From an uncultured bacterium (GTDB lineage: Bacteria; UBA8481): DNA of 64,000 nt. Made by a program: the position numbers and the translations under genes. Below, one piece after another: positions 1-64,000 of the stretch (the first letter of the stretch is position 1; each line of letters begins with the position of its first letter). The stretch spans positions 1-64,000 of the forward strand of contig CAZCME010000008.1 of the NCBI GenBank assembly GCA_964499705.1, read 5' to 3'. The notes beneath the pieces are model-generated. The model had not been told where the DNA came from and searched no databases. It saw only the letters and a list, made by a program, of their open reading frames with translations.

Positions 1-696
1 CGGCCGTTCGACACGCCCTTTTCTGTCGGCGTCCCCCTTCTCGTGCGCGATGAAGGTGAAGCCGTATCGTTCCGCAAATACCTCCATCTCCGGAACCGGA
101 ACCATCTCCCGTCCCGTCCCCCGCAGCGTCACGACATGCGTGTTGTCGATCATGCATCGACTGCATGCTCCACCGAAATATTTCAACGCCTCCGTCAGGA
201 AGAGTTTGCAATAGAACCGGGTGAAGCGCGGATACATCTGCATGAAGATCATCCGCGAATAACAGAGCACCGCGCTTGCCGTCTGGACGCGGCGCTTCCG
301 TCCGCCAAGCATCACGTCGTGCGGCGATGTGTCGTGCTGCATCTCCTCGCCGGGACCGAACGTGTACTCGCCCGCGACCTTCTGCGGCTTCCTGCCGATT
401 CCGTGACGGCGACAGAATCCCGTCAGGGCTTGATACGAGAATGCGATCTCCGCCTTCGCCAGTTCCTCGTGCACCCGCACAAGATTTCCGCCGCACGATT
501 CGTGCAATTCGCGGATCCGGTCAAGGTGCGCGTCGGCTTTCTCCGGACGTTGGATCCGCGGCGGCGGCGCGCCGCCCGCCGTCAGGACCTTCTTGATCGT
601 CCCTCGTGAAACTTTCAGCGCCCGCGCAATCGCACGCGTCGCATGCCCCTCCTCAGAGAGTTTCAGTATCGCCGTTCTTGTCGGCTCGTTAAGCAT
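1..696 (-). CDS. istA: IS21-family transposase IstA, N-terminal part (runs off the window start; not in the ORF track)
   Basis: Manual translation from ATG at 696: MLNEPTRTAILKLSERGHATRAIARALKVSRGTIKKVL (HTH) ... PGEEMQHDTS ... VLCYSRMIF ... CMIDN ... DRKGRVERP, the IstA DDE core pattern. Start overlaps the upstream ParB-like gene, whose stop is at 689-691. Confidence 0.9.
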   Translation of the reverse strand, partial: MLNEPTRTAILKLSEEGHATRAIARALKVSRGTIKKVLTAGGAPPPRIQRPEKADAHLDRIRELHESCGGNLVRVHEELAKAEIAFSYQALTGFCRRHGIGRKPQKVAGEYTFGPGEEMQHDTSPHDVMLGGRKRRVQTASAVLCYSRMIFMQMYPRFTRFYCKLFLTEALKYFGGACSRCMIDNTHVVTLRGTGREMVPVPEMEVFAERYGFTFIAHEKGDADRKGRVERP

Positions 697-1576
697 TGAA
701 CTCCTTCAACAGTCTCACTCCCATGTTCGTCACGTCGACTTCGGTCTGCGCGACGGCCTTCACAACCTCGTCTCTTTCCTCAGGGAGAACGCGTTGCGCG
801 ATCCCTTCCCGGAGTTTCTTGTGGAGCCGCCTTGCCACTCCTTCGATGATTCCCAGGTCATCCAGCAGAACTCTTCCTGCAGTCGGCTCGATCGTCGGAG
901 CCTTGCTTTCATCGCAGGCTCGAAGAAACAGCGCCGGGTTCTCGATGATCTTCTCCCGCGTCTCCTTGTTCGCGCCCGTGTACGCCACATACACCTCGCG
1001 CATCTGCCGCGCCGAAATCGAAAGCGGTGCGATCGTCTTTGTAAGGCGCGCCGCGTCGCGTCGATTGGCGCGCGCCAACGGCACGAGATATTTCATCGCC
1101 GCATACGCGCCGATCCTCCCGTCGCGCACTTCTTCCTGCACTTCCGTCGGCAAAGTCTTCACCAGGCCCAGGCGTCTGCTCACCCAGCTCGCCGATCGAT
1201 CGAACCGCCGCGCCAATTCCACAGCGCTCATGCCGCAACGATCCGAGAGATCCTGCAATCGCCACGCCTCCTCCAGCGGGCCGTCCGATCCTTCACGTCG
1301 CATCAGAGCTTCGAGCATCACCGCTTCCACTTCGCAGACATCCCATCGCGTTCCCCTGATCGTGTCGCGCCCCAGTTTCTTCAGCGCGCGAACACGCTTG
1401 TATCCGTCGACGACGATCGGCACCTGGGCTTCCAGAGGTGCCGGATCCAACACGAAGACGATCGGGAACTGCTGCCCGATCTCCGCCAGCGAGATCAAAA
1501 GCCTCGACTCCTTCTTCCGATCGCGCCTCCGGAGCCGCTCATATCGCAGATCCAGAGTGTCCAGTTCGTATTCCAC
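689..1576 (-). CDS. ParB/Spo0J-like protein (ParB N-terminal domain plus HTH) inside the IS21-type element
   Basis: SLAEIGQQFPIV ... VVDGYKRVRALKKLG (ParB-N motif); PLEEAW ... ELARRFDRSASWVSRRLGL (ParB HTH); GAGG-rich SD-like sequence upstream of GTG. Confidence 0.85.
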   Translation of the reverse strand: MEYELDTLDLRYERLRRRDRKKESRLLISLAEIGQQFPIVFVLDPAPLEAQVPIVVDGYKRVRALKKLGRDTIRGTRWDVCEVEAVMLEALMRREGSDGPLEEAWRLQDLSDRCGMSAVELARRFDRSASWVSRRLGLVKTLPTEVQEEVRDGRIGAYAAMKYLVPLARANRRDAARLTKTIAPLSISARQMREVYVAYTGANKETREKIIENPALFLRACDESKAPTIEPTAGRVLLDDLGIIEGVARRLHKKLREGIAQRVLPEERDEVVKAVAQTEVDVTNMGVRLLKEFNA

Positions 1577-1603
1577 CTCGTCCTCAACCTCTCGAAGGAA
1601 GTT

Positions 1604-1954
1604 TCATCTCATCACGCATCCTTCTTGACCGCACAAGACGCATGACGCCCTTTCGGGACATATTCTGGTCACCGGAAACTCGGTTTCGGAAGAGTCTGAT
1701 CTATTACTATTTTCAGAAGGGACGATTTTCCGGATCGGCACGACTCGTCTGCGAAATGCAGCGGCCGCATGAGCGCGCCGTTCCTTCCCGTGCTTTTTGT
1801 CCAGGTATCGACGCTGGGCGGCATTCAATTGTCGTCGACGCGCGATGCGTCGGCATGAATCGCCACAGTATTTCTGGCCGCAATAGCACCGGTGGCAGAG
1901 GACGAACCACCATCCGCACTCCACGCACAGGATTCCGCGGAGTGGTTTTCCCAT
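1604..1954 (-). CDS. Small Cys-rich, basic putative Zn-binding protein (IS21-associated hypothetical)
   Basis: CVEC..CHRC..YCGDSC followed by an Arg-rich helix and a C-terminal CVLC; co-oriented directly upstream of parB-like and istA. Confidence 0.7.
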   Translation of the reverse strand: MGKPLRGILCVECGWWFVLCHRCYCGQKYCGDSCRRIARRRQLNAAQRRYLDKKHGKERRAHAAAAFRRRVVPIRKIVPSENSNRSDSSETEFPVTRICPERASCVLCGQEGCVMR

Positions 1955-2043
1955 TCACCCATCCGGATCGCACTTGATTTTTAGCCCGGATCGAGCGATA
2001 TAATGACTCATCGTGTTTTGTGCGCGATCCGCGCATGAACGTG

Positions 2044-2072
2044 GGCCCGGGATGTCCGTCCCGGGCCTTTTT
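2044..2072 (+). terminator. Intrinsic terminator-like hairpin facing out of the IS21 element
   Basis: GGCCCGGGA-tgtccg-TCCCGGGCC perfect 9-bp stem followed by TTTTT. Confidence 0.6.
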
Positions 2073-2442
2073 CCGTTCAGGGTTGCTTTTATATCGAGTG
2101 GGCTATTGGCTCAAGGGGATCGGCGTGGTCTCTCAGGACGGGTGGCCCTGTTCTGGAGAGCAGAGGCGGGTCAATTCTGGAGAGCGGTGAAGGCCCGTCA
2201 CGGCCTTTGCGTGCTCGATTGATTGCGGGAGCAAATATATTATGATGGCTTCATGAATATTGTCGCTGACGATTCTGTCCGCAAAGTCCGCGCCGGTCGA
2301 AACGTTCGCAAGACCGGAGATACTGAGAAAATCAACTTACCCAAAAATGAGACGGGCGGCCGCCTCGCCGATAAGGTGAGCGGTCGTTCCGTTTCATGTA
2401 TGAAGAACCGGAAATGCATCACGGACAACCGGCGTCATGCTA

Positions 2443-2487
2443 ACTTAGATCAGGCGATTTTCTGTTCAACGTACGGGGGGAAGCTCA
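2443..2487. mobile_element. Possible isolated terminal inverted repeat of an IS3-type element
   Basis: Minus strand reads TGAGCTTCCCCCCGTACGTTGAACA, resembling IS3-family TG..CCCC..ACA termini; its TG starts exactly at the point where the IS110 ORF is truncated. No cognate transposase is visible. Confidence 0.35.
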
Positions 2488-2658
2488 CCCCATGGCCTCC
2501 ACGGCCACAACAACATGAGGCTTATACCTCATGACGAAATTGAGAAGCTCCGTGGGACAGCAACGGATTGTACGCTCCGCTAATACATGCCCCTCCTCAT
2601 CCATGGCCGCCAGCCGAACTGATCTGGCATGTTGATCCGCACCGATGTAAACTTTCAT
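2485..2658 (-). pseudogene. IS110-family transposase/recombinase, truncated N-terminal DEDD (RuvC-like) fragment, 57 aa
   Basis: Manual translation: MKVYIGADQHARSVRLAAMDEEGHVLAERTIRCCPTELLNFVMRYKPHVVVAVEAMG*, matching the IS110 YIGxDxH ... DxxG ... VAxEAxG pattern; strong AGGAGG SD upstream. Too short for the ORF track. Confidence 0.75.
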
Positions 2659-2893
2659 TGGTGATACCTCCTAGAGTGGAATTGTGTGTCCCAGATATTA
2701 TGGGTGAACACGTTAGAACCCGTTAGGGTATGGTGCGATCCTCTGGATTGGCACGTTTGTCCAACGGAGGTATCACCACTTTTCCGCTCTATTCCAGAAT
2801 CACATAGGAGTATTCCCGCTCAGGATGGGGGGCAGGTCGACACGACTTGCTTGCAGATTGTCGCGCGTGGGCATAATCTCGGAAGTTGAACTT

Positions 2894-3616
2894 ATGGGCA
2901 GAATATTCGAAACACGCAAGCACACGATGTTCGCGCGCTGGGACAAATTGTCCAAGGCATTCACCAAGATCGGGCGGGACATCTCCATCGCGGTGGGCAA
3001 GGGCGGTCCGAATCCGGAGAGCAATCCCATTCTGCGTCGTGTCATTCAGAACGCGCGCGCCATCAACATGCCGCGCGACAAGATCGAGAAGGCGATCCAG
3101 CGTGCTTCCGGACGCGATGCCGCGGGTTTCGAGGAGGCGCTGTATGAAGCGTATGCTCCGCACGGCGTCGCGCTGCTGATCGAATGCGCCACCGATAATC
3201 CAACCCGCACGGCGGGGAACCTCCGGTCCATTCTCACGAAGGGTAATGGCACCATGGCCGGGACGGGCAGCGTCTCCTTTCTGTTTCAGCACATGGGAGT
3301 CTTTCGCCTGAATCCGGCCGGGATCGATGCGGAGACGCTGGAGCTCGATCTGATCGACTTCGGTCTTGAGGAGATGGGCGAAAGCACGAGCGATAAAGGA
3401 GAGCCTCAGCTGGTGGTGCGCTGCGCGTTCGCCGATTTCGGTCGGATGCAGAATGCGCTCGAAGATCGCAAGATCGCTCCTCTATCGGCGACTTCGGAAT
3501 ATATCCCGACGACGAGCGTGGAGCTTCCCGAGGCTCACGCGACCGAAGCGCTGCGGCTCATCGACATGCTCGAACAGGATGACGACGTGCAGAACGTCTT
3601 TCACAACCTCCGGTGA
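2894..3616 (+). CDS. yebC: YebC/PmpR (TACO1) family protein
   Basis: MGRIFETRK ... FTKIGRDI ... [11 protein letters not shown] ... [11 protein letters not shown] ... [23 protein letters not shown] ... [10 protein letters not shown]. Start moved to ATG 2894 to match the family N-terminus. Confidence 0.95.
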
Positions 3617-3796
3617 GGGCTACCACCGCTTCCTGATATTCCCCTTGGCGCTTTCGTTATGCTCAGGATACTTCTTCGCGCCACCCGGTATTTCGTCCCC
3701 TCCTTTTCTCCACCGGTGACCCGCCGTCTTCGACGATTCCGCATCGCGCGAATCCACACCCGTGACATCGACAGGTTTGAATCATACGATTCCTGC

Positions 3797-6595
3797 ATGA
3801 AGGAAAAAACCAAGGGCGGCAAATCCGAGCCTGTGCTTGAGTCATGGCTCGAGCTGGACCTCACCGAAGCGACTCGGCGCGGGGAATTATCATCCGCGTT
3901 CGAAGTCGACGACCTTGTGGACACGGTCTTCGAGGTCGTTTCGGCGGGACGGCGACCCGTCCTGACCGGTTCCCCCGGTTCCGGCAAGACATCCGTCGTG
4001 CACGGATGCGCCCGGCGGGCGCTCCTGCCGGCGCATTCCGGACTGTTCGGGTCTCGCCGGATCCTGAAGCTTTCGCTCCGCAGGAAGGCCGCCAGCCTGA
4101 AGAATCCGGATCAGATCCGGCCGGAATTTCTGAAGCTCATCGAGGAATTGCGCGCGAAGCAGGACCGGATCATTCCGTACTTTTCGGATTTTCACCTCGC
4201 GTACCAGTTCGGACTGGAACCGCAGTTCTGCGCCCTTTCGCTGCGGATCGAAGGACCGATCCTCTGCGAAGGCGATCTCGCCACGACGGAAATGATGATC
4301 CAGTATGAGCCCGAACTGGATCAACATTACGTCACGATTCCCGTCGTGGAGCCGGACTTCGACCGTGTGAAGCGGATCGCGATCGCGTGGGCCGCGGAGG
4401 AGACGACGCGGGTCGGAACGCGCCTGTCGGATGACGCCGTCGACGAGGCGGCGCACCTGGCCTTCCGATTTCTTTCCCGCTCGAGTCCGCTCCGGAAAAC
4501 CATCGACCTGCTCTCGCATGCCGCGACGCTTTCGGAATCGAACACCGTGACGGCGACCGATGTGATCGACCGCTTCAGCGCGTCCTGTCGCGTGCCGCGC
4601 GTCCTGGTGGATCCGTCGGTGCCACTGGACGTGGAATCCCTGGAGGCGACATTTCGCGACCGGGTGCTGGGACAGGAGGAAGCGGTGCGGTCCGTCATCG
4701 GCAGGATCGGAATCATCAAGGCCGGACTGTCCGACCTGCGCCGGCCCTTCGCGGCCTTTCTCTTCGCGGGGCCGACCGGCGTGGGCAAAACGCACCTCGC
4801 GCAGCTCCTGGCGGAATACCTCTTCGGAAGCCGCGACCGCGTGCTTCGCTTCAACATGGCGGACTACCAGGGGGATTCGGGAGGGGAACTGCTCTTCGGG
4901 AATCCCGACGGGCACAACCTCGCGCAGATGCGCGGCCAATTGACCCTGCGCGTCCTCTCGCATCCTTTCGGCGTGTTGCTGCTGGACGAATTCGAGAAAG
5001 CCCACGCCAAGGTGCACGACCGTTTCTTCCAGCTGATGGACGAAGGATGCTTCATCAACGGAGCGAGGGAGACCGTATCGTGCCGATCGATGATCATCAT
5101 CGCGACATCGAACGCCGGCGCGGAAGCGTTCCGCAATCCTCCCCTGGGATTCGAAGGACGGATCGCGGACGGCAACCTGCGTGAGCACCTGGAGCGAAAG
5201 CTTCTGGACATCTTCCGGACGGAGTTTCTGAACCGATTCGACGAGATCGTCTATTTCCATCCCCTGCGCCGCGAGCATGTCCGGACGATCGCGCGCCGGG
5301 AACTCGACGCGCCGGAAAAGCGATCGGGGCTTACACAGAGGCAGTATTCGCTCGACATCGACGAATCGATCCTCGACTGGCTGGCCGCTCACGGATACGA
5401 CCCACGACACGGGGCACGGTTCCTGAGGCGAACGCTGGAACGGACCGTCACAGGGACCCTGGCTAAGACCATCGTCCGCGCACCGCTGGAAGCGGGAACG
5501 CGCATCCGGCTGGCCGTACGGGGCGGAAGAGTCGCAGCGACCGTCGTGCTGGACAAACCTCCGGCGGACAACCGTGTCCCGGTCACGCTCCCGATGGGGA
5601 ACCGCGACGTGCGACGGCGAATGAACCGAGGGGAGCTGGAAGCGGAATGGAAACGCCTGAAGGATGCGGCAGGAATCCGGACGGCCGAGATGGACGCGCG
5701 CATCCGACAGCGCGATGCATTGATCGCGGCCATGAATGAGCCATCCTTCTGGAACGATCCCGCGTCCAGCAGGACAACGCTGGAACAATTCCGGGATCTT
5801 GATGTCACGATTCAATGCGAGAAGAGACTGGCTGACGCTCTATCAGAAACGCTCAGTAGCGAGTTCGAGAAGTCCCTGGATGTCGATCAGATTGTGGAAC
5901 GCGTGGAGCGGGCGGGAATCCTCCTGGCGGAATGGCAGGAGCGATTATCCCCCGACGCTTCCTCCTCGATCTGGCTGATCGTCTCCGCACATGATTCCCG
6001 CGAGCCGGCTTCGGAGTGGATCGAAGAACTGGCGGAGATGGAATGCGGCTGGTGCCGGCAATCCGGGCTCACCGTGGAACCTGTAGCTTACGCCATGCAC
6101 GACGGAAAACTCGCGCGCGCGGCATTCTTCGTGGACGGCCCCGGCGCCGAGGCATATTTGCGCATGGAAGAAGGCCTGCACCGCCGCACTCGATCGGAAG
6201 GAGGCGATTGGAAAGCCCGGATGGAGATCGTGCCCGTCAGTTCTCCGGAGGCGGATTTTTCCGGACGCCTTTCCGACGCGCGGCAGCATACGGGAGCGTT
6301 CGGCATGCGCGTATCGAAACGTGGACGGCTGGAACTCCGCGGACGTGGAATGATCCTGGAATTTTTCGGAGCTCGGGAAGAGGCCATGAATCATCTGCTG
6401 GCGGATCTCGAAAGAGCGTGGATGACGGCTCCGCGCGAGGAACCCGCGGTCGCGCGGATTTACGGGCGAGACGGAACAGGGGGCGTCGATCCGCGAACGG
6501 GGGCCAGCGTGCCGCGTATCAAGTCGGTCCTGAAGGGGGATCTGGACACCTTCCTCGACGGGTGGAGAAACCTCGCCTTGCAGCAGGAACGTTGA
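3797..6595 (+). CDS. ClpA/ClpB-type double AAA+ ATPase with C-terminal release-factor-2-like (PCRF) domain
   Basis: AAA1 Walker A GSPGSGKT with degenerate Walker B (YFSDFH); AAA2 VLGQEEAV ... FLFAGPTGVGKT ... LLLDEFEKAH ... TSN ... EFLNRFD ... GARFLRR. C-terminus has RF2-like segments EPSFWNDP, GAEAYLRMEEGLHRR and DPRTG...VLKGDLDTFL. Start uncertain (ORF open from 3659). Confidence 0.85.
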   Translation: MKEKTKGGKSEPVLESWLELDLTEATRRGELSSAFEVDDLVDTVFEVVSAGRRPVLTGSPGSGKTSVVHGCARRALLPAHSGLFGSRRILKLSLRRKAASLKNPDQIRPEFLKLIEELRAKQDRIIPYFSDFHLAYQFGLEPQFCALSLRIEGPILCEGDLATTEMMIQYEPELDQHYVTIPVVEPDFDRVKRIAIAWAAEETTRVGTRLSDDAVDEAAHLAFRFLSRSSPLRKTIDLLSHAATLSESNTVTATDVIDRFSASCRVPRVLVDPSVPLDVESLEATFRDRVLGQEEAVRSVIGRIGIIKAGLSDLRRPFAAFLFAGPTGVGKTHLAQLLAEYLFGSRDRVLRFNMADYQGDSGGELLFGNPDGHNLAQMRGQLTLRVLSHPFGVLLLDEFEKAHAKVHDRFFQLMDEGCFINGARETVSCRSMIIIATSNAGAEAFRNPPLGFEGRIADGNLREHLERKLLDIFRTEFLNRFDEIVYFHPLRREHVRTIARRELDAPEKRSGLTQRQYSLDIDESILDWLAAHGYDPRHGARFLRRTLERTVTGTLAKTIVRAPLEAGTRIRLAVRGGRVAATVVLDKPPADNRVPVTLPMGNRDVRRRMNRGELEAEWKRLKDAAGIRTAEMDARIRQRDALIAAMNEPSFWNDPASSRTTLEQFRDLDVTIQCEKRLADALSETLSSEFEKSLDVDQIVERVERAGILLAEWQERLSPDASSSIWLIVSAHDSREPASEWIEELAEMECGWCRQSGLTVEPVAYAMHDGKLARAAFFVDGPGAEAYLRMEEGLHRRTRSEGGDWKARMEIVPVSSPEADFSGRLSDARQHTGAFGMRVSKRGRLELRGRGMILEFFGAREEAMNHLLADLERAWMTAPREEPAVARIYGRDGTGGVDPRTGASVPRIKSVLKGDLDTFLDGWRNLALQQER

Positions 6596-6671
6596 GAACG
6601 GGATCTCCGCTTTCGCACCGCTGACCAAGAAGGGGATGAGCGCGATGCGGGAAGACGGTCTCGCGATCAGA

Positions 6672-8330
6672 TCAGGCGGGATCCGTCCACATATCGTGTG
6701 ATTTTATAAGAGCTGCCATGCGGTCGTAGGCTTCCTTGATGGGGATGCCTTTCTCCACGCAATCGTATCCCTTGTAGAGATTGATCTTACCGGGCGCTCC
6801 GCCGACAAATCCGAAGTCGGCATCGGCCATCTCACCGGGGCCGTTGACGATACAGCCCATCACGGCGATCTTGACGCCCTTCAGATGCGAGAATCGCCTT
6901 TTGACAAGCTGAGTCACCTCGGGAAGATCGAAGAGCGTCCGGCCGCAGGATGGACAGGCAATGATCTCGACACGGGAAATGCGCGTCAGGGAATTCTGGA
7001 GAATACCGATCGCGAGATTATGCCGGGTCTCCGGAGTCATCGCGCCGGCGGCATCCGCCTGAATCTCCACGGCATCCCCGTATCCCTCGATGAGCGGGAC
7101 TCCGACAGCCACCGCGGCGGCGAGCGCGGGATCGGCATTCCCCACGTGCTTGTACGACAGGATAACAGGAGCGGCTCCGATGTGGGGGATGACGCGGCGG
7201 ACAAAATGAATGGAGGTCGCGGGATCGGTGATCACGAGGCGATAGACATGGGATCCATCCGTCGCCAGGTTGTCTCCCGGAATCCATTTTTCATCCTGAT
7301 ACAAGTCGATGATGCCGCGATACTCGGCCGGATTCGCTTCCACGGGAATATCGTCTCCTTTTGCCGTCACGATATAATCGCCGCAGATCCGGACAGGATT
7401 GGCTCCGCCGATGATACCATGCGCATCCGTGGTTCTCCGGGGCGTGAGCGGGCGAATCTCCGACATCGGGCCGAAAGAGTCGTAATGAAAAAGAGCCGCC
7501 AGTTCGCGCGCGACGGGAATCTCATCCTCGGGCGGCTCGGCCAGAGAAACGCGGATCGTATCACCGATCCCATCCGCGAGGAGCGCTCCGATTCCGACAG
7601 CGGAACGGATCCGGCCGTCCTCCCCTTCACCCGCTTCCGTAACCCCGAGATGAAACGGATAATTCATGTTCTCCTTGTCCATCGCGATCGCAAGCAGGCG
7701 GTAGGCCTGAACCATGACACGCGGATTGGAGGCCTTCATCGAGAGAATGATATCGTGGTAATCGAGATCGCGGGCTATACGGACATATTCCAGAGCGGAC
7801 TCGACCATCCCCTCCGGAGTATCTCCATAGCGGCACATGATTCGATCGGAGAGAGAACCGTGGTTGGTGCCTATCCTGACGGCGATGCCGCGGCTCTTCA
7901 TCAACGTATACAGCGGGGTCACCTTCTCGCGTATGCGATCGATCTCCGCGTTGTAAGCTTCATCGGAAAAGTCGAACGACTGGCCAGCCTTATGGTCGGC
8001 GAAATTCCCCGGATTGATCCGGACTTTATCCGCGTGCTTGGCGGCTTCCATCGCGGCGGCGGGAACAAAATGAATATCCGCGACGATAGGAGTCGTGACA
8101 CCCTGCTCCGCGAGCCGCGACTTGACGGCCGCGAGAAGCGCGGCATCAGGAACCTTGGGAGTGGAAATACGGCTGATCTCGCAACCGGCCTGCTGGAGAC
8201 GAACGCACTCGGCGACGGTGCCGTCGACATCCTGCGGAGGCGCCGTCGTCATCGACTGAAGGCGGATCGGATTCTCCGCGCCGACCCCTACGCTGCCCAC
8301 GCGAACCTCGCGCGTCCTTCGGCGCATCAT
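6672..8330 (-). CDS. ispG: (E)-4-hydroxy-3-methylbut-2-enyl-diphosphate synthase, long form with insertion domain
   Basis: RLQSMTT, VADIHF, KVRINPGN, RIGTNHGSLS, HLGVTEAG, GDTIRVSL, IACPSCGR, AVMGCIVNGPGE. Confidence 0.97.
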   Translation of the reverse strand: MMRRRTREVRVGSVGVGAENPIRLQSMTTAPPQDVDGTVAECVRLQQAGCEISRISTPKVPDAALLAAVKSRLAEQGVTTPIVADIHFVPAAAMEAAKHADKVRINPGNFADHKAGQSFDFSDEAYNAEIDRIREKVTPLYTLMKSRGIAVRIGTNHGSLSDRIMCRYGDTPEGMVESALEYVRIARDLDYHDIILSMKASNPRVMVQAYRLLAIAMDKENMNYPFHLGVTEAGEGEDGRIRSAVGIGALLADGIGDTIRVSLAEPPEDEIPVARELAALFHYDSFGPMSEIRPLTPRRTTDAHGIIGGANPVRICGDYIVTAKGDDIPVEANPAEYRGIIDLYQDEKWIPGDNLATDGSHVYRLVITDPATSIHFVRRVIPHIGAAPVILSYKHVGNADPALAAAVAVGVPLIEGYGDAVEIQADAAGAMTPETRHNLAIGILQNSLTRISRVEIIACPSCGRTLFDLPEVTQLVKRRFSHLKGVKIAVMGCIVNGPGEMADADFGFVGGAPGKINLYKGYDCVEKGIPIKEAYDRMAALIKSHDMWTDPA

Positions 8331-9856
8331 TTCTGGCGGGACTCCCTCATGATGTCATCCACCTTCTGGAACCCGATGATGCGGCCGAGATCGTTCCAGG
8401 TGATGAAGACAACGAGCGTGAGCAGCCCGGCGATGCCGACCTTGATGAATCGCTCCATCGCCTTCGGCGAGAGCGGCTTCCTGGCCATGATCTCATAGAG
8501 GAAGAAGATGAAGAGCCAGCCTCCGTCGAGGAGCGGATACGGGAAGAGATTCACGACGCCGAGATTGACGGATATGAGCGCGAGGAAGTAGATGAGCTGC
8601 ATGATGCCGCCCTCGCGCATCTGCGAACCGGACGCCTGGGCGATGCCGATCGGGCCGGAGAGAAGCTTGGCGGATACTTCGCCGGAGACGAGCTTAATGA
8701 GGGTGTCGACGATGAGCTTACCGAGGCGCGCCGTCATGAAAACGCCCGATACCACGGCTCGTACGGGTCCCTGCGGGACCTGCTTCATGACGGGCGAAAT
8801 ACCGATCGCGGCGAAGCTCTCGATGCCGCCGTCGGGTTTGGGAGCGTGAACCGTCTTCGGAGCAACCTCGATGGTCATCTCCTTTCCGTCTCTCACGATC
8901 AGCGCCTGCTGAGGAATGTTCGCAACCTTCCATGTCTCCTCGGGCCAGATCTTCTGAAGAGGCGGACGAAGGAACGAGGGGAACCAAATAGACCACCACC
9001 GTTCCTGTCGCTCCACGGTCTCCTCGCCCAGCGGCGCACCGCGGATGGCCATGGCGAGATCGCTCCACTGCGTGAGCGGCTTGCCCGCGAACTGGACGAG
9101 CCTGTCGCCGGGTTTCAGGCCCGCAAGATCGGCGGGACTTCCCTCGGTCATCTGGCCGATGACAGGATCGACCCACGGATCAAGACCAAGCATGCCATTG
9201 CCCATCATCATGTCATCGACGGCCACCTGGACCTTGACAAGCCACGGCAGATTCTCCGGGTATTTCCGGGGTATCGGCGTGGCCTTCACTTCGATATTTT
9301 CGCCGCCACGATCGATGCCGAGCGTGACAGGACGACCGATAGCGGCGCGTTCCATCCGCTCGATGTCATCCCATGAGGCCACCTTCTCGCCGTCGATCGA
9401 TTCGATGACGTCACCCACACGGACGACATCGGCGAGTTTTTCCGGGACACCGCCGACCTTCGGCATGAACGCGGGGGATTCCGGGCCGACGAGAAAGATG
9501 AATACGCAGAGCACGAAGCCGAGGATGATGTTGGCGATCGGGCCGGCAGCGATGATGATCGCGCGCTGCCAGACGGGCTTGGAGGGAAATTCATCCGGCG
9601 CGCCAGCGTGCTGCTCGGTGGGATCCTCGCCGGCCATCTTGATATAACCGCCGAGCGGAATCCAAGAGAGACAGTATTCCGTGCCGTTGTATGTCTTCGA
9701 CCAGATCCGCTTGCCGAATCCGATGGAGAACGTGAAGACCTTGACGCCGAACCGTTTGGCAAAATAGAAGTGGCCCAGCTCGTGAAAGAAGATGGCCGGA
9801 CCGATGACGATGGCGAAGGCGAAGAGCGTTGAAGCCAATTTGTAGATGTAATCCAT
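8327..9856 (-). CDS. rseP: RIP metalloprotease RseP (M50) with two PDZ domains
   Basis: HELGH, IPLGGYIKM, AGPIAN, two PDZ-like segments, GPIGI, NLFPYPLLDGG; located between dxr and ispG. Confidence 0.95.
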   Translation of the reverse strand: MDYIYKLASTLFAFAIVIGPAIFFHELGHFYFAKRFGVKVFTFSIGFGKRIWSKTYNGTEYCLSWIPLGGYIKMAGEDPTEQHAGAPDEFPSKPVWQRAIIIAAGPIANIILGFVLCVFIFLVGPESPAFMPKVGGVPEKLADVVRVGDVIESIDGEKVASWDDIERMERAAIGRPVTLGIDRGGENIEVKATPIPRKYPENLPWLVKVQVAVDDMMMGNGMLGLDPWVDPVIGQMTEGSPADLAGLKPGDRLVQFAGKPLTQWSDLAMAIRGAPLGEETVERQERWWSIWFPSFLRPPLQKIWPEETWKVANIPQQALIVRDGKEMTIEVAPKTVHAPKPDGGIESFAAIGISPVMKQVPQGPVRAVVSGVFMTARLGKLIVDTLIKLVSGEVSAKLLSGPIGIAQASGSQMREGGIMQLIYFLALISVNLGVVNLFPYPLLDGGWLFIFFLYEIMARKPLSPKAMERFIKVGIAGLLTLVVFITWNDLGRIIGFQKVDDIMRESRQK

Positions 9857-9925
9857 GATTATGTAATCATCATCCTTCGCCCTGCTGGATAGACGGGGTC
9901 TCCTGAGGTTTTATTCGGACCTTAT

Positions 9926-11119
9926 TCAACCGGCGATCAGGCTGCCGGCCTCTTTCCTGGCCCATGCGTCCGCGTCGTACACATCCGCTTCCGTTTCAAC
10001 GGGATGGGGGGTATGCGCCGCGATCGTCCGCTGAATTATACCAGAGATGGCGCCGAAGGAGATCTTTTTTTCGAGGAAGGCGCCGACGGCGATCTCGTTC
10101 GCCGCATTAACCACGGCGGGAGCCGTGCCTCCTCTGGCCAGCGCCTCGCATGCGACCAGGATGAGCGGAAAGGCCGCATGATCCGGCTGTTCGAACGTCA
10201 ATGCTCCCAGGCGGGTCAGATCCAGAGGGGACTGGAAATTGCCGCCAGGAAGGAGCGCCCGCTGAATCGGAAGGCGCATGTCGGGCGGCGCGAGCTCGGC
10301 GACGACAGAACCATCGGAATGCTGCACCATGGCGTGGATGATGGATTGCGGATGCACGATCACTTCAATCTTCGACGCAGGCAGTTCGAACAGGAAATGT
10401 GCCTCGATGATTTCGAGACCCTTGTTCATGAGCGTCGCGCTGTCGATGGTGATTTTCGGACCCATGCTCCACGTCGGATGATTGAGCGCTTCCTCGACAG
10501 TGACATTGTCGAAAGTTCCTTTCGCCCTGCCTCGAAACGGCCCGCCGGAAGCGGTAAGATACACCCTGCGAATCTCCCTGCCCGTTCTCCCGCGCATGCA
10601 GGAGACCAGAGAGGAGTGCTCCGAATCGATGGGGCGGATCGCGACCTTGCGCTCCGCGGCGCGGCGCATCACGAGTTCGCCCGCCATCACGAGCGATTCC
10701 TTGTTGGCGAGCGCAATGTCGTTCCCGCCATCGAGCGCACCCAGGGTCACTTCCAAACCGGCGGCACCGACGACGGCATTGACGACGATATCGACATCCT
10801 CCTCGGCGGCCAGCGCCCTCAAGGCTCCCACGCCCGATGGCATGCTCGTCGTGGATTTCGCGAGCGCGGTCCGAGTGACTCCCAGATCCCGCGCCATCTT
10901 CATGAGCTCCGCCTCGTTACTGCCCGCTGCGAGCGCGACGACGCGCAGGCGATCCGGATTGGCGCGCACGATATCGATCGTGCTTTTTCCGATGGAGCCG
11001 GTGCAACCCATGACAGCGAGGCGGAGAGGCTTTGCCTGGCGCATGCGGAGATGATCGAGGAGGGAGACCTCATGATCACGACCCGGCTGCGAGTAGAGCG
11101 ATTCGAGGAGCTCGTTCAC
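9926..11119 (-). CDS. dxr: 1-deoxy-D-xylulose-5-phosphate reductoisomerase
   Basis: GCTGSIG, LANKESLV, PIDSEH, LTASGGPFR, HPTWSMGPKITIDSATLMNKGLE, NAANE. Confidence 0.97.
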   Translation of the reverse strand: MNELLESLYSQPGRDHEVSLLDHLRMRQAKPLRLAVMGCTGSIGKSTIDIVRANPDRLRVVALAAGSNEAELMKMARDLGVTRTALAKSTTSMPSGVGALRALAAEEDVDIVVNAVVGAAGLEVTLGALDGGNDIALANKESLVMAGELVMRRAAERKVAIRPIDSEHSSLVSCMRGRTGREIRRVYLTASGGPFRGRAKGTFDNVTVEEALNHPTWSMGPKITIDSATLMNKGLEIIEAHFLFELPASKIEVIVHPQSIIHAMVQHSDGSVVAELAPPDMRLPIQRALLPGGNFQSPLDLTRLGALTFEQPDHAAFPLILVACEALARGGTAPAVVNAANEIAVGAFLEKKISFGAISGIIQRTIAAHTPHPVETEADVYDADAWARKEAGSLIAG

Positions 11120-11144
11120 AGGCGAAGTATGAAGACCTTCCTGC

Positions 11145-11798
11145 TCATCTCAAGGTATCCAGGTAAGCCAAGCCGTCCTTGGCGGACTGGTAATCCGGCG
11201 AGATCGTGAGGACCTCGCGAAAGAGCTGCGACGCGGAGCCTTTCCGGTTCAGCCGGGCATAGCACCAACCGCGCATGGTGAGCGCTTCCAGGTCGAGGGG
11301 ATACAGGGCGGAGACGCGCGAATAATTTTCTCCCGCTTCCGAATAGCGCCCCATGTTATAGAGCGCGTAACCGAGACGGGAGCGCGACGAATAATTCTGC
11401 GTATCGCGCTTCAACGCTTCACGGGATGAAGCCGCGAGGGCGGACCAATCGGTCATCAGGAGGAACTGATACTGCTGATAGACGAGCGGTTCGACGGCAT
11501 CGGGCTTGAGAGCGGCCGCCGAACCGTACAGGCGCGCCGCCTCCTGATACTCTCCCATCATTCCCTTCAGGTAACCCAGACGCATGACCACAACGTAATT
11601 GTCCTCATTCCCCTGCAGAACCTGGACAATGGCCTGGAAGGCATCCAGATATTTCCCGGCCGCCTCGGACGCGTAGGATGCCTTGAAGGCATCGGCCAGC
11701 TTCGTGGAACTCTGAGCATGCCCGGGCAGTGAAAAGACGAGGAGCAACAGCAGCGGACAGGCGCGGCGCAGACACGGAATCGAAAGCAATCGGCTCAT
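11145..11798 (-). CDS. Secreted tetratricopeptide-repeat protein
   Basis: Signal peptide ending GHA-Q; TPR-like helices (LGYALYNMGRYSEAGENY; RGWCYARLNRKGSA); GGGAGG SD. Confidence 0.85.
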   Translation of the reverse strand: MSRLLSIPCLRRACPLLLLLVFSLPGHAQSSTKLADAFKASYASEAAGKYLDAFQAIVQVLQGNEDNYVVVMRLGYLKGMMGEYQEAARLYGSAAALKPDAVEPLVYQQYQFLLMTDWSALAASSREALKRDTQNYSSRSRLGYALYNMGRYSEAGENYSRVSALYPLDLEALTMRGWCYARLNRKGSASQLFREVLTISPDYQSAKDGLAYLDTLR

Positions 11799-11848
11799 GA
11801 AGAATTCCTCCCACAGGATCTAGACTGATATCAACCGAATATTAAACA

Positions 11849-11956
11849 CCAATTCAGACGAATTGGGCATGCAAAGATCGGTAAAATTTTTACCAACTTT
11901 TTTCGCCAACTTTTCCGAAATAAGGCCAACTTCTGAAGAAACAACGTTGCTATAAT
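11849..11956 (+). promoter_or_regulatory. Divergent promoter region with extended -10 and operator-like palindromes
   Basis: TGcTATAAT at 11948-11956, 10 nt before the PqqD ATG; palindromes CCAATTC-N4-GAATTGG (11849-11866) and GGTAAAA-T-TTTTACC (11880-11894); CCAACTT direct repeats at 11893, 11906 and 11926. Confidence 0.6.
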
Positions 11957-11966
11957 CAACCTCGAT

Positions 11967-12221
11967 ATGAACGATTCCAGGCAACGCCTCAAGGGGCTGG
12001 CACTATCCGACACCGGCTTTCTCTTCGATCCGATCACGGGCCACATGTACACGCTGAACCGAACAGGGAGCGAGATTCTGAAGTGGCTGCGGGATGGAAT
12101 CCCGGAGCATTTTCTTCCCGGGCGCATCGCGGAGCTCTTCGACGTCACGGAAGACGAAGCCGAGCGGGACTGCGCGGCTTTTCTCAAGCTCCTGCACGAG
12201 TTCAGGCTGCTCGAAGCCTGA
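11967..12221 (+). CDS. Stand-alone PqqD-family protein (RiPP recognition element-like)
   Basis: 84 aa; LALSDTGFLFDPITGHMYTLNRTGSEIL ... IAELFDVTEDEAERDCAAFLKLLHEFRLL, the PqqD winged-helix pattern. Confidence 0.85.
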   Translation: MNDSRQRLKGLALSDTGFLFDPITGHMYTLNRTGSEILKWLRDGIPEHFLPGRIAELFDVTEDEAERDCAAFLKLLHEFRLLEA

Positions 12222-13342
12222 TGAACCGCCCCCTGACCGTGGCGGTGTCGGGCATGAACGCGGGCGAAAGTCCACAGCCCGGACCGGCGATCGCGCGAAG
12301 CCTGCGCGAGGCGCCCGGATTCACCGAAGCTCCCTGCCACGGCCGCATCGTGGGGCTGCTGTATGACGCCATGGAAAGCGGCGTCTATTCCGGGGATCTC
12401 CTGGACGCGGCGTATGTCGTGCCTTATCCCTCCTCGGGATCCGACGCACTCGCGGCGCGCATCGAACACATCCATGCCCGGCATCCGATCGATGTCATCC
12501 TCCCGACGCTGGACGCGGAGCTTCCCGCCTACATCCGGCTCACTCCCTTTCTCCGTGAACTCGGAATCCGAATGTTTCTTCCGACGGAAGAGCAGCTCGA
12601 CGCCCGGAGCAAGTCCCGGCTTGCGGATTTCGCGCGGAAGATCGGAATCGACTCGCCCCGGCAGAAACTTGTCTCAAGTCTCGACCTCGTTCCTTCGGCG
12701 TTCGCGGAATTCAACACCCGCGGAGCGGGCGCGATGGTGAAAGGCGTCTTCTACGAAGCAGCGCACGCCGCGACTTCAGCGGACGCGGTGAAGATCGCGG
12801 CGAAGATCGCGGTGAAGTGGGGCATGCCGGTGATCCTGCAGGAGAAGATTCTCGGCGAGGAGTATGACCTCGCGATGGTCGGCGACGGAGAGGGCGGGAT
12901 GATCGGCGCGGTGGCGATCAAGAAGATGGCTCTGACGGAGAAGGGCAAGGCCTTCGGCGGCATGACGATCTCCGACAAGGAGCTTTTCGCGATCGGCCGG
13001 AAGTTCATCGAGAGGACGAAGTGGCGCGGGCCGCTGGAGATGGAATTCGTCAAAGCCACAGGCAACGGCGCTGCCAGCGGCGTGGCCGCGGGAAGCGCCG
13101 CCGGCGACAACAAGTATTACCTGATCGAGATCAATCCACGCTTTCCGGCGTGGATCTATCTCGCCTCGCAGGTTGGACAGAACCTGCCGTGGGCCGTCGT
13201 CCGGATGGCTCTCGGGGAGGAAATCGACGAGTTCGCAACGTATGAGCCGGGACGATTCTTCGTCCGGCACGCGGTCGACATCGTCGCTGACCTGGCGATG
13301 CTGGAACGACTCACCATGGAAGGAGAACTGCAGATCCGATGA
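12221..13342 (+). CDS. ATP-grasp ligase (carbamoyl-phosphate-synthase/carboxylate-amine ligase-like)
   Basis: IDVILPTLDAEL, MVKG, PVILQEKILGEEY, GPLEMEF, YLIEINPRFPAW. Start ATG 12221 overlaps the PqqD stop (TGATG). Confidence 0.9.
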   Translation: MNRPLTVAVSGMNAGESPQPGPAIARSLREAPGFTEAPCHGRIVGLLYDAMESGVYSGDLLDAAYVVPYPSSGSDALAARIEHIHARHPIDVILPTLDAELPAYIRLTPFLRELGIRMFLPTEEQLDARSKSRLADFARKIGIDSPRQKLVSSLDLVPSAFAEFNTRGAGAMVKGVFYEAAHAATSADAVKIAAKIAVKWGMPVILQEKILGEEYDLAMVGDGEGGMIGAVAIKKMALTEKGKAFGGMTISDKELFAIGRKFIERTKWRGPLEMEFVKATGNGAASGVAAGSAAGDNKYYLIEINPRFPAWIYLASQVGQNLPWAVVRMALGEEIDEFATYEPGRFFVRHAVDIVADLAMLERLTMEGELQIR

Positions 13343-14736
13343 ACAAGCTGACTTATGAACGACCCGCGATCATCCGGCAGGTCGATGGATTGATGAACAA
13401 GGTGGGGCGTCCCGCTCCGGCTCGACCCTTCGACGAGATCGACGGCGTCCGGATCGACGATCTCGTCGCCCAGTACGGATCTCCGCTCTTCGTGTTTTCG
13501 GAGCGCACGATCCGGCACCGGATCCGGGAAGCGATGCAGACCTTTTCGGTGAGGTACCCGCGCGTCCAGTTCGCGTGGTCGTACAAGACAAACTACCTCG
13601 ACGCGATCTGCCGGATTTTCCACCAGGAGGGCTCGATCGCCGAAGTCGTCTCGGAGATGGAATATCTCAAGGCCCGGCGCAACGGCATGCTCGGATCACA
13701 GATCATCTACAACGGCCCCTATAAAACCGAGGCCTCATTGAAGCAGGCGGCGGCCGAAGGCGCGATGATACACGTCGACAACTTCGAGGAGATCGCGGCA
13801 TTGGAAGCGGTATCGGACGAGCTGGGGAAGAAGCTGGACGTCGGCATCCGGATCAATCTCGATTCCCAGATCTATCCGCAGTGGGACCGCTTCGGATTCA
13901 ACCTGGAGAGTTATCAGGCGTATCACGCCGTGAAGAGGATGGTATCAGGCGGCAAATTGAACCTCGTCACATTCCATTGCCATCTCGGGACGTTCATCCT
14001 GGACCCCTGGGCCTACGCGCGCGCGATCGTGAAGCTCCTGGATTTCGCGGCCTATCTCCGCGCCGAATTCAAGATCGTGATCCGCAACATCAACATGGGC
14101 GGAGGTTTCGCCTCCTCGAACACGCTCCACCAGCAATATCTGCCGGGCGAGCAGGTTTCTCCGAGCCTGGCGCAGTATGCGGACGCGATTTCGTCCGTGC
14201 TGATGTCCTCGCCGATCGCGGACCAGTTGAACCTCATCCTGGAATCCGGGCGTTCGCTTGTCGACGAAGCCGGATCGCTCATCTCCACGGTACGCGCGAC
14301 GAAGCGGCTGGCGTCGGGCCGACGCGCCATTGTTTTGGATGCGGGAGTCAACCTGCTCTTCACCGCATACTGGTACAAGCTTCAGATCCTGCCGGTGCAG
14401 CCGTTCCAGGGGCTATCGGAAGAAACGACCGTATACGGCCCGCTCTGCATGAACATCGACTGTGTCCGGGACGGCGTGGTTCTACCGGACCTTCAGAAAG
14501 GGGATCGCGTCGCGATTCGTCCCGCGGGCGCCTACTGCTTCACGCAATCGATGCAATTCATCGCGCTGCGGCCGGCCTGCATCCTGTTGGGAATGAACGG
14601 CGAGATCGACTGCATCCGACGGGCTGAGGTGCTCGAAGACCTCGTGGCATGCGAATCGCTGCCGGATCGGCTTGCCGGAGAACCGGCGCATCAGCAAGAT
14701 ACGAGAACATCCCGGGTCATTTCCATCAGTCGGTGA
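13339..14736 (+). CDS. PLP-dependent fold-type III decarboxylase (diaminopimelate/ornithine decarboxylase family)
   Basis: YGSPLFVF, WSYKTN (PLP lysine), IYNGPYK, HCHLGT, INMGGGF, LESGRSLV, YGPLCMNID, AGAY; ATGA overlap with the ATP-grasp gene. Confidence 0.9.
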   Translation: MNKLTYERPAIIRQVDGLMNKVGRPAPARPFDEIDGVRIDDLVAQYGSPLFVFSERTIRHRIREAMQTFSVRYPRVQFAWSYKTNYLDAICRIFHQEGSIAEVVSEMEYLKARRNGMLGSQIIYNGPYKTEASLKQAAAEGAMIHVDNFEEIAALEAVSDELGKKLDVGIRINLDSQIYPQWDRFGFNLESYQAYHAVKRMVSGGKLNLVTFHCHLGTFILDPWAYARAIVKLLDFAAYLRAEFKIVIRNINMGGGFASSNTLHQQYLPGEQVSPSLAQYADAISSVLMSSPIADQLNLILESGRSLVDEAGSLISTVRATKRLASGRRAIVLDAGVNLLFTAYWYKLQILPVQPFQGLSEETTVYGPLCMNIDCVRDGVVLPDLQKGDRVAIRPAGAYCFTQSMQFIALRPACILLGMNGEIDCIRRAEVLEDLVACESLPDRLAGEPAHQQDTRTSRVISISR

Positions 14737-16991
14737 GACGCATCGGAACATTCGCTTCACATCTTTTCAGGGCCACGCTGGAAAGCTATGCGTCGCTCCT
14801 GTTCGCGAGCGGTGCGCGCTGCGGCGGCGCGATCATGGCGATAACGTTCATCAACCCGCGCCTCGGGCTTGGCGGGCTGATCGGCGCCCTGGCAGGCAAC
14901 GCGGCGGCACGGGGTTTCTCATATCCGCGCGAGATGGTGGCGGGCGGCATCTACGGCATTTCACCGCTCCTGACGGGACTGGCGATCGCGTGTTTCCACC
15001 CGGCGGGACTCGCGGCGTATCCGCTCATCATTCCCGCCGCGCTCCTGACCATGACGTTATCCACGCTCTTATCGGATCGCTGCTACAAGAATTTCCGCGT
15101 GGGCTCTCTCTCGCTCGCCTTCGCGATCGTGGCGACCGTAGTCTCCTGGCGCGTCCTCGACCGCCCCGTCTTCGGACCCCCTCCCGTCACGGATGCGAAC
15201 TGGGTGGATGTTTTCTTCAGCTCCATGGGCGCCATCATCTTCATCCCCGCGCCGCTCGCCGGGCTCGGTCTCTTTCTCGTCATCCTTTTCCATTCGCGAA
15301 CACTGGCGGTGCTGGCGATGGGAGGATTTGCACTGGGCGCGGGATTATTCATGGCGATGGGCGGATCGCATGCGGATTTGATCCACGGGATGGTGGGCCT
15401 CAATTTCATCCTGACCGCGATGGCCGTCGGCGGTGTCTTTCTCCTATCCGGCCCGTACGCCACGATCCATGCGGCCGGCGCCGTGATGATGACTTCCCTC
15501 GTGGCGCTCGGCATCAACAAGATCCTGGCGCTCCTGGGGCTTCCGGTTTTCTCGTGGCCCTTCAACATCGCCACCATCCTCTGGATCGGCGCGTTGAACC
15601 TGAGGACGATCGAGACGAGGCCCCGGAGCACGTGGGGGCTTTCCGGATCCCCGGAGAACATGGCCGCGCAGGTGGATCTCCATTCTCGCGCCGCCGTCGC
15701 GGAATTCATGCCGAGGCTTCCGATCATCGGCGAATGGACGGTGACGCAGGGAATCGAGGGCAAGCCCACACATCGACCTCCGTGGTCCTACGCGATCGAT
15801 TTCGAAGTGATGGACGAGTCCGGATTTCCGTTTCGGACCTCAGGGATTGTTACGCGGGGAAGCGCGGGCGGGGAAACCGGGCACGACCAGCCGAGGGATA
15901 ACCCCGGCGAGCGGCTGGAGAGTTATTATTCGTACGGCGCGCCGGTCCTGGCGGTCGCGGACGGCGTTGTCGTCCTGGCGGTCTCTGGGATCTTCGACAA
16001 CGCTCCGGGTTCCTCGAACATCAAGGACAACTTCGGCAACCAGGTGATCATCCGGCACGCGGAGCAGATCTATTCCGTCTATGCGCACTTGAAATATCTC
16101 TCCGTGCGAGTGAAGGCGGGCGATGTCATCCGGGCAGGGCAGGTGATCGCCCAATGCGGGTCATCGGGGCGCTCGCCTCGCCCGCATCTTCACTTCCACA
16201 TCCAGGCAAGCAACATCGTCGGATCTCCCACGTTGCCCTTTGTCTTCTCCCAATTCACGATCCGGAATCCAGAAGGGAATCTCCGCTTCATCGAAGCCGG
16301 TCTGCCCGAGCAGTTCGACCGCATCGCATCGACATCCTCCGTGCGGGACAGCCGACCGGCGCCCTATTTTTCGCCCGGCGCGTACTGGCGTTTTCGTGTC
16401 CGGCGAGGTCAACGGGAAACGGAAGAGGCCTGGAAGATGGATATCGACCTCTGGGGCGGCATCCGGCTGAGATCATTCGAGGCACGGCCCGCGCTCGACT
16501 CGATGAGGGCGATACCAACCGAGCATCCTGTCGCGGAAGCCGTCTGGAGAATCGACGGACGCGGGATGACGGCGATCGAATTCAAGGGCGCCCGAACCAG
16601 CGCTCTCTACGCGCACTTCCGCGCGCATTCCCGCGTGCCGACTCATATATCACCGCGCTTCACATGGAGCGATCGGCCCGGCGCCGATCACACGATGCCG
16701 AAAGTCCTGTCCGTGCTCCGCGGAGTCCTGCTTCCGTTCACAACGCTCCGGGGTGAGGAAATCCACTTTTCGACAACCGTGGAAAGCAACCTGACCCGTA
16801 TCATCAGCGAGAGCGGCCGAAATCGCACGATCACGGAGTGGAGCGAAACAGGGGAACTTGCGAGATTGGAATACATCTCGAATGGCAGACAGGATCTGAC
16901 GGCGGAACGGATCGAGGCATCAGGAGAAGTCGAAGTGCTCAACCGTAGCGGGACATATCATCCCAAAGATGATAATGTCCCTGCATGCTGA
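14733..16991 (+). CDS. Urea-transporter-like membrane domain fused to an M23 metallopeptidase domain and an uncharacterised C-terminal domain
   Basis: About ten hydrophobic segments with GIYGISPLLTGLAI / GLNFILTAMAVGG / LPVFSWPFN (UT family pattern); then VTQG..H....YAIDF, PVLAVADGVV, GNQVIIRH, YAHL, V..GD....GQ.I..CG.SGRS..PHLHF (M23). GTG 14733 overlaps the upstream stop. Confidence 0.85.
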   Translation: MRRIGTFASHLFRATLESYASLLFASGARCGGAIMAITFINPRLGLGGLIGALAGNAAARGFSYPREMVAGGIYGISPLLTGLAIACFHPAGLAAYPLIIPAALLTMTLSTLLSDRCYKNFRVGSLSLAFAIVATVVSWRVLDRPVFGPPPVTDANWVDVFFSSMGAIIFIPAPLAGLGLFLVILFHSRTLAVLAMGGFALGAGLFMAMGGSHADLIHGMVGLNFILTAMAVGGVFLLSGPYATIHAAGAVMMTSLVALGINKILALLGLPVFSWPFNIATILWIGALNLRTIETRPRSTWGLSGSPENMAAQVDLHSRAAVAEFMPRLPIIGEWTVTQGIEGKPTHRPPWSYAIDFEVMDESGFPFRTSGIVTRGSAGGETGHDQPRDNPGERLESYYSYGAPVLAVADGVVVLAVSGIFDNAPGSSNIKDNFGNQVIIRHAEQIYSVYAHLKYLSVRVKAGDVIRAGQVIAQCGSSGRSPRPHLHFHIQASNIVGSPTLPFVFSQFTIRNPEGNLRFIEAGLPEQFDRIASTSSVRDSRPAPYFSPGAYWRFRVRRGQRETEEAWKMDIDLWGGIRLRSFEARPALDSMRAIPTEHPVAEAVWRIDGRGMTAIEFKGARTSALYAHFRAHSRVPTHISPRFTWSDRPGADHTMPKVLSVLRGVLLPFTTLRGEEIHFSTTVESNLTRIISESGRNRTITEWSETGELARLEYISNGRQDLTAERIEASGEVEVLNRSGTYHPKDDNVPAC

Positions 16992-17392
16992 ATTTCCAAA
17001 TTTCCTGCCGGCGCGCGATCCTAATTTTCGTATCCGCCTGTTTTTTCGCTTCCTGTTCCACGGGTTCGCGAATATCAAAAACTTCCTTTACAGCGGCCGA
17101 TCGAACGATCGCGGTCTCCAAGAGCGAATCCTTCGTGCTTAGGCTCGAATCCAATCCATCCGAAGGATATCGATGGGTATGGGCGCAGCCACTCGACTAC
17201 ACGGTCCTCGCCCTCGGTAACGAAAGTTTCAGCGCGCCCGAGACAACTTCCTCGGGAACGGGCGGCTACCAGGAATGGCACTTCCGGGCCGTCGATGCCG
17301 GGTCAGCCGTCATTTCATTGAAATACATCTTGCTGGGATCGAAGGACACAGTACCGATCCGGACGCAGGAAACCCTTGTGACGGTGAAATAG
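16985..17392 (+). CDS. Protease inhibitor I42 (chagasin) family lipoprotein
   Basis: Lipobox-like FASC; LESNPSEGYRW and GTGG...W.F.A...G...I.L.Y chagasin motifs. Confidence 0.85.
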   Translation: MLNFQISCRRAILIFVSACFFASCSTGSRISKTSFTAADRTIAVSKSESFVLRLESNPSEGYRWVWAQPLDYTVLALGNESFSAPETTSSGTGGYQEWHFRAVDAGSAVISLKYILLGSKDTVPIRTQETLVTVK

Positions 17393-17591
17393 GCGTTCCT
17401 GAAGCGGAATGCGGCCCTGAGCTTCTGCGGGACTTGCCATCCATGCCGAAAGCATGATTAGTTCACACATGAATGGCAGGAGCATGGTGATTAAGTTCAC
17501 TCTTTTCCCCCATTGACCCTCCGATCGCCGCGTTTGATAATTCTCACAGTGCACCAGCAGCACCATCGTCGTCAACAAAGAGGAGCAGGAT

Positions 17592-20519
17592 ATGAAGAGA
17601 TTTCTGGCGTTCATCCAGGTTATTGCGCTCACGCTGTCGGTCGCGCCCACTTCGTCTTCCGCGGCGACGTTCCGCAACGAGCATCCGGCCAAGGTCATTG
17701 TCGGCCACAACGACATGACGACGATAGGCGTCTCGGGCAGCGATGCTGACAAGGTCGATTTCAACGCGAATGCGAACGTCGCGATCACCGCCGACGGGAA
17801 ACTCCTTGTCGCCGATCGCCAGAATCACCGCATCCTCGTTTTCAACGCGATTCCCGCGACAAGCGGAGCGGCGGCGGACTACGCGATCGGCCAGGATGAC
17901 CTGACGTCGAAATTCATTCATCGAGGAAATCTCGACAATGACAACAACCCTGCGCCCTGCGCATGGGGACTGTATGAACCGATCTCGGTTGCCGTCGGTC
18001 CCGCCGGAGAAATTGCCGTCGCCGACCGCCAGAATCAGCGCGTTCTCATCTGGAAGACTTTACCGACGAAGGACGAGGTTACCGCGAAAAAGCCCGCCGA
18101 TCTCGTTCTCGGCCAGAAGAACTTCGAGACGCGAGGCGGAAACCAGAACGCATGGGGATTGTCCGATCCCGAGGACGTTGCCTTCCACGGCAAATCGCTC
18201 GTTGTCGCCGATCGCGAGGGAAACCGCGTCCTGATCTGGAAGGATTACACGACGGCATCCAACGGCCAGGAAGCCGACATCGTTCTCGGACAGCCGGATC
18301 TGACGACGTTCAACCAGCCGGAAGACCAGGGCGGAATCCGCGCCATCCGCGCGGTGGCGGTCGGTCCGAATGGCGCTCTTCTCGCGAGCGGCCTCCAGGA
18401 CTGGGTCTATATCTGGAAATCCTTTCCCGCCGCGAACAATCAGAAGCCGGACGTTGTGCTGGGAGAACACCCGATCGCGGACATCGCAAAATCCGACAAG
18501 ATGGTCTTCAACGATCCGCACGGCCTTGCGATCTCGAATGCCGGGCAACTTGCGATCGGCGACAAGGGTCACGGACGCGTCCTGATCTATAATTCGATTC
18601 CGACTTCGCCGGACGCGCTTCCCGACATCGTCCTTGGAGCCACAGATCATACGATCGACGCGACAACAGGATCCGCGCCCCGGTCTCTGGCAGCCAACGC
18701 CACGACCTACGACAATCGCTACCTCGGCAGCCCCACCGGCCTCGAATGGGGGCCGAACGGCATTCTCGTTGTCACCAGTGTCAGCGGCGAGTGGGTGAAG
18801 ATTTTCGATCCGGAGTTCTTCGTCGATCTCCCGACCTACGCGGGCAAACCAGAGATCTCCCCGAAGGACGCGCTCGTTCCGGCCGGCGATCCGATCCAGC
18901 TTGCCGTGAAAAAGGGTCAGCCCCCGTACCGATTCGCAATGGTTCCGAACAATCAGCCGGAAGGATACTGCCCGACGACCCTGGACGCGGAGAAAGGCAT
19001 CATCATGCCGGGGCTCTTCACAATTCACGACGGAACGAATCGCACCGCTCAGCTCTTCACCGTCACCGATGCCAACGGCGATGTCGATACCGCCTCGATC
19101 CTGGTATTTCCGAAAGTCCAGATGCGCGCGATTTCCGACCTCTATCCGAACACCACCGCATATCTGGAAGCGTGGGGAGGGCTCAATGCCTACGGCGAAC
19201 CTTTCACGTTCACCTTCGCCGGGAACGCATCAGGCGGTTCGATCCTGCTGCCCGATCCCGAAGCGTACCGTTATCAGACGATGTATCAATCGGGTTCGAA
19301 TGCGGGCAAGGATGTGATCGAGGCGGCGGACAAGATGGGAAACAAGGCGCGCATGGAAGTCACCGTCGGCGCTCCGCCGGTTGTCTCCCCTGTCGATCCG
19401 AGCGTCGAAGCCAGGGGAACGATACAGTTCGACTTTGAAGGAGGCATTTTCCCGCGATCTATTCCCTCAGATCAGGGTCAACGTAGCTGGATGTTTGTAG
19501 AGAACAACAGCGGTGGATCCATAGGGCACTACGACGGCATATACACCGCGGGGCTGCGCGGCGGCAAGGACATCATCGCCCTGCATGAGCCGAATGGTTA
19601 TCTCGTCAGGACGACGGTAACCGTTACGCAAGTCGCGCCCGAACTGACTTCCGCCGTCAATGCGTCCGGACACATTTCCGGCGGCGCCGCCTTCAAGCTT
19701 GCCGGCAGGAATTTCGATCCAAACGCGACCGTGACCGTCGGAGGTTCCGGAGCCATTGTGCAAAGTGTCAACGAATATGGAACCGAGCTCACCGCCCTGG
19801 CGCCGGCGACCACCGAGGCAGGAAAGAAAGACATCATGGTCACCACCGGCGGCGGAACCGCGACGCTGGTCGAAGGATTCGAATACGTGAACGTGATTCC
19901 CGCGGAACAATTCATCAGGAACCTGTATCCGGCTCTTCTCGGCTTTGCGGCGGAAGCTTCGTCCGTAGCCGACGGAGTCGCGAAGTTAAATACCGGAACG
20001 CCGAGAAAAAAGATCGCTCTCGACATCATGACCGGTGTGATTTTCAGGCAGCAGCAGATCCAACGATTCTACGAGGCGTATCTGAGACGAAGGCCCAGCA
20101 CGCAGATCGAGTTCTTGACCGCGATGTCCAAGTTGCCCTCGACAGGCGTGAATTTCACGGGCCTTGAAGCTTTTATCCTCAGTTCGAATGAATATTTCTC
20201 TTCGAGAGGCGGCGGGACGGCGCGAGGATATGCGGTTTCTCTTATCACGGATCTTCTCGGGAGACCGCCGCAAAACGAGGGTGAAATCGTGAGCGTACAG
20301 GGGAGCGTCGCGGCCAGGGGCAGGAGCTGGGCCGTACACAATCTCCTGAAAAGTACCACCTCCCGCGCGCTGCGGTACCAGACAATGTACAACAAGCATC
20401 TGGGACGAAGCGCGACCGATCAGGAAATCACAAAATGGATGTCTCAATACTACACTCAGGAATACGAGATTCTTGCTGAGATTCTAGCGACGGACGAATT
20501 CGCGAGCCGGCGTCCCTGA
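17592..20519 (+). CDS. Secreted NHL-repeat protein with Ig-like/IPT(TIG) domains and a DUF4214-like helical C-terminus
   Basis: Signal peptide; repeats of LxVADRxNxRVLIW...ADxVLGQ; G.NF....TVTVGG...LTA.AP (IPT); FIRNLY..LLG / FYEAYLRR..S.EYF / Y..HLGR C-terminal repeats; AGGAG SD. Confidence 0.85.
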   Translation: MKRFLAFIQVIALTLSVAPTSSSAATFRNEHPAKVIVGHNDMTTIGVSGSDADKVDFNANANVAITADGKLLVADRQNHRILVFNAIPATSGAAADYAIGQDDLTSKFIHRGNLDNDNNPAPCAWGLYEPISVAVGPAGEIAVADRQNQRVLIWKTLPTKDEVTAKKPADLVLGQKNFETRGGNQNAWGLSDPEDVAFHGKSLVVADREGNRVLIWKDYTTASNGQEADIVLGQPDLTTFNQPEDQGGIRAIRAVAVGPNGALLASGLQDWVYIWKSFPAANNQKPDVVLGEHPIADIAKSDKMVFNDPHGLAISNAGQLAIGDKGHGRVLIYNSIPTSPDALPDIVLGATDHTIDATTGSAPRSLAANATTYDNRYLGSPTGLEWGPNGILVVTSVSGEWVKIFDPEFFVDLPTYAGKPEISPKDALVPAGDPIQLAVKKGQPPYRFAMVPNNQPEGYCPTTLDAEKGIIMPGLFTIHDGTNRTAQLFTVTDANGDVDTASILVFPKVQMRAISDLYPNTTAYLEAWGGLNAYGEPFTFTFAGNASGGSILLPDPEAYRYQTMYQSGSNAGKDVIEAADKMGNKARMEVTVGAPPVVSPVDPSVEARGTIQFDFEGGIFPRSIPSDQGQRSWMFVENNSGGSIGHYDGIYTAGLRGGKDIIALHEPNGYLVRTTVTVTQVAPELTSAVNASGHISGGAAFKLAGRNFDPNATVTVGGSGAIVQSVNEYGTELTALAPATTEAGKKDIMVTTGGGTATLVEGFEYVNVIPAEQFIRNLYPALLGFAAEASSVADGVAKLNTGTPRKKIALDIMTGVIFRQQQIQRFYEAYLRRRPSTQIEFLTAMSKLPSTGVNFTGLEAFILSSNEYFSSRGGGTARGYAVSLITDLLGRPPQNEGEIVSVQGSVAARGRSWAVHNLLKSTTSRALRYQTMYNKHLGRSATDQEITKWMSQYYTQEYEILAEILATDEFASRRP

Positions 20520-20655
20520 CATCACCGTTGCGAAGGGAACGACTGGGGATAGCCGTTCCTGTCGCAGCGAAGCGCGCGCAGGAAGCCTGGCGATTCAAGA
20601 AGTCCCGGGCCCTTGAAATAGCGAAATGAAAAAAGGTAAGATATGACGCAGGGGG

Positions 20656-21468
20656 ATGACTATCATGACAATTTTATCGCATCGTTTTTTTAGACCGGGA
20701 AACTGCGGCCGCGCGTCGGTCCTGTCCTTTCTTGCCTGCATCATGCTCGGCTCAGCAGCCCATGCGAGCGACGTGACGACGTTCAAAAGCGGCAGGGACA
20801 CGCTCCACGCGGAACTGTTCCTTCCCGACACGGGAAAAGCTCCATGGCCGGCCGTCATCGTCATCCATGAATGGTGGGGAGTGAACGACCAGGTGCGCGA
20901 TGAAGCCAAATCGTTCACGAAGCTCGGTTACGCGGCTCTCGTCATCGACCTCTATCGCGGACGATCGGCGAGGGATACCGACGAAGCGCACGAGCTTTCG
21001 CGCGGCCTCCCGGAAGACAGGGCGATCGGAGATCTGCGCGCGGCGTTCCGGTATCTGCGGTCCCGCCGGGACATCCGTCGGGAGGCCATCGGATCGGTCG
21101 GCTATTGCCTGGGCGGAGGATATTCCCTGGCGCTGGCCACCGCGGAGCCAAACCTGGCGGCCTGCGCGGTCTATTACGGGCGGCTCATCACGGAGGAGGC
21201 GCGGCTCAGGAAGATCAAGGCTCCGGTCATCGGATTCTTCGGCGAGGACGACCGCGGCATTTCACCCTCCAGCGTCCGGGAATTCGAAGCGCGGATGAAG
21301 CGGTTGAAGAAGAAGATCATCGTAGAGATCTATCCGGGAGCAGGGCATGCGTTTGCCAACGCGACGAGGTCATCCTACCGGCCGGGAGCCGCGGGCGATG
21401 CACGGAAAAAACTGGAGGAGTTTTTCGGGAAGTATCTCCCGGCCAGGAAGAGATCAATTCCGAAGTAA
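20656..21468 (+). CDS. Dienelactone hydrolase family protein (probably exported)
   Basis: VIVIHEWWGVN, GYCLGG nucleophile motif, YYG, FGEDD, YPGAGHAFAN. Confidence 0.92.
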   Translation: MTIMTILSHRFFRPGNCGRASVLSFLACIMLGSAAHASDVTTFKSGRDTLHAELFLPDTGKAPWPAVIVIHEWWGVNDQVRDEAKSFTKLGYAALVIDLYRGRSARDTDEAHELSRGLPEDRAIGDLRAAFRYLRSRRDIRREAIGSVGYCLGGGYSLALATAEPNLAACAVYYGRLITEEARLRKIKAPVIGFFGEDDRGISPSSVREFEARMKRLKKKIIVEIYPGAGHAFANATRSSYRPGAAGDARKKLEEFFGKYLPARKRSIPK

Positions 21469-21479
21469 TCCGCTCTTCA

Positions 21480-22349
21480 TCAGCTCGAGAACATGAGGAC
21501 TTTTCCAGCGAGGGAAAGTTCGACCGGCGAATCCGGAACGGGATCTCCATCCATCTCGAGCGGCCCCTTGGTGAGAATGGACATGGAATCCGCTTTCATG
21601 TGCCGGGCAAGCCGCGACAACGGCCAGAATTTTCTCAAACCGCCCAGCGTGAAACCCGCATAAGAAACGAGGCGGCCATCGAGGATGAAGATATCAAAGA
21701 GACCATCGCCGCGAGGAGCTGACGGTGCGGGGACGAAACCTCCGGCATAGTGACGCGTCAGGAGCGCAATAGCGGGGGCCGCATCAAATTCCTCATCGTT
21801 CACACGCACGACCGCGCTCTGCCGCGTCACGATCGCCTTCAGAAAAGAAACGGCGTAGGCTCCCTGACCCGTGACCTTCTTGAGGCCGGAGGATACATCG
21901 GCGACCGCACGGGCGATTGAACCCGAGCTGCAGGAGAGAATGAACCTGCGGCGGGTGCCGTCCGGCCAGCGCGCCTCGCCCACATCCATTTCGCAGACAT
22001 GGCGCCGCAGCATGACCTCCGCAGCTTGTCGGGGATCGACGGGGAGAAGCAGATCGCGCGCCACGACATTGGCGGTGCCGCCAGGAAGCAGGCCAATGAC
22101 GGTGCGCTCGAGAGGGGCGTCCTGGAGAAAGACCGAGATCGTGCCGTCGCCACCCGAGATAAGTGTCGCATCGTATCCGGCGGGATCGGCGCCCAAGGCC
22201 CGGGTTTCCTCGATGGAAGAGGGTCTGCAGATATCGCAGCGCCAGCCCGCCGCCACGAGACGCGCCACGGCGGCATCGTATCGGGGCTTGAAATGCCATC
22301 CGGACCTGGAATTGAGAATCACGCGGACATGGGGAGACTGAGGCAGCAT
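21480..22349 (-). CDS. Diacylglycerol/lipid kinase family protein (YegS/DagK-like)
   Basis: ILNSRSG, SGGDGT, LPGGTANVVARDL, MDVG, YAGG, EMDGD. Start taken at ATG 22349 because the longer ORF overlaps the opposite-strand gene. Confidence 0.88.
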   Translation of the reverse strand: MLPQSPHVRVILNSRSGWHFKPRYDAAVARLVAAGWRCDICRPSSIEETRALGADPAGYDATLISGGDGTISVFLQDAPLERTVIGLLPGGTANVVARDLLLPVDPRQAAEVMLRRHVCEMDVGEARWPDGTRRRFILSCSSGSIARAVADVSSGLKKVTGQGAYAVSFLKAIVTRQSAVVRVNDEEFDAAPAIALLTRHYAGGFVPAPSAPRGDGLFDIFILDGRLVSYAGFTLGGLRKFWPLSRLARHMKADSMSILTKGPLEMDGDPVPDSPVELSLAGKVLMFSS

Positions 22350-22440
22350 GGTGAGAAGTGGATTGGGAGAAGGCGCATGTGTCAAGGTACGAACACATCC
22401 CTGATTGCGAGGGAGGGATCTTCGCCTGTATAATCCGGGC

Positions 22441-23427
22441 ATGAACAGGATGATCAGCGGCGCGGCAATGCTGATGCTCTTCGCCGCAACGAATGCTTCA
22501 GCGGCCGGCGGCCGGGGCGGCAGTAGAAGTGTTTCTTCGCCCACGCCTCCCACCGGCGGATTGTCGTCGATTACTTCAACGAGCACGAGCACAACCTCCA
22601 GCCGCCAGTCGGTCTCGTCCAAAGGCGCGATCATGCTCGCCTCGGGCCAGACAAGCTCATCTCAGATTTCATCGCTCCTGTCCGAAGCGAGCATGGGCTC
22701 CTTCCCAGCAAGCACAACCAGCCAGGCCCAGCTCGCGACATCCTTGTCGTCGGCATTAGCAGGAAAGAAACCGAGCGCGGACCAGGCCTCGTCGATCAGC
22801 GCGGCTCTCTCGTCAGCAGCCAACATCGACGGCATGACAAAGGATCAGCTGGCCGCGCAGAAGACATCGCTCACGACAACATTGAAAAGCTCCGGGGCTA
22901 CCCAGGCCCAGATCGACCAGGTCAGCGCGGCCTTCGACAAGGTCGTATCCGACCAGCAGCAGGCGAACCTGCAGAAGCTCTCGAACGACCTGTCGGCGCT
23001 CCAGGCCGGCAGCGATGTCACGGAGGCCCAGGTCAAAGCTCTGCAGACGAGCCTCTACGCGATGTGCGACGGCGCGACGAAACCCAGCCAGGAGAGCGTC
23101 AACAACCTGGGGACGGACCTGACCACCGCCTTGGATGACGGCGATCTCTCCAACAAGGAAATGGCGCAATTGACGCACGATCTCGAGGCCGTCCTCAACA
23201 GCGCGGGAATCCCGATTTCGGAATTCACGACAGTCGTGAACAACCTCAAGGCTATTCTCACATCGTCGAATATCGACAAGACGGATATCGAGGCGATTGC
23301 CGCCGACTGCAAGGCCATCTACGACGCCCTGAATCCACCATCCAGTGTAACGTCACCAGCCTCGCGCACCACGCCGGCCGCGGGAACCGAAGCGGCAGCG
23401 GCGCGGCGATCCGTTTCGGCCCGATGA
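22441..23427 (+). CDS. Secreted Ser/Thr/Ala-rich helical protein of unknown function
   Basis: Signal peptide (ASA-A), low-complexity Ser/Thr linker, amphipathic helical repeats; coding-like codon usage. Confidence 0.75.
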   Translation: MNRMISGAAMLMLFAATNASAAGGRGGSRSVSSPTPPTGGLSSITSTSTSTTSSRQSVSSKGAIMLASGQTSSSQISSLLSEASMGSFPASTTSQAQLATSLSSALAGKKPSADQASSISAALSSAANIDGMTKDQLAAQKTSLTTTLKSSGATQAQIDQVSAAFDKVVSDQQQANLQKLSNDLSALQAGSDVTEAQVKALQTSLYAMCDGATKPSQESVNNLGTDLTTALDDGDLSNKEMAQLTHDLEAVLNSAGIPISEFTTVVNNLKAILTSSNIDKTDIEAIAADCKAIYDALNPPSSVTSPASRTTPAAGTEAAAARRSVSAR

Positions 23428-23478
23428 AATGGATAAATCACGCTTGACGATTCGGTCCGCAGGGGATGTGCTTGGAGC

Positions 23479-23904
23479 ATGAAGGAACGCGACGAACTGA
23501 TCGAGAAGGTGCTGAGGAAGGCGAATCCCAATCTCAACGTCTTCATCGTGGACGATTCCGAGCTTGCCCGGCTGAAGATGGAGCGACTGGTCGTGTCCTT
23601 CGGCTGGCGGGTCGTCGGCCAGGCCGCGGACGGGGAGGACGCTCTCGAACAATTCGAGAAGTCACACAGTGAAATCGACCTCGTCACGCTCGACATCCAG
23701 ATGCCCGTGATGGACGGACTCGAGTGCCTCGAAGAAATGCTCCGGATCGATCCCGCCGCGCGCATCATCATGGTCACATCCGACGGACACCTGGACACGG
23801 TGAAGAAGGCAATGACGATGGGCGCGAAGCACTTCATTGTGAAGCCGTATGAGCGGCTGAAGGTGATGGAAGCCATGCTGTCGGTGATGAAGAAAAAGCC
23901 CTAA
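23479..23904 (+). CDS. Single-domain response regulator (CheY-like)
   Basis: IVDDS, VTLDIQMPVMDG, IMVTS, FIVKPY. Confidence 0.93.
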   Translation: MKERDELIEKVLRKANPNLNVFIVDDSELARLKMERLVVSFGWRVVGQAADGEDALEQFEKSHSEIDLVTLDIQMPVMDGLECLEEMLRIDPAARIIMVTSDGHLDTVKKAMTMGAKHFIVKPYERLKVMEAMLSVMKKKP

Positions 23905-23910
23905 CCGACG

Positions 23911-26900
23911 TCAGCGCACGATCATGATCTTCCGGATCGCCCGCTCCCCTGTCGCCGACTTGATCACCGCAACGTACATCCCCGACGCCAATTCGTGCCC
24001 GGCGTCGGCGCGGGCGTCCCAGGCATAGCGCGCGTCATTCGACGTCTTGGCGAACGTCGCCACCAGGCGACCCGAGGCGTTGTAGATCTCCACGCTCACC
24101 TGGACGGGCAGGCTGTCGAAGATGATGCCCGACGTCGGATCGGCGGCGTTGTAGGGGCGGCCGTTCTTGTCGACGTTGTCATAGGGGACGAAAGGATTCG
24201 GATAGACGGCGACCTGCGAAAGATTCGCGGCGGCCGGAGCGCCGATGAGGACGGCGAAGATCGTGAAGTGATCGACGGTCGCCGTAACGGTGTTGGTCAC
24301 CGGATCGACGATCGACGTCGGCTCCTTCACCCAGACCTTCAGATATTCGTCGAAGTGATAGATCGCAAGATCCGCCTCGTTGTATGTCAGCACTCCGACC
24401 TTGTCGTTCAGGATATCCGTGTCGGAATACGGCAGCGTGATCGAAAGGTTCTTCGAAAAAATGCGCGCGCCGTCCTCCCGGAGAAATTCCCGGAAGCTCC
24501 CTGATCCCGCCGTCGTCACGCCTCCCCCCATCGTGACGAACGATGGAGCGGAATCGTATTCCGTCACGCGGATCCAGACGGAATCGGCGACGGCGCCGAT
24601 CGGGACGGAGAGCCCCGTGCCGTCGGCGATCAGGAGCTGAGCCGATGTCTCGGGAGTGACGCGCTGGCGACGGATGTGGTTGGACGTCGCGACATCGCGG
24701 AACTCGTGAATCCGCGAGTCCACCTGGTCGACCGTGATGCGGGTGAACGCCGGGCTCGGATCGGTGACGCCGAACTTGTCGGTACCGACGGCGCGGACAT
24801 CGTACTGCGCGCCGGATGTGAGCGGGGAGATATCCCAGAAGAATCCCCAAAAGGGCGCCTGCGTGTCCGGATTCGGCAGGCCGCGCGCCGCCGTGCAGAT
24901 CATCCATCCGGAGAGCGGAGCGACGGAACGGTATTCATACCGCACCTGCGTGAAGGAGTCGCCGTAGGTGGACACGATCGAGAGCTCATTGCCGCCGGCG
25001 CGCAGGTCCTTCAGGGGCGTGTCGGCAATCATCGCCAGCGGACTGGAGGTGTCGACGACGATGATGCGGACGGTCGTCGTCGAGACATTGTTCGCCGCGT
25101 CGACGGCGTTCACGACGAGATCGTACGTGTCGCCCGCGGCGCGGGAGTCGAAGATGACCACGAGCGTCCAGCGGGAATCTCCGGAGGGCACGGGGGTCGC
25201 GGGAGAAAATGCCGTCGAGTCGGATTGGCCGATGGGCGAGAGATGGACGAGGATTCCGGCGACGAAGGAACTGTCCGCGGCGAGAACGGTCAGCGTAACG
25301 GCGGTCGTTCCGGAATTGGAGACGGACGAAGGCGAGGCGAACGCTGCGAGAAAAACCGGGGGACGCGTGTCCGGTGTGTTGATCACGAAACTGTCGGTGG
25401 CGGAAACGGCAGAGTTGCCCACAGAATCGAAAGCGTAGACGCGCCAATAGTAAGTGTCCGAGGACAGCACCGCGGTGAAGTAATCCGTGTCGGGATGCGC
25501 GAGCGAAACGGAATCGACGAGCGGGAAAGCGAACGTCGACGAAGTGTCGACCTGGATATTGTAGAAGGAGACTCCCGCGATCGAGTCGGAGGATCGGGAC
25601 CATGTGAGCAGGACGGGCGCGGAGACGGATCCGCCGTTCAGGGCCGTGAGGATCGGGATCGACGGCTTAGCCGTATCGACGGCAAAGCGGAAGCTCGACG
25701 CCGCGGCCCGCGTGTTCAGCGCGTTGTCGCGGGCGATGACGCGCCAGTAGTAGGTTTCGTTCACGGCCAGCGAGCGCGGATAGAAAGTATCGAGCAGCCA
25801 TGATGTGTCGATCACGTTCGCCGTGAAGGCTCCGGTTGTATCCACCTGGAGCTGATACCGGACAGGAGGCGACGTCTCGTCGAGCGAATTCTGCCACTGA
25901 AATGCGATCGTGACACTCGTCGTATTGGTCCGGTCGAGCGGAGAGACAAGGTTGAAGGATGATGGCGGCACCGTATCGCTCCGCGTCAGGACGAAGGAAT
26001 CCGAGGCTGAGATCGACGCGTTGCCGAGCGTGTCGAACGCGAGGACGCGCCAGAAATAGGTGTCGGGCTGGACGAGCGAGGACGCGTAGTTGATGGTGGG
26101 ATGAGGAACCGTGGCGGACTCCGCAAGCGACGCGAACGCGCCGGAAGTGTCCACCTGGATGTTGTAATAGCGGACCGCCGTGATGCTGTCCGTGGCCAGC
26201 GACCAGGCGAGCCCGACCGGCGTCGTGACGGTGTCTCCGGAATACGTCGTCAGGGCGACCTGCGTCGGCGGGGCGGTGTCGATCCGGAAGGACCGGGTAA
26301 CATTCGGCGTGGAATTCCCGAGCGTGTCGCTTGTCAGGACCCGCCAGAAATACTGGTCGTTGGCCGGCAGACTAATCAGGAGCTGCTGTGCGGATACAGA
26401 CGTGTCGACCAGATTGGCCACGAAGAGACCGTCCTGGTCGATCTGGAGCCGATAGCTGACGCCGCCCACGCCCGTGTCAACGACCGCGCTCCATTGAAAG
26501 AGAAGGATCGTGCTCGTCGTGTCGAGGATGTCCGCGGGGATGACGGCGCCGGCGGACGGCGGTCCCGTCGTGTCGATCCGGGCGAGCGACGCCGCGTAGG
26601 CAACGGTATTCCCGGCGTTGTCGATCGCGATCGCGCGCCAGTAGTACGAATCGTTCGCGGGCAGGGTGAGCGATCCGGACGTGAGCGGCGTCGCGGAATC
26701 GACGAGGAGCGCGGCGAAGGTCGGGGCCGTCGCAACCTGGAGCCTGTACGTGACGCCGCCCGTCAGCGTGTCGGTTGCGGGAGTCCACGCGAACCCGATC
26801 GTCGTCGCCGTCGTATCGTGCGGCGTCGCGGGCGTCGCAAGCGTGCCCGCTTGCGGGGGGACGGTATCGAGCCGTAGGAGGTTGGGAGACGACGCCGTCG

Positions 26901-29900
26901 TGTTTCCGACGTCGTCCACGGCGATGAGCCTCCAGTAGTACGTGTCATTCGCCGTGAGCGTCCGTGTACCGGAGGTAAGAGTCGTCGCGGAATCGACCAA
27001 GGGCTGAGCGAAGGAATTCGCCGTATCGATCTGAAGGCGATAGCTGTTGAAGCCCGTTCCCGTGTCGGACGCCGGATTCCAGCGGAACGTGATCGTCGGA
27101 AACCGCGTGTCGTGCGCGTTCGCCGGCGCAATGAGCGAACCGGCGGCCGGCCCCGTAGTATCGACGACGACGCGGCGCGTCGATGTCGCAGCCCGCGTGT
27201 TGCCGGAATTATCCGTCGCGATAACGCGCCACGAGGACGACTCGTTCGGAGGAAACGGCGCGTTGATCCACGTGTCCAGGAGGGCCGTCGAATCGAAGGA
27301 GGGAGCCACGAATGTCCCGGCCGTGTCCACCTGGACTCGATATCGGACAGGATTGGACGAATCGAGCGCGTTCTGCCAGCGGAGCGTGATCGTCGTGAGC
27401 CGCGTCTCCGTGAGGTCGGCGGGCGCGGTCAGGGCGAAGGCGTTCGGCGCGGTCGTGTCAGTGATGTACGTGACAAACGTGTCGAAAGCGGGATTGGAGA
27501 TCGAGACGTTCCCCGCGCTGTCATACGACAGGACGCGCCAGAAATACGTATCGGAGATCGGGACGCTGAAGAGATGGATCGTATCGCCCGCGTAATGCGT
27601 CGCGGAGTCCTTCAGAGAGACAAACGTCCCGGCCGTGTCGGCCTGGACGACGTAATAGGCAAGCCCCACGATCGAGTCCGTGGACGCGACCCACGTGAGC
27701 GACACGACGCTCGTGAAGGAGTCGCCGTTCTTGCTGATGAGCCGCGCCGGCGGAGGAATCGTCGTATCGATCCTCAGGCGCCGCGAGGCATAGGCCGTCG
27801 CGTTGCCGAGCGTATCGGTCGCTACGACGCGCCAATAGTACGTATCGTTCGCGGCCAGCGTTCTCGTTCCGTTCAGCAGAGTCGTCGCCGAATCGACGAG
27901 CGGAGACGCGAAGGTGTTTGCCGTATCGATCTGGAGCCGGTAACCGGCCAACCCCGTTCCGGTATCGGTCGCCGCCGTCCATGAAAATGCGATGGTGCGC
28001 GACGAGGTGTCGAATCCGGCCGCCGGCGACGCGAGCGAGCCCGCGACGGGTCCCGCGGTGTCGATCCGCAGGATGTTCGAGCCGACGGCTCTCGTGTTTC
28101 CCGCGTCGTCGACGGCGATGACGCGCCAGTAGTACGTGTCGTTGGGGGCGAGCGTTCGCGCGCCCGACGTCAACGTCGTCGTCGAATCGACGAGCGGGGT
28201 CCCGAACGCGTTCGATGTGTCGATCTGGAGCCGGTAGCCGAAGATGCCGGATCCCGTATCGGACGCGGCATTCCACGTGAAGAGTATCGAAACGAGCGTC
28301 GTGTCCTTCGGGCTGGAAGGCGCGATGAGCGTCGCCGGACCCGGAGGCATCGTGTCGACGACGATCCGATTCGTCGTCGCCGAGTTCCTCGTGTTGCCCT
28401 CGTTGTCGCTCGCGATGACCCGCCAGAAATGCGTCTCGTTCGCGCGGAGAGAAGCGACGATGAAAGTCTCCGTCAATCCGGTCGTGTCGAGAATGTTCGA
28501 GACGTACGTGCCGGCCGTATCGATCTGGACGCGGTATTTCACCGGCGGCGAGGAATCCTCGATCGCATTGGCCCACCGGAGCGTCACGGACAGGGACCTG
28601 GTCTCCGTCAGGTCGGGAGGCGCCGTCAGGGCGAAAGCCGCGGGCGGCGTCGTGTCGACGAAGATGAACGTGATCTTTCCCGCGTTCGTGGACGCCGATC
28701 CCGGGCCGGAGTCGCGTCTCGGCGAACTGCATGTCCGGACGTCGATCCGCGCCTGGAACGTCTCACCGAGCCCGGCCGTATCGAAGATGTCGATCGTCAC
28801 GAGGAATGTCCTGCCCGTCGCGCCCAGGCGCACGCGCGAATCGCTCGACGCGAATGTCGCCTGAAATCGTCGCGTCGTATTGGAGTAGGCAAGCTGCGAC
28901 AGCATCGTGTCGGCGGCGGAGATTCTCGCGTTGGAATCTTCATCCCGCCATAATCGGACCGTCATGTCGCGCGAGTCGCTGTTGCCGAGGTTCTTAACGG
29001 CGAAGATCGTCAGCGTATCCTGCTTCGGGCCGGTCTCGCCCCGGACAAAGACATGCGCGGCGATCACGTTCGTATCGCCGCGCCGTCCGTTCGTGTCGGC
29101 GACCGTCGAATTCAACTGGACGATCAATTTTGTATCGACGACGATGCCGAGCTGCAGGGGGCCGAAAGTCGCGATGACGCCCTCGTTCCCCTGCGTATCG
29201 ACGGAAACGATCCCGAAGTAGTAATTCGTCGCCTGCAGAAGAGAATCCTTCACGTTCCAGCTCGTGATCGCACCGGACGTCGACGCTCTCCCCTTCACCA
29301 TCACCTCCGGCGCCATCCACAGATCCTCGTCGGAGGCTCCGTCGGCGTCGTCATCACCGGCCGTCGCCGCCGCAAAGGTCGTTCCTGAGACGAACCCGTC
29401 GTAATCGCCACGGGGATCCTCGTCCACGTAGCCGTCGGCATCGTTGTCGACGCGGTCGCCGATCTTCGCCTGCGTCAGGACGGCCGTATCGACGAAGAGA
29501 TAATAGCGGGAGACATCGGTCGTGGCGGAAGCGGTCCACGCTGCGTAGAAAGCCGTATCGGTCGCCGTGACCGTGAAGGCCGTCGCCGCGGCCGGAGCCG
29601 TGTTGTCGTACGCGTCGGCGCTCGGATCGGCCGTCGCCGCGGCCATGATCTTGTGGTAATGCTGCATGTACTTCCGCGCGAGGCGAAAGTCATGGACGAT
29701 GACGTGCGCCTCGTCGTTGCCGCCGACCGACGTCATCGCGGACGACGTGAAATTCGGCGAACCCGTCGCCACGATCTCCATGTCGACGATCATGACCTTC
29801 GAATGAAGCCGGTTGAAGGCGCCGGCTTCGTTCCGGTGCGTGTGGTTCGCCTCGAAGTTCCCCTGGATCGTCGCGTCCCAGTCCGTGCCGGCGCCGCCGC

Positions 29901-30756
29901 ATCCGAGAATCGTCACGGCGTTGTTATTGATGATCTCCGTGGAGAGATTCGTTGTCGCGACGCTCGACGAAAATCCGTCGATCATGTAGAAGATCGACTC
30001 CTTTGCCTTGTTCGCCAGCTGAGCGAGCCTCCCCAGGATGTTCGCCGACCCCGTCGTCGAGCCGCCGTTGTTGTCCTCGGGAGAATAGCGCAGCTCCACC
30101 GTGTCACCGTAGGGTGAATAGAAGTTGATCGTCCCGTACGCCGAAGCGTCGTGGAACGTCCCCTTGGACATCTCATACATCTGGTTCTCGACCTTCTGCA
30201 TCATCGCCGGCAACTGCGACGCGCGGAAATAGATCGCGTTGTTGTTCTGGGAGTTGTAACCGCCCGCGGTGTGATTCGCGGAGGAGATGAGGTATCCCCT
30301 GTTCGCGGCATACGCGTCCTTGATATGCATGATCCCGCCGCCCGCCGCTTCCGTGACGTCCGTGACATTCGCATCCGAAAGTCCCTGCGCGTTAGCGAGC
30401 CCCGCTCCGCCGTCACCGTCGGCGATCAGATACGTCGGCCTCCCGCCCGCGGCCGACACGCCGTTCAGTCCCGCCGTCGAGGCTCCGTTGATGCCGTTGA
30501 CGGACCCGATGTCGGCGCTGCCCCATGTGAAGGAGCAGACATAGGCCGTATCCGTCGCGTCATTCGCCTGCTTCAGGACGAAGGAATTCCACCGTTCGAA
30601 CTGGGAGTTGGACGAATTGACCCCGTCGCCCGCAGTAAACTGCGCCCACCACCAGGGGGCAGACGACACGGGGATAGACAAGAACAATACGGGTACAAAT
30701 GCGAGGATAAGTTTAACAGGATGGGCAGGATGGGCAGGATAAATTCTTGTTTTCAA
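23911..30756 (-). CDS. Large secreted protein, 2281 aa: PLD-like domain, tandem ~100-aa FN3/Ig-like repeats, T9SS/FlgD-like C-terminal domain
   Basis: Signal peptide before PWWW; MHIKD and LHSKVMIVD..TGSPNFT (HKD-like); repeats ending DTYYWRV.A.D..GN; C-terminus VYPNPF..VEIYNASGRLV..WD..LASGMY..KIMIVR. Confidence 0.88.
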   Translation of the reverse strand: MKTRIYPAHPAHPVKLILAFVPVLFLSIPVSSAPWWWAQFTAGDGVNSSNSQFERWNSFVLKQANDATDTAYVCSFTWGSADIGSVNGINGASTAGLNGVSAAGGRPTYLIADGDGGAGLANAQGLSDANVTDVTEAAGGGIMHIKDAYAANRGYLISSANHTAGGYNSQNNNAIYFRASQLPAMMQKVENQMYEMSKGTFHDASAYGTINFYSPYGDTVELRYSPEDNNGGSTTGSANILGRLAQLANKAKESIFYMIDGFSSSVATTNLSTEIINNNAVTILGCGGAGTDWDATIQGNFEANHTHRNEAGAFNRLHSKVMIVDMEIVATGSPNFTSSAMTSVGGNDEAHVIVHDFRLARKYMQHYHKIMAAATADPSADAYDNTAPAAATAFTVTATDTAFYAAWTASATTDVSRYYLFVDTAVLTQAKIGDRVDNDADGYVDEDPRGDYDGFVSGTTFAAATAGDDDADGASDEDLWMAPEVMVKGRASTSGAITSWNVKDSLLQATNYYFGIVSVDTQGNEGVIATFGPLQLGIVVDTKLIVQLNSTVADTNGRRGDTNVIAAHVFVRGETGPKQDTLTIFAVKNLGNSDSRDMTVRLWRDEDSNARISAADTMLSQLAYSNTTRRFQATFASSDSRVRLGATGRTFLVTIDIFDTAGLGETFQARIDVRTCSSPRRDSGPGSASTNAGKITFIFVDTTPPAAFALTAPPDLTETRSLSVTLRWANAIEDSSPPVKYRVQIDTAGTYVSNILDTTGLTETFIVASLRANETHFWRVIASDNEGNTRNSATTNRIVVDTMPPGPATLIAPSSPKDTTLVSILFTWNAASDTGSGIFGYRLQIDTSNAFGTPLVDSTTTLTSGARTLAPNDTYYWRVIAVDDAGNTRAVGSNILRIDTAGPVAGSLASPAAGFDTSSRTIAFSWTAATDTGTGLAGYRLQIDTANTFASPLVDSATTLLNGTRTLAANDTYYWRVVATDTLGNATAYASRRLRIDTTIPPPARLISKNGDSFTSVVSLTWVASTDSIVGLAYYVVQADTAGTFVSLKDSATHYAGDTIHLFSVPISDTYFWRVLSYDSAGNVSISNPAFDTFVTYITDTTAPNAFALTAPADLTETRLTTITLRWQNALDSSNPVRYRVQVDTAGTFVAPSFDSTALLDTWINAPFPPNESSSWRVIATDNSGNTRAATSTRRVVVDTTGPAAGSLIAPANAHDTRFPTITFRWNPASDTGTGFNSYRLQIDTANSFAQPLVDSATTLTSGTRTLTANDTYYWRLIAVDDVGNTTASSPNLLRLDTVPPQAGTLATPATPHDTTATTIGFAWTPATDTLTGGVTYRLQVATAPTFAALLVDSATPLTSGSLTLPANDSYYWRAIAIDNAGNTVAYAASLARIDTTGPPSAGAVIPADILDTTSTILLFQWSAVVDTGVGGVSYRLQIDQDGLFVANLVDTSVSAQQLLISLPANDQYFWRVLTSDTLGNSTPNVTRSFRIDTAPPTQVALTTYSGDTVTTPVGLAWSLATDSITAVRYYNIQVDTSGAFASLAESATVPHPTINYASSLVQPDTYFWRVLAFDTLGNASISASDSFVLTRSDTVPPSSFNLVSPLDRTNTTSVTIAFQWQNSLDETSPPVRYQLQVDTTGAFTANVIDTSWLLDTFYPRSLAVNETYYWRVIARDNALNTRAAASSFRFAVDTAKPSIPILTALNGGSVSAPVLLTWSRSSDSIAGVSFYNIQVDTSSTFAFPLVDSVSLAHPDTDYFTAVLSSDTYYWRVYAFDSVGNSAVSATDSFVINTPDTRPPVFLAAFASPSSVSNSGTTAVTLTVLAADSSFVAGILVHLSPIGQSDSTAFSPATPVPSGDSRWTLVVIFDSRAAGDTYDLVVNAVDAANNVSTTTVRIIVVDTSSPLAMIADTPLKDLRAGGNELSIVSTYGDSFTQVRYEYRSVAPLSGWMICTAARGLPNPDTQAPFWGFFWDISPLTSGAQYDVRAVGTDKFGVTDPSPAFTRITVDQVDSRIHEFRDVATSNHIRRQRVTPETSAQLLIADGTGLSVPIGAVADSVWIRVTEYDSAPSFVTMGGGVTTAGSGSFREFLREDGARIFSKNLSITLPYSDTDILNDKVGVLTYNEADLAIYHFDEYLKVWVKEPTSIVDPVTNTVTATVDHFTIFAVLIGAPAAANLSQVAVYPNPFVPYDNVDKNGRPYNAADPTSGIIFDSLPVQVSVEIYNASGRLVATFAKTSNDARYAWDARADAGHELASGMYVAVIKSATGERAIRKIMIVR
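30715..30743. repeat. Left arm of the inverted repeat flanking the GxxExxY gene (3 x 9-bp CAGGAT-core units)
   Basis: AACAGGATGGGCAGGATGGGCAGGATAAA; 26/29 match to the reverse complement of 31121-31149. Confidence 0.85.
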
Positions 30757-31115
30757 CGGTGGAGTCGTTTGTATTCTATTTTCTTGTTTCCGAAATTTAT
30801 GAGCAATCCCACTTCCAGTCCTGACGCCTCGAGATAATTAATGACTTGGGCCTGGTGTTCCGGAGTGAGAGTTTTCACGGCCTTCAATTCTACGAGCACC
30901 TTGTCCTCGACTATCATGTCGGCCACGTAATCACCGACAATGACGTTGCGAAATTTCACCTTGAAGGGTACTTGAAGCGATGCATGCAGACCCTTGTCTT
31001 TGAGCGCCACAAACATCGCTTTTTCGTACACATTTTCCACGAATCCGGCGCCAAGTTCGTGTGCCACATCAAAAGCGGCTGCAAGAATCTGTTCCGTGAT
31101 TTCTTGATGCAACAT
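30753..31115 (-). CDS. GxxExxY protein (PD-(D/E)XK nuclease superfamily)
   Basis: LGAGFVENVYEKAM (GxxExxY), YVADMIVEDKVLVELKAV, HQAQVINYL..GLLINFG; visibly more AT-rich than its neighbours. Confidence 0.95.
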   Translation of the reverse strand: MLHQEITEQILAAAFDVAHELGAGFVENVYEKAMFVALKDKGLHASLQVPFKVKFRNVIVGDYVADMIVEDKVLVELKAVKTLTPEHQAQVINYLEASGLEVGLLINFGNKKIEYKRLHR

Positions 31116-31120
31116 AGTTT

Positions 31121-31149
31121 TTTATCCTGCCAATCCTGCCTATCCTGCT
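31121..31149. repeat. Right arm of the inverted repeat flanking the GxxExxY gene
   Basis: TTTATCCTGCCAATCCTGCCTATCCTGCT, three 9-bp ATCCTGC-core units. Confidence 0.85.
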
Positions 31150-31173
31150 AATAATTCTGTAAGGCGCCCGGTG

Positions 31174-34100
31174 CTACCGAACGATCATGATCTTCCTGAT
31201 CGCTCTCTCCCCGGTGGAAGACTTGATGACCGCGACGTACATGCCTGACGCCAGCTCGCGACCGTCGTCGGTCCTGGCGTCCCAGGCGTAGCGCGCGTCG
31301 TTGGACGCCTTGGAGAATGTGGCGACGAGCCGGCCGGCGGCGTCGAAGATCTCGACGCTGACCTGCGCCGGGAGGCTGTCGAAGATGATGCCGGACGTCG
31401 GATCGGCGGCGTTGTACGGCTTGCCGTTCCGGTCGATGTTGTCGTAGGGAACGAAGGGATTCGGATAGACGACGACGCCGGAAATGTTGGCGGCGGCGGG
31501 TGCGCCGACGAGGACCGCGAAGATCGTGAAGTGATTGACCGTCGCGGTGACGTTGTTCCGAACGGGATCGACGACGGAGCTGTTCTCCTTGATCCAGACC
31601 TTCAGATACTCGTCGTAATGATAGATCGCGAGATCGGCCTCGTTGAACGATGTCACGCCGACGCGATCGTTCTGGAAGTCGGTGTCGGAATAGGGCAGCG
31701 TGATCGTCACGTTCGTCAGGAACGTCCGTCCGCCGTCCTCGCGGATGAACTCGCGGAAGAAGCCGTTGCCGGCCGTCGTGAAGCTCGTTCCCATAACAAC
31801 CGTCGACGGCGCCGTGTCGTACTCCGTGATCCGGATCCAGACGGTGTCGGAGATCGCTCCCGCGGGCACGGTGAGAATCGTCCCGTCGGCGATCATGAGC
31901 TGCGCGGTCGTGTCATCCGATACAAGTTGGCGGCGGATATGATTCGAAGTTGCCGCTTCACGATATTCGTGGATGACCGAGTCGACCTGGTCGATCGTCA
32001 CGCGAACGAAGGACGGGCTCGGATCGGTGACGCCGAAGATATCCGTTCCCACGGCACGGACGTCGTACTGGCGGCCAGTGACTAGACCCGAGATGTCCCA
32101 GAAGAAGCCCCAGAAAGGCGACTGAGTATCGGGATTCGAAAGTCCCTGCGCCGCTGTGCAGATCATCCATCCGCTCGGCGGATTCACCGACCGGAATTCG
32201 TATCGGACGCTCGTGAAAGAATCGCCGTACGTCGAGATGATCGAGAGCTCATTGCCGCCCGCGCGGAGATCCTTCAGGGGAGTATCCAGGACAACCGCGA
32301 GCGGGGCGGACGTATCCTGCACAATGACGCGTACTGTAGTCGTGGAGAAGTTGCCGGAAGCGTCGCGGGAATTGATGACGAGGTCGTACGTGTCGCCGAC
32401 GACGATCGTGTCGAAGACGACGGAGAGGGTCCACTTGGAATCCTGGGACGGAACGGCCGCGTTCGGCGTGAAGCCTGTCGAGTCGCTCTTCCCGATCGTC
32501 GAGAGATGGATGACGACGGTATCGACGTATGAGCTGTCGAGCGTGTAGACGGTGAAGGTTACGGTCGTCGTCCCCGTGTTCGAGACGAGCGACGGCGAGG
32601 CGGATGCGGAGAGGATAACCGGCGCCACGGTGTCGGGCGTCTTGATGACGAAACTGTCTGTCGACGAGAGCGCGACATTACCGAGCGCGTCGAATGCGTA
32701 GACGCGCCAGTAGTAGGTGTCCGGAGCGAGTACCGCGGTGAAATAATCCGTGTCCGGATGCGCTGTGGAGGCGGAATCCGTCAGCGGCAGGGTGAATCCC
32801 GCCGCATTGTCGACCTGGACATTGTACGTCGCTACGCCGGCGATGGAATCCGATGAGAGTTTCCACGCGAGGTAAACGGGCGATGTGACGGTCGCTCCGT
32901 TCTTCTTCGTCAGGATCGGCGCGGCAGGCGAGCTCGTGTCGATCGCGAAGCGGAATGTAGTCGTGGAAACCGTCGTGTTCAACGCGTTGTCGCGCGCGAT
33001 GACGCGCCAGTAGTACGTATCGTTTGCGCGCAGCGTAATAGTCACGAACGTGTCGGCAAGCCAGGACGTATCGACGATATTGGATGTGAAGGCGCCGATT
33101 GTATCGACCTGGAGATTGTACCGGACAGGCGGCGAGGTATCGTCGAGCGAATTTCCCCAGCGGAACGTGATCGAAACCGCGGACGTATTGGAGAAATTCG
33201 CAGGTGACGTCAGCGTGAACGCCGATGGCGGCACGGTGTCCGTCTTCCGGAGGTAGAACGAATCGGTGGCGGAAATCGATGTATTGCCCAGCGTATCGAT
33301 GGCGAGAACGCGCCAGAAGTACGTGTCGGTCTGGACGAGCGCGGAGAGATTGTCGGTGTCGGGATGCGTCGTCGTGACGGATTCCAGGAGCGCGACGAAG
33401 GCTCCGGACGTGTCGATCTGGACAACGTAGCTCCGGACCGACGTCACGCTATCCGTCGCAAGAGACCAGCGCAGAGTAACAGGAGGCGGTGTCGAGTCGC
33501 CGTTGAATTTCGCGAGGATCACCTGCGTCGGCGGAGCGGTGTCGATCCGGAACCGGCGTGATGCGTTTACCGTCGTGTTGCCGGTGTTGTCGACTGCGAT
33601 GACGCGCCAGAAATACGTGTCATTGGCTGGCGTCGTGCGCTGGACGGACGTCAATGGAGTGGCGGAATCGACAAGCGGCGCGAGGAACGTATTGGACGTA
33701 TCGATCTGGAGCCGGTACGTCACGTTGCCGGATCCGGTGTCGGATGAAGCGGACCACGTGAACGTGAGCGTTGTGTTCGTCGTGTCGTGAAGATCGACCG
33801 GGACCGTGGACGAAGGTGACGTCGGGCCCGTCGTATCGATCCTGATGAGGAACGCCGAGTATGCCACCGTGTTGCCCGCGTTATCCGTCGCGATGACGCG
33901 CCAGTAGTAGCTGTCGTTCGCGGCGAGCGTCCTTGTCCCGGTCGTCAACGGCGTCGCGGAATCGACCGATGGCGCCAGGAATGTATTCGCCGTGTCGATC
34001 TGTAGCCGGTACGTCACGCCTCCGGAGAGCGTGTCCGTCGCCGCCGTCCAGGAGAAGGTGATCGCCGTCGCCGTCGTGTCGTGCGGATTGCCCGGCGCTG

Positions 34101-37100
34101 AGAGAGCTCCGGCCTGCGGCGGAACCGTATCGACGCGAAGTGTATTTCCCGCGACGGCCGTCGTGTTGCCCACGTCATCCACGGCGATCACTCTCCAGTA
34201 ATACGTATCGTTCGGCGGGAGGGTACGGGCGCCGGAAGTCACCGTCGTCGCTGAATCCACGAGGAGCGACGCGAAGGTGTTCGCCGTGTCGATCTGGAGC
34301 CGGTATCCGGCAAGACCGGTTCCGGTATCGGACGACGCGCTCCATGCGAACGAGATCGCCGTGATCCTGGTATCGTGCGGCGACGCGGGCGCTGTCAGGG
34401 CGAAGGCATTCGGACCCGTCGTATCGCAGACGACGCGACGGCTCGCCGCGACGATCGTGGTGTTGCCGGCGTTATCCGTCGCGATGACTCTCCATGTGGA
34501 GGTATCGTTCGCGCGGAAAATCCCGACGACAAAGCTCTCGAGCAACTGCGTCGTGTCGAAGTAGGGCGCCGCGAATGTGCCTCCGATGTCGATCTGGACG
34601 CGATACCGGACGGGTATCGAGGAATCGAGCGCGTTGGTCCACCGGAGAATCACGGATGTCGCGCGCGTCTCGTGCAGATCCGCGGGATCCGTCAAGCTGA
34701 AGGCCGAAGGCGGAGTCGTGTCGAAGATGAGGATAACGAAGGAGTCCGCTGTTCCTGACGATATCGAGAAGTTGCCGGCGGAATCGTACGCGAGGACGCG
34801 CCAGAAATACGTGTCCATGGCCGTCTGCGACGAGATGTGGTCCGTATCTCCCGCCGCAATCTGGACCGATTCCTTCAGCGTCGCGAAGGTACCGGCCGTG
34901 TCGATCTGGACGATGTGGAAAGCCAGGCCGGAAAGTGTATCGGTTGTCGCGACCCATCGGAGCGTCGCGAGCGTCGTCTCCTGGAAGCCGTTCTTCCGGA
35001 TGAGCGTCACCTGAGCGGGCGGAACCGTGTCTATCCGGAGGATCCGCGCCGTGTACGGCGATGTGTTCGTTGCGCTGTCGACCGCGACGACGCGCCAGTA
35101 GTACGTGTCGTTCGGCGTCAATGTCCGCGATCCGCTCGTCAGCGTCGTCGTCGAATCCACGAGCGGCGCCGCGAATGTCCCGGACGTGTCGATCTGGAGC
35201 CGGTAGAACAGGACGCCGGTGATCGTGTCCGATGCCGCCGTCCAGGAGAAGGCGATCGTTGTCGAGGACGTGTCGAAGTTCGCCGCGGGCGAAGCGAGCG
35301 ATCCCGCGACCGGCGCGGCGGTGTCGACGCGGAAGATCCGCGAAGCGACCGCCGTCGTGTTGCCCGCGTTATCCACGCCGACGACGCGCCAGTAGTACGT
35401 GTCGTTCAGCGCCAGCGTCCGCGAAGCGGTCGTCAACGGCGTCGTGGAGTCGATGAACGGCGTCGCGAAGGTGGAAGATGTATCGATCTGTAGACGATAG
35501 AGAACGACGCCGGATCCCGTGTCGCTGAACGCGTTCCAAGTGAACGCGATCGCCGTGTTGCTTGTGTCATGGCCGGACGCGGGCGCGGCAAGCGGCGCGG
35601 AGGTCGGAGGCACCGTGTCGATCCGCAGCGTATTCAGCCCGACGACGGTCGTATTGCCGACGTCATCCGTCGCGATGACGCGCCAGTAATACGTATCGTT
35701 GGCATTGAGCGTTCTCGTGCCGGTCGTCATTGTGGTCGAGGAATCGACGAGCGGCACCGCGAACGTGACGGCGGAATCGATCTGGAGCCTGTAACTCGCG
35801 AATCCGGTTCCCGTATCCGAGGACGCCGTCCATGCGAAAGCGATCGTCACCGCCGTCGTGTCGTGCGGCGACGCCGGAGCCGTCAGCACGAATGCATTCG
35901 GCCCCGTTGTGTCGCAGACGACGCGCCGGCTCGCCGCGACGACGGTCGTGTTGCCGGCATTATCCGTCGCGATGACGCGCCACGTCGATGTGTCGTTCGC
36001 GGTGAAGATCCCGGTCACGAAGGTGTCCAGGAGCCCCGTCGTGTCGAAGTAGGGCGCGGCGAAGGTGCCTCCTATGTCGATCTGGACGCGATACCGGATC
36101 GGGATCGAGGAATCGAGAGAGTTGGTCCACCGCAGGATCACCGACGTGGCGCGCGTCTCGTGCATGTCGGGCGGATCGGTGAGCGAAAACGCCGCAGGCG
36201 GCGTCGTGTCGGTCACGATCAGGCGGAAGCTGTCCGGAACCCCGGAAGAGACCGAGAAGTTCCCCGCGCTGTCGTACGCCAGGACGCGCCAATAATACGT
36301 GTCGATCGCAGTCTGCGACGAGATGTGGTCGGTATCTCCGGCTGGAATCTGGACAGATTCCTTCAGCGTCGCGAACGTGCCGGCCGTGTCGATCTGTACG
36401 ATGTAGAACGAGATTCCCGAGATCGTATCGACGCCTGTGACCCACGAGAGCGTCACGAGCGTCGTGAACGTATCGCCGTTCTTCCGGATCAAACTCACCT
36501 GGGCGGGCGGCGCCGTGTCGATCCGAACGATCCTCGACGCATACGGCGCCGTATTCGTCGCGCTGTCGACCGCGACGACGCGCCAGTAATAGGTGTCGTT
36601 GACGGCAAGCGTTCTTGATCCCGTCGTCAAGGGCGTCGTCGAATCCACAAGCAGCGATGCGAACGTCCCGGACGTATCGATCTGCAAACGATAATAGAGC
36701 AGGCCGGAGATCGTGTCCGAAGCGGACGCCCACGAGAACGCGATCGTCTGCGACGACGTGTCGAAGCCGGCGGCCGGCGCCGTCAACGTCGCCACGATCG
36801 GCGTGACCGTGTCGACGCGCAGCCGCGTCGAGGAATACGCCGTTGTGTTGCCCGCGTTGTCGACGGCTACCACTCTCCAGAAGTAGGTATCGTTCGGAGC
36901 CAGCGTCCGGACCCCGTTCAGGATCGTCGTCGTCGAATCGATGAACGGTGTCGCGAAGGAGGAGGTCGTGTCGATCTGGAGTCTGTATCGCGCGATACCC
37001 GAAACCGCATCCGTCGCCGCAGTCCAACGGAAGGTGACCGCAAGGAGGTTAGTATCGGCGCCCGCGCCCGGCGTAGAGAGCGCTCCTGCGGTCGGAACAG

Positions 37101-40100
37101 CGGTATCGATCCTCAGCATCCGAGCGGTGACGGCCGTCGTGTTCCCCGCATCGTCCACGGCGACAACGCGCCAGTACATCGTGTCATTCGCGGGAAGCGT
37201 GAGTGTTCCGGAAGTGAGCGTCGTCGCGGAATCCGCGAAGATACCTCCACCGAAGACCGCCGCGGTATCGACCTGGAGCTGATACCGGTTCACTCCAGAT
37301 CCCGCGTCCGCCGCCGCCGTCCACGTAAAGGTGAAGGTCGTGACGTTCGTGTCGTGCGGATCGGCGGGCGTCAAGAGCGCGAGGCCGGTCGGCCCGGCAG
37401 TGTCCACGATGACCCGGCGCGGCGCGACCGCCGTCGTATTCCCTGCGTTGTCCGTCGCGATGACGCGCCAGAAGTACGTGTCGTTCGGCGGGAACGTCGC
37501 GGAGAGGACCGTGTCGAGAAGATTCGTCGTGTCGATCACGTTCGCCGTGAACGCGCCGGATGTGTCGACCTGGACGTGATACCGGACTGGCGGAGAACTG
37601 TCGAGCGAGTCGGTCCACCGGAGGAGGATCGTCGTGGCTTTCGTCTCGTGGAGATCCGCGGGGGACGAGAGGGAGAACGCCGTCGGCGGCGTCGTGTCGG
37701 TGATGACCATGCGGAAGCTGTCCACCACCGGGCTCGATACGCGCGAATTTCCCGCGCTGTCGTACGTCAGCACGCGCCAGTAATACGTATCGACGTTGCT
37801 GACGCTCGCGAGATAATCGGTGTCGTTCGCCAGCGTCGTCCCGGATTCCAGCAAGGAGGCGAACGTGCCGGCGGTGTCGATCTGGACGTTGTAATAGAGA
37901 ACGCCCACGAGCGAATCCGCCGCCGCCGTCCAGGCGAGCGTCACGAGCGTCGTGTTGGTGTCGCCGTTCTTCAGCGTCAGGCGCGCCGCGCCGGGAAGGC
38001 CGGTATCGACGCGAATGCGTTGCGAGACGTACGGCGTGCTGTTGCCGACGCTGTCGGTCACGAGCACGCGCCAGAAATACGTGTCGTTGACGGCAAGCGT
38101 CAGTGTTCCTGCCAGGAGCAATCCCGTCGAGGAATCGGCGACCAGCGAGACGAAGGCGTTCGACGTGTCGACCTGGAGCCGATAGCTCGAAATGCCAGTA
38201 CCGGCGTCTGTGGCCGCCGTCCACGCGAAGGACAGGGTCCGGGAGGACGTGTCGAAGCCGGCCTGCGGCGACGTGAGCGCGCCCGCGACGGGACCCGTCG
38301 TGTCGACGCGCACGAGCCTGGACGTCGTCGCGACCGTGTTGCCCGCGTCGTCCACCGTCACGACGCGCCAGTAATACGTGTCGTTCGGATTGAGAGCCCG
38401 CGTTCCCGCCGTAAGCGGCGTGGTCGAATCGGCGACGAGGAGCGTGAACGCGTTCGCCGTATCGATCTGCAGCCGGTAATACGCGACGCCGGTGCCTGTG
38501 TCCGTCGACGCGTTCCACGAGAACGTGATCGATGTGTTGGACGTGTCGTGGTTGTCCGCGGGCGCGACGAGCGCCCCGGCGATCGGAACCGTCGTGTCGA
38601 TGACGATCCGGCGCGACGAGCTCACCGTCGTGTTCCGCGCGTCGTCGACCGCCACGATTCTCCAATAGTACGTGTCGTTTACCGCCAGCGTGCGCGTGGC
38701 GGTCACCGCGACGCCCGTCGTCGAGTCGATGAACGGCGCGGGGAACGCGGGATTCGTGTCGACCTGGATCCGGTGCTCGAAAAGACCCGTGAACGCGTCC
38801 GTCGCCGTCGCCCATGTGAACGTGATCGAGACGGCGGATGTCTCCAGCGGATCGGCCGGAGCGGTCAGCGTCGCCGCGACCGGCGGCGTCGTGTCGACGT
38901 AGATCGTCCGCGCGGCCGTCGCCGTCGTGTTCCTCGCATCGTCAACGGCCACGATCCTCCAGTAATACGTGTCGCTGCCGGCAAGCGCGCGGGAAGCCGA
39001 TGTGGCGACGCCGGTGGACGAATCGACGAACGGCGCCGCAAAGGCAGGATTCGTGTCGATCTGGAGCCGGTGCTCGAAGAGGCCGGTAAAGGCGTCCGAG
39101 GCCGCCGTCCACGTGAACGTGACCGTCGTGACGCTCGTTTCGGAATTGTCTGCGGGCGTAGAGAGCGTCGCGGCGGCGGGCGGTACCGTGTCAATGTACA
39201 GCGTCCTTGCGGCGGTCGCGGTCGTATTCCGCGCATCGTCGATCGCGACGACTCTCCAGTAATACGTGTCGTTGGCCGCGAGCGACCGGACGCCGGAGGT
39301 GAAGAAGCTCGTGGAAGAATCGATTATCGGCGACGCGAACGTCGGAGACGTATCGATCTGGAGCCGATGCTCGAAGAGGCCTGTGAAGGCATCCGTCGCA
39401 GACGCCCATGTGAACGCGATCGTCGTGACGCTCGTCTCGGAGTTGTCCGCCGGAACCGCAAGCGTCGCGGCGACCGGCGGAGTCGTGTCGACGTAGATCG
39501 TCCGCGCGGCGGTAGCGGTCGTGTTCCGCGCGTCGTCGACCGCGAGGATCCGCCAGAAGTACGTGTCGCTCCCGGCCAGGGAGCGGATCGCGGTCGTCGC
39601 CATTCCCGTCGAGGAATCGATGAACGGAGCCGCGAACGTTCCCGCGGTGTCGATCTGGATCCGATGCTCGAAGAGTCCGCTAAAGGCGTCAGAGGCCGCC
39701 GTCCACGTGAAGAGAATGCTCGTCACGCTCGTCTCGCTGCTGTCCGCGGGCAGGCCGAGCGTGGCGGCGACAGGAGGAACGGTATCGATGAAGAGCGTAT
39801 TGGGCGAGGACGCCACGGTGTTACCGACGTCGTCGACCGCGACGACGCGCCAGAAATACGTGTCGCCCGCCGCGAGCGTTCGAGTCCCGGTCGTCGTCAA
39901 TCCCGTCGAGGAATCGACGAGCAGGGAGAGGAACGCGCCGGACGTGTCGATCTGGAGCCGGTGCTCGAAGAGACCGGAGAGCGAGTCGGACGCCGAAGAC
40001 CACGAGAACGCGATCGAGAGCCGGCTCGTCTCATGATTGTTCGCCGGGGCCGTGAGCGACGCGGCGACCGGCGGCGTCGTATCGACGAAGACGGACCGGA

Positions 40101-43100
40101 AGCCGCTCGCGACGGTGTTGGCGACATTATCGACCGCGATGACGCGCCAGAAATACGTGTCGTTCGCGGGGAGCGATCGCGTCGCCGTGACGGCAGCGCC
40201 CGTCGCGGAGTCGATGAACGGCGCCGGGAAGGCGCTGTTCGTGTCGATCTGGATCCTGTACCCCGAGACTCCGGAGAGAGTGTCGTTCGTCCCGGCCCAT
40301 GTGAACGTGACGCTCAGCGCGGAAGTCTCATACGCGTTGGCGGGCCCGGAGAGCGCGACCGCGACGGGAGGATAGGTGTCGGCCTCGAACCGGAGGAGCG
40401 CGGTGTCGGCGAATCCGAAGATGTCGGTCGTGACGATCGTGATCGTGGCCGGGCCGGAGTCCTGCGGAATGCGGTAGATGAGGAAGTACGAATCCTTGTT
40501 CGCTCCGGCGTCCGTACCCTGCACGGTCACGAACGCCGTCGAACCCACTGCCTGCGACTCGTTGATGTCCGAGACGAAGACCGTAATCGTCTCCGTCTGG
40601 TTCGCGCCTATTCCGGTCGGATTGAAGTAGATCGTGTCCTGCGTGAGACCCGGGATAAGCGGCGAGTCGGGATAGAAGTGCGTTGGAACCGACGACGTCA
40701 CGGCAAGCCCGGTGATCGTCGGCACACCCGAATCGATCCGGAAGACGCGGCTGGCGGCGCCGGCGGAATCGACGTTCGAGACGGAGTCGTACGGGATGAC
40801 GCGCCAATACCACCAGGAATCGGCAAGGCCCAGCGACGTGTAGCTGGCGCCCGTCACGACGAAGGAGGACTCCGCCACCGTCACGAAGTCCGGATTCGTC
40901 GCGATCTGGATGACGTACCCTTTCGTCGCGGATCCCGTGTCGCCGGAAACGTTCCAGAAGAGCGTCGGCGTCGTGTCGCCGATCGTCTGCGAATCGCCGG
41001 GGCTGACGAGACCGACGAGCGGCGGAACGTCGGCGTCGCGCTTCCAATGGATGACGACCGAGTCCTCGTTGCCCGCGGTATCGCGCGCGATGATCGTCAT
41101 GACCGTGTCGAGAAGTCCGGCGTCGATGACGTAGACGAAATTGTAGGGCGCGAGGTTGTCCGCCTGCGTGCCCTCGCCGAAGTTCTGCGGGAAGATGATC
41201 GAATCGGCGCCGGTCGCGACGATCGTGACCGTATCGAACTGCCCCGCGCCGAAGCTCGTGTTGTTGAAGACGACGGTATCCATGACGATCGTCGTGTCGA
41301 TCCCCGTCGAATCGGTGAAGTACGTCGGAGCGGTGCAGACGATCGAGACGGAGACGATGACCGGCGCGTTCCGGTCCACGATAAAGGCGATCGGCGTCGT
41401 GTAGATCGTGGTGTTCTTAGCGTCGTCCCGCGCAAGGACGCGCCAGAAGTAGGCGCTCGAGGCCAGCGCGATCGCCGTGTCGTTCGTCGCCACGTCGGAA
41501 TCGACGGCGAACGGACCGGCGAACGTGCCCGTCGTATCGATCTGAATGTGATAACCGTTCAATCCCGTGCCCGTGTCGACGACAGCCGTCCAGAGGAACC
41601 CGACGAGCGCGGCGTTCGATTCCGCGACCGCGACGGGATAGACCGCGACCGGGACAGGCGGAGCGACGGTATCGGTGTAGAGGATGCGGGAGGCCACGGC
41701 GTTCGTATTGCCCGCGTCGTCATACGCGACGACGCGCCAGTAGTACGTGTCGTTCGCGGCGAGGGTGACCGTCGCTGTCGTCGCCACCCCGGTGGAGGAA
41801 TCGATGACGGGCAGCGTGAAGGCGTTCTGCGTATCGACCTGGATCCGGTAGCCGGAGAATCCGGACTGCGTATCGGCCGATGCGGTCCATGAGAAGAAGA
41901 TGTTCTGGAGCTTCGTCTCGGAAGCGTCGGCGGGCAGCGAGAGGGAGAAGGCCGCAGGAATCGTCGTATCGATCGTGATCCGCCGCGAAGCCGACGGCGA
42001 TGTGTTGCCGGCGCCGTCGACGGTGAGGACACGCCAGAAGAACGTGTCGTTCGCCGGAAGCGTCCGGGACGCCGAGAGCACGAGCCCGGCGGAGGAATCG
42101 ACGAACGGCTGCGAGAAATTCCCGGCGGTGTCGAACTGGAGCCGGTAATCACCGACACCGGACGGACTGTCCGCGCCGGCAGTCCAGGCGAACGTGACGG
42201 TCACGAACCGCGTCTCATGCAGATCCGCGGGCGCGGACAGGGAAGCGGCGCCCGGCGCCGTCGTATCGACGACGAAGAACGAGTCGCCCACCGTGCGGGC
42301 GTTCCCGAACGTATCCCGCGCGACGACACGCCAGAGATACGTGTCATTCGCGGGAAGCGATGCGAGCTCTTCCGTGTCCGTCACCGTCGTGTCGACGATG
42401 AAGGAGCCCGCCATGTCCGTATCGACGATGAGCTGGTACGTGACCGTCGGATTCGAATCCGTCGCCGCCGACCAGCGGAAGGCGAGCAGCCTTGAACTCG
42501 TCTCGAACCCGGCGGATGGCGCGATCAACGTGAACGCATTCGGCGGCACGGTCTCGAACGTCGTCGCTCCCGCGATCGAGTCGGAATAGAACGACTGGTT
42601 CTCGATCGCAGATCCGTCGAAGGCCGTCACGCGGTAGAACCATTGCGTCCCAGGCTGGTACGTACTGTCGACGTAAGCCGTCGTCGCGTTGCCGACTGCG
42701 GCGATCTGGATCCAGACAGAAGTGTCCGCCGTCGGCGACCGGTGAACTCGATACCCCGCAAGGCTGACGGCGAACGGATCGTTCTCCTCGTCGACAGTCG
42801 TAGCGCCCCATGTGATCCTGATGGCTGTCGAGTCGATCGGTACCGCAACGACCGTGTCCGGCGCGCGGGGAGCGACCGTGTCATTGCCGACGGTCGTATC
42901 GACAACCCCCAGTCGGAAAGGCGTATAGACTATCGAATCGCGATCCTGGCCCGCAATCTTGGACTTCAAATCGATCGTGTCGACCGAATTCCAGTAGTTC
43001 CGCGTGAAATCGAAGCGATTGCCAGACGTATTAAGGACCATGGAATCCGGATTGATCGCGCTCGCCATGAAGTTGTTCTTCGCGAAGGTGTCGGTGACCG

Positions 43101-46100
43101 ACGAGTTGATCAACCTGACGGCGTAGGCCGCGTTCGAATCGAAAGTGTTAGCGGCAATAACGCAATTCGAGGAACCATCGATGAGAATTCCGCTCCCGCT
43201 GTTCGCCTGCAAAAGGTTGCCCATCAGGATATTTCGATGGGACGACGAGGAACATTCAAGACCATCGCCGCCGTTGCCGATCGCCTGGTTTGCAATAATC
43301 TGATTATCTGTTGATGCGGACGTCAGGACGAATCCACGACCGCTGTTATTCGCGGCGATATTCTGGTTTAAAACGCTGTTATTGAGCGATGTCGCGCTGA
43401 AACCACCGGAGCCGTTCCCACTCGCCGTGTTTCTCGCCACCTTATGCCCGTCGGGATTATTGAAATCAAATCCGCTTCCTCCGTTGCCGCTCGATAGGTT
43501 GTCGCTCACGGTCTGGTTACCGGACGGCGTCTCGAAGAAGAATCCGCTGCTCGTGTTCCCGGAAGCAAGATTGTTCGTGATCGTCCCGAACTGGGCGTCG
43601 GTCATGTTGAATCCGAAGAAATTATTCGATGCGCGGCACCAACTGATGAACGCGGAATCCGAACCGCCATCGAGCTGGATTCCCCGGAATCCCGTCGTTT
43701 CCGCCCTGATTCCCTCCAGTCGCGACGTATCCACATTGAACCAGTAAATGGCGCGATATCCTCTCGCCACCGCGAAGTTGCGGAAGGTCAGACTCGTCCT
43801 TCCGGACGCATAGACGGACTTTGCATTGCCAACACCGCTGTCGTTGAAATTGATGATCGTGACATTCGAATCCACGCCTATCAGGAATACGCCATTGGCG
43901 TTGATTACGACGGAATCCGGTTCGAAATAGGTTCCCGCATCCATAAACACGGTATCACCCGCTGTCAGATATGCCTCCACGGAGTTGATCGTTCGCTTCG
44001 GCCTCGCCTTCGACAAGCCGTCATTCGTATCGTAACCCACCGCGGACGTGAACGAATCTCCGGTCGTCGAAGTGTCGTTCACGTACCAGACATTCGGCCC
44101 CGTCGTGTCGACCGGAGGCGTCAAGGCGTTGGCGATGGAATCCGATAAATACGACTGGTTCTCGTACGTCGCCGCGTCGAAGGCGGCGAGACGATAGTAG
44201 TAGGTCGTATCGGAGAGAAGTCCCTGGTCCAGGTATTCGGTCACGCCGGCTCCGGTCGTGCCCACGGCCACCCATTGCGTCGTATCGATCGATCGGGCGC
44301 GGAAGATCCTATAGCCGTTCAATCCGACCGCGAACGGATCCGACTCCTCGTCGAGCGTCACGGCGCCCCATGATATCCGGATGGACGTCGAATCATTGGC
44401 CGCGGCGACAACAGTATCCGGTGCCCGTGGCGCAACGGTGTCCGCTCCTGCCGAAGTATCCACCAGGCCGAATCGGAAGGGCGTATGGACCAGTGTCGCA
44501 ACTCCCGCGCCACTCACGCGGTTCAGGAGCGCCACGGTGTCCGTCGTTCCGAACCAGCTCCGCGTGATTCTCATGTTCGGCGTGTCCACGATGAGGCAGG
44601 CGGTGTCGCCCGGCTTCGTGACCATGTTGTTCTTTTCGAACACGGTGGCCGTGCACTGGCTGTTGATGACAAATCCCGTCTGGCCATTGGAATCAGCCTC
44701 GTTCGCCCGCAGTATGGTGAAGCCCGATCCCAGGAGCTTGAATCCGGCGCCCGCGCGTTGAGAGCGGGAAACGTTTCTTTCCAGCAGGTTCGAGTTCGAG
44801 CCGCCGCTCGCCCCGTTCTGAATGAGGATACCGTCGTTCGTGTTCGATTCGGCGCGGTTGTTCTGCAGGACATTCCCGGAGGAGTTGTCGAAGAGAAGGA
44901 ATCCGACGTCGCCGTTGGCGAACGACACATTGAATGTCAGGGTGCAGCCCTGGGACTGGTTCGTCAGGAAGAAACCGTCGTCGACATGATTATTCGCGAC
45001 GTTCGAATCCAGCCGGTTTCCGGAGGATCCGCTCAGTTCATAACCGAAGCCGGACGAACCGCTGGCCGTGTTTCCTTCGAGAACGCATCCGCTGACGAAA
45101 GGCAAAGTGAATCCGCTTGTTCCTCCTGTGGCGGTGTTGCCGATAAGGAAGTTCGTGTTCGACGCGAGATAGAAGCTCTGCGCGTTATTTCCGATGGACG
45201 TGCCGGATCGAACCGTATTGTCCCGACCCGAATTGACGACGAAGCCGGCCCCAATGTTCGAGCTTGCCGTGCAGGATGTAAGGGAATTCGAATCGGAACC
45301 TCCCGCAATCTGGAAGCCGTCCGAAACATTGCGATGGGAGACCGCGGCACTGATCTGGTTGGAATCCGCGTCGGCGGTCAGGAGAATACCGATCGAGGCG
45401 TTGGACTCGGAGCGGATGGACGTCAGCGTGTTGCGGTCCGCGTCGCCGAGGTAGAATCCGTACTGGCCGTTGCTTTCCGCGTGACAGTTGGAATACACAC
45501 CCAGCTCCGCGCCGCCCTCCAGGTTAAATCCGATATTGCCGGTTCGGGCCCGAACGCGCGTCACGAGCGCGGAATCGGCATTTCTCAGGTAGAGGCCGTT
45601 ATAGGCATTTCTGACTTGAAGGTCCCGTACCACGGTGGACGTGGTGCAATGCAGAGCACGGAAACTGGATGCCGTGGAATCCGCGAAATCGATGATCGTG
45701 GCGTTGGAATCAACACCAAAGATCCAGACGGACATCGCCCCGATCGTCACCGTGTCCGGTTCGATGAACCGGCCGGAATCCACGAGGATCGTGTCGCCGG
45801 CGGTCAGGAACGGCTCCACGTCGTTCAGGAATCTCTTCGGCGCGCTCGGAAGGAACCCATTGTTCGCCGAGGCGCCGATGGCCGACGTGAAAGAGTCGCC
45901 GGTTGTCGATGTATCATTGACATACCAGATATTCGGCCCGGTCGTATCCAGAGGCACGAGCCCCGACACGATCGAGTCCGAGAAGAACGACTGGTTCTCG
46001 ACGACAGCGGCGTCAAAGGCCGTCACACGGTAGTACCATGTTGAGAGTTGAGCCAGGCCGCTGTCATCGTACGTCGTCGCGGCGGCGCCCACGCGACCGC

Positions 46101-49100
46101 GCAGAATCCAAACGGACGTGTCGGCGATAGGAGAGCGATAGACCGCGTATCCTCCAAGAATCAGCGGATACGAATCCGCCTCCTCGTCCACCGTGACCGT
46201 CGACCAGGTGACGCGAATGTGCGTGGAGTCGATACCGAGCGCGGCGACGGTATCGGGATCCAATGGCGCGACCGTGTCGCCGATGACGGATGTCTCGGCG
46301 GTTCCCAGCCGGAACGGCGTGTACACGATCGAGTCGCGGCCAATGCTTGAGATCTTCCGCTTGATCGCCGTCGTGTCCGTCGTGCTCCACCAGTTTCTGG
46401 AAAAATCAAAGCGATTGAACGTGTTCTGGAAGAGCACGGAGTCGGGGCGGGTCGGCGATCCGTTAAGATTGTTCTTGTACCAGGTATCGCGCGCGGATGC
46501 CCCGCCGAAGTAGACCGCCCAGCCGTTGTTCGAGTCAGACGTGTTTCCGGAGAAGTAGTTGTCCAGCGAATCCTCCACGAGGAAGCCGTGCTGGAGATTG
46601 TTGCGGGCGACATTGCTGCGGAACGTGTTGCCGTCGGCGTTCGTCTGCAAGTGGTAGCCGGTACCGGAATTGCCCTCGGAGACGTTACCCTGGAACGTTG
46701 AGACGGTCATCGCGATGGAGAAGCCCTCGATGGTGTTTCCAGTCGCCGTGTTGTTCGTGATCGTGTTCTGGGTCGCTCCGCCCTGGAAGAAGAAGCCGTG
46801 CTGGTTGTTCGTCCGGGAGAAGTTGCCGTCGATCACGTGGCCGCCGTTCATCACGTTGAGGCCGCTGTTCCCGTTCCCCTCAAAGACGTTGCCGACGAAC
46901 GTGTCGCTCGCTCCCGTGAAGATCCAGATCCCTTCTAGGCTGTTGTTCCGGAAATGGCCGTTCCGAACCGTGATGTACTCGGTCGTGTTGTCCAGCAGCA
47001 GTCCCTGCGCGCCGTTGTTCTCCGATCGCACCTGCTCGATCAAAGCGGAATCGCCGTTGTCGAGCCGGAGCCCGACGTCGGCGCGGCGGACCGTGAACTT
47101 CCTCATCGTCACGCCGGACCTGTTCCGCACCCAGATCATCCGGTTCGATGCCGTCGTCGTATCGCCGAAGTCGATTGTGACGCCGAGCGAATCCGCGCCG
47201 ACGATCCAGATCGTGTTCGTGTCGATGAGGAACGTGTCCGGTTCGTAGTAGAAGCCGGAATCCATGATGATCGTGTCGCCTTCCGTCAGGAGCGGCTCGA
47301 TGTCGTTCAGATACCGCTTCGGCGACGTGATGAGGAGTCCATTGTTGGACGAGCTTCCCACGGCCGCCGTGTACGAATCGCCGACGGTCGAGGTGTCGTT
47401 CACATACCAGATGTTCGGACCGCGCGTGTCGATGTTCGAATTTCCCGCCTGCGAATCGACCATGTGGCCGGTTTTTAATTCGTTGCCGAAGGAATCGACC
47501 GCCACGACCATGAACCACCACGTCTCGCCGGCGATGAGCCCCGAGATCGTCTTCGTCGTATCCGTCCTCGCGGCGGTGTCGCGAGGGAAGATGCTTGTGC
47601 CGTAGATCGTGCCCGTCAAAGCGGATGTCTCGCGGTAGATGTGATATTGCCGCAGGTCGCTCGCAATCGACGGGCTCCACGACAACGTGATCGCTCCACC
47701 CAGGTCACCCGGCACATCGACGGCGTCGACGCCCGTGCAGGCGCCGGGAGCGGAGAACGGCGCCTCGGGTATATCGGAGCCCGCGCCCGGCGTCGGCGTC
47801 GAATCGACCGCCCAGTCGGTGTCGCCGTTGTTGTCGGCGAAGTTCGACGCGCGGACGATGGAATGCGAATCGTGGAAGTCGATGGCGAGTCCGATATCGA
47901 GCGGATTCCTCGCGTTCGACTGGACGGCTCCGTTAGACGCCCAGGCTCCGCGGGAGATCGCGTACGCCATGTGCGTCACTTCGAGGGCCGTGGATGCTCC
48001 GTCGCGGTTCGACCACGAGACGAAGTCGAGGATCGTGTCGGCAGTCGGATGGATGAGGAAGAGATTCTCGTCCGACTCCACGAAACCGAACCCGAGGTTG
48101 TAGATGTTGACGACACCGTCGCCGCCCGAGTCAACCTCCGTCGTCCCCGCGATATTCCAGAGGACCACGTAGTCGGAATCCGTGACCGTCGTGGACGGGA
48201 AAGTCAGGATGTCCGCGCTTACGGTGTCGTCGGCAGTCAGGCGGAATCCGGTCATGTCGAGCTGTCCGCCGGCGTTGCCGTCGTCGATGACGCGGAGCTC
48301 GATGAACTCCGTACCGCTCCCGGAGAACTTCGCCTCGCTGAAGAGGATGTTGGGAGACGTGATGTTCTGGAACGCAGCCACAGGCCCCGTCTCGTACACG
48401 GGATTGCGCTGCTCATGGCCCCAGGAGTCCGTCACCGTCACGACGACCCAGTAGGAATCGCCGTTCACGAGGTTCGAGAAGGTCACCTTTCCAATGGACG
48501 AATCCGTGACCGTCGAGTCCGCCACGAGCGTCGAGGTGTCGATCCGCGCGCCGATCGGGCGCGTGTCGAGATAGATGTTGTACCGGACGAAATCGGCGAG
48601 CGTCGTGATCGTGTCGTAGACGAGCTCGATCGTTCCGCCGAGATCGTTCGGGAGATCGCGGAAGATCCGTACGTGCCGCGTGTCCGGCACCGTGATCGGA
48701 TGCTCCACACCCGCGTTCACCGCTCCTTTCGACTTCGTCCCCGTCACGCTCCAGTTGTCGCGTGAGTGGAATGTGTCCGAGGAATTCTGGTCGCGCGCGA
48801 AGAGATCGGTCGCGGCGAATCCGTTCATCGGAGCGGGCGAGATGCACGACATCGGCACCGTCTCCCCTCTCCACTCGCCCGAGTCGATGGCAGTTCGCAT
48901 GTTCGACTGGAATGTCGCCGAGAGCGACGACGTCCGCTCCGCGAAGGCCATGAAGTCGACGAGCGAATCGGACGGAGTCCGGATCAGGACATACCCGGCC
49001 GTCGCGGCGATCCCGGCATTCGTGGACCGGAGCTCCGTAACGCCGTTGCCGCCGGAGTCGCCCTCGTCCACGGCCGTGGAGTCGAATGTCAGGACGATGT

Positions 49101-52100
49101 ACTCGCCCGTTCCGACGTAGGTGTTCCCGAGCGTCTTCGATCCCGTGGAGTGCCAGAGGATCTTCCAGCCCGCAAGGTTGATCCTGCCGGTCGGATTGCC
49201 GTCGTCGGCCACGTAGAATTCGATGTAGTCGCTGTCTCCCGCGCCGGCCTGTGTCCAGACTTCGTTGATGATGATCCGCGGCAGGCCCGTGATGTTGTTG
49301 ACCGGCTGCGTCGGACCGGCCTGGTTCAGGCCGAAGCGATACTCCAGTCCCCACGAATCGACAATCGTCACCACGGCGAAGTACGATTCCGTGTTGTTCA
49401 GGCCGCTGATCGTGACGGATCCCGTCGAGGAATCCGTGATGATTGTGTCGGGCTGGACGAAGGAATCGAGGAGGTTCGACGCGGGCGAGGTCTCGAGATA
49501 GACGCGGTATTCCTTGAAGTCCACGTTCGACTGGTCCGGCGGCCACGTGAGGCGCAAGGCGCCGCCCAGGTCGTCCGGATTATCGACGAGCGTCGGCCCG
49601 GGGAGGCGCGGTGCGGCCACGGCCGGCGACTCGATGCTGTTCGCCGTTCCCGGCGTCTGCGCCGCTTCGCCCCAGTCGAGATACGTATCGCGGTCCTGCA
49701 CGCCTCCACGCTGGATCGAGTAATTCGTCGCAAATCCTCCAGGTGTCCGAGGAGTGACGGCGTTGGCTTCCGTCGTGTCCTGCGGCGCCGCGCTCGAGGC
49801 CCACATCCCGAGCTGGATCACGGCCAGCATGTCGGCTTGCGAAGAGTTGGCGAACGACCCATCGTAGTCGGACCAGACCACGGCGTCGCGCGGCGTGTTC
49901 ACGCCGTCGTACAGGATGATCTCATCTTCCGTGCTCGTAAAGACAAGACCCGTGTCGTACGCGTTGATGATGCCGTCGCCGCCGGAATCGAGTTCGTCCG
50001 TAGCTGCGGCGTCATTGAAGACGATCCGGTCGCCCGTTCGCGCCATGACGACCGCGTCCACCGTTCCGTTATTGTCCGTGTCGCCGAGTATTTTCTGGTC
50101 GCTGCCGCTCCCGAGCGGATATTCCGTGATCTGCCATCCGGCAATGTTCGAACCCGCTCCGCTGTTGCCGTCATCGAGCACCCAGGCTTCCGCCCAGTCC
50201 GCTCCGCTCGAAACGCTCACTTCCGTCAGGATGATCCGGACGTTCAAGGCCGTCGAGACCGTGATCCGTCCCGGCTCCGTCACGGCATTCGCCGGGCCGG
50301 TGTCGGAGTTGACCGCGTTGGAGAGATTAACCGGGATCGACGCGACGAAGGATTCGAGGTTACCCGCGTTCCCGAGATCGATCGTCACGACGAAGTCGGC
50401 GCCGGCGCCGATGAAGTGCGAGAGCGTCGTGATCTGCCAGCGTGTCGGGGCGATCGCGGGCAGAACGGCAACGAGCGTGTCGGCGGCGTCCCACTTCGAA
50501 TCGCCGTTGGCGTCGCGATGGAGCTGGACGCTTACAATGTCGCCCGTATCGAGGAGCGAGAGGTTGTCGATCGTGAACTTCGTCAGCGTGTCGCCGGTCG
50601 CCAAGCCCGCGATCCGGAAGGCGATGACCGTCTTCGAGTCGGCCGTCGGCACGACGGTCTCCGATGTGATGTTCGCGTTCTTCGCGATGAGAAGCGGCGA
50701 GGCGTTCGAGAGCGTGATGACACTATTCGGCATGAGGAGGACGGCGGGGCCTGATTCGTTCGGAGAGACACGGATACCGTTCACCGGGTAGCGGAACTGG
50801 AGCGTCTCGCCGGTCGTCACCGTGTCCGCGAGGTGCAGGACGATGAGGAACGTGTCGCCCGCTAGACCGTTGAAGATATGCGCGATTCCGGATGTTTCCC
50901 ATCCTCCCGAAACCGGCGCGAGCGTCGAGACGAAGAGGTCGCCCGCGTCATAGGCGGCGTTGCCGTTCTGGTCCTCGTAAACCTTGATGGATATGAAGTT
51001 GGTGTCGGAGACCGTGTCGGAGGGCTCAATCCGGAAATGCTGCAACGTCGCCGTGGCGGTCGTCTCCGCGCGGACGTGAATGACCGACGCCGTGAAGTTC
51101 GATTCGCCATGAACGCGCGTCGCGGAGGCGACGGTCGTGTACAGATAAGCGCCCGAGATCTTCTGAGCCGCGGTCTCCACGGCGGAAGAGCGCGATCGGA
51201 GCGACCAGAGCGCCGTGTCGCCCGCGCCGAGCATGATGAAGTCCGACGCGTTGTCATACGCGTCGTATCCCGCGCCGCCTTTCACGTCGCGGCCGGACGA
51301 GGAGGTTGTATTAAGGAGATCCTCACGGATGCTGATGGGGTGCGGACGGCGGACGTAGATGTTTCCGGCGGACCCGGTCGGATTCGTCGCGGCCGTCGCT
51401 TCGTAATCGGGCGTGATGTTCGCGATGACGCCGTATCCGAACCGGTCGATGATTGCGCCTGTGGAATCGACGAGCGAGATTCCGTCGTCGGTGTTGTTGA
51501 AACCGATGTCACACGTCGTGTCGGGATCCGGCCACGCGGCGTTGTCCTTGACGAACGCGAGATCGCCGACGAGATACCATCCGCGCGCGGGAATCGTCGT
51601 GTCGATGAAGACACCGGACGTGTTGTTCGCGCCGATGTCGCGGAGCTTCCAGTTCTGGATGTTGACCGCGGTCTCCGTCGGATTGTACAACATAATCCAT
51701 TCGCCCGCCGCATCGCTCGTTATCGCATCGGGATAGGCCGCCGCGATAACGACATGGTTCGCGATCCCGGCGGGCTGGGCGAACGTCTGGACGTTCGTGT
51801 TCGTGACGGCCAGGGCAGGACCCGTTTCCGCGGTCACCGCATCTGAAGCATTGGCAATGACGCTCGCCTGGAACGTGTCCCCTTCCGGAGAAGCGTTGAG
51901 CGCCACCGAGACCGTGAAGACGAATGTGTCGCCACCGGAAACCAGCGTGATCGCGGCGGCCGTCGTCTCCCAGCGGCCGGTCGTCGCATTGAACGGCATC
52001 GCCGAGACGAGGACGTCTCCCGCGGAATACGTGAACGATCCGTCGATGTCGCGCCACATGAAGAGGTCGACGTCGGTGTCGTCGAGGTTGCCGAGATTGT

Positions 52101-55100
52101 CGACCGCGAATGTCTGGAGCGTATCGGCACCGGCTCCGGTGATGCGAACGGAGAGCACTGTGACGCCGGTGTCCCCGGGTCGCATTGTCGCCGTCGCGGC
52201 TTCCGCCAGCTTCGTCACCTTCAGGACGCCGGCAATGAGCGTCACGGAGAAGTTGTTCCCGATGGGAGCGAAGCTCCCGGAGTCGGACAGCGACGAGACG
52301 ATCGCACCGGAGTCGATCTGCATCTGGACCGTCTCGCCATTCTGAACGGTATCGCCGACCTTGAATGCGATGATGAAGCTATCGGCGTTCGCGACCGGAA
52401 GAAGAACGGCGCCTGTGAAGGTCCACTGGCGGCTTCCCGTCGCGACGAAGTTCCCGACGAACGTATCGCCCGCGTTCACCAATGAATCCATGTTCGCATC
52501 CTGCCACAACGAAACGGTGTCGATATTGGCCGTGTCCGCGAGCCCCAGCGACCGGACCGTCAACTGCGTCAACGTGTCCAACCGGTTCTGCGCTCCGCGA
52601 AGGCGGAACACCAGCGCTTCGATCCCCGTCTCCGACGCCTCCGCGATCGCCGCGCCGTAGTCTCCGAGCTTCCACGCGACGAGCATCGTGTGCCAGGGAT
52701 CGCTGTCGGTCGTAGCGGCCCACGACGTCGCGCAGGACTCCGATGTCTCGTCGTGTCCGCTGATCCCGTTTCCGCCGCCGACGCGCTCGAAGTTCGTGTC
52801 GCCCTGGTTGAAGGCGATGCGCCGCAGAAGCTGGCGCGATGCGGGCGACGCCGGCCGGCTCATCGTGGAATCGTCCGGATTGTACATCGACGCGACCGCT
52901 CCGCCGTCCGGCCCGTCGATCTGGACGTTCGTCTTGTTCGGGCCAATGCCGGTTCCCCAGACGAGAATGTCGACGTCCTTCACGAGATCGTTGAATCCGT
53001 CCCACCGGAAGAGAATGAGCGGCTCACCGGCATTCGTGAGGCTCGCCGTGGCCGCCCCCCCCTTCAACAACAGATCCGGAACACCGTCGGCGATCCCGTC
53101 CTGCGATAGCTCGAAGTCGACCGCGACGCCGGGGAACTCGGAGTGGAACGTCGTCGAGTTGAGGACGACGACGACGGAATCGCCCGACGCCACGGACGCG
53201 CCCGCCGGGAATTGCGCGATGAAGTCGCCGCCACCGACGCCGGCCGTGTCGCCGTTCGGAATTCGGTAGTAGCGGGTCTCGTCGTCCGAGATGTAATACG
53301 TCGAGAGATCGACGGTCGAAACGGTCGGATTGTAGAGAACAAGGAACTCGGACGTGAGGTTCGTCGCGCCTGGAGAGACGAGCGTCAGAACGACGTGCGT
53401 ATCGGATGCGGGATCGGCGATCACCGTGAAGACAGAGGTCGCCGCGACAGCGGCCAGCGGCCCGGTATCAGCGTTCTGCATCCTCACTTCGTTGGCGGGA
53501 ACCTGTCCCTGGAACGTGACCGAATCGATGGCCGATGGTGCCGTCTGGAGAACGACCAACACGGGAATGGAAGTGCCCGTGAAGAGATACGAAAGCCCCG
53601 TCTCCCGCCAGATCGATCCTGAGCTGTACGGAATGTTTCCGATGAACGTATCCGTCGCATCGAGAACGGAATCGGCGCCCGCGTCGTGATACAACCGGAG
53701 CGCGAGGACGTCCCCTGATCCAGCCGTCCCGAGGTTCGTGATGGCGAAGGCCGTCAACGTGTCGTTCGCAATCGTCACGCCGAGCGAAAGCGTCATGACG
53801 ACCTTGGTGTCATTCTTCGGAATCGTCGCGCTCGGAGTATCTCCCCGCTTTGTCACCGTGATCTGGTTCGCCGAAGCGATGTTCAAGGCGCCCGTATTCG
53901 TCCGCGTATCCGACGGTCCGGTCTCGAACGAGACGGCATCGACGGTGAAGGGGTCGATCTGGAACTTGATCGTGTCGCCGATCGTCGCGGTGTCATACGT
54001 GTTGACGACCAGGAGGAAGCTTCGGCCGGCGGTGCCTCCCGATCCGAGATACGACGCGCCGAGCGAAGAAAGATTCGACGCCGACCAGATCGAACCGCTT
54101 CGCGTCAGCAGGGCGACCTTGGAGTCCGCAAGCGAGACGAGCGAGTCGGCGTTGTTGTCGCGCCAGAGCTCCACGAAGAAGTCGAGATCGTCGGCGCTCC
54201 CGAGATTCCGGGCATTGAAGTTCAGAAGCGTGTCGCCGGTCCCGTTGGTGTCGCCCCGGATCTGGAACCGCAGCACGATCGCCGAATCGATCCCGCGCGG
54301 CGAATCGGTGTCGGCGACATCCGAGTTCAGGAAGATGCGGGTCTTCGTGTCGTACGGCGTCACGACGACGCCGATCGTCGTCGTCCCGGTCGTCGTCGAC
54401 TGATAGACGCAGGTGATGACGATCGACTCGCTTGCGGAGATATTGTCGAAGAAGATCGAATCGTTCCGGACTCCTGAAACAAATGCGCCGCTCGAGGCGG
54501 GAGAGATCGTCCCGTTCGACGGAGAGAAGATAACGGTGTCGGTAAAACTCGCGATCGTCGATTCATTGGCGTCGAGAACGGCCACCGTGATGTTAAAGGA
54601 TTCGCCGTTGATAACATGAAGCGCGGATACGGCCACTGTGCAATGAGCATTCGGGCTGGGCTTGTTGTATTGCGCGGTAGGATCCTGGTTCTTCCCCGGT
54701 GTCGGATTCATCACCGCGGTCAATGCGCCGACACCGCCGCGCCCGTCGATCTGTCTCGCATGTGCCTTGTTCACAGACAGGTCCGTGTAGGCGAACGAAT
54801 CGACGAAAACGTTCCCCGCCGTGGATAACCGGATGCTGTCTCCGACGGCATTGTTCATCTGGTCATACGTCCCGGTGTATGTCCCGGAATCCATCAGCGT
54901 GATGCCGTCGGACGCATATCGGTACCAGCTCCGCCCCTGCGAATCCGTCGCCGCATATACGATCAGGAACTGTTTCGGACCGAGAAAGATCGTTCCATTC
55001 AGAGAAATCTCGTCGCCGACATACTGATCGTCGTCGATCTTCCACCCGCTCACGTCTACAGTTCCCGATCCGGAATTGAAAAGCTCCACGTATTCCTCGT

Positions 55101-58100
55101 CCGCGTCGCCGGTGTTGCCGTCGAAATCGTGATCGATGGGAGAACCGGGATCCATGATGAACTCGTTGATGACGACAAAGGTGTCCGCCACCGTGTCGGA
55201 CGGGGTCGTGAAGGTCGCGGTCGTCGACAAGGAGGCCGTCGGGCCGGAATCTCCGCGGGTCGTTCCCGCTTCATTCGCCGTGATCTGTCCCCGGAATGTC
55301 GAAAGACCCGCCGCCGTTCCGGAGACCTGGACCGTCACGACGAGCGGAATCGAAGTGCCGGTGAAGGGATACGAGATCGAGGTGTTCCGCCACGTGGCGG
55401 CGCCAACGAACGGAAGCGTCGCGATGAGCGTATCCGCCGAGGTGATGAGCGAGTCCGAAGAGTGATCATGCCAGAGCCGAACCGCGGTGATATCGGAGTT
55501 CCCTAGCGTTCCCAGATTAGTGACGCCGAAGCCGGTGATCGTGTCGTTGGCGAGAGTGACCCCGAGAGTCAGTCCCATCGCAACCTTGGTGTCGCCGAGC
55601 GCGATCGTCTCGCTCAATGTGTCTCCGCGCAGGACAACCGTGACCTGGTTGGCGGAGACGATCGTGAAGATCCCGCTGTTCGTGAAGCCGGAGACCGGCC
55701 CGCTGTCGCCGACGGAAGCATCGAACGAGAGCGCATTGATCTTGAACTGGAAGGTGTCGTTCAGCGTCGCGGTATCATATGTGTTGGCGATCACGAGGAA
55801 GTTCCGGCCTGCCGATCCTCCCGATCCGAGATACGCCGAAGTGACCGTAGAGAGATTGCTCGCCGACCAGAATGCTCCGCTCCGGGAAAGAGTCGCGACC
55901 CTCGAATCGGCGGTTGTCCATTGCGAGTCGTTGTCGTTGTCGCGCCAGAGTTGGAGATACGCATCGAGTTCATCGGCAAGACCGAGGTTCTCGCAGACGA
56001 AGTTGACGAGCGTATCGCCTGTCCCGGTCGTTTCGCCGCGGACGCGCACCCGCAAGAGAATCGCCGTGTCGGTCCCGCGCGGAGAGGATGTGTCTCCGAC
56101 GTGCGAGTTGATCGAGACGATGATCTTCGTATCCGGCGGCGGCGGCGGCTGGATGTTGACCGTGCAGTATCCGACGGTCGTGACGTTGTAACGGACGGAG
56201 ATCGTGCAGACACCGGAGGTGCCCGTGATCATGAAGGAATCCTGCCGAATGCCCGCGGTGAAGGTTCCCGTCGTCGTCGGGCTGATCGATCCGGCCGAGA
56301 CCGACAACGTCGCCCCCGTTCCAGCAAATGTCGAGCAAGTCTGGTTCCCGCGCGTCCGCATCGTCATCGTCAGCCCGAAGTTGAGGCCTTCCGGAGGCAG
56401 ATCGGAATCGGTTGTGACGAGGAATATCGTGTTGGGCGAATACGTGTCGAAGGTCGATGGATCGTCGTTGATTCCGGGTGAATTCGTCGTTCGAAACCAA
56501 TCCGACGAACCGTCCGGGAGGCGCTGGGATGATGAAAACGCGAAGCCGCCTCCGACAGGCGTGAACGAAGTCTCCGTGTTCGCCGCATTGCAGAGCCGGA
56601 ACGAGTCGGCGTTATTGTTGATTCCCGGGAACGTGCCCGTATATCGTCCGGAGTCCAGGACCACGGCGCCTGCGGAGTCCATCCGCCTCCACTGCGGCTC
56701 CGTCGCGGGGGTGTCAGGGTAGATGATGAGGAATTGCCGCGCGCCCATAACAAGGCCGGCCGGCAGAGTAATGTCGACCGCACCGGAGGAATTATCCGAG
56801 ACATCCCAGTTGCCGATATCCACGCTGCCGTCGGAATTGTTGTACAGCTCGATATATTCCTCGTCCGCTCCGCCCGTCGCGCCGTCGTTATCGTGATTAG
56901 GCGGAGCCGTTGTGTTCGGAGAGCTGTAGAACTCGTTCACGACGATGGCGGTATCCGGCGAAGTATCGGACGGGACCGTGAATAGCGCGGACGTCACGCG
57001 ATCGGTCGTTGGCCCGGTGTCCGCGGTGACGGCATCGGCGCTGTTGGCGAGTATCCGCCCCTGGAACGTCCGGCCGCCGGTCGCGCCGCCGGAGACCGAG
57101 ATGGAGAGAATGAGCGGGACCGTCGTTCCACCGAAGCTGTATGCGCAGGTGTCGGCGCGCCAGACTGCGCCGCTGACGTTGCGCATGTATCCGATGAGCG
57201 TATCGGTCGGCGAGGCGTCGATCGCGGAATCGGAATTGCCGTCGTGATAGATGCGGATCTCCGAAATGTCGGAGCTCGTCATCGTCCCATCGTTCGAGAC
57301 TCCGAAGACCTGGAGGACGTCATTGGGAGTCACGACGGAGAACGTCGCCGTCATGACAGGCTGGTTCGATGTCCCCTTCGCGACGTTCGCGGATGTGTAG
57401 TCGCCCCGCAGCGTGACATCGACCGGGTTGACGGAGACGACCGTGACTTTTCCGGTATTGGCCACGGACGCAGTCGGGCCGGAATCGCGACGCGGCGAGC
57501 TGCACGTCCGGGCGTCGACTTGCGCCTGGAAGGTGTCACCCAGCGTCGCGGTGTCGAAGATGTCCAGGGTGACGAGGAATGTCTTGCCAGTGGAGCCCAG
57601 CCGGACCTTGATGTTCGACGCGGCGAAGGTCGTCTCGAAGCGGCCGGTCGCCGGTGAGTAGACGAGCTGCGATACCATCGTGTCCGCGGCGCTTATCCTG
57701 GAATCGGCATCTTCATCACGCCAGAGCCGGACGGTGAGATCGAGGGAATCCGCGAGGCCGAGATTCTTGACCGCGAACTTCGCCAGAGTGTCCTGGAGCG
57801 CGCCCGTCTCGCCCTGGATCCAGACATTCAAGGCAATGATGCTCATTGCGCCGCGCGATCCGTTCGTGTCGGCGACATCGGAGTTCTTCACGACCTGCAG
57901 GCGGGTATCCACGGCGGAAGCGAGCTGAATCGGGCCGTATGTGTCGATCCCGGCCTCGTTGCCGTGGGTATCAACGGAGACGATCGCGAAGTAATAGTTC
58001 ACGCCTGCCTTGAGGCTGTCGCCGACGTTATAGCTCCTGACCGCTCCGGACGTCGACGTCTTCCCCTTCACCTGGATCTCCGGCCACATCCAGGGATCCT

Positions 58101-59637
58101 CGTCGTCCGAGCCGTCCGCGTCGTCGTCGTTGGCGGTGGCGGATCCCTCCGTTGTGCCCGAGGAGAAATTGTCGGCGTTATTCTTCGGATCTTCGTCGAT
58201 GTTGCCGTCAACATCATCGTCCACGCCATTGCCGATCGCTTTCGTGTCGATGACGACCGTGTCGATAAAGATGAAATAGCGCGTTACGTCAGCCGTTGCA
58301 TCCGCCGTCCAGGAGGGATAAAAGGCCGTGTCCGTCGCAGCAACGGTGAAACCCGTGACGCCGGCCGGTTTCGTCGTCTCGAACGTGTTCGTGCCGACCC
58401 CGTCCGCCGTCGTGACGAAGTTCGCGAGAATGTATCGGTAGTAAGCGAGATATTTCCTCGCCAGGCGGAAATCATGGACCACAACCTTATTCTCGTCGCT
58501 TCCGGTCGACGATCCCGTTGCGCCGAAAGTGTAGTTCGCCGATCCCGTGATGATCTTTTCCTGGTCGATCACCATGTATTTGGCATGGTAAGGAGAAGCG
58601 TAAGCCGCGCCGCCGTCGCGCGACTCGTGATCAGCCTGGAGGCGCGTGGCCATTGCTCCGGCCGGCGAATTGTCGAGGGACTCCCAGGAACCTTCCACAA
58701 GCTTCGACGGTGTCAGCTGCTTGAAGTGATACTCCAGGTTGGAGCTGTCGAACTCGTCCGAGAGCGTGAAACCCGCGAACTGGTAGAAGACCGACTGCTT
58801 CGCTCTCGCGACATGGTTGAGGATGACGCCGTGAATCGTCGGCTCCGCGGGATGAGTCGCGATCGGGCAGGTGCCGTCGTCGCCCAGACCGTCGCCGTCG
58901 CCCGTCGCGATATTGTTCGCGTCGTCGGGATTGAAGTAGACTTCGACCGTGTCGCCGTTCGGCGAATAGAAGAGATAGTTCCCGCCGCTCGCGGTGTTGT
59001 CGTGGAAGTTGGCGCCCTTGACGAACTCATACATCTGTTCTTCAAAGCGCGTAGTAACGCTGGGGACGCGAAGCTGGAGGAAATCGTTCGGTTGAGCTGA
59101 CATCGCGCTGGCGGTGTAATTGCCGGAGCCCGTGATCATGTATTTTCCAGGGATGACGATCAGCTTGTTGTGGGACTCATCAATATCGACCGGATTTTCT
59201 TTCACCGTGATGAAGTTGGCGTCGGCCGAAGTATCAAACGACTTGGTGCCTTCGTCGACATCCATCAGGAAGTAAACATTCGGATTTCCGCCGCCTTTCA
59301 GCGCGGCGACGCCATTCATACCGACGCCATTGGCGCCGGAGAGACCGCTGATGATGTCCTGGCCTGCGGCATCATAGGTATACGACGAGACGTAAACCGT
59401 ATCTGTAATGGCGGCGTTATTGACCGCGAACGCCATCCACCGTTCGATCTCGGAGGGATTTTCCGAGACGTCGTCGCCCTTCGAAAAGTGCACCCACCAC
59501 CAGGGAGCCGCGGAAACGGATGGCGCAATGAGAGAGAGGAGAATCAGGACGACGGGAAACGCGACGCGTGAAAATCGGGCCGCACGCGCGCGAAAGGGTT
59601 CATACGGAATTTGATCCCCCGCATCCCTGCTCTTCAT
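31174..59637 (-). CDS. Giant secreted protein, 9487 aa: PLD-like domain, ~7 lamin-tail-like domains, 3 beta-helix modules, long FN3/Ig-like repeat array, T9SS/FlgD-like C-terminus
   Basis: One 28.5-kb open frame; signal peptide before PWWW; SHNKLIV..TGSGNYT and YHAKYMVID..TGSANYT..DEN; LTD-like VVNEF..EYIELYN..VDI.NW; three GPNxWYVNDTS modules followed by N..G.GF beta-helix repeats; dozens of DTY(Y/F)WRV repeats; same C-terminus as the 2281-aa paralogue. Confidence 0.9.
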   Translation of the reverse strand: MKSRDAGDQIPYEPFRARAARFSRVAFPVVLILLSLIAPSVSAAPWWWVHFSKGDDVSENPSEIERWMAFAVNNAAITDTVYVSSYTYDAAGQDIISGLSGANGVGMNGVAALKGGGNPNVYFLMDVDEGTKSFDTSADANFITVKENPVDIDESHNKLIVIPGKYMITGSGNYTASAMSAQPNDFLQLRVPSVTTRFEEQMYEFVKGANFHDNTASGGNYLFYSPNGDTVEVYFNPDDANNIATGDGDGLGDDGTCPIATHPAEPTIHGVILNHVARAKQSVFYQFAGFTLSDEFDSSNLEYHFKQLTPSKLVEGSWESLDNSPAGAMATRLQADHESRDGGAAYASPYHAKYMVIDQEKIITGSANYTFGATGSSTGSDENKVVVHDFRLARKYLAYYRYILANFVTTADGVGTNTFETTKPAGVTGFTVAATDTAFYPSWTADATADVTRYFIFIDTVVIDTKAIGNGVDDDVDGNIDEDPKNNADNFSSGTTEGSATANDDDADGSDDEDPWMWPEIQVKGKTSTSGAVRSYNVGDSLKAGVNYYFAIVSVDTHGNEAGIDTYGPIQLASAVDTRLQVVKNSDVADTNGSRGAMSIIALNVWIQGETGALQDTLAKFAVKNLGLADSLDLTVRLWRDEDADSRISAADTMVSQLVYSPATGRFETTFAASNIKVRLGSTGKTFLVTLDIFDTATLGDTFQAQVDARTCSSPRRDSGPTASVANTGKVTVVSVNPVDVTLRGDYTSANVAKGTSNQPVMTATFSVVTPNDVLQVFGVSNDGTMTSSDISEIRIYHDGNSDSAIDASPTDTLIGYMRNVSGAVWRADTCAYSFGGTTVPLILSISVSGGATGGRTFQGRILANSADAVTADTGPTTDRVTSALFTVPSDTSPDTAIVVNEFYSSPNTTAPPNHDNDGATGGADEEYIELYNNSDGSVDIGNWDVSDNSSGAVDITLPAGLVMGARQFLIIYPDTPATEPQWRRMDSAGAVVLDSGRYTGTFPGINNNADSFRLCNAANTETSFTPVGGGFAFSSSQRLPDGSSDWFRTTNSPGINDDPSTFDTYSPNTIFLVTTDSDLPPEGLNFGLTMTMRTRGNQTCSTFAGTGATLSVSAGSISPTTTGTFTAGIRQDSFMITGTSGVCTISVRYNVTTVGYCTVNIQPPPPPDTKIIVSINSHVGDTSSPRGTDTAILLRVRVRGETTGTGDTLVNFVCENLGLADELDAYLQLWRDNDNDSQWTTADSRVATLSRSGAFWSASNLSTVTSAYLGSGGSAGRNFLVIANTYDTATLNDTFQFKINALSFDASVGDSGPVSGFTNSGIFTIVSANQVTVVLRGDTLSETIALGDTKVAMGLTLGVTLANDTITGFGVTNLGTLGNSDITAVRLWHDHSSDSLITSADTLIATLPFVGAATWRNTSISYPFTGTSIPLVVTVQVSGTAAGLSTFRGQITANEAGTTRGDSGPTASLSTTATFTTPSDTVADTFVVINEFIMDPGSPIDHDFDGNTGDADEEYVELFNSGSGTVDVSGWKIDDDQYVGDEISLNGTIFLGPKQFLIVYAATDSQGRSWYRYASDGITLMDSGTYTGTYDQMNNAVGDSIRLSTAGNVFVDSFAYTDLSVNKAHARQIDGRGGVGALTAVMNPTPGKNQDPTAQYNKPSPNAHCTVAVSALHVINGESFNITVAVLDANESTIASFTDTVIFSPSNGTISPASSGAFVSGVRNDSIFFDNISASESIVITCVYQSTTTGTTTIGVVVTPYDTKTRIFLNSDVADTDSPRGIDSAIVLRFQIRGDTNGTGDTLLNFNARNLGSADDLDFFVELWRDNNADSLVSLADSKVALLTRSGSIWSASNLSSLGASYLGSGGTAGRSFLLVVNTYDTATIGDTIKFQIDPFTVDAVSFETGPSDTRTNTGALNIASANQITVTKRGDTPSATIPKNDTKVVMTLSLGVTIANDTLTAFAITNLGTAGSGDVLALRLYHDAGADSVLDATDTFIGNIPYSSGSIWRETGLSYLFTGTSIPVLVVLQTAPSAIDSVTFQGQVPANEVRMQNADTGPLAAVAATSVFTVIADPASDTHVVLTLVSPGATNLTSEFLVLYNPTVSTVDLSTYYISDDETRYYRIPNGDTAGVGGGDFIAQFPAGASVASGDSVVVVLNSTTFHSEFPGVAVDFELSQDGIADGVPDLLLKGGAATASLTNAGEPLILFRWDGFNDLVKDVDILVWGTGIGPNKTNVQIDGPDGGAVASMYNPDDSTMSRPASPASRQLLRRIAFNQGDTNFERVGGGNGISGHDETSESCATSWAATTDSDPWHTMLVAWKLGDYGAAIAEASETGIEALVFRLRGAQNRLDTLTQLTVRSLGLADTANIDTVSLWQDANMDSLVNAGDTFVGNFVATGSRQWTFTGAVLLPVANADSFIIAFKVGDTVQNGETVQMQIDSGAIVSSLSDSGSFAPIGNNFSVTLIAGVLKVTKLAEAATATMRPGDTGVTVLSVRITGAGADTLQTFAVDNLGNLDDTDVDLFMWRDIDGSFTYSAGDVLVSAMPFNATTGRWETTAAAITLVSGGDTFVFTVSVALNASPEGDTFQASVIANASDAVTAETGPALAVTNTNVQTFAQPAGIANHVVIAAAYPDAITSDAAGEWIMLYNPTETAVNIQNWKLRDIGANNTSGVFIDTTIPARGWYLVGDLAFVKDNAAWPDPDTTCDIGFNNTDDGISLVDSTGAIIDRFGYGVIANITPDYEATAATNPTGSAGNIYVRRPHPISIREDLLNTTSSSGRDVKGGAGYDAYDNASDFIMLGAGDTALWSLRSRSSAVETAAQKISGAYLYTTVASATRVHGESNFTASVIHVRAETTATATLQHFRIEPSDTVSDTNFISIKVYEDQNGNAAYDAGDLFVSTLAPVSGGWETSGIAHIFNGLAGDTFLIVLHLADTVTTGETLQFRYPVNGIRVSPNESGPAVLLMPNSVITLSNASPLLIAKNANITSETVVPTADSKTVIAFRIAGLATGDTLTKFTIDNLSLLDTGDIVSVQLHRDANGDSKWDAADTLVAVLPAIAPTRWQITTLSHFIGAGADFVVTIDLGNAGNLESFVASIPVNLSNAVNSDTGPANAVTEPGRITVSTALNVRIILTEVSVSSGADWAEAWVLDDGNSGAGSNIAGWQITEYPLGSGSDQKILGDTDNNGTVDAVVMARTGDRIVFNDAAATDELDSGGDGIINAYDTGLVFTSTEDEIILYDGVNTPRDAVVWSDYDGSFANSSQADMLAVIQLGMWASSAAPQDTTEANAVTPRTPGGFATNYSIQRGGVQDRDTYLDWGEAAQTPGTANSIESPAVAAPRLPGPTLVDNPDDLGGALRLTWPPDQSNVDFKEYRVYLETSPASNLLDSFVQPDTIITDSSTGSVTISGLNNTESYFAVVTIVDSWGLEYRFGLNQAGPTQPVNNITGLPRIIINEVWTQAGAGDSDYIEFYVADDGNPTGRINLAGWKILWHSTGSKTLGNTYVGTGEYIVLTFDSTAVDEGDSGGNGVTELRSTNAGIAATAGYVLIRTPSDSLVDFMAFAERTSSLSATFQSNMRTAIDSGEWRGETVPMSCISPAPMNGFAATDLFARDQNSSDTFHSRDNWSVTGTKSKGAVNAGVEHPITVPDTRHVRIFRDLPNDLGGTIELVYDTITTLADFVRYNIYLDTRPIGARIDTSTLVADSTVTDSSIGKVTFSNLVNGDSYWVVVTVTDSWGHEQRNPVYETGPVAAFQNITSPNILFSEAKFSGSGTEFIELRVIDDGNAGGQLDMTGFRLTADDTVSADILTFPSTTVTDSDYVVLWNIAGTTEVDSGGDGVVNIYNLGFGFVESDENLFLIHPTADTILDFVSWSNRDGASTALEVTHMAYAISRGAWASNGAVQSNARNPLDIGLAIDFHDSHSIVRASNFADNNGDTDWAVDSTPTPGAGSDIPEAPFSAPGACTGVDAVDVPGDLGGAITLSWSPSIASDLRQYHIYRETSALTGTIYGTSIFPRDTAARTDTTKTISGLIAGETWWFMVVAVDSFGNELKTGHMVDSQAGNSNIDTRGPNIWYVNDTSTVGDSYTAAVGSSSNNGLLITSPKRYLNDIEPLLTEGDTIIMDSGFYYEPDTFLIDTNTIWIVGADSLGVTIDFGDTTTASNRMIWVRNRSGVTMRKFTVRRADVGLRLDNGDSALIEQVRSENNGAQGLLLDNTTEYITVRNGHFRNNSLEGIWIFTGASDTFVGNVFEGNGNSGLNVMNGGHVIDGNFSRTNNQHGFFFQGGATQNTITNNTATGNTIEGFSIAMTVSTFQGNVSEGNSGTGYHLQTNADGNTFRSNVARNNLQHGFLVEDSLDNYFSGNTSDSNNGWAVYFGGASARDTWYKNNLNGSPTRPDSVLFQNTFNRFDFSRNWWSTTDTTAIKRKISSIGRDSIVYTPFRLGTAETSVIGDTVAPLDPDTVAALGIDSTHIRVTWSTVTVDEEADSYPLILGGYAVYRSPIADTSVWILRGRVGAAATTYDDSGLAQLSTWYYRVTAFDAAVVENQSFFSDSIVSGLVPLDTTGPNIWYVNDTSTTGDSFTSAIGASANNGFLPSAPKRFLNDVEPFLTAGDTILVDSGRFIEPDTVTIGAMSVWIFGVDSNATIIDFADSTASSFRALHCTTSTVVRDLQVRNAYNGLYLRNADSALVTRVRARTGNIGFNLEGGAELGVYSNCHAESNGQYGFYLGDADRNTLTSIRSESNASIGILLTADADSNQISAAVSHRNVSDGFQIAGGSDSNSLTSCTASSNIGAGFVVNSGRDNTVRSGTSIGNNAQSFYLASNTNFLIGNTATGGTSGFTLPFVSGCVLEGNTASGSSGFGYELSGSSGNRLDSNVANNHVDDGFFLTNQSQGCTLTFNVSFANGDVGFLLFDNSSGNVLQNNRAESNTNDGILIQNGASGGSNSNLLERNVSRSQRAGAGFKLLGSGFTILRANEADSNGQTGFVINSQCTATVFEKNNMVTKPGDTACLIVDTPNMRITRSWFGTTDTVALLNRVSGAGVATLVHTPFRFGLVDTSAGADTVAPRAPDTVVAAANDSTSIRISWGAVTLDEESDPFAVGLNGYRIFRARSIDTTQWVAVGTTGAGVTEYLDQGLLSDTTYYYRLAAFDAATYENQSYLSDSIANALTPPVDTTGPNVWYVNDTSTTGDSFTSAVGYDTNDGLSKARPKRTINSVEAYLTAGDTVFMDAGTYFEPDSVVINANGVFLIGVDSNVTIINFNDSGVGNAKSVYASGRTSLTFRNFAVARGYRAIYWFNVDTSRLEGIRAETTGFRGIQLDGGSDSAFISWCRASNNFFGFNMTDAQFGTITNNLASGNTSSGFFFETPSGNQTVSDNLSSGNGGSGFDFNNPDGHKVARNTASGNGSGGFSATSLNNSVLNQNIAANNSGRGFVLTSASTDNQIIANQAIGNGGDGLECSSSSHRNILMGNLLQANSGSGILIDGSSNCVIAANTFDSNAAYAVRLINSSVTDTFAKNNFMASAINPDSMVLNTSGNRFDFTRNYWNSVDTIDLKSKIAGQDRDSIVYTPFRLGVVDTTVGNDTVAPRAPDTVVAVPIDSTAIRITWGATTVDEENDPFAVSLAGYRVHRSPTADTSVWIQIAAVGNATTAYVDSTYQPGTQWFYRVTAFDGSAIENQSFYSDSIAGATTFETVPPNAFTLIAPSAGFETSSRLLAFRWSAATDSNPTVTYQLIVDTDMAGSFIVDTTVTDTEELASLPANDTYLWRVVARDTFGNARTVGDSFFVVDTTAPGAASLSAPADLHETRFVTVTFAWTAGADSPSGVGDYRLQFDTAGNFSQPFVDSSAGLVLSASRTLPANDTFFWRVLTVDGAGNTSPSASRRITIDTTIPAAFSLSLPADASETKLQNIFFSWTASADTQSGFSGYRIQVDTQNAFTLPVIDSSTGVATTATVTLAANDTYYWRVVAYDDAGNTNAVASRILYTDTVAPPVPVAVYPVAVAESNAALVGFLWTAVVDTGTGLNGYHIQIDTTGTFAGPFAVDSDVATNDTAIALASSAYFWRVLARDDAKNTTIYTTPIAFIVDRNAPVIVSVSIVCTAPTYFTDSTGIDTTIVMDTVVFNNTSFGAGQFDTVTIVATGADSIIFPQNFGEGTQADNLAPYNFVYVIDAGLLDTVMTIIARDTAGNEDSVVIHWKRDADVPPLVGLVSPGDSQTIGDTTPTLFWNVSGDTGSATKGYVIQIATNPDFVTVAESSFVVTGASYTSLGLADSWWYWRVIPYDSVSNVDSAGAASRVFRIDSGVPTITGLAVTSSVPTHFYPDSPLIPGLTQDTIYFNPTGIGANQTETITVFVSDINESQAVGSTAFVTVQGTDAGANKDSYFLIYRIPQDSGPATITIVTTDIFGFADTALLRFEADTYPPVAVALSGPANAYETSALSVTFTWAGTNDTLSGVSGYRIQIDTNSAFPAPFIDSATGAAVTATRSLPANDTYFWRVIAVDNVANTVASGFRSVFVDTTPPVAASLTAPANNHETSRLSIAFSWSSASDSLSGLFEHRLQIDTSGAFLSLLVDSSTGLTTTGTRTLAAGDTYFWRVVAVDDVGNTVASSPNTLFIDTVPPVAATLGLPADSSETSVTSILFTWTAASDAFSGLFEHRIQIDTAGTFAAPFIDSSTGMATTAIRSLAGSDTYFWRILAVDDARNTTATAARTIYVDTTPPVAATLAVPADNSETSVTTIAFTWASATDAFTGLFEHRLQIDTSPTFASPIIDSSTSFFTSGVRSLAANDTYYWRVVAIDDARNTTATAARTLYIDTVPPAAATLSTPADNSETSVTTVTFTWTAASDAFTGLFEHRLQIDTNPAFAAPFVDSSTGVATSASRALAGSDTYYWRIVAVDDARNTTATAARTIYVDTTPPVAATLTAPADPLETSAVSITFTWATATDAFTGLFEHRIQVDTNPAFPAPFIDSTTGVAVTATRTLAVNDTYYWRIVAVDDARNTTVSSSRRIVIDTTVPIAGALVAPADNHDTSNTSITFSWNASTDTGTGVAYYRLQIDTANAFTLLVADSTTPLTAGTRALNPNDTYYWRVVTVDDAGNTVATTSRLVRVDTTGPVAGALTSPQAGFDTSSRTLSFAWTAATDAGTGISSYRLQVDTSNAFVSLVADSSTGLLLAGTLTLAVNDTYFWRVLVTDSVGNSTPYVSQRIRVDTGLPGAARLTLKNGDTNTTLVTLAWTAAADSLVGVLYYNVQIDTAGTFASLLESGTTLANDTDYLASVSNVDTYYWRVLTYDSAGNSRVSSPVVDSFRMVITDTTPPTAFSLSSPADLHETKATTILLRWTDSLDSSPPVRYHVQVDTSGAFTANVIDTTNLLDTVLSATFPPNDTYFWRVIATDNAGNTTAVAPRRVIVDTAGPTGLALLTPADPHDTNVTTFTFTWTAAADAGSGVNRYQLQVDTAAVFGGGIFADSATTLTSGTLTLPANDTMYWRVVAVDDAGNTTAVTARMLRIDTAVPTAGALSTPGAGADTNLLAVTFRWTAATDAVSGIARYRLQIDTTSSFATPFIDSTTTILNGVRTLAPNDTYFWRVVAVDNAGNTTAYSSTRLRVDTVTPIVATLTAPAAGFDTSSQTIAFSWASASDTISGLLYYRLQIDTSGTFASLLVDSTTPLTTGSRTLAVNDTYYWRVVAVDSATNTAPYASRIVRIDTAPPAQVSLIRKNGDTFTTLVTLSWVTGVDTISGISFYIVQIDTAGTFATLKESVQIPAGDTDHISSQTAIDTYYWRVLAYDSAGNFSVSSGVPDSFRLIVTDTTPPAAFSLTDPPDMHETRATSVILRWTNSLDSSIPIRYRVQIDIGGTFAAPYFDTTGLLDTFVTGIFTANDTSTWRVIATDNAGNTTVVAASRRVVCDTTGPNAFVLTAPASPHDTTAVTIAFAWTASSDTGTGFASYRLQIDSAVTFAVPLVDSSTTMTTGTRTLNANDTYYWRVIATDDVGNTTVVGLNTLRIDTVPPTSAPLAAPASGHDTSNTAIAFTWNAFSDTGSGVVLYRLQIDTSSTFATPFIDSTTPLTTASRTLALNDTYYWRVVGVDNAGNTTAVASRIFRVDTAAPVAGSLASPAANFDTSSTTIAFSWTAASDTITGVLFYRLQIDTSGTFAAPLVDSTTTLTSGSRTLTPNDTYYWRVVAVDSATNTSPYTARILRIDTVPPAQVTLIRKNGFQETTLATLRWVATTDTLSGLAFHIVQIDTAGTFATLKESVQIAAGDTDHISSQTAMDTYFWRVLAYDSAGNFSISSGTADSFVILIFDTTPPSAFSLTDPADLHETRATSVILRWTNALDSSIPVRYRVQIDIGGTFAAPYFDTTQLLESFVVGIFRANDTSTWRVIATDNAGNTTIVAASRRVVCDTTGPNAFALTAPASPHDTRITAISFAWSASSDTGTGLAGYRLQIDTANTFASLLVDSATTVTSGARTLPPNDTYYWRVIAVDDVGNTTAVAGNTLRVDTVPPQAGALSAPGNPHDTTATAITFSWTAATDTLSGGVTYRLQIDTANTFLAPSVDSATPLTTGTRTLAANDSYYWRVIATDNAGNTVAYSAFLIRIDTTGPTSPSSTVPVDLHDTTNTTLTFTWSASSDTGSGNVTYRLQIDTSNTFLAPLVDSATPLTSVQRTTPANDTYFWRVIAVDNTGNTTVNASRRFRIDTAPPTQVILAKFNGDSTPPPVTLRWSLATDSVTSVRSYVVQIDTSGAFVALLESVTTTHPDTDNLSALVQTDTYFWRVLAIDTLGNTSISATDSFYLRKTDTVPPSAFTLTSPANFSNTSAVSITFRWGNSLDDTSPPVRYNLQVDTIGAFTSNIVDTSWLADTFVTITLRANDTYYWRVIARDNALNTTVSTTTFRFAIDTSSPAAPILTKKNGATVTSPVYLAWKLSSDSIAGVATYNVQVDNAAGFTLPLTDSASTAHPDTDYFTAVLAPDTYYWRVYAFDALGNVALSSTDSFVIKTPDTVAPVILSASASPSLVSNTGTTTVTFTVYTLDSSYVDTVVIHLSTIGKSDSTGFTPNAAVPSQDSKWTLSVVFDTIVVGDTYDLVINSRDASGNFSTTTVRVIVQDTSAPLAVVLDTPLKDLRAGGNELSIISTYGDSFTSVRYEFRSVNPPSGWMICTAAQGLSNPDTQSPFWGFFWDISGLVTGRQYDVRAVGTDIFGVTDPSPSFVRVTIDQVDSVIHEYREAATSNHIRRQLVSDDTTAQLMIADGTILTVPAGAISDTVWIRITEYDTAPSTVVMGTSFTTAGNGFFREFIREDGGRTFLTNVTITLPYSDTDFQNDRVGVTSFNEADLAIYHYDEYLKVWIKENSSVVDPVRNNVTATVNHFTIFAVLVGAPAAANISGVVVYPNPFVPYDNIDRNGKPYNAADPTSGIIFDSLPAQVSVEIFDAAGRLVATFSKASNDARYAWDARTDDGRELASGMYVAVIKSSTGERAIRKIMIVR

Positions 59638-59944
59638 CTAGTCCATTCTTCCCGATTGAATTTCATGCAGCGGCCTCGCACGATCGCGAAACGACACATC
59701 GTGGAGCGGGATAGTATATAAGATGAAGCGGCTTCATCGAACATGATATTTGTTCAATTCTGCCCAATTTCTTCATCCTATGAGGTCTCAATGTACGCAA
59801 TTTCCCACATAAGATTTATGCGATTGTCATGCCGCCGCTAAATCGTTGATATCACATGATTTCGCGTACCTATACCTTGCGGAGCGTCAGCAATTTTGCG
59901 CAATTTCTTGCAGGTTGTTGCATTCCGTTGCTTTTGGTCCTGTT

Positions 59945-61207
59945 TTACCGGCTCCGCGCATCGAGAAATGCGCCGGCTTTGACCCGGGTCTCGTGAGCCT
60001 CCCGCATCGGATCGGAGTCGGCGACAATACCCGCACCTGCAGCGAGGCGGATCTTTCCGTCCCTTACGATCGCGGTGCGGATGGCGATATTGAAGACCGC
60101 GTCTCCCTCGCTTCCCAGCATGCCGATCGACCCCGTGTAAAGTCCCCGCCGAAATGTTTCCAGTTCGTCGATGATCTCCATCGCCCTCACCTTCGGGCAA
60201 CCCGTGATCGTCCCCCCGGGAAAAACCGCTCGCATCACTTGCGACAGCTTCGTCCCCGGACGAAGTTCCGCGGCCACCTGGGAAACAATGTGATGAAGAT
60301 GGGAGTATGTCTCCACGGTCAGAAGTTCCTCCACCTTCACCGATCCGGGGACCCCGATCCGGCCGAGATCGTTCCGTTCCAGGTCGATCAGCATGATATG
60401 CTCGGCGCGTTCCTTGGGATCGCGGGGAAGATTTTCCGGAGCCTCCTCGCGCGGGTACGTCCCTGCGATGGGACGCGTCACGATGCGAAAGCCTTCGATC
60501 CGGAAAAGAAGCTCGGGTGAAGCGGATACGATTGCCGCGGGGGCAAAGCCATCGACGCCGGGCAGTTCGATATACGCGGAATACGGTGATGGATTCCTGC
60601 GTGACAGTTCCGCAAAAAGCCCCCACGCATCCCCCTCGAAATCCGCCTCGAACCACCGCGCCAGGTTGACCTGATATATGTCTCCTGCGGCTATGAATTC
60701 CCGCGCTCGCCGGACCATGCCGGCGTAGTGTTCATCGTCGAGAGATTCCTTCCATTCAGAAATCCGAAAAGCCTGTCTGCCGGCACGAGAATCCGGACAC
60801 GATGCACGCTCCACCGCGCGCATGATCTCCTCATCACCGCCACCCGGCCCTCCCACCCTGATGTCCAATTTAGTCCCGGAACAAGCGACGTATTTATCGA
60901 CGCTGATGCGTATTATCTCGGGCCAAGGTAAATATTCCATTTTCCGGAGGGGCAGGTATTCGAAGCGGCGGCCGTAATCGTAGGACAGCACGAGCAGTTC
61001 ACGAGGCGAGATCAGCCCGTCCGCGGCCGTTCGGTTGAGCTCCTTTCCAAAAACCACTTCTTCATAGGGCTCAGAAGTGACATGCCCGGCGCGCACGAGA
61101 TAGCTCCAGCCCTCCGGGGTGTGGAGGATGGCCGTGAATCCAAGAGGTCGGAGCGCATGATACAGCGTAATGGGATCGAGAGTCGTGGAAGGAGCAAGTG
61201 GTCTCAT
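59945..61207 (-). CDS. Chorismate-binding enzyme, aminodeoxychorismate/anthranilate synthase component I family (PabB-like)
   Basis: AGDIYQVNL, NPSPYSAY, SASPELL, TRPIAGT, KERAEHIMLIDLERNDLGR, FPGGTITGCPKVRAMEII, NIAIRT, GAGIVADS. Start taken at ATG 61207. Confidence 0.92.
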   Translation of the reverse strand: MRPLAPSTTLDPITLYHALRPLGFTAILHTPEGWSYLVRAGHVTSEPYEEVVFGKELNRTAADGLISPRELLVLSYDYGRRFEYLPLRKMEYLPWPEIIRISVDKYVACSGTKLDIRVGGPGGGDEEIMRAVERASCPDSRAGRQAFRISEWKESLDDEHYAGMVRRAREFIAAGDIYQVNLARWFEADFEGDAWGLFAELSRRNPSPYSAYIELPGVDGFAPAAIVSASPELLFRIEGFRIVTRPIAGTYPREEAPENLPRDPKERAEHIMLIDLERNDLGRIGVPGSVKVEELLTVETYSHLHHIVSQVAAELRPGTKLSQVMRAVFPGGTITGCPKVRAMEIIDELETFRRGLYTGSIGMLGSEGDAVFNIAIRTAIVRDGKIRLAAGAGIVADSDPMREAHETRVKAGAFLDARSR

Positions 61208-61233
61208 GAGAGATGCGAAGAAAGAGGAATGAG

Positions 61234-61920
61234 CTACGGCTGAGAATCGCGCGAAAGATCCAGCCGAAAGCGCCCGGCTGCGCCGACGCCCACGATCTCC
61301 TTCATCGTCTCTATAGCCAGGAGCATTCCGGCGGCCTGGAGAGAAACGATCGACGCCAGGGGCGACGGATGGCCAAGAATTTCGCGGCCGCACTCGACGA
61401 ATTCCCGGCCCGCAACGGCCCGAAGCGGGCTTGAAGCGTCGGCAATGCGACTCGCGCCGCATCCGGGAGATTCCTCGCCACGCGTGAGCGTGATCTTTCC
61501 CGTGCCCGCCGCGTTCAGGTAGGCCGACGTCGTCTCGATAATGCCAGGATCCCCGGTCAATTCCACGCTCGCGCGCTCCATCCGCCGCTGGCCATCCGGA
61601 CCGAAGTCCCGGAGCACAAACTGGCGGGAGAATCGATCGGGATCAATCCCTCCCGCGATCGCGGGGACGATCTGGACATCGTCGCCATCGTTCAAGGCGG
61701 TATCGAGCCCCTCACAGAAGCGAACGTCGAGGCCGTTGACGAAGATATTGACGAAACGCTGCAACTCGCCGCGCTGATCGAGCATATGTTCCCGAAGTCC
61801 GGCGTACCGGCCGCAGAGTTCCTGCAGCATGATGCGCACGGACGAAGCCGCGACAACGGCGGAGGCATCACCACGGGTCACTTTCCTGAATGCGGAGGGA
61901 ATCTGAACCGTGACCGACAT
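61234..61920 (-). CDS. MoaD/ThiS/CysO-type ubiquitin-like domain fused to a degenerate ThiF/MoeB-like domain
   Basis: MSVTVQIPSAFR..RFVNIFVNGLDVRF..GLDT.L.DGD.V.IVPAIAGG continues in frame into DRFSRQFVL..FG.DGQ.RM..ASV.....YLNAAGTGKI; no GxGxxG and no CxxC pairs. Start taken at ATG 61920. Confidence 0.85.
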   Translation of the reverse strand: MSVTVQIPSAFRKVTRGDASAVVAASSVRIMLQELCGRYAGLREHMLDQRGELQRFVNIFVNGLDVRFCEGLDTALNDGDDVQIVPAIAGGIDPDRFSRQFVLRDFGPDGQRRMERASVELTGDPGIIETTSAYLNAAGTGKITLTRGEESPGCGASRIADASSPLRAVAGREFVECGREILGHPSPLASIVSLQAAGMLLAIETMKEIVGVGAAGRFRLDLSRDSQP

Positions 61921-61924
61921 GAAA

Positions 61925-62539
61925 TTATTTTGCTTCAGGCGATTTCCGCCTGGATTCACGTATGGGGCCGCCCATTCCCGAGACCGGCGCCAGGTGCGGC
62001 CTGGCCCATTCCGCCCATCGAGTCGTGGCGTGATTCGCGATGACCTCCCGATAAAACATCTTCGATTCCACGGAGCGTCCCTGGATCTCGGAAATGTCGC
62101 CCATCTTGAACTTGGCTTCCGCGAGTCGTTCCTGGCCGTAATCCTTGTGCTTTTCGATGAGATACCTGAACGCTTCCGCAGCTCCGTCCAGATCGCCGTT
62201 TGCCTGCTGACACAAGCCGAGCATGTACACGCCATGCGCGGCGTACGAATCAGCCGGATTTTTCAGGACGATAGCCGCGAAATAAGGGGCGGCCTCGCCG
62301 TATTGCTTCTGGTCGAATCGTGTAACGCCGTTCTGAAAGAGTTGATCGGGCCTCGATGCGAGATCCATGTTGAAGGGGGCCATGCCGTCCAAGCCATTCG
62401 CCAACCGCAACGGAACCCGCGCGGGGGACTGCGTCGTCATCGAAGGCGACGGCGGCGACGACGGCTCCTTTCCGCATGATGTTCCCAGGAGAAACGCAAT
62501 CAGAAACAGAAGACCTCGCACCACAAGACGTTTCATCAT
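61925..62539 (-). CDS. TPR lipoprotein (CpoB/BamD-like)
   Basis: Lipobox-like LGTSC; TPR helices (LFQNGVTRFDQKQYGEA, YMLGLCQQANGD..AAEAF, AKFKMGDI). Confidence 0.8.
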   Translation of the reverse strand: MMKRLVVRGLLFLIAFLLGTSCGKEPSSPPSPSMTTQSPARVPLRLANGLDGMAPFNMDLASRPDQLFQNGVTRFDQKQYGEAAPYFAAIVLKNPADSYAAHGVYMLGLCQQANGDLDGAAEAFRYLIEKHKDYGQERLAEAKFKMGDISEIQGRSVESKMFYREVIANHATTRWAEWARPHLAPVSGMGGPIRESRRKSPEAK

Positions 62540-62609
62540 CTCATCATCACCTCTATCGTAGGAGTTTAAGCATAACGGTCATATCGGATGGCCTCAAGCC
62601 CGCACATGC

Positions 62610-63287
62610 TCATGATCGGTGTGCTCCGCAGACCTGGCAGGTTGTGTCCGCCTGGAAGGATTGAAATCGAGCGCGCGCGGAACGCGCATGGAATGTCCAA
62701 AGGTTCCTTTCCCATCGCCCCACTTGTCCCGACAGCAGTCGAACAGCTTCATCCGCGGCAAGAAGGCCCGCCAGACCGGCGACCGGACCTAGGATTCCGT
62801 CCCGTTGGCAATCGGCGGTATCCACTGAATCCGCGGTATCGAAAAGGCATCGCAGGCATCCTGGGCCGCGAATTGTAAGACCCTGAGCTTCCCATCCCGA
62901 TGCGCCTGCATGAACGAGCGTGATCCCGCGGCGAACTATAGCATCGTGAAGGACAAGCTTGGCATCTGCCCGGTCTACCGCCTCTATGATTATGTCATAC
63001 CGATCAAGGAATTCCTCATCGCCTCTCACCACCTGATCGTGAGTAAAAAACCGTACGGACGCGGCGCCCGGCAACCGGCTCAGCGCGACGGCCGCGCGCT
63101 CAACCTTTCGCATTCCCAGGTCCTGCTCCGTGAATAAGAGCTGCCTATGAAGATTGGATACTTGAACGACATCATGGTCGGCCAGGCCGATAACGGGCAC
63201 GCCCGAAGATGCGAGGTGCAACAAGGCGGGGCATCCGATTCCCCCGACTCCCATCACCAGAACACTCTGATTTGTCGCCGTCGCCAT
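62610..63287 (-). CDS. ThiF/MoeB/HesA family adenylyltransferase (E1-like), lacking the usual N-terminal RYSRQ segment
   Basis: VLVMGVGGIG, DHDVVQVSNLHRQ, K, GCLRCLF, DCQRDGILGP, CQVCG. Confidence 0.92.
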   Translation of the reverse strand: MATATNQSVLVMGVGGIGCPALLHLASSGVPVIGLADHDVVQVSNLHRQLLFTEQDLGMRKVERAAVALSRLPGAASVRFFTHDQVVRGDEEFLDRYDIIIEAVDRADAKLVLHDAIVRRGITLVHAGASGWEAQGLTIRGPGCLRCLFDTADSVDTADCQRDGILGPVAGLAGLLAADEAVRLLSGQVGRWERNLWTFHARSARARFQSFQADTTCQVCGAHRS

Positions 63288-63359
63288 TGTGTCAAATCTT
63301 ACTGTAATTAGAGATGGCGAACTATTGCAAAGGCATATTTAAGAAGTTACACTTCAGGC

Positions 63360-64000
63360 ATGCGGCGCTTGAAAAATGTTCGTCGACTCGTGGACGGACA
63401 AGGCATGGTGGAAACCGGCCTGGTGATGGGGCTTATCGCCGTGCTTGCTCTCGCGTCCATCTGGGTCCTTGCGACCTATCTCGGTAAGGAAGCCAAGGGC
63501 GAGGCCGGTGCCCAATCTCAAAGCCAAAGCGAATTCAATCAAGCCATGACCGATGCTGCTGGCGGCAAAGCGCTCAACACAACATCCGTCCAGACCACCG
63601 TAACCACGGGCGCTACGACAACGACCGTGGCTACGACAACTACGGTCGCAACGACTACCGCTGCGACGACGACAGCCGCGACAACGACTGCCGCGACAAC
63701 GACTGCCGCGACAACGACTGCCGCGACAACGACTGCCGCGACTACCACCGCCGCGACTACCACCGCTGCAACGACGACTACAACGACGACAACTACCACC
63801 ACTACTGCCGCGACTACAACCGCGGCAACAACAACGGGCGCTACTACGACAGGTGCCACCACGACCGCCGCGACGACAACAACAGCAGCGACCACCACCA
63901 CGAGCACAACGACTACAACAACCACCCCCGCCTGCAATCCCACGATCACCAGCGTAAGCTGGGGTTCGACGAGCTGGCCCACCTCCTTCTTATATGATTA
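63360..64000 (+). CDS. Flp/Tad pilin-like N-terminus followed by a Thr/Ala-rich stalk (open to window end; not in the ORF track)
   Basis: Manual translation: MRRLKNVRRLVDGQGMVETGLVMGLIAVLALASIWVLATYLGKEA..., a G|QxxxE prepilin motif plus hydrophobic helix, then AATTT repeats; no stop before 64000. Confidence 0.8.
   Translation, partial: MRRLKNVRRLVDGQGMVETGLVMGLIAVLALASIWVLATYLGKEAKGEAGAQSQSQSEFNQAMTDAAGGKALNTTSVQTTVTTGATTTTVATTTTVATTTAATTTAATTTAATTTAATTTAATTTAATTTAATTTAATTTTTTTTTTTTAATTTAATTTGATTTGATTTAATTTTAATTTTSTTTTTTTPACNPTITSVSWGSTSWPTSFLYD
63675..63764 (+). repeat. 15-bp coding tandem repeat (AATTT)
   Basis: Four exact GCCGCGACAACGACT copies followed by two GCCGCGACTACCACC copies, within a longer degenerate tract. 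Confidence 0.9.

Follow-up and report, generated by a model that had tools for sequence, protein, structure and literature searches.

Organization of the locus

The stretch of DNA analyzed here (64,000 nucleotides, hereafter the window) carries a tightly packed operon that is found in hundreds of bacterial species, with a small secreted TPR gene lying divergent to it (Table 1). As an earlier note on this DNA had described, five genes overlap in series (TGATG at 12219-12223, ATGA at 13339-13342, GTGA at 14733-14736 and ATGCTGA at 16985-16991, a 7-nt overlap), the 168-nt gap between the TPR gene and the operon would provide a promoter region common to both, and every gene has the domains first attributed to it, as assessed by profile searches and, for the ATP-grasp protein, by a fold model. 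The GTG start at 14733 agrees with the N-termini of 33 homologues. The intergenic region may well have a regulatory role: it contains three CCAACTT direct repeats, starting at 11893, 11906 and 11926, which are the only copies of this heptamer on the + strand of the window, and a TGcTATAAT sequence at 11948-11956, 10 nt 5' of the PqqD ATG. A consensus scan of the region found no sigma-70 site, and no Rfam family matched it.

Table 1. Features of the operon and of the divergent TPR gene (positions in the window).
Feature	Position	Strand	Basis or remarks
Small secreted TPR gene	11145..11798	-	217 aa, N-terminal signal peptide; Pfam TPR_2
Shared control region, 168 nt	11799..11966	.	between the divergent TPR gene and the operon
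Stand-alone PqqD-like RRE protein, 84 aa	11967..12221	+	PF05402
ATP-grasp ligase, 373 aa, carbamoyl-phosphate-synthase-like / ATPgrasp_Ter type	12221..13342	+	fold model
Fold-III PLP decarboxylase, 465 aa, FslC/BtrK type	13339..14736	+	profile and PDB matches
Decarboxylase N-terminal tail motif YERPAI, residues 6-11	13354..13371	+	matches [YFW]xxPx[LIVMF]
Urea-transporter-fold channel domain, residues 1-320 of the 752-aa fusion	14733..15692	+	PF03253
M23 metallopeptidase domain of the fusion, predicted cytoplasmic	15735..16232	+	PF01551
C-terminal domain of the fusion, ~240 aa, open beta half-barrel, LolA/LolB/RseB type	16266..16991	+	AF2 model
Chagasin-family (I42) inhibitor, lipoprotein-like signal	16985..17392	+	PF09394

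Conservation and membership of the system

The core system, formed by the PqqD-like protein, the ATP-grasp ligase, the PLP decarboxylase, the urea transporter (UT)::M23 fusion and the small secreted TPR protein, occurs in at least 597 species genomes from many phyla. Co-occurrence of the genes in other genomes had been named in the earlier note as a test of its proposal, and we tallied it over 80 loci from other genomes, counting for each gene only the loci with room for it. The decarboxylase (73/73), the UT domain (60/60) and the M23 domain (58/58) were always present, and PqqD was present in 76 of 77 loci; this is a real operon, and its arrangement is conserved across phyla far beyond chance. 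Over all 80 loci the PqqD profile matched in 76, and in three of the four misses the upstream region was cut off. The PqqD family comprises 677 clusters at E<=1e-10, the best 150 of which all have 67-153 aa and no fusions; for the ligase, 1769 relatives were found among 7999 scored candidates, and in the phylum that holds the genome of locus L011 it is carried by 27 of 301 evenly drawn genomes. Our literature search found no published function or description of the operon, in keeping with the initial failure to assign it to a described pathway. We regard it as a conserved system, so far without a description that we could find, which probably extends across the cell envelope.

The two flanking genes differ in their standing. 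The chagasin gene (PF09394, 61.2 bits), initially counted as part of the system, was detected by tblastn in none of the 80 other loci, and in a genome of the same family (G003) its place 3' of UT::M23 is taken by an FGGY kinase gene; it is a local passenger, co-transcribed here, and not a conserved member. The divergent TPR gene, on the other hand, does belong to the system: a homologue lies 3' of the fusion in 48 of the 50 loci with room for it, on the same strand and downstream in most other genomes, and divergent, as in the window, in G003. Its product (Pfam TPR_2, 52.4 bits) has a signal peptide in the translation and a weak match to the TPR region of PgaA (20.9 bits). At one locus (L197) the loop between the two UT halves contains an inserted TPR segment, which suggests docking of the TPR protein at the channel, since this loop is extracellular in UT-B according to the available text of PMC9097623. 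In most phyla there is an additional protein of 380-500 aa, which has a signal peptide, a weakly TPR-like region and final strands resembling those of a barrel; an outer-membrane barrel gene is absent from the window and from its family.

A channel fused to interchangeable amide-cutting enzymes

The UT domain (PF03253, 142.7 bits) is the only one in its genome, and its profile can be aligned with the whole length of dvUT (3k3f, 174 bits, 7-338 against 13-334 of 340). The two pore glutamines are retained in 26/34 and 28/34 members of the family, respectively; in the window protein their positions are occupied by S21 and I171. The M23 domain (PF01551, 73.9 bits) follows the last helix of the complete dvUT-like domain, and its residues H347, D356, H442, H452, H485 and H487 are invariant in 34/34 sequences. 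Each of the 60 fusions found is encoded by one ORF (59 with 706-743 aa, one with 802 aa). Following M23 is a newly found domain that is LolA-like in its modelled fold (AF2, pLDDT 79.7, pTM 0.75): Foldseek matched it to LolA 2w7q_B (E 2.4e-4), and VIA-align to ApoB (Z 10.1), vitellogenin (Z 9.6) and 2w7q_B (Z 8.9, rmsd 3.4, 124 residues aligned).

In other lineages, a CobB-type sirtuin replaces M23 within the same operon. Among 120 proteins listed, 78 have a sirtuin, or a sirtuin and a GNAT domain, at the M23 position; eight of the 120 are UT::SIR2::GNAT proteins. UT::SIR2 lies directly 3' of the decarboxylase gene in all eight loci examined, and both ATP-grasp genes are present in seven of these; six sirtuin-type loci have the ligase together with enough upstream sequence, and PqqD was found in five of them (by Pfam in L096, by profile in four), whereas L184, searched by tblastn only, gave no match. 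At locus L183, a radical-SAM/SPASM gene is divergent from the decarboxylase and UT::SIR2 genes. Against the CobB model the sirtuin reaches 241 bits; the NAD site, the catalytic His and four Cys residues are all invariant in 22/22 sequences.

The M23 domain had been proposed to cut peptidoglycan, and a periplasmic cell-wall modification, in which M23 trims cross-links while the cytoplasmic enzymes make an amine for wall precursors, would agree with the best NCBIfam matches of the domain, the peptidoglycan peptidases Pgp3 (52.2 bits) and MepM (44 bits), all far below their cut-offs, with the LolA-like fold, typical of periplasmic proteins, and with the periplasmic TPR partners. We find this hardly credible, because the domain is predicted to lie in the cytoplasm: it comes after the C-terminal end of the complete UT domain, and the termini of UT-B face the cytoplasm, as far as the available text describes (PMC9097623); K/R outnumber D/E (6.7 against 3.8) in the 40 columns that follow the final hydrophobic segment; and an enzyme that replaces it elsewhere is NAD-dependent. 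The replacement of M23 by a sirtuin in the same operon also suggests that the fused enzyme is a cytoplasmic amide-cutter rather than a wall hydrolase.

The same replacement could be read as reversible regulation, with the ligase and the decarboxylase labeling a protein at a lysine or acidic residue with an aminoacyl-derived mark, which the channel-bound M23 or sirtuin would erase when the UT domain senses a small solute. CobB-type sirtuins are protein lysine deacylases, the UT::SIR2::GNAT proteins would unite an eraser with a writer domain, and AraC or two-component regulators adjoin several of the operons. However, the periplasmic TPR and outer-membrane barrel partners would be left unexplained, no target protein is evident, and translational coupling this tight is more suggestive of a metabolic assembly line; we regard such a mark as very improbable.

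The ligase, the decarboxylase and its N-terminal tail

The decarboxylase (Orn/DAP/Arg decarboxylase Pfam matches of 102 and 48.5 bits) falls below the cut-offs of both TIGR01048 (221.4 against 297.9 bits) and NF041039 (212.9 against 500 bits). That it might simply be the housekeeping LysA can be dismissed, since the genome has a true lysA elsewhere (contig C15, 519.4 bits). Its best PDB match is the N-citrylornithine decarboxylase 7kh2 (190 bits, E 5.2e-55, residues 30-427), compared with 138 bits for the best DAP decarboxylase; BtrK (2j66/7ru7) is a detectable relative at ~103 bits. The PLP lysine K83 is present in 78/78 family members, 'CM' stands in place of the DAP decarboxylase 'CE' in 78/78, and T in place of the 'RP' arginine in 77/78. 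In the earlier note the amine was made first and then ligated. We favor the reverse: ligation probably precedes decarboxylation, because the enzyme resembles FslC and BtrK, which act on an already ligated amino acid, and does not have the motifs of the two DAP decarboxylases compared.

The ATP-grasp ligase is below the cut-off of its Pfam family (26.9 against 29.1 bits), and all its NCBIfam PRK12767 matches are likewise below cut-off. Its fold model (pLDDT 89.7) best matches 2pn1 (E 2.8e-17), followed by biotin carboxylase, CPS, GAR synthetase and L-amino-acid ligases, including RizA and BL00235; this modelled fold is generic and points to no type of peptide ligase. Co-folding lends weak support to a pairing of PqqD with the ligase: the score was 0.45 (best of three controls, 0.00), and passes of this class are wrong in most cases unless a good prior backs them. 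Of the 157 solved complexes used as reference, 116 reached the mark, as did 2 of the 215 mismatched pairs, but only 18 of the 157 and both passing mismatches did so at 0.60 or under. At least 73% of the contacts agree between runs, with a partner pLDDT of at least 85.

A motif of the form [YFW]xxPx[LIVMF] is found near the N-terminus of the decarboxylase, at the same column in 78/78 family members and also in 7/7 decarboxylases from sirtuin-type operons (85/85 in all); it is absent from the lysA product of the same genome. Conservation over residues 3-12 equals that of the enzyme body (0.70 for both), compared with 0.44 for the linker 25-33. The sequence YxxPxL is a conserved motif of lasso leaders (PMC10368454), and in the available text of PMC6784204 it is placed in the leaders of Actinobacteria, beside an account of leader-RRE contacts. 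Judged by its sequence, the tail YERPAI is a candidate ligand of the PqqD-like protein; it might alternatively be a structural part of the enzyme.

This motif bears on a RiPP-like pathway, a possibility raised in the earlier note. The RRE would then present a precursor encoded elsewhere, the ligase and the decarboxylase would decorate it, M23 would remove the leader and the product would be exported. PqqD is a genuine RRE (PF05402, 43.5 bits against a cut-off of 23.4), and the closest models are lasso B1 chaperones (best NCBIfam model lasso_PqqD_Strm, 35.6 bits, below the cut-off of 70); the set of an RRE, an ATP-dependent amide former, a peptidase and a membrane protein mirrors the lasso logic, and the radical-SAM/SPASM gene at L183 would also fit. 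The lack of a precursor ORF nearby, remarked on from the start, was borne out: within ~8 kb, in 86 loci and the window, no ORF of 18-100 aa is conserved besides PqqD itself, the C-terminus of which is not conserved. The classic RiPP reading is without its precursor, and the RRE-type recognition motif is on the decarboxylase itself. Moreover, a sirtuin is no leader peptidase, yet it replaces M23 in eight loci, and fold-III decarboxylases require a free alpha-amino acid. We therefore consider a RiPP-like pathway quite improbable.

A pathway to a small-molecule amide resembling a siderophore, an opine or a polyamine conjugate (compare rhizoferrin, made by FslA/FslC, and vibrioferrin, made by PvsA/PvsE) is somewhat less remote, if still unlikely. 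The amide would then be the end product, the role of PqqD would be purely structural, as an adaptor, and the UT fusion would recycle or import the compound, with no release step. Among solved structures FslC is closest to the decarboxylase, the fold matches of the ligase include L-amino-acid ligases, PvsA/PvsE pair an ATP-grasp enzyme with a DAPDC-like decarboxylase, and the distribution is patchy and accessory. However, Pfam scans of the neighbours revealed neither an NIS synthetase nor a TonB receptor nor one of the usual exporters, and the conserved RRE, the peptide-type tail motif, the protein-deacylase-type sirtuin and the periplasmic TPR and barrel would go unexplained.

Proposed mechanism and comparison with known systems

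We propose, at a probability of roughly 40%, that the ligase and the decarboxylase act on a tethered amino acid while the RRE grips the decarboxylase tail, and that the channel amidase releases the product. The ligase would link the side chain of an amino acid to a partner, leaving the alpha-amino-acid end free, and the FslC/BtrK/CtaF-like decarboxylase would then strip the alpha-carboxyl group. Serving no separate precursor, the RRE would couple decarboxylase and ligase by holding the YxxPx[L/I/V] tail, which may also carry the intermediate. At the cytoplasmic end of the UT-fold channel, the amide-cutting enzyme (M23 with the LolA-like domain here, a CobB-type sirtuin elsewhere) would free the decarboxylated product, which could leave through or beside the channel. 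Its next recipients would be the TPR protein in the periplasm and, in most phyla, the outer-membrane barrel.

Several observations sit uneasily with this scheme. By sequence the decarboxylase is nearer to FslC, with its free small-molecule substrate, than to BtrK. The UT pore is built for urea-sized solutes, and as both pore glutamines are lost in the window protein, passage through it is uncertain. The outer-membrane barrel missing from the window and its family would be the last step, and the operon is split in two genomes (G020 and G041), so physical coupling is not obligatory.

In the closthioamide (CtaD/CtaF) and butirosin (BtrJ/BtrK) pathways, an ATP-grasp enzyme and a fold-III decarboxylase act on tethered Asp or Glu, iteratively for CtaD/CtaF, according to the available text (PMC7183216). 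As in CtaD/CtaF/CtaE and BtrJ/BtrK/BtrI, the ATP-grasp gene here adjoins that of an Orn/DAP/Arg-family decarboxylase, whose expected substrate is the ligated amino acid. However, the analogy comes without its tether: no ACP/PCP or thioester chemistry is evident in the operon, and a PqqD-like RRE stands in that place. Aminoglycoside and thioamide genes are also absent from the operon, and its channel-amidase fusion and envelope partners have no counterpart in Cta or Btr. With rhizoferrin FslC (FslA/FslC, FigA/FigC), the decarboxylase shares 'CM' and the missing Arg where two DAP decarboxylases have 'CE' and 'RP'; the first 28 residues of FslC lie outside the alignment, and with them any counterpart of the tail motif; the operon has an ATP-grasp ligase and no IucA/IucC-type synthetase. 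The RRE resembles lasso B1 in its best profile model, and the tail motif, Y/F/W-x-x-P-x-L/I/V/M/F, is as in lasso leaders (PMC10368454; PMC6784204, in the text available); unlike in lasso systems, it is found at an enzyme N-terminus and not on a precursor peptide, and the operon has no B2 protease, lasso cyclase or core peptide.

The logic may be that of LysW/LysX/LysK, in which an amino acid is attached to a small protein by an ATP-grasp enzyme, undergoes modification in this bound state and is finally set free by a metallopeptidase. LysW is a zinc ribbon with a conserved C-terminal Glu, whereas the carrier here would be the RRE-held tail, and the ligase fold match shows no preference for RimK/LysX. 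Like dvUT and UT-B, the UT domain retains two LP..(S/T).PF signatures and a C-terminal PE motif; unlike these channels, it is always fused to an amidase module, has no adjoining urease genes and reaches 81.2 bits against the TIGR03441 cut-off of 274.6. PgaA, BcsC and AlgK/AlgE combine periplasmic TPR regions with outer-membrane barrels in synthase-dependent exopolymer export. Although the operon has no glycosyltransferase or polymer synthase, and the lineage of the window no barrel, the system resembles these in its periplasmic TPR protein and, in most phyla, in a predicted barrel protein.

Organization and distribution of the operon

The operon consists of five plus-strand genes, each overlapping the next, and in gene content and junctions it matches the description in the earlier note, whose domain assignments were also recovered with Pfam and NCBIfam; the ligase falls just under its Pfam cut-off, and the fold model agrees. 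According to Pfam, the flanks are formed by housekeeping or unrelated genes.

Features of the operon and of the DNA on either side (positions in the window)
Feature	Position	Strand	Remarks
ispG (GcpE), rseP (M50 with two PDZ domains), dxr	6672-11119	minus	isoprenoid/envelope housekeeping block, upstream of the operon
Secreted TPR protein	11145-11798	minus	signal peptide present
CCAACTT direct repeats, three copies	11893-11932	plus	starts at 11893, 11906 and 11926
TGcTATAAT, extended -10-like element	11948-11956		ends 10 nt ahead of the PqqD ATG
PqqD-like protein	11967-12221	plus	PF05402, 43.5 bits (cut-off 23.4)
ATP-grasp ligase	12221-13342	plus	TGATG junction with the PqqD gene
Fold-III PLP decarboxylase	13339-14736	plus	ATGA junction (4-nt overlap with the ligase gene)
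Fusion of UT, M23 and a further domain of about 240 aa	14733-16991	plus	752 aa; GTGA junction
Chagasin-family inhibitor	16985-17392	plus	7-nt overlap with the fusion gene; I42 domain, 61.2 bits (Pfam cut-off 27.2)
Promoter-like site of the NHL/TIG/DUF4214 gene	17513-17541		10/12 matches
Secreted NHL/TIG/DUF4214 protein	17592-20519		975 aa; downstream of the operon

A gap of 168 nt separates the divergent TPR gene from the operon, and a scan for the σ70 consensus found no site within it. The extended -10-like element lies close to the PqqD ATG, before which no Shine-Dalgarno sequence is evident; together, these two features suggest that the operon may be transcribed as a leaderless mRNA, or one with a very short leader. 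No plus-strand copy of the CCAACTT heptamer occurs in the window (64 kb) other than the three in the 168-nt gap, which form a candidate operator; they are absent from the corresponding gap of the same-family genome G003 (locus L093), in which the TPR gene is likewise divergent and the operon is followed by a gene for an FGGY kinase. Terminator-like sites did not rise above those of shuffled sequences, and no Rfam family was matched within positions 9500-21000.

Relatives of the ligase numbered 1769 among 7999 scored candidates, and a pattern scan across species, each represented by a single genome, returned at least 597; the operon is kept in hundreds of species of the Bacteroidota, Ignavibacteriota, Myxococcota, Desulfobacterota, Planctomycetota and other groups. 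Cultured carriers, by record title, include Ignavibacterium album, Draconibacterium orientale and Pendulispora rubella. The best 80 loci, which by record title come from these five phyla, the Chlorobiota and the Gammaproteobacteria, were examined gene by gene, counting for each gene only the loci with room for it. The decarboxylase was present in all 73 such loci, and adjoined the ligase in every one; the urea-transporter-fold (UT) domain was found in 60/60, M23 in 58/58 and a small TPR homologue downstream in 48 of 50. The PqqD-like protein was detected by profile in 76 of the 80 loci, and three of the four misses are truncated upstream. The UT::M23 fusion was a single ORF in 60 of 60 cases, 59 of them of 706-743 aa and one of 802 aa. 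None of the 80 loci gave a match to chagasin, the NHL protein or dxr; the large NHL/TIG/DUF4214 gene of the window shows no linkage to the operon in these genomes. Many loci from Bacteroidota, Chlorobiota and Myxococcota contain an extra protein of 380-500 aa that has a signal peptide and a weak TPR region and ends in barrel-like strands; a profile built from seven such proteins failed to detect it in the genome of the window, where only TPR regions were matched. The system is accessory: it is carried by 27 of 301 evenly drawn genomes from the phylum of the genome with locus L011, and by 5 of 40 relatives and sampled genomes around the window's genome (E <= 1e-60). When seven of the proteins, including a fusion of UT to a sirtuin (see below), were run against PADLOC, no defence family was matched.

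Some loci depart from the common arrangement. In a MAG titled Segetibacter (L087), a gene for a '23S rRNA-intervening sequence protein' (9206-9571) separates the ligase gene from that of the decarboxylase, and the PqqD gene is immediately preceded by a GNAT gene (Acetyltransf_3). In genome G020 the system is divided between two contigs (L094 and L196): PqqD, ligase and decarboxylase genes are followed by a two-component pair, and the UT::M23 gene is found elsewhere, adjoining genes for an ABC ATPase and a YHS-domain protein.

The ligase-decarboxylase pair and the PqqD-like protein

The decarboxylase is not the housekeeping LysA, a possibility that the earlier note had raised against its own reading. 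It scores 221.4 bits on the LysA model TIGR01048 (221.1 in the genome search), below the cut-off of 297.9, and the true lysA is a separate gene on contig C15, with 519.4 bits. Diaminopimelate decarboxylases (DAPDCs) bind the far end of DAP through N-D-x-x-R-P and C-E motifs; these are present in 2p3e and 1twi, whereas the window's enzyme has NLLFTA and CM instead. At the R-P and C-E positions, T is found in 77 and CM in all 78 of the decarboxylases of the family, and the PLP lysine is retained in 78/78. The best PDB match is the N-citrylornithine decarboxylase FslC (7kh2, 190 bits), which shares both the C-M and the replacement at the R-P position; every DAP decarboxylase scored 138 bits or less, and BtrK, of the butirosin pathway, 103 bits. 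Since FslC works on a free small molecule, an operon that makes a small-molecule amide is a serious rival to the reading we favour, in which the amino acid would be tethered. The resemblance has its limits, however: on the FslC model NF041039 the operon enzyme reaches 212.9 bits, below the cut-off of 500, and the partner of FslC, an NIS (IucA/IucC) synthetase, is not found among the genes of the window or the Pfam-scanned neighbours.

The model of the ligase (pLDDT 89.7) has an ATP-grasp fold, with 2pn1 as the best match (E 2.8e-17), and its fold matches do not discriminate between substrate classes. An ATP-grasp enzyme next to a decarboxylase of the Orn/DAP/Arg family is also found in the thiotemplated Btr (butirosin) and Cta (closthioamide) pathways; there, however, a phosphopantetheinyl ACP or PCP bears the intermediate, and the operon genes, both in the window and at the scanned loci, showed no PP-binding family. 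FslC and BtrK act on an amino acid that is already ligated through its side chain, and so does CtaF (PMC7183216). By analogy with these three enzymes, ligation would precede decarboxylation. This order is the reverse of that in the earlier note, in which the decarboxylase made an amine for the ligase to attach to a peptide, protein or wall precursor bound by the PqqD-like RRE protein.

The PqqD-like protein has its best match in the Streptomyces lasso B1 model NF033530, at 35.6 bits, below the cut-off of 70, and neither a transglutaminase-like (lasso B2) nor an Asn-synthase-like (lasso C) gene was detected by Pfam in the operon of the window. A comparison of 2186 small ORFs, taken from the window and 86 loci, showed no ORF of 18-100 aa to be conserved from one locus to another, except PqqD itself and its shadow frames; the statement in the earlier note that no precursor-peptide ORF is evident nearby thus holds, the PqqD family being the only small-ORF family that the loci have in common. 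A RiPP made from a remote precursor is a less likely reading: the similarity to lasso B1 would fit it, and the search of the loci for ORFs of 18-100 aa returned no candidate.

The N-terminus of the decarboxylase is a conserved tail (M-x-K-x-x-Y-E-R-P-x-I ... N-K-F-G in the consensus), which a variable linker connects to the usual first strand. The pattern [YFW]xxPx[LIVMF] falls in one alignment column in 78 of 78 decarboxylases, and all seven decarboxylases examined from sirtuin-type operons have it (YETPEL, YQAPAL, WETPEL, YAAPVL, YEAPRL, YATPEL and YEAPDF). Residues 3-12 of the tail are as conserved as the catalytic body (score 0.70 for both), and the linker less so (0.44); the lysA product of the same genome has no such tail. 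Lasso leader peptides have YxxPxL as their conserved motif (PMC10368454), and another account places it in the leaders of Actinobacteria, beside a description of leader-RRE contacts (PMC6784204). From this likeness in sequence we infer that the RRE grips the decarboxylase's own tail. Co-folding of PqqD with the ligase gave weak support, 0.45 against 0.00 for the best control; passes of this class are wrong more often than right unless a good prior backs them.

No fusion of PqqD to another domain was found in the best 150 of 11635 matches, all of 67-153 aa. Two other candidates were rejected: a LysW-like carrier role through the C-terminus, as the C-termini differ in length and residue, and a TPR::PqqD fusion at L214 and L215, where the long frames arise from read-through of high-GC DNA and are rich in Arg. 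At another site of the window's genome (G000:C4:64241-64423; L203) there is a second, weaker PqqD-like match (E 7.4e-5), which may be part of another RRE-dependent cluster.

The channel and its fused module

The UT domain (PF03253, 142.7 bits) aligns end to end with the urea channel dvUT (13-334 of 340), and falls below the cut-off of the equivalog TIGR03441 (yut; 81.2 against 274.6 bits). The urea recognition motif of the pore includes Gln residues (PMC11589576); of 34 family members, 26 and 28 retain the two pore Gln, whose places in the window's protein are taken by S21 and I171, and no urease gene was found by Pfam near the operon in the window. The label 'urea transporter' is thus weak; in databases the membrane protein is routinely annotated so, or as 'MepM/NlpD' or 'NAD-dependent deacetylase'. 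A homologue search with the UT region by itself returned five proteins, too few for a survey of other fusions.

The M23 domain (PF01551, 73.9 bits) has H347, D356, H442, H452, H485 and H487 invariant in 34/34 members, residues that we take to bind the metal or act in catalysis. In G026 and G042 the operon has UT fused to a CobB-type sirtuin in place of M23 (241 bits on NF040867), with the NAD site, the catalytic His and four Cys invariant in 22/22, and contains an additional degenerate ATP-grasp paralogue (hhalign 96.4%). Of 120 UT::SIR2 relatives listed, 78 carry both UT and SIR2, and eight of those 78 also a GNAT acetyltransferase; in proteins P0190 and P0192-P0198, of about 700-785 aa, the three occur in one chain. 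Full-length UT::SIR2 was found in 5 of 251 sampled genomes from the phylum of the genome with locus L051, in all five directly after the decarboxylase and with both ATP-grasp genes upstream; PqqD was present in 4/4 of these loci with room. A metagenome scan with the UT::SIR2 alignment, its patterns taken from the sirtuin part, returned 80 loci, all with stand-alone sirtuins lacking UT, ligase and decarboxylase. In G041, decarboxylase and UT::SIR2 genes stand together and the remaining genes elsewhere; at L183 (G041:C44) a radical-SAM/SPASM gene (6893-8101) is divergent from a decarboxylase-UT::SIR2-barrel-TPR set without adjoining PqqD or ligase, alongside an AT-rich 1.5-kb stretch without a long ORF.

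Sirtuins need NAD+ and GNAT enzymes acyl-CoA, so that the fused end of the channel would face the cytoplasm, and M23, located there, would be out of reach of peptidoglycan. Both termini of UT-B are cytoplasmic, and the loop between its halves is extracellular (PMC9097623). In the 40 columns that follow the final hydrophobic segment, each sequence has on average 6.7 K/R and 3.8 D/E, a charge count used alone, as hydropathy did not resolve the ten UT helices. The peptidoglycan endopeptidase models (MepM, ShyA, Pgp3) give at best 52.2 bits, against a cut-off of 300. Cutting of peptidoglycan by M23, an activity that the earlier note gave for such enzymes, is therefore not supported, given the UT topology, the K/R-rich stretch, the exchange with sirtuin and the low endopeptidase scores, and modification of the cell wall, to which an M23 domain might point, becomes a less likely reading. 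What M23 and sirtuin have in common is the cutting of amide bonds; the fused module is probably an interchangeable cytoplasmic amidase. A regulatory mark on proteins, as acyl-lysine sirtuins might suggest, is also less likely.

For the last domain of the fusion the model (pLDDT 79.7) shows an open beta half-barrel, which most resembles LolA/LolB/RseB and barrels that bind lipid (Foldseek 2w7q_B, E 2.4e-4, TM 0.32-0.41), with VIA Z of 8.9-10.1 (2w7q_B, 8.9), only moderately above background, the usual best Z without a clear match being 7-8. At L197 (G041:C32, 6267-7751), a UT protein carries a TPR segment at the junction of its halves, which corresponds to the extracellular loop of UT-B, and its gene adjoins a type II methylase gene and one with a weak match to the AMP-binding family; on the strength of this one example, the TPR partner may dock on the outer face of the channel.

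A model for the system and its relation to known chemistry

The best-supported reading is that the ligase and decarboxylase would work as a pair on a tethered amino acid, that the RRE would hold the two together through the decarboxylase tail, and that the channel-bound amidase would release the product. A much bolder version, to which we give little credence, is a protein-primed polyamide synthase and exporter that would thread an oligo-amide chain, grown on the tail, through the channel. The RRE would hold the tail, the lysine just upstream of the YxxPxL-like motif would be the primer, the ATP-grasp enzyme would attach one Asp or Glu after another by its side-chain carboxyl, and each unit would be trimmed by the decarboxylase, in the way that CtaD/CtaF work on a carrier protein, to give an unbranched, nylon-like beta- or gamma-peptide. 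Gly-Gly-type M23 peptidases and acyl-lysine sirtuins have as known substrates side-chain-free -CH2-NH-CO-CH2- amides. The channel-bound amidase would sever the chain, which would pass the amide-recognising pore of the urea channel to a TPR and barrel route such as those by which secreted polymers are exported.

A search of full-text literature (main texts) found no description of the operon, and the portions consulted of a graspetide survey (PMC8939145) and an RRE survey (PMC12710340) do not treat it. If the tethered reading is correct, a RiPP-type recognition domain would hold an enzyme's own tail instead of a precursor peptide, and stand-alone RREs would have to be read differently in genome mining; a urea-channel fold would have been recruited as a biosynthetic outlet, its mouth fitted with an amidase that can be either M23 or sirtuin. 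The product would be an amine, amide or oligo-amide delivered into the envelope of many environmental diderms, which is directly testable.

FslC is the nearest relative in sequence, but its substrate is free; the closest described chemistry is that of BtrJ/BtrK and CtaD/CtaF, which use a carrier protein, whereas none is found here. To our knowledge, ATP-grasp/decarboxylase amide chemistry has so far been known from butirosin and closthioamide only, and, if the tethered reading holds, the operon would represent its third, carrier-protein-free form.
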